A stretch of 63,192 bases of DNA, the filler included, from Nemertoderma westbladi (Eukaryota > Animalia > Xenacoelomorpha), in assembly GCA_032718475.1 (NCBI GenBank). It is 3 parts of 3 records of this genome, joined end to end, with 100 filler letters (N's around TTAATTAATTAA, not from the genome) between each part and the next. Parts side by side here need not be neighbours in the genome. Positions count along the whole stretch, not along the records: positions 26,690 to 55,318 come from JAUCBJ010008977.1; 2 more parts are not named here. The stretch is one strand, 5' to 3'. The position numbers and the translations under genes are program-made. Positions 1 through 63,192 of this stretch are shown piece after piece (the stretch's first letter is position 1; each line of letters opens with the position of its first letter). The notes below the pieces were generated by a model. It ran no database searches. It had not been told where the DNA came from and saw nothing but the letters and a program-made list of their open reading frames with translations.

Positions 1-406
1 CTATCTGGACAGGGATATTCTCTTGGACTGTTCCACCGGGTACAGGCAGTGTAGTACTATGTAAAGGGAATTTAGAGTTAAGCTCTGGAAGTACAGGGGT
101 CTCTAACACAGAAGTGACTTTGGGAACGACAGGCCTAATTATCTCAGGCTCATCAACTATTGTAGAGAGTCTTTGGACCTTAATACTTTGGGCTGTAGGT
201 TCTATACTACTCAAGTCTGTGCTAGCTAGCTGTCTTCTAACAGCTGGGGGCAAATCAGGCAATTTGTGACGGTAAGATGTTTTTCTACGCCTACTTAGAT
301 GAGATCTATTTCCTCCGCCTTCAGGATCGGTGGTCTCGCCTTCCTCCGAGGATGTGTCGCTTGCGTCCTTCTGGGCTCCTCTCTGATGACTCCGAGGCGC
401 ACCCAT
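1..406 (-). CDS. Partial ORF running off the window edge (MGAPRSHQRG...PVQI), low complexity; probably a downstream part of the gag region of the left LTR element
   Basis: Hand translation: ATG at 406, no stop before position 1; same strand as ORF 1605-2654 and LTR 5489-6722; no domain recognised. Confidence 0.3.
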   Translation of the reverse strand, partial: MGAPRSHQRGAQKDASDTSSEEGETTDPEGGGNRSHLSRRRKTSYRHKLPDLPPAVRRQLASTDLSSIEPTAQSIKVQRLSTIVDEPEIIRPVVPKVTSVLETPVLPELNSKFPLHSTTLPVPGGTVQENIPVQI

Positions 407-1604
407 GAGGCGGACGCTGTCCCACCACCCTTGGGGCCAGTCCGACTCCGATCAGACTGGGCCGGAGGGTAGCCCGATGCTTCCCGGGTTCACTTTTCAA
501 TCCCCCGATCACACCGGCACAGCTCGTCGGTGTAGCCAGATGGTCGGCTACTGTCAACTTACTGTGGCCTGACTGTACATTGAGCCAACTCAGAGAGTCA
601 ACCGGCGGGTGGACCAGTCGATAGCGATCGAGCATCAAGGTCGCCCTTGAGCCAAACCGACGGTCTTGTCCCAAGCGGGCTTGCGCTACCCACATGGAAT
701 ATTGACCGTTTTCACCCGCCTCGCCGGCAGTATTGAGGGGAAGTCGGTTCCGCAAACAATACTGACTAGCTCGAAAGCTAGGAACAAGTAACCACTTACC
801 AGTCACTGTACACGTGTACTCAATAGATGATCACGAAATCAAGTACACAACGGTAAACACAAAATCTGACGCATACCACGCACACACAGTGGACATAATC
901 GGGGAAGACATAATCGGTGACAAAATCAGAGGGGACAAAATTGTATCGACTAATAAAAAGTCGAGAGTACTTTATTTTACCGACAGGGTAAAATAACTTT
1001 GTGTGCACAAAGTATGCTGGGGCGCAGTAAAATATGGTCCTACTAATAACCGGCGGCGACTGAACCAACCGGCAAGGTTTCCCACACTCACTCGCAGTGG
1101 CCATACATACACTCACGTATACCACGTACACACACAAACCACAGATTCCAGAGTATCATTCACTCGGACCACACTACAACACCAACTCCTCCTTGCAGCC
1201 GATATTCCGGGTGCCACCTCCATTCCAATAGTAGTACCAACAGAATCATCAGAACCTGTCCATTCCGATGCAACACCTCCATTCCAATAGTGCTACCCTG
1301 GGAAAAAACACGTTTTGGCAACCGATCGGAGACAGTAAAGAGTCTGGTCAACTCATACATACCACACATAGACCTACCACATAGACCACATAAACCACAA
1401 ATCACGCCATGCCACCACCCCTACTGTGTACAGGACTGGCAGTACGGCAACAGGCCGACTAGACGGTACCACGGCACCATGTTGATTCATGGTTCGTAAG
1501 ACACGAGGGCCTTCAGTAACTCCCTTGCACTATAAGCGCGATTTAACGTGCCCCCAGACCCTCACGAGTCCGCCGCCGCCTGTTAGGGACACCCTATAGA
1601 GACC

Positions 1605-2654
1605 TCACCTCCTTAGGCATCCCTGGCGCTTGGGAGTAGATCGACTCATCATCTGCATTTGATTAGCAGTAAACTGTTTATTTATACTGTCTTGCGTCTC
1701 TTGCAGATTTTCCAACTCCAGTTGGATAGTCTCCTCAGAAGCTCTCCGCTCTGCTTCTGCCACTGCTGCTTTTCTTTCGGCTTCTGCTTCTGCCGCCGCT
1801 GCTTTTCTTTCGGCTTCTGCTTCTGCCGCCGCTGCTTTTCTTTCGGCTTCTGCTTCTGCCGCCGCTGCTGCTGCCACCCTTCTTTTCTCTATCCATTCTT
1901 TCTTTACTTGTTCTTCTCGGACTCTAATGAGGCGGAGTTTTTCATCACATTCAGCTTGGTTTGCAGCTAACATTTCGGCATCGATTGAGTCCAACACAAG
2001 CTTGGTTCCTTCACTATTAGGGGAAAGTCCAGACAGCCGTCTCCTCAACTCTTCGTCTCCTAGGAATCGCTGATAGTCGGACAAATAAATGTCGATAGCG
2101 TCTCTAGTTCGCGGCTTCTCTGCTGATGTTAATTCGCTTTCCACTTCGCTTTCCACCTCGCTTTCCACTTCGCTTTCCACCTCACTTTCCACTTCGCCTT
2201 CCACCTCACTTTCCACTTCGCCTTCCACCTCACTTTCCACTTGAGAAGAAGTGGCGTCGGTTGATTCCCCACAGGCTGGCCGCCCATCATAAACCGTATC
2301 CGCCATCTTCGCTCCGCGTTCGGGCGTCCGCTCAACAGTATCCGAACTACTGGAGCTATCGGGCCGCTGAGAACTAGGTTCTTGGCTAGGAGGTTGCTGC
2401 TGTTTTATAGCTTCTTCTTGATCCCGCTTGACTTGGGCCCGAGTGCCTATGGCAGACCAACGGCGCTTCACTAACTTCGCAAATTGCGAAATCTTTTCTA
2501 CCAACCTAGGTTCTGTCACAACCACTGCAGGGGTTGCCCTTCTTACAGTATGAGGGGTTTCAGACCTCGGTCTGGGATTCTCTACACTTTGATCTGAGAA
2601 ACAGGCTGTTGTTTCTAGGAGACTATCTGACAGAGTTTGCCTTGTGTCAGCCAT
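1605..2654 (-). CDS. Gag-like N-terminal ORF of an LTR retrotransposon (coiled coil, EVES/EVEG and AAAEAEAERK repeats)
   Basis: 349 aa ORF downstream of and co-oriented with LTR 5489-6722; E/K/R-rich coiled coil like the gag start at 35135; no catalytic motif. Confidence 0.5.
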   Translation of the reverse strand: MADTRQTLSDSLLETTACFSDQSVENPRPRSETPHTVRRATPAVVVTEPRLVEKISQFAKLVKRRWSAIGTRAQVKRDQEEAIKQQQPPSQEPSSQRPDSSSSSDTVERTPERGAKMADTVYDGRPACGESTDATSSQVESEVEGEVESEVEGEVESEVESEVESEVESEVESELTSAEKPRTRDAIDIYLSDYQRFLGDEELRRRLSGLSPNSEGTKLVLDSIDAEMLAANQAECDEKLRLIRVREEQVKKEWIEKRRVAAAAAAEAEAERKAAAAEAEAERKAAAAEAEAERKAAVAEAERRASEETIQLELENLQETQDSINKQFTANQMQMMSRSTPKRQGCLRR

Positions 2655-2784
2655 GTTTGATTGTACAGTCGAATGCCTACTGCTATATTACAGTTAAAGC
2701 AAGTCTAGTAATTCAGTATCACTGTTAGCCTAGTAATTAATTACCGATACTGCTACTCAGTGTAGCGTGATATATATATAATAT

Positions 2785-3040
2785 ATTAGAATACCGGTAT
2801 GCTTATAATATATATATAAGTATTATTACAGACTAGATTTGTCACAGAGTACCGGTATATAATTTTAGCACAAATATATATAAATATATAATAGGCCTAT
2901 CGTGAATACCGGTATACAGCCTACACTTATAGTATATAAGTATAATTCTGGACTATAATTAATTACAGAGTACCGGTATGATTTCAGCTCAAATTTATAG
3001 AGATAAATATAATAAGCCTATGGTAAGTACCGGTATGTCA
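2785..3040. repeat. Degenerate ~60 bp tandem repeat centred on TACCGGTAT (5 units)
   Basis: ACCGGTAT recurs near 2793, 2851, 2907, 2972 and 3029 with similar AT-rich flanks. Confidence 0.55.
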
Positions 3041-4022
3041 ATTATTTTTAGAATAATTGAATTCCTGAATATTTTAGGGTTACTTAGTTACTTTAACTTA
3101 CTTTATTACCGTTATTTAAGCAGTAGTCCAACTGATAGTGAGACCTAGTTGTCGTATGGCAGGCCTACTATTTATAAATCGTTTGATTTGATTTATAATA
3201 TTTATATACCCGTTTAAATGGGTTTTTTGTCAATATTTGAAATAAATGTTATTATTTCTGGGGGGTCACTACACAGAAGCTGTGCGCTCTCAGTGAAGTG
3301 CTATTTATTGGACACTAAAACTGATAATTCTAATTTACCTAAGTTACTTAATACTACAAATTACTTACGATACGGGTGAGATTAATTCTCTAATTAAACA
3401 CAACAAAATATTACGTACGAAATTTTTAGGGTAATTTTACAGGAAGTCTACAAACCAGTCCAACAAAGGGTTAGATTTCTGGTTATTACAAAGGACAGGG
3501 TACTACGGTATTTAAATAATAAGTAGTAGTAAATATATTGTACTGTCCAGATAGGAAAATACCACCGCCTGACGACCTATAACCGTATCGCTATAGGTTC
3601 TACGTTATGTATCACGGATTGTTCCTACCCAGAAGCTAATAGAGCTAACGAATGTGCCTATCAACCACTTTACAACACAAATATACTGCCTACACTAATT
3701 ACTTCGGAAAGCACTGTACACTAAACCCTAAATTAGGTACAAGTACCGGTATAACAAATAATCAGTAGTTAAATATACTTGAACAGTTAAAAGAACCACG
3801 GCATCTGCTGGAGTGACCGAAGCACAAAGTCGTCAGTCTTTACCTACGCCAAGCAGCCCTGTGTAGTACCGGAGTTAATTTAACTATAACGGTATGTGTA
3901 ACAAACACAATTACTGTAGGAATAAACTTGGGGACATGAATGTTGCGAATAATCGCATAAACTCTGAATAATAAATATTACGCTACCCGTACAGAATACT
4001 CAAACAAAATACAAACCAAACG

Positions 4023-4537
4023 CTGGCAGACTACTATCAAGCCTAAACAAACTACAGTATGTGCAGATTCTGAAACTGTTAGTTAGTATGCGTTCTAACA
4101 CGGTAGTACGACTTACTCTTTAAGAGGGGATTGACCTTACCGCTTATGGCTGCCCCAACTTACTAACGGCACTTGATCAGACCAACTCTACACACGCAGC
4201 AATCCCTTCAGACCTAAAAATAGCTAGACAACAATCCAGCCTACAAATATTTGAGTAATAACTATTACGGTACCTGAACAGACCACACAAACAAACACAG
4301 GCTAAAACACTGGCAGACTACGATCAAGCCTAAATAAACTACAGTATATGCAGACTCTGAAACTGTTAGTTAGTATGCGTTCTAACACGGTAGTACGACT
4401 TATTCTTTAAGAGGGGATTGACCTTCAGCATATGGCTGCCCCAACTTACTAACGGCACTTTATCAGACAAACTCTACACACGCCGTAATCTCTCCAAACT
4501 CAACAACAGTCAGACAGCAGCTCAGCCTACAACTATC
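4023..4537. repeat. Direct duplication of ~230 bp (period 287) in the leader of the left LTR element
   Basis: ctggcagactac.atcaagcctaaa...cagcctacaa at 4023-4250 and 4310-4537. Confidence 0.85.
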
Positions 4538-4742
4538 TGAACAATCTGAGCAGGGTCACACGCCTTCTGCTCAATATTAACTTACTAGGAAATAAAACCG
4601 ACAGAAATAGGTAAAATCTCAATAAAAATTCAGGGCTGCAGTCCCTGATTAAGTACTAAGACCTACCAGTATACAATAATCAAAATCGAATAATACTAAA
4701 TGTACTTGTACAGCAGTACCGGTACCGGTGATGACAGTTAGG

Positions 4743-5304
4743 CCCGTATGCTAAGTGATTTTTTTGTGCGCCGAACACGACGCGGCGCAGAAAAAAATGT
4801 GCGCCTGCGCAGTCGAAAACAGTGCAAAATCCGCGTGCGCAGCAGAAAAACTGCGCGAGATTGGCGCGCGCAGCAGAAATTCTGCGCGAGATTGGCGCGC
4901 ACAGCAGAAATACTGCGCGAAATCTCCTACCACGTACCTGCCTGCCTACTGCTGTACTGGCCTAAAGCACACCAAGCAGCCAAGTAGCAAGTAGGAGGCT
5001 TATTATTTCAGTATTTCTTTCAGTCTTATCTGTATTGTCATTACCCTGTTACCGGTAGTCAGCAGACTGCCAGGGGTAGTGGGTAGGTCTACTTACCGGT
5101 ACTGACTTAGTGCTGTAGTGCAAGTCTGAGCCGTGCTATCAATTTTCTGCGCCTGCGCCTGTCAGCCTGTCGCGCCGCGCTCTAAATTTTCTGCGCCTGC
5201 GCGCGGCGCGGCGCTGCGCTCTCAATTTTCTGCGCCTGCTCCAAATTATGGAAAAAATTGTGCGCCGAACGCGTTCGGCGTACATGCCCTACTTAGCAGA
5301 ATGG
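4743..5304. mobile_element. Non-autonomous DNA transposon (MITE) with 8 bp TSD, hAT/P-like
   Basis: TSD cagttagg at 4735-4742 and 5305-5312; imperfect TIR cccgtatgctaagt / acttagcagaatgg; GC-rich GCGCAG(C)AGAAA subterminal repeats in opposite orientation on each arm. Confidence 0.8.
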
Positions 5305-5488
5305 CAGTTAGGCCTACTGACCTACAAAGTACCGGTTCAGTTTTACCAGTCACTACGGTATTTTGCAACCCTATTGCCTACTGCAATAAGATTATAAACT
5401 GTTACTGTTCGACAGAACAGTATTAAACTGTATTTAATGCCTACACTTGCAACCTTATTGCCTACTGCAATAAGATTATAACTGTTAC

Positions 5489-6722
5489 TGTTCGCGCTTT
5501 TGAAGACCTTTAGCAGTTTAACCTGCCAAAATTTATATGTCTTTTAGTTAATTAACACACCTTTAGCATACGACAATATTTTATGCTAATACGCAAAACA
5601 TTAGCCGAAGCCAGCCCATGCGCGATCATTCACCCGATGGATCTACACCCGGGAGGCTGAATTCGGATGCTTAGATTTTATTATTGCAGTGTAAGGTTGC
5701 AGTGTAAACCTATTGTATTATTCGATAGATCACTAATATGTAATTTCTGACAGATATTATTAACTTTCGGGAAATATTAACAGTTCCTTTAGGACGTGGC
5801 GCTCTATCTATTTAAACAGAGCTAGGACTTATACTAAACGCAACGATAAGGCTTATGATTAAAGTATAAGTCGCATTCTTTAGGAAATGCTTTGTTACCA
5901 GTCACATCACACTCACAATCATGCACACTATTCTGCCGACCGTCAGAATACTTGATCACACATAAAGAGAACAGCAATTGACTCAGGTAGTGTCTACTAA
6001 ATAACATTAGATTCAATACACACCACATTGATATAAATCGCAATTGTTATATATAGCCCGCCTCTCTAACCTGTAGTGTATCAAGAAAATTGGGAATTTT
6101 GGGTGATTTATCCGTATTCTCCAAAGAGCAATATTTCCATCAACAAATAGATACAATTAATAACTGACGGTAAATAGCAGTACAAACAATATGATTAGTG
6201 CAGTTAAATTAAGTGAGGTAACACCGCCGGTAACAGTTATACTTTCTATAATCTAAGCAGTTTACTAGAGTTCTTCCCAAAAAGCCGGTGTTTCTGGCTT
6301 AGACAGCAATAACAACAAAGTATCAAGTAAAAACAGTAAGACTGAACACTCTCCTTATGATCGGCCGAAAAGCTACACGTCGACAGGAAAAATCACTCTG
6401 ATTGGCTCAAGCCAAACAAAGAACCATGCATCCAATGGCTGTTTCCATGTCAGCAACCAGCTGTTAGATGTCGTAATATGAATCATCACGGCTAAGCTGT
6501 GAAAGGTAGTTGGTGCATTGCAGGTTTTTTGCCTTACCATGTCCGCCAAAACACGTATATAGCAGAATGACTTTTATGTCCGTTAAAACACCTGTAACGG
6601 TACCTTGCGGGCGAGGGGAATATATATACAGTTAGAGAACCTTTTTAGAGTATTCCAGCGCCTGGGGGGAAACTGGATTGCGAAGCAAAAGGGGCCAGTT
6701 ATATCCCACAGAAGCTTTTACA
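5489..6722 (-). mobile_element. Complete LTR (1234 bp, TGTAAAAGC...GCGCGAACA), 5' LTR of the element extending left
   Basis: TG...CA ends; both termini match LTR 55991-57232; flanks gttac/gcagt are not a TSD, so not a simple solo LTR. Confidence 0.85.
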
Positions 6723-6857
6723 GCAGTTAGAGCCCAGCATGGACTCCCGTAGAGGAGTACTGGAACTACTGCTGCTCTAAATAATTAAACCTCTAAATAA
6801 TTTTAGTAATAACATACTACAGTACTTACTATACACATGTCCTGGAATATAGTGTCG

Positions 6858-7910
6858 TTATTCAAGTACCTGGACCCCCCCCCCCTCCCAAATTTTTCTA
6901 CAAATCGTAATGAGATTGCATGAAATTTGAAACAGAGATACAGTAGTTTCACCTCCCTTCTCCTTGCTGGGTGAGCCAGAATTTTTATTTTTGCTTTCAA
7001 TCTTTATCTACAAGCGTTTGAAAAAGGTGTCCCCGGTGATATTTCACCAGTTACACTGTAGTTACTCATGAACCTTATCGTGATTTGTTGGTAGAAATAG
7101 AAAGCTACTGTAACCATGCAAGGATCCCAAAAATGTAAAAATATTTGAATTTGGTTGTGAAATACTGTAGCTGAGATATGAGCGTTCAAAAGTTTCATGG
7201 TTTTGCACCTGCGCGAGGCTGTTTTATTTTATTAAATAAAAACACTATATTCTAGAACATTTTGTTTATGAATGAATAGCTCCAAATAACAATAATACAA
7301 TAATATGAATTTATATTATCATTAATTGAGCGTTTAAAACTATAGTTCACCAATGTAATCATCGATAAATGACAATAAGTAAACCGGATTATACAATATT
7401 AAATAATAGTCTTGCCCATTCCCCCCGAAGAACGAAAACAATAAATAGCTTCATAATAATATGTTTAAAGAAGCATTGCATTGTTGCCCAGCTACGTATG
7501 GGATAAACAAAACGTTCCAGAATATGATGTATTTATTTTATTAAATAGAATAAATGACATGCGGGGGAAGCAAATACATGCAACTTTCGAATGCCCATAT
7601 CTCGGCTATTTCTCTACCAAATTCAAATGTTTTTATTTTTACACTTCTGGAATCCTTGCACGACCAGCTTTCTACTGGTACCAACAAATCGCGATAAGAT
7701 TCAAGAATAACTGCAGTGTAACTGGTGAAATATCACGGGAGACACCTTTTTCAAACGCTTGTAGCTAAAGATTGAAAGCAAAAATAAAAATTCTGGCTCA
7801 CCCAGGAAGGAGGAGGGAGGTGAAACTATCTTTGTTTCAAATTTCATGCAATCCTCACTACGATTTGTAGAAAAATTTGGGGGGGGGGGGGGGTACAGGT
7901 AGTTGAATAA
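6858..7910. mobile_element. Foldback/MITE element with ~400 bp inverted arms
   Basis: 6858-7265 is the imperfect reverse complement of 7510-7910 (ttattcaagtacctg... / ...caggtagttgaataa). Confidence 0.85.
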
Positions 7911-8979
7911 TACTAAAAATATAACTAAAAATATTAAGGGAAAAGAGCAGGTACAGTAGCGGTGTTTTCTAACGAAAATAATAAAGTATACATTATTTCT
8001 TATTTCACTTGCGGTCCGAACATACCATTTTCACTTGCGGTCAATGTGCGTCACTATCTGACTATTACTGTATTAACCAAAGGAACGATACAAGAATTCA
8101 CTGAAAAGCTGCATATCTGCTGGACTACCCCAACCCCAAACATTTAAATAAGGGTTTTTATTTTACAAAGGAACTATACATTTTATTTGCCGATTAACAT
8201 TATTTACATACATACTTACGAACCCTTATTTAAATACGGGTGTGTTTGTTTACATCTTTGTAGATCTGTTACTGATAACAACAGTTGTGGTATAACCGTA
8301 CAATAGTGCCAGAATTTAAACCAAGCCTTACTAAAGCACAGTAATAATAAGCTGAATGCATGCAGTTCATGGGATTATAGTTAGTTATACACAACCCGCC
8401 ATATGGTGTCAGTGCTATATTATAAGCAATGGGTTCTCACCAACAAATTGTACGGACTTGCAATATTGCTGCTACAGCACTAGTAATTCACTGCTGTTTA
8501 TTACAATGTATTCATTCATTTAAATCCAGATAGGGAGGGAAACTGGGAAGCAATGAAAATTCATCCCTCTCCAGGGGAATTTCGACGCAAATAATAGATG
8601 ATTACTCTCAAAAATAAAACTGGAACCTGTTCTATTGTGTTTAGTTTAATGTTTTGGTTAAAATAACATGCCACTGTAACCTGCTCCTTTCCCTAAATTG
8701 AGAATTTTGCGTTTTGCGTCCAGTCCCCCCCCCCCCCCCCCCTGTCTCTTTAAATATGTTGTACTGTACAGTATGTAGGCCCTACTCGACATTTTATAGA
8801 TTACTTATTTTTATGATTACGGATTAATTAATTTATATAAGTTATTAATTAACTAACAACAATATTACACAATGCCCTGGATTATAGTGTCGCGATTCAG
8901 TGACATGCGTCAACCCGTAAATTTAACTACAAATCTTTACCGTGAAATGGATGCATGGAATTTGAAACAATCCTTAGTG

Positions 8980-9225
8980 GGTCAGCCAGAAATTTTATAG
9001 CTAAAAATAATTTATTCTTTTTGCTAAAATATTCTTTAAAAATGTCTCCGTCTAGATTTCACCAGCATCACCGCAGTTATTCTTTAGCTTTATAGTGATT
9101 TTGTTGGTACTGATGGAAAGCTGGCCATCAAGGATTCCAAAAATGTAACACAATCTTAATTTTGTTGAAAAAATAGCAGGGATATTGGCGTTCAAAATTT
9201 TCATGGTGTTACACATGCGCATAGG
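8980..9225 (+). mobile_element. Diverged fragment of the same foldback family
   Basis: agccagaaatttt...atttcaccag...caaggattccaaaaatgtaa...gcgttcaaaattttcatgg matches 6975-7215. Confidence 0.6.
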
Positions 9226-9332
9226 TACAATAGTCCTACAGTAAGTTATTAGTTTATTAATTATTTACTATTTATACTGTAATTACGTTTTATAATAAAT
9301 TGTTATGTACATTACATCCTTATCGTTGAGTC

Positions 9333-9478
9333 GGACATCGCCACGCTCTCGGTAAAGTTGTACATGTACATAGTGTAATTACGTTTATATTGGTTTTAGG
9401 TTAGCGTAGTGTAATATTGTATTTGTAACCAAGTAACATAAAATAAATAAGCTGCAAAGCTTTAGGGGTAATCCTATA
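9333..9478. repeat. Short dispersed repeat; inverted second copy at 20796-20960
   Basis: ...aagctgcaaagctttaggggtaatcctata is the reverse complement of tataggattacccctaaagctttgcagctt at 20796. Confidence 0.8.
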
Positions 9479-11043
9479 CTGTATAAAACTATCTATTGGA
9501 TATAAACAACTACGTAATAATAATATTACAGTATATAGACATTGCATTATATAGGTATGGCTACTTACTGTATAATATCAATTATCTTATCATTAAAATT
9601 TGTAGAATAATGAGCATGAGGGGGATGGGGGTCGTGTCACTGAATTACTATACTGTACTATCCTATATTCCAGGGTATTGAGTAATAAATGCAATAATAA
9701 ATTTATTAATTATAACGAACCTGTCTTTAGACTGGGTAGTTTTTGTCTAAAGCTGAGGCCGGCAAAAACACGATGGATATATTTACCTATATATGTCACT
9801 ATATCACTCACTATGTATGTTCACCAAATGGCTTGAAACCACTTGCATGCATTGTAAAATTGTAAACGCAAGTATTTATCAATTGTTGTCTAGTTGTTGA
9901 ATAAAAAAGTTGGGAACGATTCGAAGTGCGATATTCGAAATATTTGCATATTTTCAACATTATTGAACGCGAAATTAAATACCCACAACTCCCTTGCTTG
10001 AAATGTTTTTCAGGTGATTGATATTTAGCAATTATTATGAGGTTACTTACTACTGAAATCTGACAGAATGCCAAACGTATTATTATAGTTCTATCTCTAT
10101 TCAGCCAGTTAGTGTAATGTCAAGCAGTACATCATTTATATATCGTATGTATCTATAGGGCCTAATTGTCATCGTTATAATACTGTCATCAACTTAGGCT
10201 AAGCTCAATTGTAATGCAAAGGCTTAGTAGGTTTTGTATATCTGGGACGTTTACAACAGCTGTCGATTAAACTAACAAAACCATAAAACTGAACCAGGGT
10301 GGCTGCCAGCCGGGTACCAACGGCTGTTGGGTAGACTTAAGGGAACATTTCACAAACTTTCATAGGATGCTTGTACATGTACATTATATTGGTTGCTCCG
10401 ATGTTTTTATTAGGCTAACTGAGAATGTATCAGGTATAAATACTGTAATTATAGTGTTCTTTATTTTATTTATCTAATACAGAAAAGACCCCTCCGCAGA
10501 ATAAACTGCTCTTTTGGGCCGTTTCTCAGGTTGCGGATATGGATACCATTTCACACATCATCGTAGTAATTGTGATTATGATTTGTTTGCCTAGGCGAAT
10601 GTGTATTACATTAGATGGGAGGCAGTTTTTTGGTTGATGCAAGTCATTCTTGGTTTGCATCTTCCAATCCCATCAGTTTCTTGGAGTCCGTGTAAGACAG
10701 GTTCGTTTAAAGCCATCTTGATGGCGTTCTAGTTATTATTAAATTATATATTTTATGTTACAAATATAAGACAAACAATAATAATTTTCTTAAATGATTT
10801 TCAGAATATAAACTTGAAATATAATTGCGGGGCGAGCCGCCTAATTAAAGATTTATACTTGATCAGGTTAATCTCATCTGTGTAAAAATAGGCCGCAGTT
10901 AAAGGCCATTGAAATTAAAATTTATAGATTTTCTTTATTCGTATTGATATAGACTATCCTGTACATATATACATACTATAATTATCAAGCATATAATACA
11001 TATATATCTATTTAATTATTCGTTATAAAGGTGTAATATACTT

Positions 11044-12915
11044 ATGGATTATTATCGTGGCGACTTCTTGACTTCGAAAAAAGTCCTGATCTGCAGTGCT
11101 TTAGGAATCTCTGGAGTAGCACTTATATACCTACATAATAATCGAATATTTTCCAAAATGCCGCGAACTAAGCAAGAACTACAAGTTCAAGTTCCCAACA
11201 TTGAATTATCTGGGAAGAAACTGCGCCTCGCTGCGTGGCTAAATTCTGGAATATTTGGTCGAATTGTAAGACCTATAGCAAGACGGACCTACAATGTCAG
11301 CGCGCTATTGGACAAAGTTATAGATGACATTCCGACATTCTTCCCAATAGAGCCGTTCATTGGCAACATTGCTAATGTTGATAACGAGCCAACGGCCAAT
11401 GATATAAGTCGAGTGGTGGATTGTCTAGATAAACCTCGAGACTTGGGTTTCCCCTTGACAACAATTCAAGATTACTCCAATGCTTACCGAACAGGGAAAT
11501 ATACACCACTTCAGATAGCTAATTTAGTTTTAGATTATTTGTATAACGATTCCTTAAGTAATGAACCTGTTAATCCATTGTCACAATATAACAAAATATA
11601 TATTCTAGAGCAGGCAAAAGAGTCCACACTCCGATTCCAATATGGCCGCCCTCTATCGGTGTTTGATGGTATACCAGTGGCTGTAAAGGAAGAGTTTGAA
11701 GTAATGGGATATCTTCACCGTCAAGGTACTTCGTTTCTAGGCGGGTCTACCGTTTGCGAACAAGATAATCTAGTCGTGGGTAGGCTAAGGAAAGCAGGAG
11801 CCATAATCCTGGGAACCTCTTGTATGCACGAGCTGGGAATAGGAACTAGCGGGTGCAACCCTAAGCAACTGGCACGCAACCCTTACCGGTCGGGTACGGG
11901 TAGCCGGCACTACACAGGGGGCTCCTCGTCTGGGTCAGCCGCCGCCGTCGCCTGGGGTCTGTGTCCGGTCGCCGTCGGGTCGGACGGGGGCGGCTCCATC
12001 CGGATACCCGCCAGTATGTGCGGCGTCGTCGGACTCAAGCCTAGCTTCGGGCGAGTCAGTCTGGGGCCCCGGAATCTCGCGTTTACGGTGGGTAGCGCTG
12101 GCTTTCTCGCCGCTACCGTGCGGGACGCTGCACTGTCGTTCTGGCTGTGCGCCGGTCCAGACCCCGCATACCACCCGGGGAGAGTTCAACCAGCTGTTAC
12201 TCCCTCCTTACAGGTGATTTCAGTTCCTAATCATTTAGAGAATTTTACTATAGCCATAGATAAGCAATACATAACGAGAGGTGTAGACCCTGAAATAACA
12301 AAGGCTATTCTCGATGTTGCCAAATATCTTGAAGTGAATTTCAAAGCTAAAATAGTTGAAATTACAATACCGGATTTAGAAGAGTCACGAATAGCACAAA
12401 TATTCTGTATTGGCTGCGAAATGGCCTCCAGTTTCTCAACATTCTCGTCGCGCCAGGTCCGCTTACTAAACCCAGAAACGCAAATGAGTATCTCTTTCGT
12501 AGACGGGACCAGCACCCAGGAGTATATGCAAGCGTGCCGTCAGCGGACACTCACGATGGGTTGGCTCCGGCGTTTATTCAAGGAGGACGGAGTCCATTGT
12601 ATCCTAATGCCCGGAACTGCCTGCACGGCTACCGCCATACAACGGCGTCACTCAACCTGTGGGTTCTCCAGTCTCGCCACTCTCAGCCAAACAATGAGGT
12701 TCGCCTTTTTAGCCAATCTAACTGGTTGTCCCGCAATAACCGTGCCTGTAGCCTATGGGGAGGAATCTGGTCTACCCATAGCCGCACAGCTGATGGGACC
12801 CTGGTGGGAGGAGAATAACCTCCTCCTATTGGCCTCCGCCATCGAACCATTCCTAGAAAGGAGACGACCTTACGACTTCTGTGATGATCTTGGTGGAGTT
12901 GCTAAACAGCGATGA
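11044..12915 (+). CDS. Amidase-signature family protein, fatty acid amide hydrolase-like (623 aa, single exon)
   Basis: DGIPVAVKEE (catalytic Lys), GGSSSGSAAAVA, GSDGGGSIRIPASMCGVVGLKPSFGR, ANLTGCPAITVP; N-terminal hydrophobic segment. Confidence 0.93.
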   Translation: MDYYRGDFLTSKKVLICSALGISGVALIYLHNNRIFSKMPRTKQELQVQVPNIELSGKKLRLAAWLNSGIFGRIVRPIARRTYNVSALLDKVIDDIPTFFPIEPFIGNIANVDNEPTANDISRVVDCLDKPRDLGFPLTTIQDYSNAYRTGKYTPLQIANLVLDYLYNDSLSNEPVNPLSQYNKIYILEQAKESTLRFQYGRPLSVFDGIPVAVKEEFEVMGYLHRQGTSFLGGSTVCEQDNLVVGRLRKAGAIILGTSCMHELGIGTSGCNPKQLARNPYRSGTGSRHYTGGSSSGSAAAVAWGLCPVAVGSDGGGSIRIPASMCGVVGLKPSFGRVSLGPRNLAFTVGSAGFLAATVRDAALSFWLCAGPDPAYHPGRVQPAVTPSLQVISVPNHLENFTIAIDKQYITRGVDPEITKAILDVAKYLEVNFKAKIVEITIPDLEESRIAQIFCIGCEMASSFSTFSSRQVRLLNPETQMSISFVDGTSTQEYMQACRQRTLTMGWLRRLFKEDGVHCILMPGTACTATAIQRRHSTCGFSSLATLSQTMRFAFLANLTGCPAITVPVAYGEESGLPIAAQLMGPWWEENNLLLLASAIEPFLERRRPYDFCDDLGGVAKQR

Positions 12916-13159
12916 GTGAATTCATGCAGCTGTAATTCTATTTACATTAGATAGTGATGATAGAGATAGAGATATAGAGGCCTACATACTTTCATTGACA
13001 TTGTGTTCTTTTTCATTATTCATTTTATGCTACTAAGCCTAACTAAATACCGCCTTTGCCTTTTTTGTTATGTAAAATAATAGTACTGTAGGCCCTACAT
13101 TTAAGTTACATTTGTTATTATTTAAATCGGCTATGTTGACAAATATTGACACATGAAAA

Positions 13160-13870
13160 TTATCCCGAGTAAAAATATTGTGTGTTGAAAAATATCGATA
13201 ATATCCTGAGCTGAGAGTAAAAAATATCGAGAGTAAAAATATTACGAGTAACAATAACGAGAGTAAAAATATTACGAGTAACAATATCGAGAGTAAAAAT
13301 ATTACGAGTAACAATATCGAGAGTAAAAATATTACGAGTAAGTCCCCCCTCACACGGAGCAACTTGTTTCTGCAACTTGTTTCTGAAACTTGTTTCAGCA
13401 ACCTGTTGCTGGGCCCCCTCACACACAGAAACAAGTTGCTGCAACTTGTTTCTGCAACTTGTTTCCGAAACTTGTTTCAGCAACCTGTTGCTGGACCCCC
13501 TCACACACAGAAACTTGTTGCTCAAGAAAATAACAATTATTTCAAAACAAATAGCTAACATGTCCAGTCATTTATATATTATAATATCAAATCACTCAAT
13601 TTATCGAATATTACCTCTAATCTAAAAATTGGATGTAAAAAAGGTTTTTTAAAAGGTTGCTGGGTATATAACTTCCAGCAACTTGTTGCTGGACCCCCTC
13701 ACACACAGAAATAAGTTTCGGAAACAAGTTGCAGAAACTTGTTGCTGGAGTCCTCACACACAGAAACAAGTTTCGGAAACAAGTTGCAGCAACAAGTTTC
13801 TGTGTGTGAGGGGGGCCTTACAATATCGAGAGTAAAAATATCGACAGTAAAAATATCGCGAGTAAAAAAA
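13160..13870. repeat. 15/30 bp tandem repeat (GAGTAAAAATATTACGAGTAACAATATCGA) interrupted by a MITE
   Basis: Units at 13214-13340 resume at 13820-13865. Confidence 0.75.
13342..13817. mobile_element. PIF/Harbinger-type MITE
   Basis: TIR (g)tcccccctcacac / gtgtgagggggggcc-like; TAA/TTA flanks; AACTTGTT subterminal repeats; sister copy at 58336-58848. Confidence 0.8.
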
Positions 13871-13955
13871 TCGTGCCTCATGCATCGCTATGTATTTTAT
13901 TGACTAGATAGTTAGACACTATATACATGAACACCACGTCCTTGAATATAGTGCC

Positions 13956-14255
13956 GTTATTCAGGTACCTGACCTGCCCCCAACTCCCTCCTCCTTAGCG
14001 GTGAGCCAGGAAAATGAGCCAGGAAAAGCCATGGAAAGCTGGCCGAGCAAGGATTCCAAATATGGAAAGCTACCCATACAAGGATTCCAAATATGTAAAA
14101 CATTTGAATTTGGTTGGGAAATAGCTGAGATATGGGCATTCGAACGTTGCATGTATTTGCTTCCGCTGCAGGCATGCTACTTATGATATAAGCAAAATGT
14201 TCTAGAATATTGTGAATTTATCAAATAGAATAAATGGCCTGCAGCGGAAGCAAAT
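13956..14255 (+). mobile_element. Deleted derivative of the 6858-7910 foldback family
   Basis: gttattcaggtacctg...gtgagccag...aatttggttg...gctgagatatgggcattcgaa matches its arms. Confidence 0.65.
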
Positions 14256-14818
14256 AACCTACACAGTTGAGTGGCGAATTTGGTTTTAGAGAGTCTTAAA
14301 AATCTTCCTAATTTACCATCATATTTCGAATAAACTCCCGGAGATGCCCATGATGAGCATCTACAGTAGGACTGTTGATACAGTACCTTGACATTTAGGG
14401 GAGTGTGAATGTTTTTTAGAAGAAATTAGAAGACTAATTGCATTTTGTCAGATACTTAAAGCTAATTCATATATTTAGAGTTTTAATTTTTCTCACAGTA
14501 TGCTTCTAACTAGGTGCACGTCCTAAAAAGTACAGTTTCCGTAACAACTAATAATAAGTAGGGTTAAGTATTACTTTACTACAAAAATACTGTATATTAA
14601 TAATTAAACAACGTAAACGTTGCAATTTATATTCGACAACTTGGTTTAGCTACAAAATTCAAATAAATTAGATAACACGAATTGCCGAAACAAAACTTGC
14701 TCATGAGGGTGGCCTACAGTACTGTACAATTGAAACTGAAACAAGTCACTGTGATGACTGATACGTGGATTTCAGGATAATAAAATGCAAAAACAGTAAA
14801 TTTTCTTAGTTCGGAGTA

Positions 14819-15919
14819 ATGAGTAATAAACCAGATTTATCAAAAGCTAATGTCCTTCGATTCTTATATATATTCGCCTCATTTTATCTCGGCCAAACGA
14901 CAAGCGATACCAGTCTTCCGCATCTGTCACGAGATTCCTCTATGTGCGGCTATAATTACTACTTACCAACGGGGGAGCTATTCGTGTGCGACCCGTATGG
15001 CGTTCTTTTAGGGGAGGTCGACAAGGTTAATAGGGCCTTCGCCAAATCCGTATACACCAATCGGATGAATCGATATGGAGGGTGTGGTCTCCGAGATGTG
15101 ACCTTGTATATAGTGATTCTACCTCAACTTGTCTGGCACAAAGACGGGAGTCCTTTTGTTAACACCGCCACTAAGAGCTATGCATTGGAATTGTTTCGGC
15201 TGTGGATTGAGGAAGGGCCCCCAACTTGTGAAGGCTACGCGTTGATGTATATATTCGGGAACGACTTGAAATTATCTCTTGTGATCGACGGGAAAGACAT
15301 CACCATTGATTCCAATGTGCATGATGAGATTGAACAGCGGTTCTACAAATACCGTAACCAAGGTAACCTTGTCGAGGGTTTCGTAAACATTGTAAGGGAT
15401 ATTGAGTATTACTCCTTGAATCGAAGACTCCCTTCCTCTGGAATTACTGCTGATATAACTTCCGGTGTCGGTTGTCTACTAGCTCTATTAATATTAGGCG
15501 CCCTTCTCATGCACACTAGACGATTTCCTTTGCTTAGAAACTTTCCGCTGCCTAAGATGTTAACCTTTTCACGCCAACAATCACCTAGAAACTCTATTAT
15601 CAGAAATCCACAACGGGAATTTACCAAGTCTGTTTCTGAGAACTGTTGTGAAAATGCATGTTGTTGCAAGAAGCAAGAAAACTCCTCTTGTCCGATGTGT
15701 TTTTGCGAAATGGAAAAAAAATGCACGGAAAACAGTGAAAATCTCTACAATTATCAAAGCCGTCATCTAGAATTAAACAGAAAACAAAAACGCGTCCGAT
15801 TTGTGAGTGACTGCAAATGTGTAGGTACGGATTCACGTTGCCATTGTCAAGAATGGAGACCAAACGTAAATACAAATGTAGCAAAAATAGCGAAAGTTCA
15901 GCAATGGAGGAATCTCTAA
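14819..15919 (+). CDS. TPM-domain (MOLO-1-like) single-pass membrane protein with Cys-rich cytoplasmic tail
   Basis: Signal-like N-terminus; CG...VCDPYGVL motif typical of metazoan TPM/MOLO-1 proteins; TM segment GVGCLLALLILGALLM; single exon. Confidence 0.65.
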   Translation: MSNKPDLSKANVLRFLYIFASFYLGQTTSDTSLPHLSRDSSMCGYNYYLPTGELFVCDPYGVLLGEVDKVNRAFAKSVYTNRMNRYGGCGLRDVTLYIVILPQLVWHKDGSPFVNTATKSYALELFRLWIEEGPPTCEGYALMYIFGNDLKLSLVIDGKDITIDSNVHDEIEQRFYKYRNQGNLVEGFVNIVRDIEYYSLNRRLPSSGITADITSGVGCLLALLILGALLMHTRRFPLLRNFPLPKMLTFSRQQSPRNSIIRNPQREFTKSVSENCCENACCCKKQENSSCPMCFCEMEKKCTENSENLYNYQSRHLELNRKQKRVRFVSDCKCVGTDSRCHCQEWRPNVNTNVAKIAKVQQWRNL

Positions 15920-17154
15920 AACTTAATATATTAATTATACTGTAGGCATACCGCAGAGTAATATTTTATACATAACAGAAGAAACATAGCAAGACGTTTC
16001 CACACAATTAGTTCTGGAAATCAGTTGAGGAATTTAAGATTTTCCATTTTTTGAAAATAAGATTACTACTATACGATATCATTGATTACTACTGTATAAT
16101 TAATTTTGTGTAAATCAAACACTATTTGGGCAATATAACTAACTTAGGAAGAAATTAGGTATCTACTGTATCTGGCTATACTACACGATGTAGAGTCTTC
16201 GCGCAGCACGTCACATATACTTGTGTTAAGTGGCAACACGAAATAAACATTTTTATAGCGCCACATTACGGTATACCGGTACTGTAGTATTCTGTGGCGC
16301 TAAGCAATCTCTGCGGTGCACAGTAAATAAATTAGCTAAAATGTGTTAAAATATACTGTATATAAAACCAATTGTTACGTACATACTTAAAAGGGAGAAC
16401 ATTAAAAAAGTTTGGTTAAAATAATATATTCTGTATAAAAAAAAAATTTTTACGTTCATACTTAAAAGGGAGTACATAAAAGCAAGTTCGGTTTAAGTTG
16501 TAAGTGACTAGACTAGTGACTAAAATTATAGCTGAGAGAACATGTGTTTTTTTTTGTGTTTTTGAGACGCTCGCGTTTGTCTTTGTATAGCATGTCGTGA
16601 ATGTATTGTGGCGGTGACCAGTTAAAGCTTGGTACAAAATACATCACAAAGGCTCGCAGCTTACCGCGGTTCGTGTAGGTTGGTGGAATGATTGGAGTAA
16701 CGAGCAAATGGAGAGTGGAATTTATAAACAAGAGTCGATAATGTGAAAGAAGGGCTTGGCGAGTTACAGAGTTGAAATGAAATACGATTTTACGTACTTA
16801 GAATAAGATAATTTACGATTTTCGATTTTAGAGTAGAGGTTAATCGAACGAGATGGACACGGTGGTGACTGATATTGATTTATTGAGATCATATATAGTA
16901 TAAGTAATTTGACAAACGAATGGGTTATACCGGTAAATATATATCTAAAATATATTGATACGATAAATAAAATACTGTAGTTTTAATTCTGGTATAAAAC
17001 GGCAAATATGTCTCGAAGGATAGCCCCATGAGGCGTAACAACATCTCCATGGGGTTCCTCAAAAAATGATGGGGTAGGTACGAAATGTGCAAATAAATAT
17101 ACAGCTAGTACGATAGCAGATTGCAACTGGTCTAGGGTTAATTTCATACACAAA

Positions 17155-17935
17155 CGAACTTAGATCCTTCCCATAGGAACTTAGATCCTCAACATACGAA
17201 CTTAGATCCCACCTTTCTTTATATTGCTGTACCAGCTGTGTTAATGTGAAATGTCATTCCCATAGGCCAGCAGACCGTACTGTAAATATTATCACGCTTG
17301 AAGGGAAGCGAACGTTGCCACCATAATACATTGCAACGAATTAGCTATAAATTGGCAAATTGTAGTTTGTTGGTGAGTCACTCGGGATCGCAACTACTGT
17401 ACTTTATGCGCACAGTACACATGGGATCTAAGTTGGTTTATCCTCTAGCGTGTGCTAAGGAATTTGTATAAATTGGGATCTATAAGTCCACCTAAGATAT
17501 AAGTTCGGTCCGCTTTGCTTTAACGTGGGATCTAAGTTCGCTTTGCGATTAGCATGATGATTACCAAAGGATTTTAATACCATAAACTGGGATCTAAGTT
17601 CACCTAGTTAGGATCTAAGTTCACCTAGATGGGATCTAAGTTCACCTAGATGGGATCTAAGTTCACCTAGATGGGATCTAAGTTCACCTAGGTAGGATCT
17701 AAGGTTACCTAGTTAGGATCTAAGTTCACCTAGATGGGATCTAAGTTCACCTAGATGGGATCTAAGTTCACCTAGGTAGGATCTAAGGTTACCTAGTTAG
17801 GATCTAAGTTCACCTAGATGGGATCTAAGTTCACCTAGATGGGATCTAAGTTCACCTAGATGGGATCTAAGTTCACCTAGGTAGGATCTAAGGTTACCTA
17901 GTTAGGATCTAAGTTCACCCAGATGTATCTACGTT
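17155..17935. repeat. 21 bp minisatellite (GGGATCTAAGTTCACCTAGAT, ~16 units at 17589-17930) with three inverted units at 17155-17210; probably transposon subterminal repeats
   Basis: Direct reading; gaacttagatcc on the left is the reverse complement of ggatctaagttc. Confidence 0.85.
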
Positions 17936-18680
17936 CGCATACATATAGGACCTAGCAGCTTCCAGGCTTCTGAGCATGGCCTATCAGCCTATCTGGCAGT
18001 CTGTTGCTGTTAGCATTTTTGATACCGGTATCTTTCTTGTTCATTTTGTATGCTTTTTGTAGTTTAGTACGTCTACATGCTACAGGCAGACAGGCCTAAG
18101 GCTGCTAGGTGCTAGGTCTACGCCTGCCTGCCGGTGTTTAGCTGTATTCAGGTATTTAGTAAGTAGGCCTACTGTCTGAATGAGCAGGTTACAGTTACAG
18201 TGGCAAGTTTTTCTAACCAAAACAATACAGCAATAAACGAGAGTGAAAAACAAGTATTTTGTGGTATTTTGGTTTGGGGTAATTCGTAGGACCGTTTTTA
18301 CAGTTTTTAAAACACTTCACAAACAGAAAACAGTGCTGCACCTGTACACGAACACGGTCAAGGCAGCAAGGGATCGAACAGGCAGACAGGGGCAGCAGCT
18401 ACCGGTACATGTCAATTTTGACATGTACAGATGTATGTCAATTTTAACATGAGAAAAACATTAAGTATTTATATTATCTAAACGGCACGGTGCAGCGGTG
18501 AAAACAATTTCCGCACGGTCAAAAGTTTCTAATTTACTTATAATTTCGATTTTCAGATTTTTATATTTAAAAAACACGTCTGGAAATATTTGAACACGTC
18601 AGGTAAAAAAATGTCAATATCGACATGTCCATGTCAATTTTGACATGCCCCATCCTGGAAAAACTAGCTCTACCTGTCTA

Positions 18681-19601
18681 CCAGGTTGGAATTCATGCAT
18701 GAGCGCGCAGGTACGCTTTGTTGTTTTGAAATCACCGCGCACCTGAAATTGGCTCGTCGCGCACCTCATCATAATCCAAACAAAATCGCGCAGCTCATGC
18801 CGTGCATATCTCAAAAAATCGCACAGTTCATAAGAACAATTTTACATTCCTATTTTACAAGTTTGAACGTTTTAAGCTTATCTTTACGTCTGTCTGTCTG
18901 TACATTGAATCTAGGCTTACATAATAAATGTAATTTTTGCAACATCAAAATTGTTAATATTAAAAAATATTTTTTTAATCCACTACTATGGTATGGCGGC
19001 CCATCGGGCTCACTGCTTTTATAACAGAAAATATTATTTTAGATTACAAACAAAACATGCAATTTCAAAAAAACGAGTATTGAAATAGGTACCAGTCTGC
19101 CAGTAGGCCTAATACTTTGTATAGGCCTACCTAACAACAGAACAATTAGGCTTAAACATACAGTTGGCTTATAATTAAGTCATACTTATAATAGAATTAA
19201 TACATTGTTACTTTGTGACTTTACCTGTTTACTAACGTAACATCGGCATAGCATAGACCTAATAACAATACAACAATAGAGTAGGCCTACTGTAATTAAA
19301 ATAAATAGACAAATTCAGCTCTGGTTGCCGGTATTACAGTATTATGGTGAAGTGATTTGACTGTTTGAAGAATTGTAAATGAGAAACTAATGCGAGCGAA
19401 GCGAGCGAAATTTTTTTTGTGTATTTTCGTGATTTCAATTAATTTGTGGTGCGCATCAGAGGCAGAGCTGCGCGCTGAGGCGCAACGCGCACCTGTCTCA
19501 CCCGAACGCGCACCTGTCTCACCCAAACGCGCATCTGGCACTGGTTTGCGGTCATTCGCGCAGGTACGCGTCTGAGTTTTGCAGCATGAATTCCAACCTG
19601 G
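18681..19601. mobile_element. Non-autonomous DNA transposon with 18 bp TIR and 8 bp TSD (hAT/P-like)
   Basis: TIR ccaggttggaattcatgc / gcatgaattccaacctgg; TSD cctgtcta at 18673-18680 and 19602-19609; inserted in a CATGTCAAT..TGACATG palindrome-rich repeat. Confidence 0.9.
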
Positions 19602-19922
19602 CCTGTCTACATGCAGACATGTCAATATTGACAAAGTGCCCGACTGCCCGTAATGTAATACCAATTTATACGGTAGGCCTAGTACTGTAGTACGTACTGC
19701 AGTACTGTAGTAAAGTAGTAAGGTACCGGTAATCAATTAATAAATGGTTGGTTAATTATGTCATTAGGCCTACCGTATGCCATGCATGGCTGCATTGTCA
19801 TTTTATTTTACAATTTACTGATTTATTAAGGACAACTTTATACCGTTCAGCCGTTATTAAAAGTGAGGATGCATTGGAGGTCTTAATAAGCCAAAACTTG
19901 ATGCAGGGCAGGACATACTGCT

Positions 19923-20375
19923 ATGATGGATATTTTAATTATTATATCCCGGTACCTGCTATTTATGGCACTGCTTGTGTGGAATTGTTTATTTCGAACC
20001 GATGCAGGGGTTTCGGGGGCTGAATATTACCACCGCCGAAGGATGTCTAAACCAAACGGAACGATAGCATCAGATATTAACCCCAACACGATGTTTTACT
20101 ACGAGAATACTCAGTCCGAGTGGCTTATAGAAACAATGGATGAGAATAACTCGAAATATATTATTCTAATAATAGATAGATTCGATACTGAATGTAGTTT
20201 TGATCAGTTATTTATATATGATGGTGACACAACAGACAGTCGGTTACTGGCTGCCCTTAGTGGTCTCATTGTCGGTAATGACGCGACGACAAGTGAACTT
20301 ACGTTCACGGCTTTGTCTGGGAATATGTTACTCCATTTCGTTACTGATACCAATTACGTACGCGATGGTTTTACG
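19923..20375 (+). CDS. MEGF8: MEGF8-like gene exon 1 (signal peptide + CUB domain)
   Basis: EWLIE...FDTECSFDQLFIYDGD...LLAALSG...SGNMLLHFVTDTNY...GF; donor ACG|GTGAGT at 20376, phase 0. Attractin is the alternative call. Confidence 0.8.
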
Positions 20376-21930
20376 GTGAGTTACATGTGTTTACATCGCC
20401 ACCTTCTACCAATACAATTATCACATTACATTTAATGTCGTGCGTGATATTACATCGAGATCGACCCCATATACTCTATTATATATTCCTATATTACTGT
20501 ATACTGTGGTATACTATTGTAGCTAAATTACTTAATTATAATAAATAGTACCGGTACACTGTAGACTAATAAATAGTAGAATGACTACTGACGCTTATTC
20601 CCATGTCAATTATCAGCATTAATGCTGCCTGTAATTTAATTAATTATAATTATTGCAGTTTTTTATGGGAATAAAATAGATTAATTATTATTATTATATA
20701 AGTCATAGATAGATAGATAGATTTACACATTATGTAAAAACAGCAACAAATACACCAAACCACGTACCGGTATAAAGTTATTGTCCAACATAACATATAG
20801 GATTACCCCTAAAGCTTTGCAGCTTATTTCCAAGGGGGTCCTTTATGTTGTTACTTGGTTTAACCAAGGTTACAAATACAATATTACACTACAATAACCT
20901 AAAACGAATATAAAACGTAATTACACTATGTACAACTTTTCCGAGAGCGTGGCAATGTCATAAAACCAGAATTATATTCCTATGTAATAGAACCAATTAC
21001 GGTATAAACCCAAATCGCAAACATTATTGCCACTAACTGTTACCCTCGTTTTGACATTAATAAAGTTTTTCTCAAACCGTGAATTTTTGTTTCATTCCAT
21101 AAGACATAAAATAACACAGGAAACTATTCCATCTACCGTAATGAATTAATGAATGGTTGGTTCTTCGGAAAATTGTTTTTGGCAGATCCAGAAAGGGAAT
21201 CTGCAGAGTTGAAAAATATAAAATATATAAACAATATATTCGCGGATGACCACAAGTATAATAGATGCGATAAAGTTTAAAAAAGTATAAGTTGTCTTGA
21301 GTTGAACATTCAGTATAAGTTAATCGGTAGTACTACATACAGTCGTGCTAATCGTGACTTTCCTCTTCCGTCCATGATGTCTCTACTTACCTCCAAATAT
21401 CATAAAAAGAACATGTATCCGCATATTGGATCGGTGCGGCCGACACTGCATGGTCCTGTTTTATAACAAACTGTTACAGAACGCCGTCAATTTCCTTCAC
21501 GGAAAAGCATAATCGTATTCTGCATTACTTTAACATAGTATGACCATAGTCCTGCTATGCAATAGCGTGTTATAATGCGATCTCAATGATTATCTTTTAT
21601 CTCTGTAGACCTAGCCTTTATAATGTACATAAGCCTAGGTGGGTATATTTATTTAATGTCAGGAATATTTTACTTTTGATGCATTTATGGGACGTACCCA
21701 TTTGTACTTATATTAACACCAGTCAGTCAGTATATGTACCAGTCTAACTAGTTTTACGTTAATAAATAAATAAATAAAAATATAAATGCGTTGTGTAATG
21801 TTTTTGCGTGATAATTTGACAGTCGACACTCGACAGTAAATATATTTACGGGGTGGGGTTGGGGTGTACAGACACCACCCCGCCACTATCCATAGCGTAA
21901 GATTTAGTAAAGTCGTTGTTTATTATTCAG

Positions 21931-22106
21931 GCGAGATGGTCTTTCAGGGATTGCCCTTATATGTGCGGTAGTCGTTGTTCCTTGGTGGCCAATTGCACGT
22001 GCAGCTCGGACGACGAGGATCCGTGTCTGAGTGACAGACCTACCGATTGTGGTCAGTCTTCCCAGTCCTGGAGAGGGTGGGTTGGAGTAAATGACAACAA
22101 ACGCAG
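21931..22106 (+). CDS. MEGF8: MEGF8-like gene exon 2 (end of CUB, EGF-like)
   Basis: Acceptor ttattcag|GCG phase 0; ARWSFRDCPYMCGSRC...; donor AG|GTTCGT phase 2. Confidence 0.75.
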
Positions 22107-22984
22107 GTTCGTTTATTAAATAATATATTTATCTTATATAAGAAGTTTCCGCGAATTAGCATAATATATTGCGTAGCTTGTCATAAAGCCCTGAGTTGAT
22201 TTTTGTCGGGTTTTACTTTTTTTATACGTAATTCCACACTTTAAGATATGCTCAATCAGCTGGTGAAGTTTTGAACACTTTAACCAATGGGAAGTGATGA
22301 TTATTGCGTGGTAAAGTGAAGCCCTATATCCCAATGGACATTATTTTGCTGAAAAAGAGTTAATCTCTCTCGATGTTACTGCAGAAAGGGTCTATGTAAG
22401 GTATTAACCAATGGGAAGTGATGTTTATGACGTAATAAAGTAAGATCCAATAAGCCTATTGGACAATATTTTACTGCAGAAAGGCCCTATATATATCTGT
22501 ATATATTTTATATGCTATCCTGAACAATTAAATTTTTTGACTTAGGGCCTTATGACAATTTGCTACGCTATTCAGTTTGTTGTAATACCTACCGGTACTT
22601 TGTTTCTAGTGGATCGGTCTGCTTGCAGCACCTTATGGAGGTGATATGGTGCGTTTATGGAAAAACTATGTTTTTTCAAAAACTACAAAAAGGTGTTTTT
22701 TTAATGTTTTTTTCGTTTTTTTTATGTATATACGTTAAACCCATCTTTCAGGAATAACTTAATAGTATATGTTATTTGATTTCATACTGCGTCGTCCATT
22801 ACCACCTAGAAATGGGCCAAACTATATCAATAATTTGGAATTTAAAAACCAAATATGTGTTTTTTTTAAATCCAAAAATATAAACTGTTTGGTGGAATAA
22901 AGTTGCACCACCGGTACGCAACCCGATTATTGCCTGGAATTTAACATTTTAACCACCGGTTTTATTATACCTTTTCTCTATTAG

Positions 22985-23176
22985 GTGTAATTGTAACTCC
23001 AATTACTACGGAGACCGGTGTTTAATGTTGGTAACCAATGACGGCGCTGCTAATAGGTACTACACCATATCGGATGAGGGGAGACACCGGGCCGGCCATA
23101 CCGCGGTCTATATTCCCGATGCGCTCTGGGTGTTCGGGGGTTACAATCTTAATAAATACACAAACACCCTCAGTTG
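22985..23176 (+). CDS. MEGF8: MEGF8-like gene exon 3 (EGF end + first Kelch repeat)
   Basis: Acceptor ctctattag|G phase 2; CNCNSNYYGDRC...RAGHTAVY...LWVFGGYNLN; donor TG|GTAAGT. Confidence 0.8.
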
Positions 23177-23354
23177 GTAAGTGAATGAACATTTAAGATA
23201 GTCAGTAATCTCATTATAATTATAACTTTTTATTGGGCACAGCTTTGTAAATTCGGCTATGACGTCTAGGTAAGAGGGATCGAACTGATGACCACCGAAC
23301 TCCTGCCATTTTAGAGTTGAATTTACAACTTAAAAGTTACATTTTAAAAAATAG

Positions 23355-26220
23355 AGTTTTGAGATTGAGGTTGAGATTATTTATTGCACAATAAAATTTC
23401 GACGAAAATAGCGTAAATATACATACATACAGTTACATAAAACACATAAGGCAATTAATTTTACATTTATTACATCTTTTTAAAAAAAAAAATTGCCATG
23501 CATAAAAAGTTAAAAAACCATCATAAAATTATTTTGTAGGTAACAAATATCATTTAGTATCAAATAACATTTAAATAAAGAACAAGCAGAGAATGTGTTA
23601 CTATCTATATATGAGATAAAAAAATTTTCGTACTTAATACGTTAAAAAAAAAAAAATCATCGTAAATTTATAGTGCAGGGGATAGCCTCATGAGTTATTT
23701 AACTCGTTTTCATGGGGGTCCCCGAGAAAAAATATTGCAAATGTATGCCATAATAAGGTATTGCTATATGAGATAAAAATAATATTGCGGAACATCGTAT
23801 CATATTTAAAAATATTAGTGATAAAATTCTAAATCTTTTAAAATAGGTATCGGCTGATTGTCATTTCGAAAGAGTTTTAAATAAAATTTAAGAAGCTTTA
23901 AAATCATCATCTTTTATCGTGGAATTGCCCTAAAGGATAAAATATAAGATATCAAACATAATAAAAAGTTATTTCAATATAAAAGGTTGGGTCGCTTGCT
24001 AAAAGAAGATTGCCTGATCATCAGCTATGAGTTTTTCAAAGTAGTGGTCCTTCAACGCATGTTTAAAGCCTTCTAACGTGGGAATACGAGTTATTTCATT
24101 AGGGAGATCATTCCAAAGCCGGGGGCCTCGAAATGAGAAAGCTTGTCGGCCGTATTCAGTTTTGCGACTTGGAATAACAGCGTATTGATTTGGTCCACGA
24201 CGATTCTCTCTAACAGAGAATTTAACCATATCTGATAAGTATTCTGGGGCTAGTCCATTGGCTATTCTGAACATATGGGATAGAGTAACAACTTGGGTTC
24301 GCTCCTTTAAGGGTAGCCAATTCAACCGAATGAAGTGCTCTATACTAATGTGCGTGCGTTTCTCAAGGAAAAGGCAAAAACGAATGCATTTCCGCTGGAG
24401 GGATTCCAGTTTTAATCGCAGTGATTTGTGAGTTGTAAAGAACCAACATTGACCTGCATAGTCGATGTGAGGCTGGATTAAAACATTGCAAAGCAGTCTT
24501 CGTAACCCTCCGCTAAGAACTGCACTATTCCTGTGTAAGAACTGCAGGCGACTGTTACCTTTCTTGATAACTTTCGATGCCATGGCTTTACCAGATAGAG
24601 TCGCATCTAGCTCACAACCCAGATAAATGGCAGAATCTTTGGGCGGTATGACTAAACCGTTACATGATATTTGTAAGTCTGGCTCCGATAATAGGCGTTG
24701 GTGACTACCAAAAAGTATGGTATCTGTTTTATTCAGATTTAAACTAAGTCTGTTGTCAGTCAACCACATAGATACTCTAGCCATGGTTGTTGTTAGTGTT
24801 CTCGAAATATCTGTTGAGTGGATCTGAGAGTTCAATAGACTAGTATCATCCGCGAACATTGGTGGTAATACATCTTCATTCAATGCCACAGTGCCAGGGT
24901 GGGTTGGTGGAATCGTTGGTGGGATTGTTGTTATGGTTGGAACTTCTTCAAAGTCATTAGTATATAGGATGAAGAGGGGAGGGGGTAGTATGCCTCCTTG
25001 TGGCAAGCCATTATCGTCTACATCTCTTGTTGAGGAACGAGTGCCATTTATTGATACATATTGCTTTCTGTTAGCTAGGTATGAAGCAATCCATTCTACT
25101 GCAGGTTTGTCAAAACCAATATACTTTAATTTCATCAGTAGGATACTGTGATTTATGGTGTCGAAAGCTTTCCTAAGATCCAGTAACACCATTCCTGTGA
25201 CTTTACCATTTTCTATTGCATCTCGAACTGCCTCATCCACTAACATTAGTGCTGATTCAGTAGAAAATCCAAGTCTGAAACCTGATTGGAACTTATGGAG
25301 TAGACGTTTCCTGGTGATATAACGGAGTATACGTATTAGAACGACCCTCTCTATGATCTTCCCTAGTATAGCAAGCAGAGCTATTGGTCTATAATTCTCC
25401 GTAATTAACCGTGGTCCTTTTTTATATGCAGGGGCTACCTTGGCTGTCTTCAGGGATTGTGGAAATTTACTTGTCTTTATTGATAGGTTTACAATATGAC
25501 AAATAATTCTGGCAAGCACCGTTGAACCATCACGGAATAATCTTGGAGGTATACCATCTGGACCTGGACTTTTATCTACATGCAGGTCTTTTAGGATTGT
25601 ATCTACCTCTTCAGTGTCAGTTGGGGTTAAAGAAAATGAGTTGAGTTCCACTCCTTTCTTCGCGTAGAACTCTCTTACATACTCATCTCCGTATTTCCCT
25701 GTTGGAGTTGGTAATTCACTCACCAAAGACTTTGTAATTGATGTAAAGAATTTATTAAACTCTTCAGCAATTTCAGAATTGTCATTGCTAGTTGATCCAT
25801 TCACAGTTAAGCCAATAGAAGAGGAGACTGGAATACTACGTTTTGTTGGCGCACCTATTCGTTTTAGAGTCTTCCATAGTTCCTTTGGTTTGTCTTTATT
25901 CATCGTTAGATTGTCTTTAATAAAGTTGGTTTTAGATCGTCTAATTACCTTGGTGGCAATATTTCTTAGTTTTTTAAAGGATAATTCATTTTCGCGAGTC
26001 CGTAGCGCATGGAATTTTCTCATCGCATTGTTTTTTGCTGTTATAGCTTGCCTCACTTCTTTATTAACCCAAGGTTCAGTAATTTGGCTCACTCGAATAA
26101 GTGTCAATGGGGCGACAGTGTCCAAGGTAGAAATCAACTCCTCAGAAAGTTTAGTGGTAGCTATATCTAGATCTTCTTCATTTAAAATATCTTTGATATT
26201 CTGGTTACCTTCCAGACTTG
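23355..26220 (-). mobile_element. 5'-truncated non-LTR retrotransposon, CR1/L2/Crack group, antisense in the MEGF8 intron
   Basis: RT ORF followed by ~620 nt 3' UTR ending in AATAAA and a (AATCTC/AACCTC)n tail near 23360-23385. Confidence 0.85.
23999..26220 (-). CDS. LINE ORF2 reverse transcriptase (endonuclease missing)
   Basis: KSPGPDGI, NYRPIALL, QSGFR, LDLRKAFDTINH, GLPQGGIL, MFADDT, YLG, AFSFRGPRLWNDLP; first ~50 aa of the called ORF read into unrelated sequence. Confidence 0.92.
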
Positions 26221-26589
26221 TTAACAAAACCCCCTTGGGCCCAAACTCACAAAAAGTGGCCAAAAACGTTTCCCAAACGATTCGACTTAATTTTAGAATG
26301 ATATTTTTTTTGGAACCTAGTAAAGTTATATATATTTTTGAAGATAATTTTATGGTCCAACAGATACACAAAAAATCATGCTGCCACTACGACTTTGAAA
26401 GATTTTACAGACCTTTTAGTACTAAAAAATGCAGGATTTTCAATTGTCCAAAAAAGTTCATTGCATTGTGGGGGATGTATTTTGACATCTACTGGGTGTA
26501 TTTCAACAAGTTATAGCTCATTTTAAAGCTAAATAATCGAAACTATCGCCTCTCGAATGAAGAGCGGGAATCGTATGGACTTAGACCGC

Positions 26590-26689
26590 NNNNNNNNNNN
26601 NNNNNNNNNNNNNNNNNNNNNNNNNNNNNNNNNTTAATTAATTAANNNNNNNNNNNNNNNNNNNNNNNNNNNNNNNNNNNNNNNNNNNN
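26590..26689. other. Assembly gap with artificial six-frame-stop linker
   Basis: N44-TTAATTAATTAA-N44. Confidence 0.97.
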
Positions 26690-27599
26690 AGGATAAGCTG
26701 CAATGAAGTGATCCCCACCACATAGGGATCCTCGGATATAAGGATTACAGGATTACAACTTCCGAACTTGAAGTTTAGAACTGCAGTAGGCCTATAATGC
26801 AGGCAGATTGTCTCATGCGTTTACTAAAATCCTGAGGTTATTAGCCAAATGGGTGAATGTGGATTGGTTAGGCCTACTGAAAGAACATGAGAAAACAAAA
26901 ATGCTAGGCCTAGTACAATCACAGTATTAGGCTCACTAAAAATTAACAAATAATAAATGAAATACTGAAATAGGTCTAAATTTAGTTATACAACAACCGT
27001 CAGACCATACCTGCTGCCTGCATACAGCCGTACCAAACCTGATAACATGCAGACAAGCCTAGAATACAAGTGAAATGTATAGTAGGCAGGTATGCCTACT
27101 GTCAGACTGTAGTAAGGCCTGTGAAAGTACGGGCGGTGGTACGCTACTGCTGTACTGCAGTACTGCAGCAGGCGTCCCAGTGGAGGGGCAGACCGGTATA
27201 TGAAATCCAACACTACCGGTAATTGCTACACAGCCAGCTGTGAGTTCATTATTCTTGCCCAAGGCGCCTTGTCCCTGCCTCACACTACAAAAAGTGTTGC
27301 CGTCGCTAGGATACAAATTATCTGTTATTGGTTAGAGCTGTACCATTGGTTGGCTTTGGTTGTGTTTGATGTAGGCCATCATGTTATGATATTCAAATGG
27401 ATTGATGGAGGGAATTTCAAAATGGTCAAATAATACAACAATAATGAAATTTTTAATATGATGTGCAAGTATAAAATTCGCTGTAACTCTGGTGCAACAC
27501 GACCGTATTCGATGAAATTTTCATTGTTACGTACGGTAATTAATGCGTTTACAATTGCTATACTCAATATATTTATAATCGGTATGATTTTTAAACTAT

Positions 27600-29200
27600 A
27601 AGAGTTTAAGAGCCGGGAATTGCCAAATTGTGGCTACGTAGGCCAGATTTGACCACAAAATTGACCAGGTTCGTGCAACTCTTGAAAATTTTGGAATATG
27701 TCAATTTTGTTCTACTATCATGTTCTATAAATGACCAAAGTTAAAAAAAATATAATTCCTAGGAAGTTGTTTTATTTTTGATAAATATGTAATTTTATGG
27801 TGAAAATTGGTTAATTTCGTTAAAAATCAGTGAAAATTTGACGGTTTGGAGTAAAATTGGGTGGGTTGGGCCAACTCATATAAATTGTTGCCAGTGTTAT
27901 TTTTCTTATCCTAAAACGTTCTTTAATTGAGCACAGTTTTAGAAAATATAATTCCTAGGAAGTTCTTAAACTAAAGCTCAGACTTTCAAAAATACGGTCA
28001 TTTAACGGACTTTTTTTATTTGTCTGTCATACCTACACACAACGTTGAAATCGAAAATGGCATGCATATTCGGATTCAGCACACCAAAATGTACCTATAT
28101 AGTATATTTTGAGGTAATCTGAAGCTAAAATAAAAAAAATGAAAAAATGAAAAAAAATTTCGCCAAAATTTGCCAAACTTCCAAAAATACTTAACTTGCT
28201 CAGATTTTCATGAAATTTGGTACGGATGTGCCCAAAGCAATTCTAAGAAACTAATTTGAAGGATTTACGGAAAAATGCAATTTAAGCCGATATATCGCAT
28301 TTTGAGTGCCTAATTTTAGGGTAAATTTCAAGAAAATACAGATTTCCTAAGTTTGGCCCTTATTTACTACAAGAAGCAAAAACTTTTTGTATTAAGATTA
28401 AATGGATAAAATGTAGAGCTATCTTATCCATCTGTGATGTTAAAGTTTCAGAAAAATATAAGCAGACAATTCGGAGAAAACCACTTTCTACCAAAACCTA
28501 TTTTGTCAACTTCCAAAATTACCATTTTTCGGCCCCAATTTCCGGCCCTTAATATTCAGGCAACGCACAATATCAATAACAGTAATGGAACTCCCATCTT
28601 CCCTCTATATAACGCAAGTGGAACGGTTTCCTTCTAATTAAAAGATACAGAGTTATAACGATTTAAAAATTGTCAAAAATATCCAAATTTGGCCCAAAAT
28701 TGGCCAAAAGTTAAATTATTGGCATACTGTTAAATATTTTTGGCCAATATTTTGACCCGATGAACAACTGTATTGGATATGTATTCGGTATGAGTTTCAA
28801 TCGAAATGGCCAAGCTGCTTTGGTGATAGCGAGAAAACAATGTAAAAATTTACCAATTTGATAATTTTTGGGTAAAATTAAAATGTGGCCAAAATGGCCA
28901 AATTTGGCTAAACGAAATTTTTTAATGAAACTTGCAAATTTATCCGCGCACAAAGTCTCCGGAGAACGTTTGAAGATTTCAGTCGCCTTCACTCCGAATT
29001 TAATCATTTAGTGCTAGAAGTTTCCAAATTGGGGCAAAAATCCACATTTGGTGGCCAATTTGGAAATGTTGGGAAACTAAATTGAAAAAACAAAACCGTA
29101 CAAAATTCTTAGAATAACAAAAACTACAAACGTGGCAAATTTCAGAGAATATAATTCCTAGGAAGTTGTAAAACGCCCCGAGTAAGCTCCACTTTCTATA
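27600..29200. repeat. AT-rich repeat-like region, probably non-coding DNA transposon interior
   Basis: aatataattcctaggaagtt occurs three times (~27749, 27945, 29148); many TTTGGCCAAA-type motifs; termini not defined. Confidence 0.35.
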
Positions 29201-29817
29201 TACTAATGTTGGAACGCCTACGCCCGGTGTGGGAGAATCCTCACGAAGGATCCTCCCACGTTGTGTTGTTTTTAGGTTTACATAAGAACCGCATATCCGA
29301 CTAGAATGTTTAATATACAGCTCGTCGCCTATTTACCGAGTGAACGCAGTGAGCGTTGATTGGTCAATAAAATAGATATTTAATTATTAGTAACATTAAT
29401 TATGGAAAGACAGGAAGAAATATTCCTTAATTAAAGTAAAAGTCTTATAAAAGGAATCAATCCCGTTAATATAGTAGAACTACTTACTGTACTGATGATA
29501 TAATATCCACTACTCTGATGGTCTTTTATATTATTCAATGGCAACACGTAAAAAATAATTAAAATTGGTTACTTTTATAATTTATTAAATTAATAAATAA
29601 GTTACATTACGTAAAATACCAGATAAAATTTTCACAGATTTGTTGCGTTTTGAAATAAAGTTTGTAGTAGATAAATTATTACAGGTTATTTATCTTGAGC
29701 GAAACATGAATCCAATCAGCATATGATGACTAGATACAAATATAGTTTCGTTATCTTGGCCTTCTCAGTAAGGTAAGTATTTCCGCTTCTACGTATTGTT
29801 TCAATTTCAGTAACAAG

Positions 29818-30072
29818 TTAGGTAACTTTTATTTTAATTTCAATGCTTTCAAATGGACCTATTTCCTTTTCCTTCGAGGGTTTCTCAGGATTTAGCCCCA
29901 TTTCCTTTTCCTTGTAGGGTTTCCAATAAGTTTTTCCCCACGTTCCAGTTAAATCCGCCCCTGGCTCGCAATACCAGTACATCCTAAACCTGCGATCGTA
30001 CCACCATGGTCCATTTTCACTACATACTTGAAACTGGTCGACCACACTCCTATCCGCAAAGAAATAGAACAT
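29818..30072 (-). other. Trp/Tyr-rich 84 aa ORF or exon in repeat X (copies at 33615-33869 and 43676-43930)
   Basis: Open in all three copies; more GC-rich than flanks; no family recognised. Confidence 0.3.
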
Positions 30073-30335
30073 TTTATTTATACCTTTATTATATTAATTA
30101 AATGAATATTTAGTGAATTTATTTTTCTCACATCTATTCGGACCTATTATTATTGGGTTAATTTAATTGCCACACAATGTAAGTAATTTAAGTATTCTCT
30201 ATTAAAAATAAAAACATGACTACTAAGGAAAAACACAGTAATCTTTTGTTGTAAAAAAAGTGCATAATGTTTTGTTTTTGTAGATATCACCGCGACAACC
30301 ATAGAACAGTTTCAGGTCCACAGGCCCTGTAAAGT

Positions 30336-31257
30336 TGTACGCGCTTTTGAAGACCTTTAGCAGTTTAACCCGCCAAAATTTATATGTCTTTTGGTTTATA
30401 AATAGACTTTAGAAGTTGACATATATTTAATACCAATAAACACAACATTAGCAGAAGCCAGCCTAGTGCGCGTCCATTCACCCGCTGGATATACCCGGGA
30501 GACTGGATTCTGAGGGCTTAGATTATTATTGCAGTGTAAGCTTACTGTATTATTCGATTGATCGTTAATAAATAATTTCTGACTAATATTATTCACTTTC
30601 GGGAAATATTAACAGTTCCTTTAGGACGTGGCGCTCTATCTAGGTAAACAGAGATATGACTTATACTAATCACAACGGTAAATCGGTAAGGCTTATGATT
30701 CACGTATGAGGCGCATTCTTTAGGAAATGCTTAGTTATCAATCACAATCAGGCACACTACCGGTAACACACAATACTGCTCACTATTTTGCCGACCGTCA
30801 ATGAATTTTATCATATATAAAGAGAACAGCAACGGACTCATGTAGTGCTTATCAAATAGCATTAAATTCACTACAAACCACAATAATATAAGTCGCAATC
30901 GCTATATATAACCCGTCTCTCTAACCTGTAGTGTATCAAGAAAATTGGGAAATTTGGGTTCTTTATAAATATTCTCCAAATAATATTCAACCAAACAACA
31001 GTAAATAGCAGTATAATAATGTATGTTGAACCGATAATGTAAGACTGAATTGAGATAAGTTGATATGTTATGCACTGATAACAGTTATACGCTCTATAAT
31101 TTAAGCCTACTAATGTTTCTTCTAAAGTATGAAAACGAGTTGACTCTAGAGCCGGTGTTCCTGGCCTAGATAGAAACAACACAACAGTATCAAGAAAAAA
31201 CAGTAAGACTGAACACTCCTAGCACGATCGGCCGAAAGCTCCACATCGACAGAAAAA
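30336..31257 (-). mobile_element. 5'-truncated LTR (3' end intact)
   Basis: tgtacgcgcttttgaagacc at 30336; reverse complement of 56362-57232; homology to the 5489-6722 LTR ends at 31257. Confidence 0.9.
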
Positions 31258-32066
31258 CGGAATGTAAGGAGCATGAGGCGAGAGAGGAAAAGGAACGCAA
31301 GGAGCGTGGGGCAAGACGGCGGGAGGAAGTTAGGAGAGTGGCAGAGTTGGCCAAACAGAGCGAACGGGAGTGTAGGGAGAGAATAGCAAAGGAGGAGTGT
31401 GAGCGAAAAGAATTAAAGAGACGCCAAAGTGAGCTTGCGGAGCATAGGATTAGGCGCACGCGCGAGCTGCGACTGGTGCGGGCGGGGGCGTCTGAGAGCG
31501 GGACTGGCTCGAGTATTTTAGGGGAGCCAGGGGCCGTGGATACATTTATTAATACCCCACTTACAGGGACCGCACGACAGACCCAAAACTGGTGTGACCG
31601 TACGGGCGGGGGGGGTAATAATGATAATGGTACAGTAGACGTGGTTAATATTAATAGTACCGTATGGGACAATTCTAACCAAACCTTCATTGCAGCAAAT
31701 AATACTTTACCTAGTAGCGGTAATTTAAATTTAAATACAAATAATAATTTCAATTTGAACGTGCAAAATAATCCGAATAGTAATTTAGATTTAGAGAATA
31801 ATAATAATTCAAATAATTTAAATAATGATCTAAGCCCGAATTTACAAAATAATTCAAATGATTTTGTTTCAAACGAACAAATTAATTCCGTTTCCGATAT
31901 GGGTGTTATTAACGTAAACACGTCGGGCGTGTATAGCCAGACAGACGGGGGCCTGGTAGGTCGTACAGTTGGCGGGCCGGAAGTAGCTGGGTTAGATAGA
32001 CCCAGCGAGGGCCTGGTAGGCCACGTAGTTGGTAGGCAGGAAGTAGCTGGATTAGGTAGACCCAGC
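31258..32066 (+). pseudogene. Duplicated BEL/Pao gag fragment cut off by the 84 bp satellite
   Basis: Nearly identical to 35055-35863. Confidence 0.85.
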
Positions 32067-33116
32067 AGTTAGTAGTTATATGTACCTAGAATGTTTAATT
32101 TACATATCCGAAACACCAACAAAGTAAACTAACTTTAATGACTGGACTGCAGTTAGTAGTTATATGTACCTAGAATGTTTAATTTACATATCCGAAACAC
32201 CAACAAAGTAAACTAACTTTAATGACTGGACTGCAGTTAGTAGTTATATGTACCTAGGATGTTTAATTTACATATCCGAAACACCAACAAAGTAAACTAA
32301 CTTTAATGACTGGACTGCAGTTAGTAGTTATATGTACCTAGGATGTTTAATTTACATATCCGAAACACCAACAAAGTAAACTAACTTTAATGACTGGACT
32401 GCAGTTAGTAGTTATATGTACCTAGAATGTTTAATATACATATCCGAAACACCAACAAAGTAAACTAACTTTAATGACTGGACTGCAGTTAGTAGTTATA
32501 TGTACCTAGGATGTTTAATTTACATATCCGAAACACCAACAAAGTAAACTAACTTTAATGACTGGACTGCAGTTAGTAGTTATATGTACCTAGGATGTTT
32601 AATTTACATATCCGAAACACCAACAAAGTAAACTAACTTTAATGACTGGACTGCAGTTAGTAGTTATATGTACCTAGAATGTTTAATATACATATCCGAA
32701 ACACCAACAAAGTAAACTAACTTTAATGACTGGACTGCAGTTAGTAGTTATATGTACCTAGAATGTTTAATTTACATATCCGAAACACCAACAAAGTAAA
32801 CTAACTTTAATGACTGGACTGCAGTTAGTAGTTATATGTACCTAGGATGTTTAATTTACATATCCGAAACACCAACAAAGTAAACTAACTTTAATGACTG
32901 GACTGCAGTTAGTAGTTATATGTACCTAGAATGTTTAATTTACATATCCGAAACACCAACAAAGTAAACTAACTTTAATGACTGGACTGCAGTTAGTAGT
33001 TATATGTACCTAGAATGTTTAATTTACATATCCGAAACACCAACAAAGTAAACTAACTTTAATGACTGGACTGCAGTTAGTAGTTAGTTATATGTACCTA
33101 GAATGTTTAATATACA
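32067..33116. repeat. 84 bp tandem satellite, 12 full units plus a partial
   Basis: agttagtagttatatgtacctagaatg...actggactgc recurs at 32067, 32151, 32235 ... 33075. Confidence 0.97.
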
Positions 33117-34132
33117 GCTCGTCGCCTATTTACCGAGTGAACGCAGTGAGCGTTGATTGGTCAATAAAATAGATATTTAATTATTAGTAACATTAATTAT
33201 GGAAAGACAGGAAGAAATATTCCTTAATTAAAGTAAAAGTCTTATAAAAGGAATCAATCCCGTTAATATAGTAGAACTACTTACTGTACTGATGATATAA
33301 TATCCACTACTCTGATGGTCTTTTATATTATTCAATGGCAACACGTAAAAAATAATTAAAATTGGTTACTTTTATAATTTATTAAATTAATAAATAAGTT
33401 ACATTACGTAAAATACCAGATAAAATTTTCACAGATTTGTTGCGTTTTGAAATAAAGTTTGTAGTAGATAAATTATTACAGGTTATTTATCTTGAGCGAA
33501 ACATGAATCCAATCAGCATATGATGACTAGATACAAATATAGTTTCGTTATCTTGGCCTTCTCAGTAAGGTAAGTATTTCCGCTTCTACGTATTGTTTCA
33601 ATTTCAGTAACAAGTTAGGTAACTTTTATTTTAATTTCAATGCTTTCAAATGGACCTATTTCCTTTTCCTTCGAGGGTTTCTCAGGATTTAGCCCCATTT
33701 CCTTTTCCTTGTAGGGTTTCCAATAAGTTTTTCCCCACGTTCCAGTTAAATCCGCCCCTGGCTCGCAATACCAGTACATCCTAAACCTGCGATCGTACCA
33801 CCATGGTCCATTTTCACTACATACTTGAAACTGGTCGACCACACTCCTATCCGCAAAGAAATAGAACATTTTATTTATACCTTTATTATATTAATTAAAT
33901 GAATATTTAGTGAATTTATTTTTCTCACATCTATTCGGACCTATTATTATTGGGTTAATTTAATTGCCACACAATGTAAGTAATTTAAGTATTCTCTATT
34001 AAAAATAAAAACATGACTACTAAGGAAAAACACAGTAATCTTTTGTTGTAAAAAAAGTGCATAATGTTTTGTTTTTGTAGATATCACCGCGACAACCATA
34101 GAACAGTTTCAGGTCCACAGGCCCTGTAAAGT

Positions 34133-35054
34133 TGTACGCGCTTTTGAAGACCTTTAGCAGTTTAACCCGCCAAAATTTATATGTCTTTTGGTTTATAAAT
34201 AGACTTTAGAAGTTGACATATATTTAATACCAATAAACACAACATTAGCAAAAGCCAGCCTAGTGCGCGTCCATTCACCCGCTGGATATACCCGGGAGAC
34301 TGGATTCTGAGGGCTTAGATTATTATTGCAGTGTAAGCTTACTGTATTATTCGATTGATCGTTAATAAATAATTTCTGACTAATATTATTCACTTTCGGG
34401 AAATATTAACAGTTCCTTTAGGACGTGGCGCTCTATCTAGGTAAACAGAGATATGACTTATACTAATCACAACGGTAAATCGGTAAGGCTTATGATTCAC
34501 GTATGAGGCGCATTCTTTAGGAAATGCTTAGTTATCAATCACAATCAGGCACACTACCGGTAACACACAATACTGCTCACTATTTTGCCGACCGTCAATG
34601 AATTTTATCATATATAAAGAGAACAGCAACGGACTCATGTAGTGCTTATCAAATAGCATTAAATTCACTACAAACCACAATAATATAAGTCGCAATCGCT
34701 ATATATAACCCGTCTCTCTAACCTGTAGTGTATCAAGAAAATTGGGAAATTTGGGTTCTTTATAAATATTCTCCAAATAATATTCAACCAAACAACAGTA
34801 AATAGCAGTATAATAATGTATGTTGAACCGATAATGTAAGACTGAATTGAGATAAGTTGATATGTTATGCACTGATAACAGTTATACGCTCTATAATTTA
34901 AGCCTACTAATGTTTCTTCTAAAGTATGAAAACGAGTTGACTCTAGAGCCGGTGTTCCTGGCCTAGATAGAAACAACACAACAGTATCAAGAAAAAACAG
35001 TAAGACTGAACACTCCTAGCACGATCGGCCGAAAGCTCCACATCGACAGAAAAA
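34133..35054 (-). mobile_element. 5'-truncated LTR, second copy
   Basis: Same as 30336-31257 at offset 3797. Confidence 0.9.
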
Positions 35055-35134
35055 CGGAATGTAAGGAGCATGAGGCGAGAGAGGAAAAGGAACGCAAGGA
35101 GCGTGGGGCAAGACGGCGGGAGGAAGTTAGGAGA

Positions 35135-36976
35135 GTGGCAGAGTTGGCCAAACAGAGCGAACGGGAGTGTAGGGAGAGAATAGCAAAGGAGGAGTGTGAG
35201 CGAAAAGAATTAAAGAGATGCCAAAGTGAGCTTGCGGAGCATAGGATTAGGCGCACGCGCGAGCTGCGACTGGTGCGGGCGGGGGCGTCTGAGAGCGGGA
35301 CTGGCTCGAGTATTTTAGGGGAGCCAGGGGCCGTGGATACATTTATTAATACCCCACTTACAGGGACCGCACGACAGACCCAAAACTGGTGTGACCGTAC
35401 GGGCGGGGGGGGTAATAATGATAATGGTACAGTAGACGTGGTTAATATTAATAGTACCGTATGGGACAATTCTAACCAAACCTTCATTGCAGCAAATAAT
35501 ACTTTACCTAGTAGCGGTAATTTAAATTTAAATACAAATAATAATTTCAATTTGAACGTGCAAAATAATCCGAATAGTAATTTAGATTTAGAGAATAATA
35601 ATAATTCAAATAATTTAAATAATGATCTAAGCCCGAATTTACAAAATAATTCAAATGATTTTGTTTCAAACGAACAAATTAATTCCGTTTCCGATATGGG
35701 TGTTATTAACGTAAACACGTCGGGCGTGTATAGCCAGACAGACGGGGGCCTGGTAGGTCGTACAGTTGGCGGGCCGGAAGTAGCTGGGTTAGATAGACCC
35801 AGCGAGGGCCTGGTAGGCCACGTAGTTGGTAGGCAGGAAGTAGCTGGATTAGGTAGACCCAGCGAGGGCCTGGTAGGCCACGTAGTTGGTAGGCAGGGAG
35901 TGGCTGGGTTGAATAGACCCAGCGAGGGCCTGGTAGGCCACGTAATAGCAGAGGGAAAGGCGGGGGTGAATAGACCCGACCGCGGTAGGGTTGATGTGTC
36001 GACTAGAGAGGGATATAGTAGAGGGGTGAGAGATAGCGAAGTTAGATGTGGCGAGTGGGGGGGGGGGCTACAGGGGCCCCACAACAGCGAGTTAGCGGCG
36101 AAAGGGGGGGGGGCAGAGAGTGTCCCACAGCCATCAGCGGATAATGCGCGGGCCGAGATAGGTAAACCGCAACACCCGGCGACGGAAAGTAATAGGGGGA
36201 TTGCGAGTATCCCCAGCGGCGTGCGACCGAGCAGAGAGAGACAGGTTGACGTCGTAAGAGGGCGGACGAAGCGTCGAGCCCGATCAGAAGAGGGAAGAAG
36301 AACAGTGGGGTTTAACCGGGAGGTCGACGAGAGATCTCACGAGCGGGAATACTCCACTGAAAGGAGAAGAAGAGAAGACAGTAGTAGAGGTATCGCCGCG
36401 AACGATAGAAGAGCGAGGACGGATAGCGAGCCGTCGGTAGTTGAGATGAGAACGGAGAGTCAGTGGGGTCGGACTCCGGGAGATTGCCGTCGCCCCGGAG
36501 AGATGCGACCCGGCGAGGCGCACTACGCGCCGATGGAGGGGTACGCGATGTACCGGTACGAAGATGAGAACAGTAGAGGGGGGGGTCGAAGAGAAACTTT
36601 CCGACGGAATACACCTATCGATCGAGAATACGGTAGCCACGGGGAGGACTATTCAAGAAGAATAAACTTCGATCCCGAGCGACACATGCAGACTGTAGGA
36701 CATACTGTAGGCCTTACTGCACATACCATAGGCCATACTGAGAGAGGCAATGTAGGGGATAGGATAGCGCGGGCAACGGGATTAAACCCGGAAGTCGCGG
36801 AATACATACCGACGAGTAGGCCAGAAGTTGATAGGCCTATACCGGTACCAGTACAGCAGTATGACTACAGCATGCAGGGACATAACATATACCCAGGGGA
36901 GGGGGGAATTATTGCGGATAGGTGTATGGGCCCCAACATATTAACATACCAAACATACAAAACAAACATACATTAA
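35135..36976 (+). CDS. Gag N-terminal low-complexity region (coiled coil, Asn-rich tract, 20 aa repeats, R/G/E-rich)
   Basis: 613 aa frame directly upstream of the gag core; true start lost at the 35054 junction. Confidence 0.7.
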   Translation: MAELAKQSERECRERIAKEECERKELKRCQSELAEHRIRRTRELRLVRAGASESGTGSSILGEPGAVDTFINTPLTGTARQTQNWCDRTGGGGNNDNGTVDVVNINSTVWDNSNQTFIAANNTLPSSGNLNLNTNNNFNLNVQNNPNSNLDLENNNNSNNLNNDLSPNLQNNSNDFVSNEQINSVSDMGVINVNTSGVYSQTDGGLVGRTVGGPEVAGLDRPSEGLVGHVVGRQEVAGLGRPSEGLVGHVVGRQGVAGLNRPSEGLVGHVIAEGKAGVNRPDRGRVDVSTREGYSRGVRDSEVRCGEWGGGLQGPHNSELAAKGGGAESVPQPSADNARAEIGKPQHPATESNRGIASIPSGVRPSRERQVDVVRGRTKRRARSEEGRRTVGFNREVDERSHEREYSTERRRREDSSRGIAANDRRARTDSEPSVVEMRTESQWGRTPGDCRRPGEMRPGEAHYAPMEGYAMYRYEDENSRGGGRRETFRRNTPIDREYGSHGEDYSRRINFDPERHMQTVGHTVGLTAHTIGHTERGNVGDRIARATGLNPEVAEYIPTSRPEVDRPIPVPVQQYDYSMQGHNIYPGEGGIIADRCMGPNILTYQTYKTNIH

Positions 36977-36992
36977 CGTACCAAACATACCG

Positions 36993-38165
36993 GTGGGGGG
37001 GGGACAGGGTGACATTCCCCCATCACAATATCAACAATATACCCCGATAGGAGCAAGAACAACGAGACCATTGGATGAGAACAGGTCGTGTGATACAGAT
37101 ATATGGAGGGGGCCGCTACCCCCGATGAAATACCCAAGTCAGAGAAAGTCAAGGAATAGGACGGACGAACCGTACCAGACAGGAGAAACTACACAACATC
37201 CATCGAACCCATTGGAAGCACAGGCGATGGGGATGGCCACGTTGATCGATGCGTTGAAAACGAGGATCGAGCTACCACCCGTGGAACCATTCAAATTCGA
37301 TGGGAGCAGGCCGGAAGAATATCTACAGTTTCGGCGCATGCATAGTAACGAAATACTAACGAAAAACTTGACGCAGGCGGAGTGCCTAAAGTATCTGCAA
37401 GTATACACGGGAGGCCCAGCATACGATATCGTGAGGCAATATCAAGGAATAGAGGGCGGCTTCACGACAGCATGGCGGGCACTGGATAGGGAATACGGGC
37501 ACCCGGCCAAGATCATCAGGCAGACGCTGAGAGGCATAACATCGGGTGGCCTACAGGATAATCCCGTTAGCATTAAGACGTTCGCTAACAAAGTCGAAAA
37601 GGCGCTAATCGTGCTGAAGACGCTAGACGCGCCATATGAGCTCAATGCGTCCAATAACATCACCACGATAGCGCAGGCACTACCAAACTGGCTGCGCAAC
37701 AAGTGGAGGAAGATCGCTTTCTCCACTCGAGATAAGAAGGGTGCGGAACCGGGCTTAGAAGAAATGTCAAACTTCTTAAACTACGAGGCTGAACTAATAA
37801 CTGACCCAGTCTATAGTGAAGATAGCCTGGGAAAGGGACCGAAGACAGACTACCATAGACCGAAACCGGAGCACAATACATCAAACGCATTACCGAGACT
37901 CAGGCAATCATTGCCATATGCAGCGACGCAGGGGACTGCAAGTCCACAGCTAGCCGAAGATAAGACAACACCATGGAACGGACAGGGAAACAATAACAAC
38001 ACGAACAAACATAACCCCAGTACGTCCACTAGGCCGAATCCAAACAATAAGAATAGTAGGGACTTTGGTACGAACACAGCTGCGATACGCAATGCACTGT
38101 ATAAAGAGGGCTACGACCCAAAGAGCAAATGCAGCTACACGCAAATGCGCTTCATCAAACCATGA
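36993..38165 (+). CDS. BEL/Pao gag core (DUF1759-like)
   Basis: LPPVEPFKFDGSRPEEYLQF...LKYLQVYTGGPA...AWRALDREYGHP...LPNWLRNKW...FLNYEA...DPVY. Confidence 0.85.
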   Translation: MGGGQGDIPPSQYQQYTPIGARTTRPLDENRSCDTDIWRGPLPPMKYPSQRKSRNRTDEPYQTGETTQHPSNPLEAQAMGMATLIDALKTRIELPPVEPFKFDGSRPEEYLQFRRMHSNEILTKNLTQAECLKYLQVYTGGPAYDIVRQYQGIEGGFTTAWRALDREYGHPAKIIRQTLRGITSGGLQDNPVSIKTFANKVEKALIVLKTLDAPYELNASNNITTIAQALPNWLRNKWRKIAFSTRDKKGAEPGLEEMSNFLNYEAELITDPVYSEDSLGKGPKTDYHRPKPEHNTSNALPRLRQSLPYAATQGTASPQLAEDKTTPWNGQGNNNNTNKHNPSTSTRPNPNNKNSRDFGTNTAAIRNALYKEGYDPKSKCSYTQMRFIKP

Positions 38166-39350
38166 ACTGCAGGTACTGGCAGGCGCTACCTAGGCAAGTT
38201 CAGATAGATTATGCGTCGAGCAATAAAATCTGCTCGCGATGTGTGATGAGTGGGCATAGAGCAAGGGAATGCAAGGAGAAGCCGATCAAGTTTGGTCAAA
38301 GGAGAGGCCAAACGATGGCAACAAGCACAGTAGGGGCGAAGAAGAGAGGAACGGTGTTACTTGGAGTAGTACCCGTGCGAGTGATTGGGGAAGGCAATCG
38401 ATCAGTAACAACACTAATGCTGGTTGATAGTGGAGCTGCCTTCACATTAGTCGAGGAATGGGTGGCCGAAGAGATAGGATTGAGAACGAGGCCAAGCAGA
38501 ATGGCGGTAACAACCATCTCTAGCAAAGATGAGATCCTGGAGATGAGAACAGGACGGTGCGCAATTGCAGCAGTGGCACCAGGATGCGACTATGGGGCAA
38601 CCATCGACCCCATCCAAGTGATAGAGTCAATTAATATCAATGCCAGGCGGCCAACCAACATCGAGGTCGAGCAGCATAAATTCCTGGACGACATTGACTT
38701 CTCAATCCCAGACGTGGACGTTAGGAAGGTATCCATCATAGTAGGGATGGACTGCCCAATGGCCCACGAAAGAATGCAAACGGTCTTCGGCGAAGACAAG
38801 CAGTGTGACCCGGTGGCGATATTAACACCATTCGGGTGGACGCTGAGTGGTCCAATCAAGAGTAAGACACCATTTAGGATGTCGGAGACATCAGGATGCA
38901 TGTTCGCGGGAACAATGCAGGAGATGGGTGACGAGGGAGCAGAGGAGCAGCTTAGAAGACTGCTCAGACAGGATTTCGAGGGACTGAAAGAAACCAGGGT
39001 CAGGACATCGGTAGAAGACAAGCAGGCTTTACAAAGCATGGAGGAATCGATGACATGCAATGAGGGGCGGTGTACTATAGGAATGGTATGGAAGCTACCG
39101 AAGATACCGCTGCCCGACAATAGAGGGATGGTACTCACGAGACTCCGCAAGCTGAAACAAACACTAAAACGGAGCCCCGAGAAGAATGAGTACATCCACA
39201 GAACAATTAAGAAGTACGTCGAGAAAGGATGGGCCGTGGAGTTACCGGTCGACGAGCCGAACACGGACAGGACATATATTACCTGCCACTACACGTGGCT
39301 TTAGACCCAAAGAAAGGTAAACTACGGATGGTAGTCGACACATCGGCAAA
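38129..39350 (+). CDS. Gag zinc knuckles + BEL aspartic protease + pre-RT region and first RT residues (frameshifted, truncated)
   Basis: CSRCVMSGHRAREC; LVDSGAAFTLV; IIVGMD; TPFGWTLSGP; LPDNRGMV; frameshift to YYLPLHVALDPKKGKLRMVVDTSAK, then homology stops. Confidence 0.88.
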
Positions 39351-39368
39351 GAAGATCACTTCAGGGAG

Positions 39369-40877
39369 ATGCACGAACAGCGGCTGGTCGGGACCTACGG
39401 GACGCCGTCGCTGGACAACGCGATCTTCCAACACTTCCACTACGTGGTGAAAGGGGACGAGGCGAAGTTCGGGATTCCGAAGTACCCGAGGGAATCACCG
39501 AGGAAGGACTGGAAGAGATTTATAGAGTCCATCAACAGAGGAGGATATATGATCCTAGACGACGAGGGAACCGTGGAAGACGAGGCGGGTTCGAGACGAG
39601 GAACAGCGGGGTCGGCCAGGACCATACTCTTACATTTGGCCGCGCCAAATGGGGACATCTTCTTATTCGATCTAGGAACGTATGGGAAGAAGGACGGGCC
39701 GAAATTAAACCGGTTACCGAAAGCGGTACAAGTCTTGGTAAGAGAGAAGTCGACGACGAAAGTGGGATCGGCGATTCGCGAGGATGCGGAGAGAATCAGC
39801 GATCCGGATGCCACCAACCTCCTGGATATGCAGAAGGTCTTTATGGCTATGACGGCACCGGATGGGTTGGGGGTAGTCGAAAACACAGGCCAATGCGGGG
39901 CGGTGGCAATGGGCCAATTATTGGGGCTCGTGTGCCACAAACCGATGGATTGGGGGAAGTTTAGGGAAGAATACGGAGCAGAACTAGCGAACTCGCTAAA
40001 GTGGGGAGCGAGACCGGGAAAGCAGGAGGTATATCAATTCCGCAGGGGAGCGATAAAGGTACTTCAGAAGCGATATATCCTGCAGGAGGACTGGATGATG
40101 ATAAGTTTGCTTAACTTATTCATGACCGTGGTTATCGAGAGGGAACCAGGGGCATTTCTGTTATCGGGATCACCCCTAAGCTACAGGAGAGCCTTTAAAG
40201 TGGCCTTCGATGGTCTGGTAGACCACCCGGGGCTGAAGGGCGAGTCGGTGTACTACGACAGCCGGCATCTGGTAGACGGGGAGACAGATACGCCGTATCA
40301 GAGATGGGAGCAGCTAGAAACGGATAGACGAGAAGCAAAGCGACTAGAGGAAGTCGCCAGACGGGAGAGGATAGAAGCAGAGGAGAGGGAAGAGGAGGCC
40401 AGGACACAGAGTTACGGCTTCGAGGAACAGGCAGGCCTAGACGAACTTCATTGGACTTCATCAGGGAGTTCGGGGGAGTCTCTAGGGCGAGAACTGGGAT
40501 GGACGGTGGGATCACCGAAACAGTCGACGTCGGGGTTGCAAACGATGCCCATACCAGCAGGCGCCGAAGGCGACCAACCGCCAAGGAAGTTAAGGGAGTT
40601 AGAGGGATGGAGAGCTACGGGCGAGAGCCAAGGCGGGAAGGGACATAGTGGATCCATCGGGAAACCGGGGTTGGAGTCACTGCCAGAGGAGGAGGACGAC
40701 GACGACGAGTTCGGAGAGATGCCGCCCATCGAGAGGATAGGCCACTCGGACACGGACTGGGATGGCGATGGATTTCGCGGGGAGCACTATCAGGTTGGGC
40801 GAGCAACCGGGGATGGCACCACGGATAGTATTCGGGGAGACGATGCCCGAGAGGGGCGGAGAGATCGACGTAGATAG
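39369..40877 (+). CDS. DEDDy/DnaQ-like 3'-5' exonuclease (WRN-exo/EXD/RNase D-like) with coiled-coil and acidic tail
   Basis: ExoI ILDDEG (D64,E66); LLHLAAPNGDIFLFDL; LPKAVQVLVREKSTTKVGSAIREDAERI (ExoII D139); LLDMQ; ExoIII-like QKRYILQED (Y236, E240/D241). Confidence 0.75.
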   Translation: MHEQRLVGTYGTPSLDNAIFQHFHYVVKGDEAKFGIPKYPRESPRKDWKRFIESINRGGYMILDDEGTVEDEAGSRRGTAGSARTILLHLAAPNGDIFLFDLGTYGKKDGPKLNRLPKAVQVLVREKSTTKVGSAIREDAERISDPDATNLLDMQKVFMAMTAPDGLGVVENTGQCGAVAMGQLLGLVCHKPMDWGKFREEYGAELANSLKWGARPGKQEVYQFRRGAIKVLQKRYILQEDWMMISLLNLFMTVVIEREPGAFLLSGSPLSYRRAFKVAFDGLVDHPGLKGESVYYDSRHLVDGETDTPYQRWEQLETDRREAKRLEEVARRERIEAEEREEEARTQSYGFEEQAGLDELHWTSSGSSGESLGRELGWTVGSPKQSTSGLQTMPIPAGAEGDQPPRKLRELEGWRATGESQGGKGHSGSIGKPGLESLPEEEDDDDEFGEMPPIERIGHSDTDWDGDGFRGEHYQVGRATGDGTTDSIRGDDAREGRRDRRR

Positions 40878-41676
40878 AGACACCAACATGGAGAAGTTCG
40901 CCTACCAGCGACTCCACAGACTGCGGAGATCGCTTGGGACGAAAGACGAGGTGGGACGGGAGACATTGGTACTCGGCTGCGACTACTGTGGGAGACAGAC
41001 CCACCAGGAAAGGAGCTGCTTGTACCGGTTCCAGAAGGGAACCTTTTGTCTCTACTGCCGAGAGCCAAGCCACAGGATGGGGGCGTGTCCACGGTTGCAT
41101 AACCGATGTCCAAAGTGCCACTTTCGGGGACACTACGGACGCGAGTGCGACTGGATGAACGACGAGGAGAAGTTCACAAGATTCGAGGAGTGGGCCGACG
41201 TCGGGGCCATGACGCGTCAGCGCATGAAGGCCCAGGAGTTCAAGTGGGGTTTCTTCCTTATCAATCAGGAGACTCACATGGAAATCATAAAGCGGAGGCT
41301 ACCGTTTACCTACCAAGAGGTAGCAACGGCGGCGTCGTACGCCGGAGTGATGAACACGCAAAGATATTTGGACAGGTGGACGCCACAGAACCGAAGGGAG
41401 TTTAGGGATTTCTTGGTGGAGCACGTACCGCAAGCAATGAAAATGATCCTATGGGACGCCACCAGAGGGAGACAACCGGGCCACTCTGAGGGGCCACCGG
41501 CGAAGCGATATCGGGCACTAATAACACCAGCGCCCAAGGAGCCAACGACCGGGATCAGCAGGGAGGTGGCGGCGAAGGTCCGAAAGCAGAAAGCGGATCC
41601 CAGAGGAACGGTGGTAACCAAGAAACGACCCAGGGAAGAGGACGCCAGGGGGAACTATCCCCAGAGGAACAGATAG
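40762..41676 (+). CDS. Triple CCHC zinc-knuckle protein, possibly the frameshifted C-terminus of the exonuclease ORF
   Basis: CDYCGRQTHQERSC, CLYCREPSHRMGAC, CPKCHFRGHYGREC, each CX2CX4HX4C; basic C-terminus. Confidence 0.8.
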   Translation: MAMDFAGSTIRLGEQPGMAPRIVFGETMPERGGEIDVDRDTNMEKFAYQRLHRLRRSLGTKDEVGRETLVLGCDYCGRQTHQERSCLYRFQKGTFCLYCREPSHRMGACPRLHNRCPKCHFRGHYGRECDWMNDEEKFTRFEEWADVGAMTRQRMKAQEFKWGFFLINQETHMEIIKRRLPFTYQEVATAASYAGVMNTQRYLDRWTPQNRREFRDFLVEHVPQAMKMILWDATRGRQPGHSEGPPAKRYRALITPAPKEPTTGISREVAAKVRKQKADPRGTVVTKKRPREEDARGNYPQRNR

Positions 41677-42378
41677 GTTCCCAGAGTCGAGGGAGAGAGA
41701 CTGGGACTTGGACGTGGTACGCCTGGAAGGCGCTGCGTGAGACGTACGAACTATTAAGTACAAATCTAATTAATGCAAATAATCATATAAGTGCAATTTG
41801 TATGTATGTACGTAGTAATTACTAATCTACAAATATACGTTCGGAGTAAGTACTATAGTCATACAACCTTTCTCAATTAGCTACTGGGACTGGGGGATAA
41901 CTGACTATGGCACTATGGACGAGACACCAGACAATTTCACACTTCTTGAGTGCGACGGCACAAGAGGGGGGGGGGGGAGATTCGTCAGGAGGAATGAGAT
42001 AGTCAAAGTGGGGTTGAGGGACAGAGTAATAGAGCGAAGTGCAAAGAGAGTGCGGACGCAATTCTAGTGTGGGGGGGGAGAATAAGAGGCTGAGTGAGGG
42101 ACGAGGAGGTTCGAGTGTATGAGAGAGTTAGGATGAGAGTGAAGAAGAGATAGGGCGGAAGTGTTGGGGAAACAAAAGTTGCGTGAGAGGTGAGCGCGAT
42201 CGGCCCGACATGAGACGCCAGGCACACAGGGTAGCGTTATCATACCCATAGGGAGCGGCCTGGAAAGCCGGCTCCGAGAGAAAAGAATTCCACCCCACAC
42301 CCGATACTAGATCGGGATCCAGCGGGATTGTAGCGCACTTTTTTGGTTGATGCTATCTTCTTACCGGGAAGATAGCAT

Positions 42379-42387
42379 GGGGGGGAG
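42379..42387 (+). other. Polypurine tract
   Basis: GGGGGGGAG directly before TGTTAGC. Confidence 0.7.
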
Positions 42388-43208
42388 TGTTAGCTTATTC
42401 AATCCCGCTAACACCCCATAAAGTTAAGCCGATAAGCAATATTGGGAGCCATGAGATTGGGTAATCAACCAACTCGTGCCACCCCAATAAGAATGGGAAG
42501 GAGAAGCACACAATGAGGGTCAGGGGCCAAACCCCTAACCCAGAGAGAACAGGTGGAGTGAACGGGAACACTCCAAAGGGCGCCAACAAGGGTATCAACC
42601 AATCAGAGGGGGGAAAGGCATCGATTAGGTAGAGTAACAAGGCCAACCGTGCAATATAGCCACTTGGCAGTAATCATATCAGTTCAGTTATCTCAGTGCA
42701 ATACTGGTGCTAGTTTAGGTTAGATAGTTTAGCTAGGGAAGGACCGGGACTTTAGTTACCGTATCCCGCCTTCCGTGTACAACAATCTATATCTATATCT
42801 CTATACCGATCATTATATACAACGAACGACACGAACCCATTTACTCTTCACACACGGCGGGGACGCGTGAACTAACAACGGATAAACCGGGATCCCTCCT
42901 GGATCCCGTCACAACATTATTTAGAGCGCCACGTCCTAAAGGAACTGTTTATATTTCCCGAAAGTGAATAATATTTGTCAGAGATTATATATTACGATCA
43001 GTCGAATAATACAGTAGGCCTACACCGCAATAAGGTTAGGCTTCCGAATCCAGTCTCCCGGGTATATCCAGCGGGTGAATGGTCGCGCATAGACTGGCTT
43101 CGGCTAATGTAGTGTATCAAATACTCGTCATAGGCTAAAGTCGATTTATTATCTAGAAGACATCCAAATTTGGCAGGTTAAACTGCTAAAGGTCTGAAAG
43201 CGCGAACA
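42388..43208 (+). mobile_element. 3' LTR of the BEL/Pao element (821 bp)
   Basis: Starts TGT after the PPT; ends AAAGCGCGAACA; right boundary confirmed by empty sites gcagtg|agcgttg at 29352 and 33149; last ~290 bp shared with the other LTRs. Confidence 0.8.
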
Positions 43209-44317
43209 AGCGTTGATTGGTCAATAAAATAGATATTTAATTATTAGTAACATTAATTATGGAAAGACAGGAAGAAATATTCCTTAATTAAAGTAAAAGT
43301 CTTATAAAAGGAATCAATCCCGTTAATATAGTTGAACTACTTACTGTACTGATGATATAATATCCACTACTCTGATGGTCTTTTATATTATTCAATGGCA
43401 ACACGTAAAAAATAATTAAAATTGGTTACTTTTATAATTTATTAAATCAATAATAAAGTTACATTACGTAAAATACCAGCTAAAATTTTCACAGATTTGT
43501 TGCGTTTTGAAATAAAGTTTCTAGTAGATTAAATTATTACAGGTTATTTATCTTGAGCGAAACATGAATCCAATCAGCATATGATTACTACATACAAATA
43601 TAGTTTCGTAATGTTGGCCTTCTCAGTAAGGTAAGTATTTCCGCTTCTACGTATTGTTTCAATTTCAGTAACAAGTTAGGTAACTTTTATTTTAATTTCA
43701 ATGCTTTCAAATGGACCTATTTCCTTTTCCTTCGAGGGTTTCTCAGGATTTGGCCCCATTTCCTTTTCCTTGTAGGGTTTCCAATAAGTTTTTCCCCACG
43801 TTCCAGTTAAATCCGCCCCTGGCTCGCAATACCAGTACATCCTAAAGCTGCGATCGTACCACCATGGTCCATTTTCACTACATACTTGAAACTGGTCGAC
43901 CACACTCCTATCCGCAAAGAAATAGAACATTTTATTTATACCTTTATTATATTCATTAAATGAATATTTAGTGAATTTATTTTTCTCCCATCTATTCGGA
44001 CCTATTATTATTGGGTTAATTTAATTGCCACACAATGTAAGTAATTTAAGTATTACTCTATTAAAAATAATTTCTAAAACGACTACTGAGGAAAAACACA
44101 GTAGGCCTACTCTTTTGTTGTAAAAAAAGTGCATAATTAACAGTTTCAGGTCCACAGGCCCTGTAAAGTTATTATTCTAGAACTGCATTGTCAATATAAT
44201 GTTCAAACAATCAGACTGGCACATTGAGCAGTATGCAGACAGCAGTAAGCAGTATCGTTTATGCTGGTAAGTATACTCTCTAGTTGGGGCGAGCCATTCC
44301 GTGGGCGAGCCAACTAG
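43209..44317. repeat. Third, more diverged copy of repeat X, followed by a hairpin ending CTAG|T (possible Helitron 3' end)
   Basis: 43209-44169 aligns with 33149-34132; ctagttgg...ccaactag|t at 44280-44318. Confidence 0.7.
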
Positions 44318-47300
44318 TGAGTTATATTGAGCCAAGGGTCTATCAGTATCTTTTGTGTGCCCTTGTCCATGGTAGTCCGCTACATAACCAAAACAATAAA
44401 CCTATAGTTTAGTAGTTATAGTTATGGTTAGTTTATAGTATCTATTGGAACTCAATTCGCTTCCATTGGAACTAATTTTGCCTCCATTGGAACTAAATTC
44501 GATTTACATGTATTTACATCTGATATAAATTAATTATTTGAAATCTGTTTTAGCGAAAATTAATCATTAATTAATTAGTAAGGTGAGTATCGGCCTGTTT
44601 AAACTACCCCCCCCCCCCCCCCCCCCCCCCCCCCTCAGATTCCAACTTATTTATCCAACAAGATGCAAACGATTCCCAGATACAATGCTATTAAATTAAC
44701 TGAAAATAGCAATTGATTGTTTACGTCTTAATTTAGCAAGGTGAATTTAATTTATTTGATAAATAAATGTAAAATATTAAAATATAGTAAAGAAATATCT
44801 ACAGTGTTCACAGAATAGTGTTTAAATAGAACCGTCACCGAATATTCTAAAAACGCGAAAATCGGAGTGGAGAGGAAGCGAGCAGAGTGGAGTAGGGGGG
44901 GCGGGCCGTACCTGAAATCGCGAAGGGCCTGAGCGCGTGGGCGCGAGGATTGATTCAAGGTAAGAACCCGGGCCTTAAATGTGCAGGAAATTACCACGGA
45001 CAATACCTTGGGTACTAGTGAACGGAAAGTGAAGTACCGGCGCAGCGGTAAGTCTCGTTTGCCTGACGTGAAATTCGGGCTCGGTTCAACCGTCTTCTTA
45101 AATCTTCAGCTCAGCAGCTCTCTTCATTTTTTTTTCGTTATTCTAAAACATATTACCCTGGCAACCCACACCACACCACTGCCGCGCCAAGCAACCGCAA
45201 GGGAACCACAATGCAACCATGCAACCACAATGTACTAGTGAACGGAAAGTGAAGTACCGGCGCAGTACCGGTGTTACAATTACAGTACCCTGACCCACCC
45301 CAAATAGTGGCAATACGTAAGAGACTTCGCCTACTACACACTGTACGTGGCTATCCCCACGATTGAAACATTGGAACTAAGTTCCCATGGTTACCCCCTG
45401 CGGCAGCGCACAAAGAAGCAAGGGTTTTCGAAAGGTGCCTTAATATTTATATTTTTCCACCTGGGTCTATCATTAAGAGTCACTAAGACTACATTAAGAG
45501 TCATTAAGACTACATATATAAATTGCGTGCAAAATTATTATATTAATCAATATGCTTTCCGAAATTTATAAAAAGTTTACAAAAGTATTTTATATAATTT
45601 TATATAATATAACATAACTAAATATAGAGTAATAACTGTGACACAATCCAATTAATACGCATCAACTAAATACAAAATAGTTACGAAGAAATATTCCAAA
45701 CTAATGAATAAGGTTATTTTACAATAATGATATAATTATATCAGTTGAACATCTGAGTTGGTTTCCTGTCAGCGATCCATATCTGTGTTACATATAGGAA
45801 TGTAACCCTGTGTATCCAATACAGACCCCCTGGGTTTACTGACCTAGTCTGTACTGTAACCAATCCACTGATCGCTGTAATTAAAGCTAAATATATCCCT
45901 TATAAGGATATGAATAGCTGAACTGGTGTTTTTGGGTGCGGAATGGAGTGCGATTGTCCAAACAGAGTTGATAGTTTAGTAACACGGACGGACGTACAAT
46001 GACATAGGGTTGTCGGGTAACTTTAGGGAAACCACAACCAGCCACAGTGGGACCGAGATAATTAGAATAGATTAGATAAACATATAACATTATAGTAGTT
46101 CTGAATGGGAACCAACTCCGTTACACTCATTGTAAACCAATGTTTTATTGGTTAAATAATATAACCAATGGGAACCTCTGAGTTATAATTAAAACGTTTC
46201 ATTAGTGGATGGACCAGGTTTGAGTCTACCAAAGGGACGTAGCAGATACACAGGTATTAACTCGAATACTCAATACAGACAATGTGAGATCAATTCGACA
46301 AAAAACGAATTAAAATGGAAACCAATTGAGGGAAATTTATATCATTTAGGTATTTACATCTGATATAAATTAATTATTTTAAATCTGTTTTAGCGAAAAT
46401 TGCAAAATATTAATCCCTAAGCAAAATATTAATTAAATCTTTGTTATTATTTATAATATAAATAAAGTTAGAAAATTCCCATATAAATTATCACTTAAAC
46501 CTATTTATACAACTTCTGATCTTCTCTACGGAATACTTATGATAGTTTGAGGTTACAACTTCTGAACTTCTGTCTGTCTGTATGGTTGGGTTACTTTATT
46601 TGGATGTTATTTGTTAATTTGTTACAATTAAGTTTCTCTTCTCTGATATTCCAATATTATATATATAATATTCCGCTTCTGTTTTCTTATATTCCAAATG
46701 GCATCTTGTTTGGTTCGCGATTATTCTGTAAATATAGAAATTAAATAGGTCCGGATAAAATTTTTTATGTTATTGAAACCTTTTTTATGTTATATTTTTT
46801 ATATAATATTTAATTCATTTCGAATATGCACCAAACAATACCCATCACCAACAGACAACATGCGTATTAATTGGCCAAGTAGAAAAGGGCGGGAAATTTA
46901 AAATTAGCAGTATAATAGGCCCTAGTGTTACTTAGATAAATTTCTAACTAAAACCAAATTTAGTTCTAGAGGCTTTTGTGACTCAATGTAACTCACCTTA
47001 ATATATCCAAGATTCAACTCCTTAAATAATTTGGATTATTGGTCTAGTTGGAATATAAGATATGGTGCCGACATCTCAATGTTAAATAATAATCTGTCCG
47101 AGTTGAACTGAAGTTGTTGATTTAGAATTCAAGAGGTGATACTTGTCTGGAGAATAGCAAAACGGAAAAATAATATAATGATTTCATATTAAAAATCCCT
47201 CCCAGCCCAGTGTAAAAATTGAAACTTGCATCACCAATATATATTTAAATTCGTCGTTCGCACGATTTAGTTAGTCGTTCGTACAAGTTCTTAGTAATTC

Positions 47301-47519
47301 ATTCATGAGTTTGTAAAAAGTATTTTTTTTCTTTCATATCCCTTAAGTACATGCTTCTATATGTTAGCGACGCATTTCAGCTTGTATCTACTGTAATTTA
47401 ACTACCGGTAGACCTACTGCAGACCTGCTTACAGACTGCCAGACTTTAGCAATAACAGAATAAGGCAGTACTGCAGTAAGGTAGGCCTAAACTGACTAAT
47501 CAGCCTAAACAAAAAATCC

Positions 47520-48135
47520 CAAACAGACTGACCGACAGACAGTCTGGATAGGGTCAAAAGTGAAAACTGACAGCGGTAATGAAATCCTTGACCAGGAAAA
47601 CCCCTCAGAGAGAATTTTAATTAGCTAATGTGATTCGTTATATTTTTGACGGACAGACAGACCGACAGGCAGACCGACAGACAGACCGACAGACAGTCTG
47701 GATAGAGTCAAAAGTGAAAACTAACAGCGGAAATGAAATCCTTGACCAGGAAAACCCCCATAGAGAGAATTTTAATTAGCTATGGGTGATTCCTTATATT
47801 TTTGATGGACAGACGGACAGGCAGACAGACAGACTGACCGACAGACAGTCTGCATAGGGTCAAAAGTGAAAACTGACAGCGGAAATGAAATCCTTGACCA
47901 GGAAAACCCCCATAACGAGAATTTTAATTAGCTATTGTGATTCCTTATGTTTTTGACGGACAGACTGACAGACAGACCGACAGACAGACCGACAAAAAGT
48001 CTGGATAGGGTGAAAAGAGAAAACTGACAGCGGAAATGAAATCCTTAACAAGGAAAACCCCCATAGCGAGAATGTTAGTAGATTTTATTCTTTCTAAAGT
48101 CTTGACAGACAAACTGACAGAAAGACTGACAGACT
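47520..48135. repeat. ~153 bp tandem repeat (4 units) containing (GACA)n microsatellite
   Basis: agtctggatagggtcaaaagtgaaaactgacagcgg...aggaaaacccc recurs near 47541, 47695, 47847, 47998. Confidence 0.9.
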
Positions 48136-49339
48136 TCAGAAATTCATGAATTAGAGTTGGGCACTTGGGGGTTTGAATAATTTCCAGTTAGGCACCGAAA
48201 GGGTTAAGGGGCTCCGTAAAAGTTGATTAGCTTATCTAACAATAAATTTGGAGAGTTCAATGAATTTGACGAGTTCGTTTCTTCAATTTTTCACTCTAAA
48301 TTTAATATAATCGTTAATTTTATCCGAAGAATTTCTAACGTTCTAAACAGAGACTATCTTTGTGAGTAATAGTTCTGGGTGTTGGTTTTTCAACTCACCT
48401 GAATATATCGAAGCTGCACCACCAAATAGGTGGGGTGATATAGTTTACGTCCTGCTGGATCTTCCGAGAATTTGAGCTAATTTCATTGAGTTATGGATTT
48501 AGAAACCTTCTAGATAGTTGTTGTCTGAAATATAACAAAAAGGAAATATTATGATATCATATTAAACATTTTGATTAGCTAATATAACAGATTAGTTTAA
48601 CAAACTCTGTGCAGATTAATAAACTCTAGTCTGCTGTTGTATTTAATAGCAAAAACCAATACCAATTATTGACACGTTAATATTGTTTTTACGTTTGATT
48701 TTCAGTGCAATCTATTGTTCAATGCAATCTATAATTATTATAATATAATTATTTTACAATAATTTGATAAGATAACAATTAGAGTTAACAGAGATCACAA
48801 AAATAAAATGCGAATCATCCTAGAAGGTCCATCAGTCCATCCCCCGCCTCACTGATGGTACCAAGGATGGATGCCGCATTACCCATCTGGATTACGACCA
48901 GCAACCTCTGCAGGAGGAACAAAAGAAGTTGAGCTAGTTGTACAGTTGAGCTCGTTTAACCTCCTATTATGAAATCATAATAATTTATACAATATTTTTC
49001 GCATAAAACCTAACCAAACCAGTAATTAATTTCCATTTCAGTTCCCAGATAGGGGTTCCTATCATAAAGTTGTTTTAAAGAATATGTTGTTTGCTCCAAT
49101 TTTAATTTCATTTGGTCGACTTTTATATTTTTTCGAGTTTTATATTTTCCACCGGCTACTATACTTACTTTAGTATTTATTGAGTTAATAAAGTTTGTAA
49201 ATGTTGAATCATCTTATGTTACACGAAATGTTCCAGTCCCTTCATTGAATTCTTTCTGTGGTTTCTTTTTGCGGCGGACTTAATCTATAAATAAATTAGG
49301 AATTATCAATGTCATTTAATACAGAATTGAAGCATAGTC

Positions 49340-49671
49340 GCTAAACATCAGCTGGAGACAACAATCTAACAAACGGAACGCCGAGCTTTATGTTACAATA
49401 ACGACTACCCTATACTAATAATCAACCACCCTCCATGAACGCTTACTACAGTGGGCAGACTGCTGGATAAGTACACATGACGTCATTCCAGATCTACTTA
49501 TCTGGCAGGCAACCAACACAAGGAAAGCGTAGCTGTGGACGACCGGCTATAACATATATAGATCAACTTGAAAGGGATACTGAACTTGGGAGAAACGAAA
49601 TTGTAACAACTTTGGAGAACCGGGAAGCCTGGAAGGATCTCAATTCCACTGTCCGAGTTCGCTCAACCTAA
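49340..49671 (+). mobile_element. Degenerate 3' end of an RTE-type LINE
   Basis: QPTQGKRSCGRPAITYIDQLERDT...ENREAWK matches the G.R..GRP...W.D....D...DR..W C-terminus of RTE ORFs. Confidence 0.7.
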
Positions 49672-49762
49672 GTTGAGCTAGTTGAGCAGTTGAGTTCGCT
49701 CAACCTCGTATTATGTAATCATAATAATTTATATAGTATTTTTCGCATAAAACCAAACCAAA

Positions 49763-52073
49763 CCAGTAATTAAGTTCCATTTTAGTTCCCAGGTTGGGGT
49801 TCCTAGTACAGGTGATTATTACTTACCAGTAATTAAGTTCCATTTCAGTTCCTAAATTGGGGTTCCAAGTACAGGTAATTATTACTTACCAGTAATTAAG
49901 TTCCATTTCAGTTCCCAAATTGGGGTTCCAAGTACAGGTAATTATTACTTACCAGTAATTAAGTTCCATTTCAGTTCCCAAATTGGGGTTCCAAGGACAG
50001 GTAATTATTACTTACCAGTAATTAAGTTCCATTTCAGTTCCCAAATTGGGGTTCTAAGTACAGGTAATTATTACTTACCAGTAATTAAGTTCCTTTTCAG
50101 TTCCCAAATTGGGGTTCCAAGTACAGGTAATTATTACTTACCAGTAATTAAGTTCCATTTCAGTTCCCAGGTTGGGGTTCCAAGTACAGGTAATTATTAC
50201 TTATCAGTAACTGGGCTCCATTTCAGTTCCCAAATTGGGGTTCCAAGTACAGGTAATTATTACTTACCAGTAATTAAGTTCTATTTCAGTTCCCAAATTG
50301 GGGTTCCAAGTACAGGTAATTATTACTTACCAGTAATTAAGTTCCAGTTCAGTTCCCAGGTTGGGGTTCCAAGTACAGGTAATTATTACTTACCAGTAAT
50401 TAAGTTCCATTTCAGTTCCCAGGTTTGGGTTCCAAGTACAGGTAATTATTACTTACCAGTAATTAAGTTCCATTTCAGTTCCCAGGTTTGGGTTCCAAGT
50501 ACAGGTAATTATTACTTACCAGTAATTAAGTTCCAGTTCAGTTCCCAGGTTGGGGTTCCAAGTACAGGTAATTATTACTTACCAGTAATTAAGTTCCATT
50601 TCAGTTCCCAGGTTTGGGTTCCAAGTACAGGTAATTATTACTTACCAGTAATTAAGTTCCATTTCAGTTCCCAAATTGGGGTTCTAAGTACAGGTAATTA
50701 TTACTTACCAGTAATTAAGTTCCATTTCAGTTCCCAAATTGGGGTTCCAAGTACAGGTAATTATTACTTACCAGTAATTAAGTTCCATTTCAGTTCCCAG
50801 GTTGGGGTTCCAAGTACAGGTAATTATTACTTATCAGTAACTGGGCTCCATTTCAGTTCCCAAATTGGGGTTCCAAGTACAGGTAATTATTACTTACCAG
50901 TAATTAAGTTCCATTTCAGTTCCCAAATTGGGGTTCCAAGTACAGGTAATTATTACTTACCAGTAATTAAGTTCCAGTTCAGTTCCCAGGTTGGGGTTCC
51001 AAGTACAGGTAATTATTACTTACCAGTAATTAAGTTCCATTTCAGTTCCCAGGTTGGGGTTCCAAGTACAGGTAATTATTACTTATCAGTAACTGGGCTC
51101 CATTTCAGTTCCCAAATTGGGGTTCCAAGTACAGGTAATTATTACTTACCAGTAATTAAGTTCCATTTCAGTTCCCAAATTGGGGTTCCAAGTACAGGTA
51201 ATTATTACTTACCAGTAATTAAGTTCCATTTCAGTTCCCAGGTTGGGGTTCCAAGTACAGGTAATTATTACTTATCAGTAACTGGGCTCCATTTCAGTTC
51301 CCAAATTGGGGTTCCAAGTACAGGTAATTATTACTTACCAGTAATTAAGTTCCATTTCAGTTCCCAAATTGGGGTTCCAAGTACAGGTAATTATTACTTA
51401 CCAGTAATTAAGTTCCAGTTCAGTTCCCAGGTTGGGGTTCCAAGTACAGGTAATTATTACTTACCAGTAATTAAGTTCCATTTCAGTTCCCAGGTTTGGG
51501 TTCCAAGTACAGGTAATTATTACTTACCAGTAATTAAGTTCCAGTTCAGTTCCCAGGTTGGGGTTCCAAGTACAGGTAATTATTACTTACCAGTAATTAA
51601 GTTCCATTTCAGTTCCCAGGTTTGGGTTCCAAGTACAGGTAATTATTACTTACCAGTAATTAAGTTCCATTTCAGTTCCCAAATTGGGGTTCCAAGTACA
51701 GGTAATTATTACTTACCAGTAATTAAGTTCCAGTTCAGTTCCCAGGTTGGGGTTCCAAGTACAGGTAATTATTACTTACCAGTAATTAAGTTCCATTTCA
51801 GTTCCCAAATTGGGGTTCCAAGTACAGGTAATTATTACTTACCAGTAATTAAGTTCCATTTCAGTTCCCAAATTGGGGTTCCAAGTACAGGTAATTATTA
51901 CTTACCAGTAATTAAGTTCCATTTCAGTTCCCAGGTTGGGGTTCCAAGTACAGGTAATTATTACTTACCAGTAATTAAGTTCCAGTTCAGTTCCCAGATT
52001 GGGGTTCCAAGTACAGGTAATTATTACTTACCAGTAATTAAGTTCCATTTCAGTTCCCAGATTGGGGTTCCAA
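49763..52073. repeat. 63 bp tandem satellite, ~36.7 units
   Basis: ccagtaattaagttccatttcagttcccaaattggggttccaagtacaggtaattattactta from 49763 to 52031 at exact 63 bp spacing. Confidence 0.98.
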
Positions 52074-52280
52074 ACACAACATAACGTTTAGAGTCTTTTA
52101 TTAATTCCAGAACGATACCAGCTTCAAAGTTGTTTCAAAGTTCAGCAGTTTTCGGTTAGGTTTTCAGAGTCTGGCAGTCTTCTGATTCAGAATTTTAGCC
52201 CAACTGATTTCTGAAAGAGTTTTCCACTCCGACGGATTTCGCATAGATTTTTGTTTCTGGCAGTTTCTGAATAAAGTTTT

Positions 52281-52557
52281 ACACTGAAATGGATACAGTT
52301 TTTGTGTCTGGCCGTATTCCAGATTCAGCTTCTGAATACAACAGTTTCCGAATAGAGATTGACACTGAAATGGATACTGTTTTTGTGTCTGGCCGTATTC
52401 CAGATTCAGCTTCTGAGTACAACAGTTTCCGAATAGAGATATACACTGAAATGGATACAGTTTTTGTGTCTGGCCGTATTCCAGATTCAGCTTCTGAATA
52501 CAACAGTTTCCGAATAGAGATTGACACTGAAATGGATAATGTTTTTGTGTCTGGCCG
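52281..52557. repeat. 81 bp tandem repeat, ~3.4 units
   Basis: acactgaaatggatac at 52281, 52362, 52443, 52524. Confidence 0.93.
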
Positions 52558-52559
52558 TT

Positions 52560-52703
52560 AACAAGGATTATGTGAGGCATTCACTGGTTAATAAATGGGT
52601 TAGTGGTGGGTAAACAAGGATTCTGTGAGGCATTCACTGGTTAATAAATGGGTTAGTGGTGGGTTAACAAGGATTCTGTGAGGCATTCACTGGTTAATAA
52701 ATG
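52560..52703. repeat. 53 bp tandem repeat, ~2.7 units
   Basis: aacaaggatt.tgtgaggcattcactggttaataaatg three times. Confidence 0.9.
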
Positions 52704-53447
52704 AGAGTAGTAATAGTATGCCACCCTCTGCGACAGTTGGACCTACTTCACACCTTGGGTGTTAAGTAGGTCATTAATTAATCAACCAATTAATTAATTG
52801 GTCGATTAAACAATTAATTAATTGTTTAATCAATCGACTCGTATCAAATAATGTTGCCAAAGGCAATTTAATTTGATACAAATCAATCAGATAGGGACAC
52901 GAGATGAATAAATTGTACTACAACAAATGAAATATACAATATAATATACAATACATTTGTATTATTTTTACCATACAGTAGGTAAAGATAGAATTAAATA
53001 TAAAGACGCAATCGAGGCCCAAAACATAAATATACCCTTTCACGAAAATAAAGTGGGCCCAGTTTGGCCCCGAGTCATCCCTCAATAATCTGTGGCTGCT
53101 CGGGCTCTTATTAACCGTAGCATGACTAACCCAAACATCAATGCGTGAATGGGGCCTGCATGAATGGGGCATGCCTCAGAGCTTAAATTATTCAAACCTA
53201 TAGCTTCGTTATTACATCAATTCGTCCGAGAAATTATAATAAACATCTGCTCTTGCAATAGATTGCATTCTTCTTTCACAACTCCATTCTAACCTCCCTC
53301 TATAATAGCCCCTAGTCACCGCATTCCCATTCATTCTCTAATTTTTATTTTTAAAAGTTTTATTTATTTTCATAAAAGTTTTATTTATTTAAAATTTTGT
53401 AAAATCATTCAGCGAAAATTCATAATATCAATTGACATTGCTATATA

Positions 53448-54467
53448 ATGCATAGAGATGAAAGATGTTTGGTTTGTAATAAAGAAATGAGACAAGATAA
53501 TCTATCTCGTCATATGGAAAGACATAGAAAGGATAAACTAATGGATCCATTACCAAAGAAATTTAAAAAATCCGAAGATGTTTTTAGTGAAGATGAAAAG
53601 AAAAAGAGAGTTGAGCGTGATATTTTAAAGATAAAACAGACAATGGAAAATAAATTTCATAAAGTTATGAATATTTTGAAAGGGATACAAAAACAGTTAC
53701 CCCTAGAAAATGATGAGAATTTGAGTGAGGAAGATGAAGAAGAGGACGATGAGATGGAGAATGAAAATAGTGAGGGTCAAGATGAAGTTGAAGAGAGTGA
53801 AGTTGGGAACGAAGAAAGTGAAGATCAGAAAGATGACGAAGAAAGTGAAGGTCAGGAAGAGGGTGAAGATAGCGAAGGTCAGGAAGAGAATGAAGAAAGT
53901 GAAGAACAGGAAGAGGATGAAGAAAGTGAAGAACAGGAAGAGGATGAAGAAAGCGAAGGTCAGAAAGAGGATGAAGAAAGTGAAGGTCATGAAGAGGACG
54001 AAGAAAGTGAAGAACAGGAAGACGACGAAGAAAGTGAAGAACAGGAAGACGACGAAGAAAGTGAAGGTCAGGAAAGTGAAGAAGATGATGAAAATGATAA
54101 TAATAAGGAAATATTGAGACAATTACTTGGAAATAAGAATAAATTGCGGAAAATTATTAAACATTTAGAAGAGAATGGTGAAAATAAAGAAGAGATATTG
54201 AGACAAATATTAGGAAACAAAAATCAAATGCGGAAATTTATTAAACAAATGGAAGAAAATGAGGAAAATAGAGAAGAGATATTAAGACAGGTTTTGGGAA
54301 ATAAAAGTAAATTACTGAAAATTAATGAACAATTGAATAAAATTAAGAAACTGTTGGTTAATGAGGAAGATGAAATTAAAGAAAATCAACCAGCTTTTAC
54401 TTATTTTCGAAGACCTATGACAACAAACTCTCGTACAGTATTTGCCCGCGCAGGAGGACACTATTGA
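53448..54467 (+). CDS. Single C2H2 zinc finger protein with acidic repeat tract and three C-terminal ~27 aa repeats; probably mobile-element derived
   Basis: CLVCNKEMRQDNLSRHMERH; NLS-like PLPKKFKK; (EEDEESEEQ)n; ENKEEILRQILGNK x3; intronless, very A-rich. Confidence 0.7.
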   Translation: MHRDERCLVCNKEMRQDNLSRHMERHRKDKLMDPLPKKFKKSEDVFSEDEKKKRVERDILKIKQTMENKFHKVMNILKGIQKQLPLENDENLSEEDEEEDDEMENENSEGQDEVEESEVGNEESEDQKDDEESEGQEEGEDSEGQEENEESEEQEEDEESEEQEEDEESEGQKEDEESEGHEEDEESEEQEDDEESEEQEDDEESEGQESEEDDENDNNKEILRQLLGNKNKLRKIIKHLEENGENKEEILRQILGNKNQMRKFIKQMEENEENREEILRQVLGNKSKLLKINEQLNKIKKLLVNEEDEIKENQPAFTYFRRPMTTNSRTVFARAGGHY

Positions 54468-54874
54468 CATTTGTTTGTTTGAGTTCCTTTCATAATAGTA
54501 TTAAAACTATTTATCCATAACAATTATATTAGTATTAGGACTATTTATCCATAACATTTATATTAGTATTAGGATTATTTATCCTTAATTATTATATTAG
54601 TATTATAAATGTATTTGCCAACAATATTTATTACTATTAGGTCTATTTATTCAAGAAATTATATGTTTTTATAATATATTTTGGAAAATTAGTCGACTAA
54701 GTCATAATTTTTAAAACTTTAAATAAGGGTGGAGTTATTTTATAAAGTTAAGAAGAGTGAATCAATGGAGGCAACCTGAAGTCTCATCTCTTGCCCTTTA
54801 CTCATAAGACCGCACGTTAACTCCCAAGGTTGCATACTATCACTATAGCTGGGAGAGTCAAAGCTAGTGTACAG

Positions 54875-55318
54875 GAGTGAGGGAAGTGAGGCAGTGAGGA
54901 AGTGAGGGAAGTGAGGGAATGAGGGAGGCAGTGAGGGAAGTGAGGCAGTGAGACATAGTGAGGCAGTGAGGCATAGTGAGGCAGTGAGGCATAGTGAGGG
55001 AAGTGAGGCATAGTGAGGCAGTGAGGCATAGTGAGGGAAGTGAGGCATAGTGAGGCAGTGAGGCATAGTGAGGCAGTGAGGCAGTGAGGCACAGTGAGGC
55101 AGTGAGGCATAGTGAGGCAGTGAGGGAAGTGAGGCAGTGAGGCATATTGAGGCATAGTGAGGCATAGTGAGGGAAGTGAGGCATAGTGAGGCATAGTGAG
55201 GCAGTGAGGCAGTGAGGCATAGTGAGGCATAGTGAGGCATAGTGAGGCAGTGAGGGAAGTGAGGCATAGCGAGGCATATTGAGGCATAGTGAGGCATAGT
55301 GAGGCATAGTGAGGCATA
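54875..55318. repeat. G-rich simple satellite of AGTGAGGC / AGTGAGGCAT / AGTGAGGGA units running into the gap
   Basis: Direct reading. Confidence 0.95.
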
Positions 55319-55418
55319 NNNNNNNNNNNNNNNNNNNNNNNNNNNNNNNNNNNNNNNNNNNNTTAATTAATTAANNNNNNNNNNNNNNNNNNNNNNNNNN
55401 NNNNNNNNNNNNNNNNNN
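55319..55418. other. Assembly gap with artificial six-frame-stop linker
   Basis: N44-TTAATTAATTAA-N44. Confidence 0.97.
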
Positions 55419-55964
55419 CGCAAATTTCTCAGGAGTATTAATCCTAGCGACATTCACTCCTATAACTTAATCAATTTTATCCGTCAGGATCCGAGCTATG
55501 GAGACTTATTTGTTAACTCACACCCCGAGTTACAGGAAGTATATCGACGGCCTTACAAATACCGAGCCCGCGAACGCGAGTTGGAAAGAACCATTAAACC
55601 CAGGAAGTTTCTGACTGCCTATGATCCACCCACGGCGCTCGTTCAGACCACTCGTAAAGGACCCGTAAGAGCGGCCGTCCTAAAACGCGCTCTAAAGGCT
55701 GTTAGACCCCTCTCCCCCGAAGTTGATGTCAACCAACCCGGCACTTCGACCGGCGGATACACCGACCATAATCCTACACCCTCTGATGCAATCATATTGC
55801 ACCCTTCACCCAGGAGTTATAGCCCTCCTTGTAAAGTGGCTCGCCCCAAAGAGAAAAAGACTCTGGCTAGCTTTAAAAACTGCGTAAACGCCGTCTACGT
55901 AAGAAAGACTAACTGTTTAGAGTATTTACGTATATTAGAAACTGTGATTTTGTATATTTTATAG
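55419..55964 (+). CDS. C-terminal part of the last ORF of an LTR element (open from the gap); not integrase-like
   Basis: Frame open from 55419 (RKFLRSINPSDIHSY...) to stop at 55964, 26 nt before the LTR. Confidence 0.5.
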   Translation, partial: RKFLRSINPSDIHSYNLINFIRQDPSYGDLFVNSHPELQEVYRRPYKYRARERELERTIKPRKFLTAYDPPTALVQTTRKGPVRAAVLKRALKAVRPLSPEVDVNQPGTSTGGYTDHNPTPSDAIILHPSPRSYSPPCKVARPKEKKTLASFKNCVNAVYVRKTNCLEYLRILETVILYIL

Positions 55965-55990
55965 ACTCAAATCCCATTTTCTGGGAGCGG

Positions 55991-57232
55991 TGTAAAAGCT
56001 TTTGTGGGATGTAACTGGCCCTTTTGCTTTGCAATCCAGTTCCCCCCCAGGCGCTGGAATACTCTAAAAAGCTCTCTAACTCGAATGATGCAAAGCGACC
56101 TGCGGATTGGCTGATTTGTTATACGAGGGGCTCTTTGCTATGTTCTATCGGCCAACCAGAGCTATAGCAGCAGAGTATGCAACCAGGGCAACCGAGCGGA
56201 GTGACTCATTTTGTGTGTTGGCCAAGGGCTGCAAAAATCCTGATAGTTCGGCATTTAGATATTCGTGGAACCTGTGGAATCTGGTGTTCTGCCAATGAGA
56301 GCTATTCCTCTCTGTGTAAAAAGATACCTGCAACGGTGTTAGAGTCAGAGAGTGTTTTTGTTACTGTTGTGTTGTTTCTATCTAGGCCAGGAACACCGGC
56401 TCTAGAGTCAATTCGTTTCAGACTTTAGAAGAAACATTTTAGATTATAGAGCGTATAACTGTTATCAAACCCAACTCAATCAGTGCAACACGGCTCAATC
56501 GGCACATACATTGTCATATCATATCTTAACCTACCGTCTTAATGCTTTTACTGTTGTTATTATTTTGTATCAGTTGGTTGAATATTATTTGGAGAACATC
56601 TATAAAGAACCCAAATTTCCCAATTTTCTTGATACACTACAGGTTAGAGAGACAGGTTACATATAGCGATTGCGACTTATATTATCGTGGTTTGTAGTGA
56701 ATTTAATGCTATTTGATAAGCACTACATGAGTCAGTTGCTGTTCTCTTTATATATGATAAAATTCATTGACGGTCGGCAAATTAGTGTGCAGTATTGTGT
56801 GTTACCGGTAGTGTGCATGATTGTGGCTGATAACTAAGCATTTCCTAAAGAATGCGCCTCATACGTGAATCATAAGCCTTACCGACTTACCGTTGTGATT
56901 AGTATAAGTCATATCTCTGTTTACCTAGATAGAGCGCCACGTCCTAAAGGAACTGTTAATATTTCCCGAAAGTGAATAATATTAGTCAGAAATTATTTAT
57001 TAACGATCAATCGAATAATACAGTAAGCTTACACTGCAATAATAATCTAAGCCCTCCGAATCCAGTCTCCCGGGTATATCCAGCGGGTGAATGGACGCGC
57101 ACTAGGCTGGCTTCGGCTAATGTTGTGTTTATTGGTATTAAATACTTGTCATTTTCTAAAGTCTATTTATAAACCAAAAGACATATAAATTTTGGCAGGT
57201 TAAACTGCTAAAGGTCTTCAAAAGCGCGTACA
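55991..57232 (+). mobile_element. Complete 3' LTR (1242 bp)
   Basis: GGGAGCGG PPT-like then TGTAAAAGC ... AAAGCGCGTACA; ends match LTR 5489-6722. Confidence 0.88.
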
Positions 57233-58335
57233 CCTGCTGCCTACTGCCACATGTCCAATAATATCCGCGTGGACGCCAATATCTCAGCAAACGTCGTAGT
57301 CTAATTTTTTGAAAGAGAACAAATAGAGAGTTTAGAGAATAATTTCAAGAATTTTGCCGTACCGGTACTGAAATTTTACGGTCCGCGGCTAGGAGGCGCT
57401 AAATATAATTTCGTCTAGGCTTTGGCTTAATAACTTGGCTTTGGCTTTCACAGAATCCGAATTTCGGTCAACTGAAACTACATAGTGACAAAATAATTAT
57501 CCTTCTTAATTTTACACTATTATCTAGAGGCATTTTATTTACCGATCGACATCGAAGATAATAAAGAGTCGATGGAAAATAAAAAATATGTTCTACGTTA
57601 TTTAGCATGTAATACGTAATTTCATTCTTGGATTGGTACTTTTTTTATAAAATATATACACAGTATAATTATACTGTAGTAAATATATTGCTAAAAACAT
57701 AACTTTAGAAATCACTTAAAAACTAAAATAATTATTATAGGATATTGAACTGTTAATTACGGGGCGGGGGGATATAAACAACGTCCATCGTGTTCTTCCA
57801 GGAGCCCTTGCAGTAAGGTAGAAGATCCACATTACCGAGGCGGGTCTTAATTGATGACACAGTTCCAGACATACACGCCGAACCGCGAAATGATTTGGAA
57901 ATATACAATTTGTTGATCGCGTTACAAGTCTATGTATAACTAAAAATATTTAGTTATACATAGGAGCACACCTTGCAGACGCATCATCAGTGATGGTGTC
58001 ATGGTGACATGGTGTCTTCTATTACCTCATAAATATTCCAGAACAGTAAATTATTTAACATAAGGCAGCATCATGAGTTGAAGATACAATAATTTGAATC
58101 GCAGTAATAGAGTAAATACATAGTTAAATTATTTTGTAACACTATTATGTTTTATTAAAGAATTAAGCAACAAAAAGTACCAATTTAAGACCAAAATTAC
58201 GTATTTTAATAATTATTAATAAGTAATTTTATACTTAAATTTGAAGGCCTACTTTTTTTAAATAAAATTACGTATTATTAATAATTATTATTAATTCGTA
58301 ATTTTATTCTTAAATTGGTACTTTGTTGTTGCTTA

Positions 58336-58848
58336 GGGCCCCCCTCACACGGAGCAACTTGTTTCTGCAACTTGTTTCTGAAACTTGTTGCTGGACCCCC
58401 TCACATACAGAAACTTGTTGCTGCAACTTGTTTCTGCAACTTGTTTCCGAAACTTGTTTCTGCAACTTGTTGCTGGACCCCCTCACACACAGAAACTTGT
58501 TGCTGAAGAAAATAACAATTATTTCATTGAATTATATTCATACAGTAGCTAACATGTCCAGTCATTTATTAATAATATCACATCACTCAAATTACCTAAT
58601 ATTAACTAGTATCAAAATGGAATGTAATAAAAGTTTTTAAGAAAGTTGCTGGGTATATAACACAGAAACACCCTCACACACAGAAACAAGTTGCGGAAAC
58701 AAGTTGCAGAAACTTGTTGCTGGAGTCCTCACACACAGAAACAAGTTTCGGAAACAAGTTGCAGCAACAAGTTTCTGTGTGTGAGGGGGTCTAGCAACAA
58801 GTTTCAGAAACAAGTTGCAGAAACAAGTTGCTCCGTGTGAGGGGGGCC
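58336..58848. mobile_element. PIF/Harbinger-type MITE
   Basis: TIR ggcccccctcacacggagcaacttgtttctgcaacttgtttctgaaacttgttgct and its reverse complement; TTA/TAA flanks; same family as 13342-13817. Confidence 0.88.
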
Positions 58849-60749
58849 TAATACTTTTATAAAAGATAAGGCGATATAGTATTACGAATTAACAATATTT
58901 GCCTATGCCATCAGCGTTCTAGAACAATATGACAGGTACAGACAAGAATGCCACTACTACAATTCCTACTCCAACAATATCAGTTAGGTCCCGCATTCAC
59001 AACAACACGGAAACTCTGTAAACAGCGAAACAGCCATCTAAACACCAGAATGACTTCTCATGGTTTTCACGACAACCTTTGCGACAACACGTGTTTCCTC
59101 ACCCTTTCAACCGGATGCATCTCCTAATTCTGCCTCGGCCCCGCCGGTGATAGATAACACGCCTTTAGTTGTTCGCTATGTCCCTCCCTATCTGCCTTAT
59201 CTAACATTTAAGATGTTTATTTTGTACTATTTTATGAATGAACATTATGTTTGAATTTTATAAAGAATGAATATTTTTTACCCGTTTTAATCGATACCGA
59301 TTTACCCCGCTAGGGGGTGTATGTATAATATTATTCATATAATGTTACAAATTACATATTTCATACAGTACATAGGAAAAAACGTAGAATATTTTTTTCA
59401 ATATTCTCTACTGTAGACCCTTTGTTAACCATATGCTGTCGCTCGGTAAACAAAATGCCTTGAGAATAGTGCAAAAAAGTTATACGTTTTCCCTTGTATT
59501 AAATAATTACTTGTGGAATTTGTTAAGTTCTATAACATTCTTAATGTTATATATACAGTATACAGTATGTTGTAAGTTGAATGAGTTCTGGAGTTATGAA
59601 GTAGAAAAGGTTTGCACGTAATTTGAGCAAAATCCATTTATACACTCAAACGTTATTACAAATTTAGTGTCTGCAAAACGGATCTCAATATCCAATATTG
59701 GTTTATGTTGTTAAGTTGTTAAGCGGCTCCCTAGTTACGTTCAAAAATATTCCAGAATATCAAAATATATTATTAATGCTGTAGTGTTTATTTACCGCCT
59801 TGCCTTCCATAAACCTGTAAATGGAATTACCTCGGTTACCTTTGACCTTAAGAGCACTACTATGCTTTGGACTCACCCCCCTCCAAAATTTTTTTGCTTC
59901 ATTATAATAAAGGATGCAATAGCATCTTGTTCTAGAACACATTTATCGTTAAAAAATTATTTATATCATGTTCTAGAACATTAGCTATTCTAGTACTAGC
60001 TAAGAGCTCATATGGCTGGCGCAACCCATTATTGAATCCATTGCTTTTTTAAATAGATATTTGTTGCAATGGAAGCTTAAAAATGTTCTAGAACATATCG
60101 TCTATTCATTTTTGTAAAAAGAAATGTTCTAGAACAAATACTTTTTGTTCTAGAACATTTTAAAATAATTGCTTTTTGTGGTGTTTTTTTTATTTGATTA
60201 GTGTTAAAAACAATTACTAACAACTAAAGGCTTTAATATGGCATGTATAAGCAAAAATCGAAAATTTTTTGGATTGATTTTAATAATTGTTTTCGTGTAT
60301 GTAACTACCGTATAACAACATAAAAAGTCAAAATCAGAGGACATAATGAGTGATTTCAACGGATAAGAAAAATTATTGTGCTCAAATTTTTGGTAGCTAT
60401 AGTGTTTTAGGAAGGTTTAGCTAGTAATGTAACTAGTTCCGACATCCTACTTCTTTCTATAAATATTTTCTAGTAGCTAGTTCTTCTGTTCTCCGGTTTC
60501 TCCTATTACTGGTCTGCTGGTTACCGGTACATTTCGGTACCGGTATCTATTACACACGGTGCCCGGTACGCGGTACGGTAGACTGGTAGAGTACCGGTAG
60601 CTTAAAACAGTAAAAGCTGAACTGAAACCAATAAATAATTGATGTAATTCAGATACCAGGATACTGCGATACTACCAGACTGCTGTACTGTTGCGTGGTG
60701 CCGAGCCGACCATTGACAGATTGTTGTATATTTATACAACCAAAAAAAA

Positions 60750-62108
60750 ATGCCTAAGAAACCGAGTCTAAATCTCCGAGTGAGCTCGGAGGGTCACCAG
60801 GGCGACCGCCGTTACATGGAGGACATGACGCAGGTAATATTCGAACGCGACCGCAGCGTGGAGTTGGCCTTCTTCGCGGTGTTCGATGGACACGGAGGGC
60901 GGGACGCCGCTGCGTTCGCCCGTGAAAACCTCTGGAAGAACATAAAGAAACAACCGGGATTCGATAGCGCGAACGAGGAGCGAGTGGTGTCGGCCATCCG
61001 GCAGGGATTCCTGGACACTCACGAAGCGATGTGGCGGTACCTTCCGACGTGGCCCAAAACCGCTTCCGGGCTGCCGAGCACCGCCGGAACTACCGTCGGC
61101 TGCGTAATCATAAAAGCTCGGAAAATGTTTGTCGCTCACGTAGGCGATTCCGGTATCCTAATGGGAGAAGCAACTAGCGAGGCCCCCTATATAAAATCGG
61201 TTGAACTCACACAGGATCACAAACCAGAGACTCCGGCGGAATTGATTCGGATTCAACTCGCGGGTGGGAAAGTTTTAGAGAAATCGGGAGTCCAACGGGT
61301 CGTGTGGCGACGCCCGGAGCGGGAGCACCGCGGGGCGGTACGTCGGAGCACAGCGCTCGCGGAAGTCCCGTTCCTCGCCGTAGCGAGAAGTCTTGGCGAT
61401 CTGTGGAGTTACGACTTCATCCGCGAAGAGTACGTTGTCTCCCCGGTCCCGGATATATCCGTTGTTAACATCGAGCCGGGACGTCATCGCTTCCTCGTGC
61501 TCGCTTCCGACGGGCTGTGGAACGTGTTGCGTCCGCAGCCGACGGTCGAGTTTATTTACTCGCGGGATATAAAGAACCGTAAGGAGGGAGGGCCCAGTTG
61601 GACGGGCCACATCGCTCACAAACTCATCGCCGCGGTGTTGAAGACTTGTCGGGATCATTCGATCCGCGCCGATAACACCACGGTAATCGTTGTGTTCCTC
61701 GACCCTCCGGACGATATTCATCCGCATTGCGACGCCGTCGTCGATGTCTCCCCGCCCCCGGTCGTCGGTAATCGAATCGCCCCGGTACCCCTCGACTCCG
61801 TCGCTAAGGACCCCTCGAGCAGCAAAGAGAATAAATCGTCGGAGAGTCGGGAAGCGGCGACCCCGGTCGACGGATCCCCGGTGACTCGCGCTAAACTCCG
61901 GGTCCTCCGATCGACTCCGGCGCAGAACCTCCGGAAACGCGGCGGTAAACCGGTTCGGTTGGCCGCGAAGCGACCCCGTGTCGTCGCGACGACTCGCGCC
62001 CCGCGCGGCGGCGGACGCCACACGGTGGCGAGCCGCGGTGTGGCGCGGAAACGGGACGCGCCGATAAACATTGCGGCGAATATCGGGGGCGAGTTGGTGA
62101 TTCAGTGA
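60750..62108 (+). CDS. PPM1D: Protein phosphatase 1D (Wip1), PP2C family, single exon
   Basis: QGDRRYMED, FFAVFDGHGG, WPKTASGLPSTAGTT, AHVGDS, DHKP, basic B-loop, PFLAVARSLGDLWSYD, LASDGLW, ADNTT. Confidence 0.95.
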   Translation: MPKKPSLNLRVSSEGHQGDRRYMEDMTQVIFERDRSVELAFFAVFDGHGGRDAAAFARENLWKNIKKQPGFDSANEERVVSAIRQGFLDTHEAMWRYLPTWPKTASGLPSTAGTTVGCVIIKARKMFVAHVGDSGILMGEATSEAPYIKSVELTQDHKPETPAELIRIQLAGGKVLEKSGVQRVVWRRPEREHRGAVRRSTALAEVPFLAVARSLGDLWSYDFIREEYVVSPVPDISVVNIEPGRHRFLVLASDGLWNVLRPQPTVEFIYSRDIKNRKEGGPSWTGHIAHKLIAAVLKTCRDHSIRADNTTVIVVFLDPPDDIHPHCDAVVDVSPPPVVGNRIAPVPLDSVAKDPSSSKENKSSESREAATPVDGSPVTRAKLRVLRSTPAQNLRKRGGKPVRLAAKRPRVVATTRAPRGGGRHTVASRGVARKRDAPINIAANIGGELVIQ

Positions 62109-63192
62109 GACGATCTATTTAGCGGAGGAAAGATTTTTTTATAATTAATACAACCGTCTCATTTATCCCAAGGTTGTATCTCATTCTGCGGCTATTATAA
62201 TAAAGGCCGAGCGAAGTAAATCAATTCTGAACGAATATTTTAAATATTTATTTACTTTTTAATGTTGAATTTAACGTTTCTAATATTATTCCTCTAGGAA
62301 ACAAAAAAAAACAATATAACAATAAGTTGCGCGAGTAGATTTATTGGTATTTTAGTTGTGGGTTTAGTCGTATAGACGGATATATTTCGGCTTCTAGGTT
62401 GTAGTTATTCATTTCTCCGGTTCTTCTAATTGACCAAAACGAAGAATTACAGATAATAGGTCAACTTCTTGTTGCCGTTAAATATAAAATAAAACTAAAA
62501 ACAACGAATTATTCGCTGGATTTGCTTTCCGCTTGTTCTCTTTTGCACCCTAACGTATCCCGTTTCTATGTATATAATGTACCATATTGTATATCGCGAG
62601 ACAAACAACTAAACGTTTATTGTCCGATTTCAAAAGATCGATGATCGATGTTCGCTTTATAATCGTGTGTTTTATGTTGTCGGTTCGTTTAATATAATCA
62701 TTTGCAGTTATTTTATTGTGACCATTTCGTTAATTAATTCATTAATTTTTAAGATAAACTATGTTTAAATTTATTGCAAGTTCTTATCTATAGACAAATT
62801 AATTACTTACATAAATTTTGTAGAATTTATTTTCCTGTTCTTATGAATTATTTTATGCTCGTTATTATTATGTATGTATATTTACTTTACTAGCATTCTG
62901 CAATATTAGTCGATACATTTTCTATGGTGTTTGAATGTTTGTTGTCGACGACACTTACGGTGTAAATAGCTAAGTATATATTTTCACTGCAAAAAAAAAG
63001 CGATATAATTTCATTTCAAATATGTAACACAAACGATGAAACATTATTTTAATTGAAGCGGGTTGGTTAGATAGATAGTGAAGTAAATCAAGTTCCTTAA
63101 GAAAGAGAGTGGGGGGTGGGGGGGGGGGGTGGGGGGGGGGGGGGGGGGGGGGGGGGGTTATCGAGTAATCGCCCCAGTTACCTCTGCACTGC

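Follow-up and report, generated by a model that had tools for sequence, protein, structure and literature searches.

A probably self-primed, high-copy LTR retrotransposon family with a BEL/Pao-associated U5 in Nemertoderma westbladi

We analysed a 63,192-nt stretch of the Nemertoderma westbladi genome (GCA_032718475.1), here called the window, which joins three parts through 100-N spacers and takes its positions 1-26,589 from JAUCBJ010000131.1. Self-comparison revealed five related LTRs, A, B1, B2, C and E (Table 1); B1 (30336-31257) is nearly identical to B2, and both are 5'-truncated and lie within a tandem duplication. LTRs A and C both begin with TGTAAAAGC and finish with GCG(A/T)ACA. LTR E shares only its last ~290 bp (U5) with LTRs A-C, and its unique part has no significant homology to A, B or C (204, 273 and 427 of 500 shuffles, respectively). 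The purine-rich tracts before C and E fix the orientation of the elements, in agreement with a preliminary description of this DNA, and because A lacks a preceding purine-rich tract and its upstream flank is an interrupted repeat, A is a 5' LTR. The interrupted sequence is another high-copy repeat, with the boundary at 6722/6723 (contig loose ends at 6721 and 6785), of which 6723-6785 is a piece. A 197-aa frame at 55371-55964, directly upstream of the purine tract of LTR C, has neither a Pfam match nor similarity to element E.

The remainder of the window holds an amidase (11029-12915) and a PPM1D-like phosphatase (60717-62108), each in one uninterrupted frame with no introns, and a non-LTR retrotransposon reverse transcriptase on the minus strand (23999-26386; RVT_1, E 6.6e-27). 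The best matches of the PPM1D-like ORF are from hemichordates at only 58-59% identity, and the database searched thus contains no close relative. Tandem arrays occupy 49762-52073 (63 bp, keeping one frame open over 742 codons), 32065-33116 (84 bp) and 17588-17936 (21 bp), and MITE-like inverted-repeat elements lie at 6858-7910, 13338-13821 and 58337-58849. The segment 29301-32066 repeats 33098-35863 at 99.9%, possibly through misassembly around the 84-bp array. Within 33149-44171, a stretch of ~960-980 bp (96.7% identical) is found on both sides of a unit formed by the inverted B2 and element E, the U5 ends of which point outward on both sides. We rejected a DIRS-like inverted-repeat reading of 34133-43208, because what would be its right arm is U5 sequence from an ordinary 3' LTR that follows a purine tract.

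Table 1. Positions, along the whole window, of the LTRs and of the features discussed in the text.
Feature	Position	Strand	Remarks
349-aa coiled-coil low-complexity ORF	1605..2654	-	downstream of leader; no Pfam or Atlas match
GC-rich MITE-like insertion splitting leader	4750..5305		limits approximate, set by eye; depth falls below 5312
Second imperfect copy of LTR end, PBS and leader arm	5364..5413	-	also high-depth
Leader arm downstream of PBS	5439..5473	-	pairs with U5 5710-5681
PBS-position 12-mer, GTAACAGTTATA	5477..5488	-	no TGG; first base G or A among copies
LTR A	5489..6722	-	1234 bp, TGT...ACA; 5' LTR of element A
Conserved U5 hairpin	5605..5666	-	5666-5654 with 5617-5605; encloses 5620-5628
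U5 segment pairing with LTR end	5620..5628	-	partner 5497-5489; 8 pairs, 1 mismatch
U5 partner of leader arm	5681..5710	-	short duplication, only in LTR A among window LTRs
LTR segment complementary to leader 5423-5409	5925..5939	-	15 bp, 3 G-U
Candidate self-primer, TATAACTGTTAC	6230..6241	-	3' base would pair with first post-LTR base
LTR B2	34133..35054	-	5'-truncated; inverted relative to element E; 12-mer ending in T
Element E interior	35055..42387	+	broken: 5'-truncated gag (DUF1759), aspartyl protease, start of RT, exonuclease-like ORF, zinc-knuckle ORF
Exonuclease-like ORF	39321..40877	+	element E; one Atlas lead
LTR E	42388..43208	+	3' LTR of element E, preceded by purine-rich tract; no contiguous 12-mer
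AGTTCAGTTAT, one candidate primer of E	42681..42691	+	TATA-like plus initiator-like position in LTR E
GT..AG 49-nt stretch, second candidate (splice-built primer)	42707..42755	+	weak donor
LTR C	55991..57232	+	1242 bp; 3' LTR after purine-rich tract; 12-mer ending in T

The preliminary description held that LTR A is followed not by a tRNA-type PBS but by a 12-mer complementary to its own LTR, and both statements stand: the 12-mer (5488-5477) starts immediately after GCGAACA, the last bases of the LTR, and is perfectly complementary to 6241-6230, and TGG is absent within 5 nt of the LTR end. No TGG-type site occurs among the 18 loose ends listed for the 5414-5560 contigs, no tRNA-like primer was found within the element, and a tRNA gene search of the window found none. 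Self-primers are recognised in PMC6317226 by at least 10 bp of LTR complementarity located 0-5 bp after the LTR; element A has 12 nt at offset 0. Among 20,000 dinucleotide-shuffled versions of the LTR, 5 gave a match of at least 12 nt at offset 0 and 32 gave one somewhere between offsets 0 and 5, and 15 of the 114,108 window 12-mers outside LTRs have their complement in LTR A. The 11-mer TATAACTGTTA, reported as conserved at 56454-56464 and 31079-31089, is found there and additionally at 34876-34886. B1, B2 and C share with A the 12-mer's first 11 nt; the twelfth is C in A and T in B1, B2 and C, and the base that follows is C in LTRs A, B and C. All coordinates of the earlier geometry hold, with the correction that the LTR starts at 6722 and the 12-mer lies 481 nt inside it, ~740 nt from the PBS. 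The pairing energy of the A/T-rich PBS is unremarkable (8 of 200 shuffles pair equally well with its first 20 nt). The predicted probability of the primer-PBS helix in a nested fold is 0, a modelled value that gives self-priming no support, the helix crossing, as it does in Tf1, a U5-leader helix that the program cannot show together with it.

According to PMC10085805, Tf1 needs three duplexes, one between primer and PBS and two between PBS-adjacent sequence and the LTR downstream of the primer. Pairing between leader and U5 had been described as helices of 10, 10 and 5 bp, and we found those at 5473-5464/5690-5681 and 5457-5448/5701-5692 to be exact and the 5-bp one to be lengthened by G-U pairs. 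The 10-bp leader-U5 helix has pair probabilities of 0.72-1.0 in the nested fold, and the whole duplex (-35.9 kcal/mol) was matched by 1 of 200 shuffles. The segment TGCAACCTTA, thought to be peculiar to this LTR variant, is indeed present in the window only in LTR A and its leader. A helix formed by the LTR end adds a third duplex to the two of the preliminary description: when the whole LTR was scanned, the best partner of the terminal 10 nt was the same U5 segment in four of four LTRs, with one pair being T-A in A and E versus A-T in B2 and C, a linked compensatory change that represents one evolutionary event among four related LTRs. In this helix and the hairpin that encloses it all 80 cells pair, and the covariation score was reached by 16 of 500 shuffles; RNAalifold predicted the enclosing U5 hairpin and did not choose the LTR-end helix, and swapping LTR ends costs little pairing energy. 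All three Tf1-type duplexes have counterparts in element A at the level of sequence. The leader also has hairpins of its own and several LTR-complementary arms (z -4.1), among them 5939-5925/5423-5409 (-27.0 kcal/mol, 0 of 200 shuffles). In one fold the leader tail pairs with the initiator-like 6347-6341; we rejected this pairing as a marker of the start site, since 105 of 200 shuffles did equally well.

Parts of 2600-6900 are covered, as contigs only, by seven runs of four studies, of which X1, X3, X4 and X5 (the last possibly RNA-derived) were compared over 5200-6850 and X1, X3, X4 and X7 over 5414-5560, X7 (another organism) yielding 0 records over the latter interval. Expressed as summed contig depth, which is not copy number, leader bins 5312-5479 reach 254,000-300,000 in X1 (possibly the window's own source) versus 15.5 at the flank 6824-6850, and the leader reaches 112,000-165,000 in X3 versus 16.8 at the flank. 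Among the 24 contig pieces listed, 13 cross the LTR/leader junction at 5488/5489, 11 extend beyond 5494 into the LTR while two stop there and represent the second PBS copy, and one bridges by a 31-letter rule; two loose-end rows at 5488/5489 (X4, agreement 0.6) resemble mixed flanks. Leader variants without the second copy, and with one further repeat, both occur. A one-off inverted rearrangement, which the preliminary description named as fatal to its proposal, is unlikely: the junction is family-wide, and in contigs of three DNA studies the summed depth of the leader exceeds that of the flank thousands-fold.

These contigs also carry variation that mirrors the LTRs. Four substitutions at 1% or more are listed for 5414-5560, and the sole one in the leader is at 5488, G>A in element sense, with summed depths of 101,238/337,984 in X1 (30%, 29 contigs), 29,977/156,428 in X3 (19%, 9 contigs) and 0/330 in X4. 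The A variant mirrors the LTR copies B and C with a 12-mer ending in T, and the ATAACAG PBS anticipated from such LTRs thus exists in X1 and X3 contigs. If the primer is copied into the new PBS, any change at its 3'-terminal position should reappear at the first position of the PBS, which is what the contigs show; the proposed covariation of PBS and LTR 12-mer accordingly holds for the first base at the population level, but primer and PBS states are not linked per molecule, and the G of the PBS can also pair with U. A one-base insertion behind 5479 (80,088/256,597 of summed depth in X1, ~31%) breaks the distal three pairs, and this insertion-type PBS can form 9 bp with 6238-6230 plus 8 bp with 6254-6247 (-15.1 kcal/mol for the second copy, a value matched by 2 of 200 shuffles). 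A further leader variant, with a loose end behind 5447, is without the TAAGGTTGCA arm (12 contigs of X1 in the 5200-6850 comparison; 8 of X1 and 3 of X3 in that of 5414-5560), and LTRs B and C are without the U5 duplication that partners this arm. The correspondence between leader arm and U5 duplication is, on these contigs, one of populations, the states being unlinked within a single molecule. The leader of LTR A pairs poorly with B, C and E (102, 197 and 43 of 200 shuffles, respectively, were as good).

The family had been described as BEL-associated. This holds for the ~290 bp of U5 that A has in common with the BEL/Pao copy E, but A itself encodes nothing recognisable: its interior (1-5488), which runs off the window, has no similarity to the interior of E or to BEL polyproteins. 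Element E has frame breaks near 36960, 38130, 39310 and 40800, and its own 5' junction is lost. Its gag carries DUF1759 (PF03564, E 1e-10), and its protease-RT region found 3 matches among 2743 candidates, all with BEL-type Pfam domains (best E 3.4e-12). Against the RNase H and integrase parts of BEL polyproteins element E gave no match, and none of the copies in the window yielded an RNase H. Coding sequence of an LTR element accompanies A's U5 only in E, where it is BEL/Pao-like, with no gypsy-type pol or chromodomain integrase; element A has no pol within the window. A U5 pattern search returned 0 matches in viral contigs and 0 in metagenome contigs, and of 28 pattern matches for loci related to the E protease-RT none was confirmed. 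The Atlas lead for the exonuclease-like ORF (features 0.93, 168/256 shared) points to a cluster with PF01612 in 34%; Pfam, phmmer (0 of 3832 candidates in one search and 0 in another) and PDB sequences gave no match, and a single-sequence model reached pLDDT 33. We found no support for the suggestion that an accessory exonuclease is linked to priming, as the ORF sits in another element and owes its identity to that one lead. A zinc-knuckle-rich ORF (40741-41676; weak zf-CCHC_4, E 0.0013) follows it just before the 3' UTR of E. Element A is probably non-autonomous, with a U5 common to a BEL/Pao lineage, and we infer that its priming and integration signals are common to that lineage as well.

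Where transcription starts bears on how such a primer could arise. Using motifs in LTRs A-C and E that we take to be TATA-like and initiator-like, start candidates at 6240-6241, 6254 (the edge of the extended complementarity) and 6343 (TCAGTC) would place the 12-mer at or near the RNA 5' end, and those at ~6214 and ~6031 would place it in U3, the former applying if TATAAC within the 12-mer itself serves as TATA box. In LTR E, a TATA-like motif lies at 42655 and a TCAGTT further on; the A of the latter, at 42681, is the first base of an 11-mer that ends GTTAT and is followed by C, as in B and C; we presume this 11-mer to equal the Tf1 primer. The flanks of 42707-42755, when joined, match A 6237-6228 over 10 nt, a joint that was looked for post hoc. 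Shuffles reproduced the 8-nt core in 28 of 1000 cases for any removal and 12 of 1000 for a short one, and the 10-nt match in 2 of 1000. In LTR A, GT-AG ends occur in 0 of the 10 contig joints listed over 5200-6850. Both LTR types also have AG/GTTAGA upstream and TAG/AGCGCC precisely where the shared U5 begins, which resembles a 220-265-nt intron (6070-5806, minus strand; 42717-42935, plus strand), with no intron-less joint among the joints listed.

We conclude that the window preserves, in element A, the 5' end of an LTR retrotransposon whose high-copy family has no tRNA-type primer site and is likely to self-prime its minus-strand DNA synthesis. Self-priming in some form we regard as quite probable, and the Tf1-like form, from the RNA 5' end, as reasonably likely. 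In the mechanism that we propose, the transcript would start at the 12-mer or some way upstream, the 12-mer would anneal to the PBS, and the LTR end and leader would pair with U5 to give a three-duplex 'pretzel'. A cut just 3' of the 12-mer, by the RNase H of a helper element, would then free a 3'-OH abutting the LTR end, by analogy with Tf1, in which RNase H cuts between bases 11 and 12 (PMC7175516), and the primer would later be copied into the new PBS. Because the BEL/Pao copy shares its U5, element A is likely served by a BEL/Pao enzyme.

A self-derived primer need not come from the RNA 5' end. The 12-mer could lie in U3, perhaps overlapping a TATA box, and the primer could be supplied by an upstream transcript or by a second RNA in the particle, in the latter case from its 3' LTR copy, and be cut and trimmed back to the duplex, possibly by the exonuclease-like protein. 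This is consistent with TCA at +28/+29 after the first T of the 12-mer in A, B and C and with a conserved TATA-like motif at 6057 (both noted post hoc), with the finding of no TATA ~30 nt upstream of 6241 or 6254, and with the presence of the exonuclease-like ORF in the U5-sharing element E. We nevertheless consider such an origin unlikely, since cutting the 3' copy would remove the R required for strand transfer unless the second RNA provides it, a candidate primer of LTR E sits right at a TATA plus initiator-like site, and the ORF has no Pfam, phmmer or PDB match. The several LTR-complementary arms and hairpins of the leader, which indicate that complementarity is not special to the PBS, would also fit pairings that fold the 5' RNA (for packaging, dimerisation or a switch hiding the PBS) while a host RNA primes, for example a fragment from inside a tRNA that happens to fit the site; in copia lineages, half-tRNAs are described as primers (PMC6317226). 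A fixed host primer, however, would keep or reset the first PBS base, which instead varies with the LTR 12-mer, and the primer-PBS duplex reaches the LTR boundary and goes no further, the C that comes next in all of LTRs A, B and C being unable to pair with the terminal A; we regard priming by a host RNA as quite improbable.

It is also conceivable that the leader records a past template switch or repair event, in which inverted bits of LTR were copied, the real PBS was deleted and the product was amplified without reverse transcription. In favour of this, pieces complementary to the LTR make up the leader as a patchwork, a second copy lies in tandem, and the window contains other rearranged LTRs. 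We judge this very unlikely, because the depth is high in three studies and several leader variants track different LTR variants, G-U pairs are retained, the LTR-end helix lies wholly within the LTR and is common to four LTRs, and LTRs B2, C and E finish in different flanks.

It is possible, though somewhat short of probable, that a BEL/Pao lineage arrived independently of the gypsy Tf1/sushi elements at the complete pretzel of Tf1 and at an identical primer end (GTTAT/GTTAC), and that related LTRs hold different solutions, namely a ready-made primer in A, B and C and, in E, either a start-site primer or a primer assembled when a 49-nt intron is spliced out. The mechanism would be a known one, now in a group regarded as tRNA-primed: per ICTV, the PBS of BEL/Pao elements is 18 nt long and fits tRNA-Arg or tRNA-Gly of the host, and their replication is termed poorly understood (PMC8742986). 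Our search of the main texts of openly accessible papers found none on self-priming in BEL/Pao, and the words primer, PBS and tRNA are absent from PMC3118150. Published work describes self-priming in Tf1/sushi elements, and the same is predicted of Tcn1 and of copia TAR (PMC6317226, PMC4600332, PMC5341516, PMC5006619, PMC6934838, PMC2864245, PMC5443660, PMC3601003). If the proposal is correct, tRNA-free priming would be recurrent in all three LTR superfamilies, which would bear on the ancestral status of self-priming, a matter discussed in PMC3601003, and BEL/Pao elements might escape control by tRNA fragments. The family is abundant and polymorphic and hence amenable to testing.

BEL elements of the Cer7/Cer13 type in C. 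elegans have an accessory exonuclease-like domain, and Cer7 has an element-encoded tRNA-like primer; unlike Cer7, element A contains no tRNA-like sequence. In its DUF1759 gag, its protease-RT region matching BEL/Pao polyproteins, its TG..CA LTRs and its purine-rich tract, element E resembles Belpaoviridae, whereas element A has neither an 18-nt tRNA-Arg/Gly PBS nor BEL coding sequence in the window. Element A is comparable to plant copia TAR (Houba, Osr-1) and gypsy Tcn1, for which self-priming is predicted from an LTR-complementary PBS without tRNA match (PMC6317226), but those elements are of other superfamilies and kingdoms. Differences from Tf1/sushi are that element A is animal and BEL/Pao-linked and no chromovirus, and from Tf1 that its LTR is 1.2 kb long, with a long primer-to-PBS distance, extra leader arms and a repeated PBS, that no RT or RNase H of its own was found, and that its primer is only a candidate for the first RNA nucleotides. 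Like Tf1, Tf2, Tj1 and Tosmo (Tf1/sushi, Ty3/gypsy), element A has a post-LTR PBS complementary to an LTR-internal 11-12-mer, and it shares with Tf1 the two further duplexes of PBS-adjacent sequence with the LTR downstream of the primer and the start of the PBS, which is (G/A)TAAC in element A and ATAAC in Tf1, where the cDNA end acquires it as a copy of the primer (PMC11042837).

Follow-up and report, generated by a model that had tools for sequence, protein, structure and literature searches.

Does a BEL/Pao-type LTR retrotransposon of Nemertoderma westbladi carry an exonuclease-like gene and a zinc-knuckle gene of its own, and what might these do for it? The question is raised by two open reading frames, ORF-A and ORF-B, that lie between the remains of such an element and its candidate 3′ LTR, within an analysed stretch of 63,192 nt (the window). 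If both are genuine cargo, exonuclease cargo would extend from rotifer LTR lineages to BEL/Pao, with the addition of a second, knuckle-bearing ORF; the papers covered by a literature search showed neither a BEL/Pao carrier of a DEDDy ORF nor a separate knuckle ORF. What DEDDy proteins do for the transposons that carry them is, according to the literature covered, still to be demonstrated, and a family present in many copies, with two ORFs that can be taken apart, would allow a direct test of silencing suppressors against RNA adaptors and replication helpers. This value is tempered by precedent and by the dead state of the window copy.

Layout of the locus

The features are listed below, with supporting evidence in brackets.

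34134..35054, + strand: 5′ part of repeat R, in place of the element's 5′ LTR (matches to other R copies)
35055..36976, + strand: candidate N-terminal part of gag, a charged, low-complexity open frame (position, purine-rich composition)
36945..38165, + strand: BEL/Pao gag, DUF1759 (PF03564, E 1e-10; tblastn)
38105..39304, + strand: gag zinc knuckle (38231), aspartic protease and pre-RT region (PF13650, E 6.8e-6)
39277..39351, + strand: RT stub (54% identity over 26 aa to BEL/Pao polyproteins)
39369..40877, + strand: ORF-A, 502 aa, DEDDy-like 3′-5′ exonuclease domain followed by a charged, Gly-rich tail
40741..41676, + strand: ORF-B, three CX2CX4HX4C knuckles, a stretch predicted to be helical that fits no known family, and a basic tail
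42200..42387, + strand: end of the 3′ non-coding region, hairpin-rich, with polypurine tract (fold z, sequence)
42388..42916, + strand: candidate 3′ LTR, 529 bp, TGTT...AACA (ends, purine tract, abuts repeat R)
42922..43208, − strand: repeat R copy, 5′ 290 bp, inverted (77–85% matches to other R copies)

The 5′ part of the element is of BEL/Pao type, an assignment supported by its sequence matches. Its gag resembles BEL/Pao polyproteins (tblastn, E 7e-12 to 2e-13), and the capsid and nucleocapsid parts expected of such a gag are represented by DUF1759, the knuckle at 38231 and these polyprotein matches. The protease region gave three matches among 2766 candidates, all of them BEL/Pao-type polyproteins (23–24% identity). 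Searches for a locus with this region returned none (0/36 and 0/2). The region 35055..36976 likely encodes the N-terminal part of gag, judging from its position and purine-rich composition; it sits in an ORF (34967-36976) with no significant Pfam match. The 5′ end of the element has no defined boundary.

The reading frame is disrupted near 39275-39304, in the pre-RT region. The RT stub reported in the preliminary description is real. Its likeness to BEL/Pao polyproteins ends at 39351, and the three matched proteins (P0002, P0014 and P0017) continue for 924–1033 residues past that point. A contig from sequencing run X5 (taking this run as RNA is a guess) aligns up to 39352 and is followed by 108 unlike letters. 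BEL/Pao pol is ordered protease-RT-RNase H-integrase, of which the window copy retains no more than the protease and the 26-aa RT stub; after 39351 there is no RT core, RNase H or integrase. Because pol beyond the stub is missing, the locus is classed as a deletion derivative of BEL/Pao and not as an autonomous member. The copy is dead and internally deleted, without RT core, RNase H, integrase or 5′ LTR, and there are rearrangements at either end of the locus.

At the 3′ end, a polypurine tract (GGGGGGGAG, 42379-42387) lies directly before TGTT, in keeping with the tract of about 10 nt that precedes the 3′ LTR of BEL/Pao elements. Purine runs at 41962 and 42071 were rejected as polypurine tracts because neither is followed by TG. 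The region 42200..42387 has a fold z of -2.1 (3/200 shuffles as good), and Rfam showed no ribozyme or other family in 33000-44500, with a single match at E 0.27. BEL/Pao elements have two flanking LTRs of 0.2–1.2 kb. The preliminary description of a polypurine tract and 3′ LTR holds as regards the purine tract and the TGTT...AACA ends, but the 529-bp sequence has no second copy within the window; the LTR call rests on its ends, the preceding purine tract and the abutting repeat R. Read depth over the 3′ part of this LTR is not clearly above that of the internal region. The primer-binding site, complementary to tRNA-Arg or tRNA-Gly in BEL/Pao, would follow a 5′ LTR, where repeat R stands here.

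Repeat R is a separate, very abundant interspersed repeat, with a read depth several-fold above that of the element; the piece at 34134..35054 has 75–90% matches at 5489-6391 and 57235-56355. Since R is found alone elsewhere and is far more abundant, its inverted pieces were rejected as terminal repeats belonging to the element. It appears that the inverted R copy (42922..43208) was the site into which the element inserted. The flanking R pieces and the loss of the 5′ LTR were absent from the preliminary description.

ORF-A and ORF-B

The two long same-strand ORFs described previously were confirmed. ORF-A is open from stop to stop over 39321-40877 (+ strand, 518 codons; first ATG at 39369) and lies between the RT stub and the polypurine tract; the end of pol is deleted here, and in intact copies ORF-A may be a separate frame or may be fused to integrase. 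ORF-B (40741-41676, + strand, 311 codons) overlaps ORF-A by 137 nt and is read in the +1 frame as counted from it. When the bases of 39321-41676 were shuffled 1000 times, no ORF was as long as 518 codons, and the longest had at least 311 codons in 11 cases.

All of the exonuclease motifs that had been named for the first ORF are present at 39552-40065: ILDDEG (39552), LLHLA (39627), FLFDL (39660), TTKVG (39753), IREDAERI (39774), LLDMQ (39819) and QKRYILQEDW (40065). The corresponding residues are D64 (39558), E66 (39564), D139 (39783), W212 (40002), Y236 (40074) and E240 (40086). The earlier assignment to DEDDy/RNase D-like enzymes is supported by three lines of evidence. Firstly, a protein-language-model search (Atlas) placed 24 of 30 matches in one set (score 0.93; 176 shared features, recognition 2845), half of whose members (50%) carry PF01612. 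Secondly, a profile derived from 10 bacterial RNase D/NrnC/PolA exonucleases, a family picked after the exonuclease suggestion had been made but built without ORF-A, scored 27.1 against ORF-A and 13.1 ± 2.0 against shuffles (0/300 as good); by hmmsearch, 1/2000 shuffles was as good. The HHalign probability with this profile was 13% (E 0.002, 54 columns), which is weak in absolute terms. Thirdly, alignment A1, in which ORF-A needs three insertions of 8–18 residues, has four invariant columns, namely the ExoI Asp and Glu, the ExoII Asp and the ExoIII Tyr. The ExoI D-x-E (D64/E66) falls in the same register in a global HHalign, while a second alignment, to two narrow groups, missed this register; the ExoII Asp (D139) was aligned by all methods.

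The ExoIII motif departs from YxxxD. Y236 is kept, but the +4 position is occupied by Glu (E240, as had been noted before) with D241 adjoining, and ORF-A is classed as DEDDy-like and not canonical because of this replacement. None of the 40 differences listed, of 911, touches the Glu codon, a weak hint that Glu at this position is family-wide. The embedding and profile results favour a DEDDy (RNase H-like) fold, which is predicted for ORF-A with high confidence, and activity with Glu, or the neighbouring Asp241, as the fourth metal ligand is slightly favoured. The single-sequence AlphaFold model of ORF-A has a pLDDT of 34.5, too low to be informative.

Database searches returned no relative of ORF-A. 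There was no Pfam match at E up to 10, no HRDC match downstream of the domain, and no relative in PHROGs, PDB sequences, NCBIfam (one E 0.11 match set aside) or plasmids (one E 2 match). Viral contigs gave 0/12 pattern matches, metagenome contigs 0/85 and the 90% protein library 0/1413 candidates. The only match in the 50% library (P0001) was rejected as a tandem-repeat protein, a 19-residue match being repeated 14 times. No search returned a Juno, Vesta or Athena exonuclease.

ORF-B carries the three perfect retroviral-type CCHC knuckles (CX2CX4HX4C) ascribed to it previously, starting at 40978, 41047 and 41107. Among 100,000 residue shuffles of ORF-B, nine had one knuckle and none had two or three, and across all six frames the window has just one further motif of this kind, the knuckle that the element itself has at 38231. 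Its likeness to retroviral nucleocapsid (best E 0.01) is at least as strong as that to the knuckles of TbRND, a trypanosome exonuclease (E 0.17–0.28). Atlas matches were under 0.9 (recognition 2195), a lead only, and the single-sequence AlphaFold model has a pLDDT of 42.6. The ATG at 40888 was rejected as a strong ORF-B start because nearly all other copies have another letter there.

Association of the ORFs with the element

If ORF-A and ORF-B are cargo of the element, they might be expected to share its codon usage and abundance. T occupies 18/337 (5%) of their four-fold sites and 27/330 (8%) of those of gag/protease (P 0.17), compared with 141/603 (23%) in four non-element ORFs (P 5e-14 vs ORF-A and ORF-B) and 141/493 (29%) in two other repeat ORFs, a LINE-type RT (PF00078) and an unassigned ORF (P 7e-19). 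Read depth is very high over the element and both ORFs; at the places listed in three runs, the median over ORF-A and ORF-B is similar to that over gag/protease, with 232–1030 in the flank. Both halves of the element are present together in run X5, and pieces of ORF-A and ORF-B are also found in a run whose label names a different organism. The T-poor codon ends and very high read depth common with the element indicate that the two ORFs are likely long-standing cargo, and intact copies would very probably read gag-pol-ORF-A-ORF-B-LTR. The BEL/Pao cargo proposed in the preliminary description is upheld in part, as regards the BEL/Pao 5′ part and the shared bias and depth, but ORF-A behind an intact integrase or pol was not seen in any copy, contig or read of the sequencing runs examined. 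An intact element would measure 11 kb or more, exceeding the family range of 4.2–10 kb (PMC8742986).

The homology break at 39352 would also be explained by a chimera, in which the 5′ half comes from BEL/Pao and the 3′ half from a different LTR element, e.g., a gypsy-type element with a DEDDy ORF3, and BEL/Pao would not be the carrier. No 5′ LTR is present to match the 3′ LTR, integrase and ORF-A were not seen joined in any contig or read, both ends of the locus are rearranged, and the published LTR carriers of DEDDy ORFs are other lineages (PMC5408684). The unusual codon bias is nonetheless common to both halves and absent from the two other repeat ORFs, although, given the nature of these controls, an equal bias in some other LTR family is conceivable. 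Together with the similar depth, the joint presence in run X5 and the greater simplicity of an internal deletion, this makes a chimera distinctly improbable.

It is far less probable that the ORFs stem from a recent capture of host sequence, or are passengers with no function for the element. Of the 18 differences listed for the element ORFs, 15 alter an amino acid, but nearly all are private to the window copy and so fit decay after insertion. Moreover, their codon ends are like those of the element and unlike those of neighbouring genes, both frames are open over 2.3 kb, and no host-like relative occurs in the 90% or 50% protein libraries.

Possible functions and comparison with known systems

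Our leading reading, which is tentative, is that of a dead BEL/Pao-lineage copy whose DEDDy-like and triple-knuckle proteins would jointly grip single-stranded RNA and trim 3′ ends, blunting host silencing or tail-marked decay. ORF-B would hold the RNA as the partner of ORF-A, and ORF-A would trim its 3′ end; the targets may be U tails added by the host, or small guide RNAs, rather than intermediates of replication. Under this reading the two proteins would interact and might prefer U. Knuckles boost a DEDDy nuclease on U tails in TbRND (PMC7797062), and uridylation is reported to restrict a retrotransposon (PMC6191937). This LINE-1 precedent transfers only in part, because LTR elements prime from tRNA and not from their own 3′ tail (PMC8742986). 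In the study by Rodriguez et al., copy number showed no clear association with ORFs of this kind (PMC5408684). A more specific version, in which a divergent BEL/Pao lineage with a split TbRND-like nuclease strips host-added U tails or degrades small guide RNAs, its own strongly U-poor RNA being spared, as a counter-defence against uridylation or piRNA silencing, is unlikely.

The Glu at the ExoIII position, with no listed difference in its codon, and the nucleocapsid-like knuckles of ORF-B would also suit a catalytically weak or dead RNA-binding pseudo-nuclease that, with ORF-B, packages or localises element RNA. EXD1 and Maelstrom are inactive DEDD derivatives that keep RNA binding (PMC5408684), and Egalitarian, which reportedly acts as an adaptor, is a further precedent. 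However, ORF-A keeps three acidic ligands and the Tyr, and the Glu is a conservative change with Asp241 adjoining. The dead homologues that are known tend to lose more ligands. The rotifer transposon enzymes vary the motif too (DEED; PMC5408684). A weak or dead pseudo-nuclease is considered rather unlikely.

An active ORF-A could instead help replication by trimming the tRNA primer, cDNA 3′ ends or mismatched RT products, with ORF-B as an extra nucleocapsid-like chaperone. Processing of 3′ ends has been proposed for ORF3 of the rotifer elements and for the DEDDy domains of Dada (PMC5408684, PMC3706591), and at 11 kb or more proofreading could pay. The genes described for other BEL/Pao elements are limited to gag, pol and, in some cases, env (PMC8742986, PMC3118150), which means that there is no general need for an exonuclease step, and ORF-A looks separate from the particle polyprotein, although its own 5′ context is lost. 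A replication role is judged improbable, and trimming of host-marked RNA remains the preferred reading.

Compared with described Belpaoviridae, the element has the DUF1759 gag, knuckle, aspartic protease, RT start, short polypurine tract and 529 bp LTR-like end, but only 23–24% identity to its nearest database relatives; it has two extra ORFs, and the window copy is without RT core, RNase H, integrase, primer-binding site and 5′ LTR. ORF-A follows the host RNase D/Rrp6/WRN/EXD2/Mut-7 family (PF01612) in the order and spacing of ExoI, ExoII, pre-ExoIII Trp and ExoIII Tyr, and differs in its Glu for the last Asp, three insertions and lack of a Pfam or HRDC match. TbRND of Trypanosoma brucei likewise combines a DEDDy exonuclease with tandem CCHC knuckles acting on single-stranded RNA 3′ ends (PMC7797062; PDB 7C42/7C45). 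In that cellular protein a single chain carries the exonuclease and four knuckles, and its preference for U tails is proven (PMC7797062), whereas ORF-A and ORF-B are split over two transposon frames, are known from sequence and have no significant sequence link to it.

DEDDy accessory ORFs have been published from rotifer LTR elements and Athena/Terminons (PMC5408684, PMC6431247) and from Dada transposons (PMC3706591). In the Dada DNA transposons of Laccaria and Ectocarpus the domain lies inside the DDE transposase and, unlike ORF-A, keeps all four catalytic residues (PMC3706591). The closest parallel in position, as compared by description only, is ORF3 of the bdelloid rotifer Juno, Vesta and Athena/Terminon elements, an RNase D-like exonuclease that lies between pol and the 3′ LTR and replaces env (PMC5408684, PMC6431247), just as ORF-A lies between pol and the polypurine tract. 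The rotifer proteins also have an altered acidic motif and a likewise predicted activity (PMC5408684, PMC6431247), the motif being given as DEED (PMC5408684), while the change in ORF-A affects the fourth ligand. Unlike rotifer ORF3, ORF-A has a BEL/Pao-type carrier and is followed by a second, overlapping triple-CCHC ORF.

Two overlapping reading frames and the element that carries them

The two long ORFs, with their named motifs and three knuckles, were all found in the sequence where the preliminary description had placed them, on the strand of a BEL/Pao-lineage retrotransposon copy.

Features of the element
39321-40877 (+), ORF-A, DEDDy-like exonuclease frame; first ATG 39369, 502 aa
40741-41676 (+), ORF-B, frame with three CX2CX4HX4C knuckles; +1 frame, 137-nt overlap with ORF-A
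42388-42916, LTR-like segment TGTT...AACA; 529 bp, directly after GGGGGGGAG, abuts an inverted copy of repeat R, truncated

When the bases of the region were shuffled 1000 times, no shuffle had an ORF of at least 518 codons and 11 had one of at least 311. Shuffling the residues of ORF-B 100,000 times produced one CX2CX4HX4C motif in 9 cases and more than one in none. A codon model derived from gag and protease of this element ranked the listed frame best for both ORFs (ORF-A core, +0.19 versus -0.16 to -0.50 in the other five). The ATG of ORF-B at 40888 is a private variant of this copy; four other in-frame ATGs are found at 40762-40843. None of the 12 indels shown (of 44) lies between 39276 and 42423, so that the two-frame layout is probably common to the copies.

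The region upstream of ORF-A encodes gag, with a DUF1759 match at E 1e-10, and an aspartic protease, matched at E 6.8e-6. A protein search with longer targets gave three matches among 2766 candidates, at 23-24% identity, all with BEL/Pao-type domains (PF03564 and/or PF05380, PF18701). The polyprotein similarity crosses a frame break near 39275-39304 and ends at 39351, right after the first RT motif. Since the five comparator polyproteins that have this motif extend for 924-1033 further residues, this copy lacks the RT core, RNase H and integrase. A contig of sequencing run X5, labelled with another organism, aligned to the window up to 39352 and continued for 108 letters unlike it, presumably into RT. 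Where the element's 5′ end should be lies a piece of R (34134-35054). The copy is internally deleted and 5′-truncated, and dead. Among the differences from the runs that are shown (40 of 911), 18 lie in the stretch from gag to ORF-B. Almost all of these are confined to this copy, and 15 of the 18 alter a residue, as expected of decay after insertion.

Downstream of ORF-B, a hairpin-rich stretch (fold z -2.1) ends in GGGGGGGAG. LTR ends follow the TG...CA rule; no second copy of the LTR-like segment was found within the window. The hairpin cluster at 42241-42449 spans the PPT and the start of this segment; reads cover it several-fold more deeply than the internal region, and a contig of run X5 spans it, so it may be common to other families. 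A 60-bp in-frame repeat of three and a third copies (35746-35944) lies within the gag-like N-terminal frame.

Repeats, base composition and read depth

R is a very abundant, non-coding interspersed repeat of about 1.2-1.3 kb that starts with TGT(A/T)CGCGC and has a variable middle and a common 3′ block.

Copies of R
5489-~6720 (+)
57235-~55990 (-)
34134-35054
30336-31257
43208-42922

A stretch of flank, about 960 bp long, recurs in direct orientation to either side of the R-element-R block (33149-34133 and 43209-44170; 97% over 929 bp), far exceeding target-site duplication length. A direct duplication of 2766 bp (29301-32066 and 33098-35863; 99.9% identity) covers flank and R and reaches 0.8 kb into the gag-like frame, and is either recent or an assembly artefact; between the duplicates is an 84-bp tandem array of 12.5 copies (32065-33116). 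A 63-bp array of 36.7 copies (49762-52073) has one frame open for 742 codons. Long uninterrupted ORFs for an amidase (11029-12912), a PP2C phosphatase (60717-62105) and a CUB domain (19902-20432) suggest intron-poor genes or retrocopies. A reverse transcriptase ORF of 795 codons (24002-26386, -), probably of LINE type, adjoins an assembly gap. Three ORFs of 343-369 codons, at 14810-15916 (+), 53436-54464 (+) and 1608-2687 (-), had no Pfam match; one probably spans the membrane and has a Cys-rich tail, one is acidic with 27-bp and 84-bp repeats, and one is gag-like with coiled-coil repeats.

T occupies 18/337 four-fold degenerate sites in ORF-A and ORF-B and 27/330 in gag and protease, with 141/603 in four non-element ORFs (amidase, PP2C, CUB-domain and one unassigned) and 141/493 in two other repeat ORFs; two further ORFs, at 47% and 29% T, were counted but kept out of the pools. 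On the element strand T makes up 17% of the bases, versus 30% over the rest of the window. Median depth in runs X1, X2 and X3 was 31.5k, 26.1k and 16.0k at nine listed places in ORF-A/B and 26.1k, 14.9k and 13.0k at ten in gag/protease, compared with 232-1030 for four places in the flank. Runs X1 and X3 come from a single sample, possibly the source of the window, and X2 is from another study. Depth itself is not copy number, but the ratio still suggests that both element halves exist in tens of copies at least. Pieces of both ORFs were also present in X5, at low depth and about 89-97% identity. No copy with ORF-A after integrase was seen, so a chimera, in which a BEL/Pao half became joined with another LTR family, keeps a small probability. 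The accessory cassette is real, ameliorated and multi-copy, on a dead BEL/Pao-derived element, and BEL/Pao is its likely carrier.

Relatives of ORF-A and ORF-B

Direct searches of Pfam, PHROGs, NCBIfam, PDB sequences, protein libraries, plasmids and viral/metagenome contigs found no relatives of ORF-A, and its single-sequence structure model (pLDDT 34.5) was unusable. In the ESM Atlas, 24 of 30 matches fell in one set (score 0.93, recognition 2845, 176 features in common). Its best cluster is a 3′-5′ exonuclease in which 50% of the members carry PF01612; the three leading matches are unnamed eukaryotic clusters (0.93-0.95). A profile was made from ten bacterial RNase D, NrnC and PolA-type exonuclease domains, query left out; members include 8 of 40 listed plasmid matches, chosen for spread, and the NrnC label is presumptive. 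ORF-A scored 27.1 against it (shuffles 13.1 +/- 2.0; 0 of 300 as good) and 5.0 bits by hmmsearch (equalled by 1 of 2000 shuffles); taken absolutely, both matches are weak (HHalign probability, 13%).

The DEDDy motifs are named ExoI, ExoII and ExoIII. When ORF-A was aligned with exonucleases (alignment A1), only D64, E66, D139 and Y236 were invariant and the Trp preceding ExoIII was in register. YILQEDW of ORF-A pairs with RNase D YAAADVW, placing E240 at the last Asp and bearing out the Glu reported at the canonical Y+4 position. The ExoI and ExoIII register was lost in a second alignment, against two narrow groups. The proposed DEDDy exonuclease is DEDDy-like by Atlas, profile and A1, but not canonical. 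A DEDDy fold is judged very probable, and catalytic activity slightly more likely than not; a pseudo-nuclease acting as an RNA adaptor is somewhat unlikely. The catalytic codons are untouched in the differences shown (40 of 911), a weak hint that they are shared by other copies.

The ORF-B knuckles most resemble retroviral nucleocapsid (best E 0.01), with weaker likeness to Trypanosoma brucei RNase D (TbRND) and Lin-28; its Atlas rows are all below 0.9. The post-knuckle region is predicted, at low confidence, to be helical, and had no family match.

Proposed role and comparison with known systems

In the favoured reading, ORF-A would trim RNA 3′ ends, countering host silencing or tail-marked decay, while ORF-B would grip the RNA as its partner. 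LINE-1 is reportedly restricted by uridylation (PMC6191937), a precedent that applies on the decay side only because LTR elements do not prime from the tail. The U-poor element strand would fit this role, and RT or host mutational bias may equally explain it. That ORF-A is instead a replication helper appears quite unlikely.

The ICTV profile of BEL/Pao gives gag, pol and env only (PMC8742986), and 'exonuclease' is absent from the main text of the 2011 BEL/Pao survey (PMC3118150). Our literature search, outside subscription journals and Repbase and weak on the phrase 'BEL Pao', found no BEL/Pao exonuclease paper; that phrase matched nothing, probably because papers print the slash. Whether such cargo is new to BEL/Pao may also depend on the sequence file that supplements the survey and on the figures of the rotifer paper. 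That paper describes DEDDy ORF3s in the rotifer LTR elements Juno and Vesta and in Terminons, with activity described as undemonstrated (PMC5408684), and Dada DNA transposons are described with a DEDDy domain (PMC3706591). In TbRND, which combines DEDDy and CCHC knuckles, the knuckles greatly enhance both the binding and the cutting of U-tailed RNA (PMC7797062), and this is a biochemical precedent for the pairing of nuclease and knuckles.
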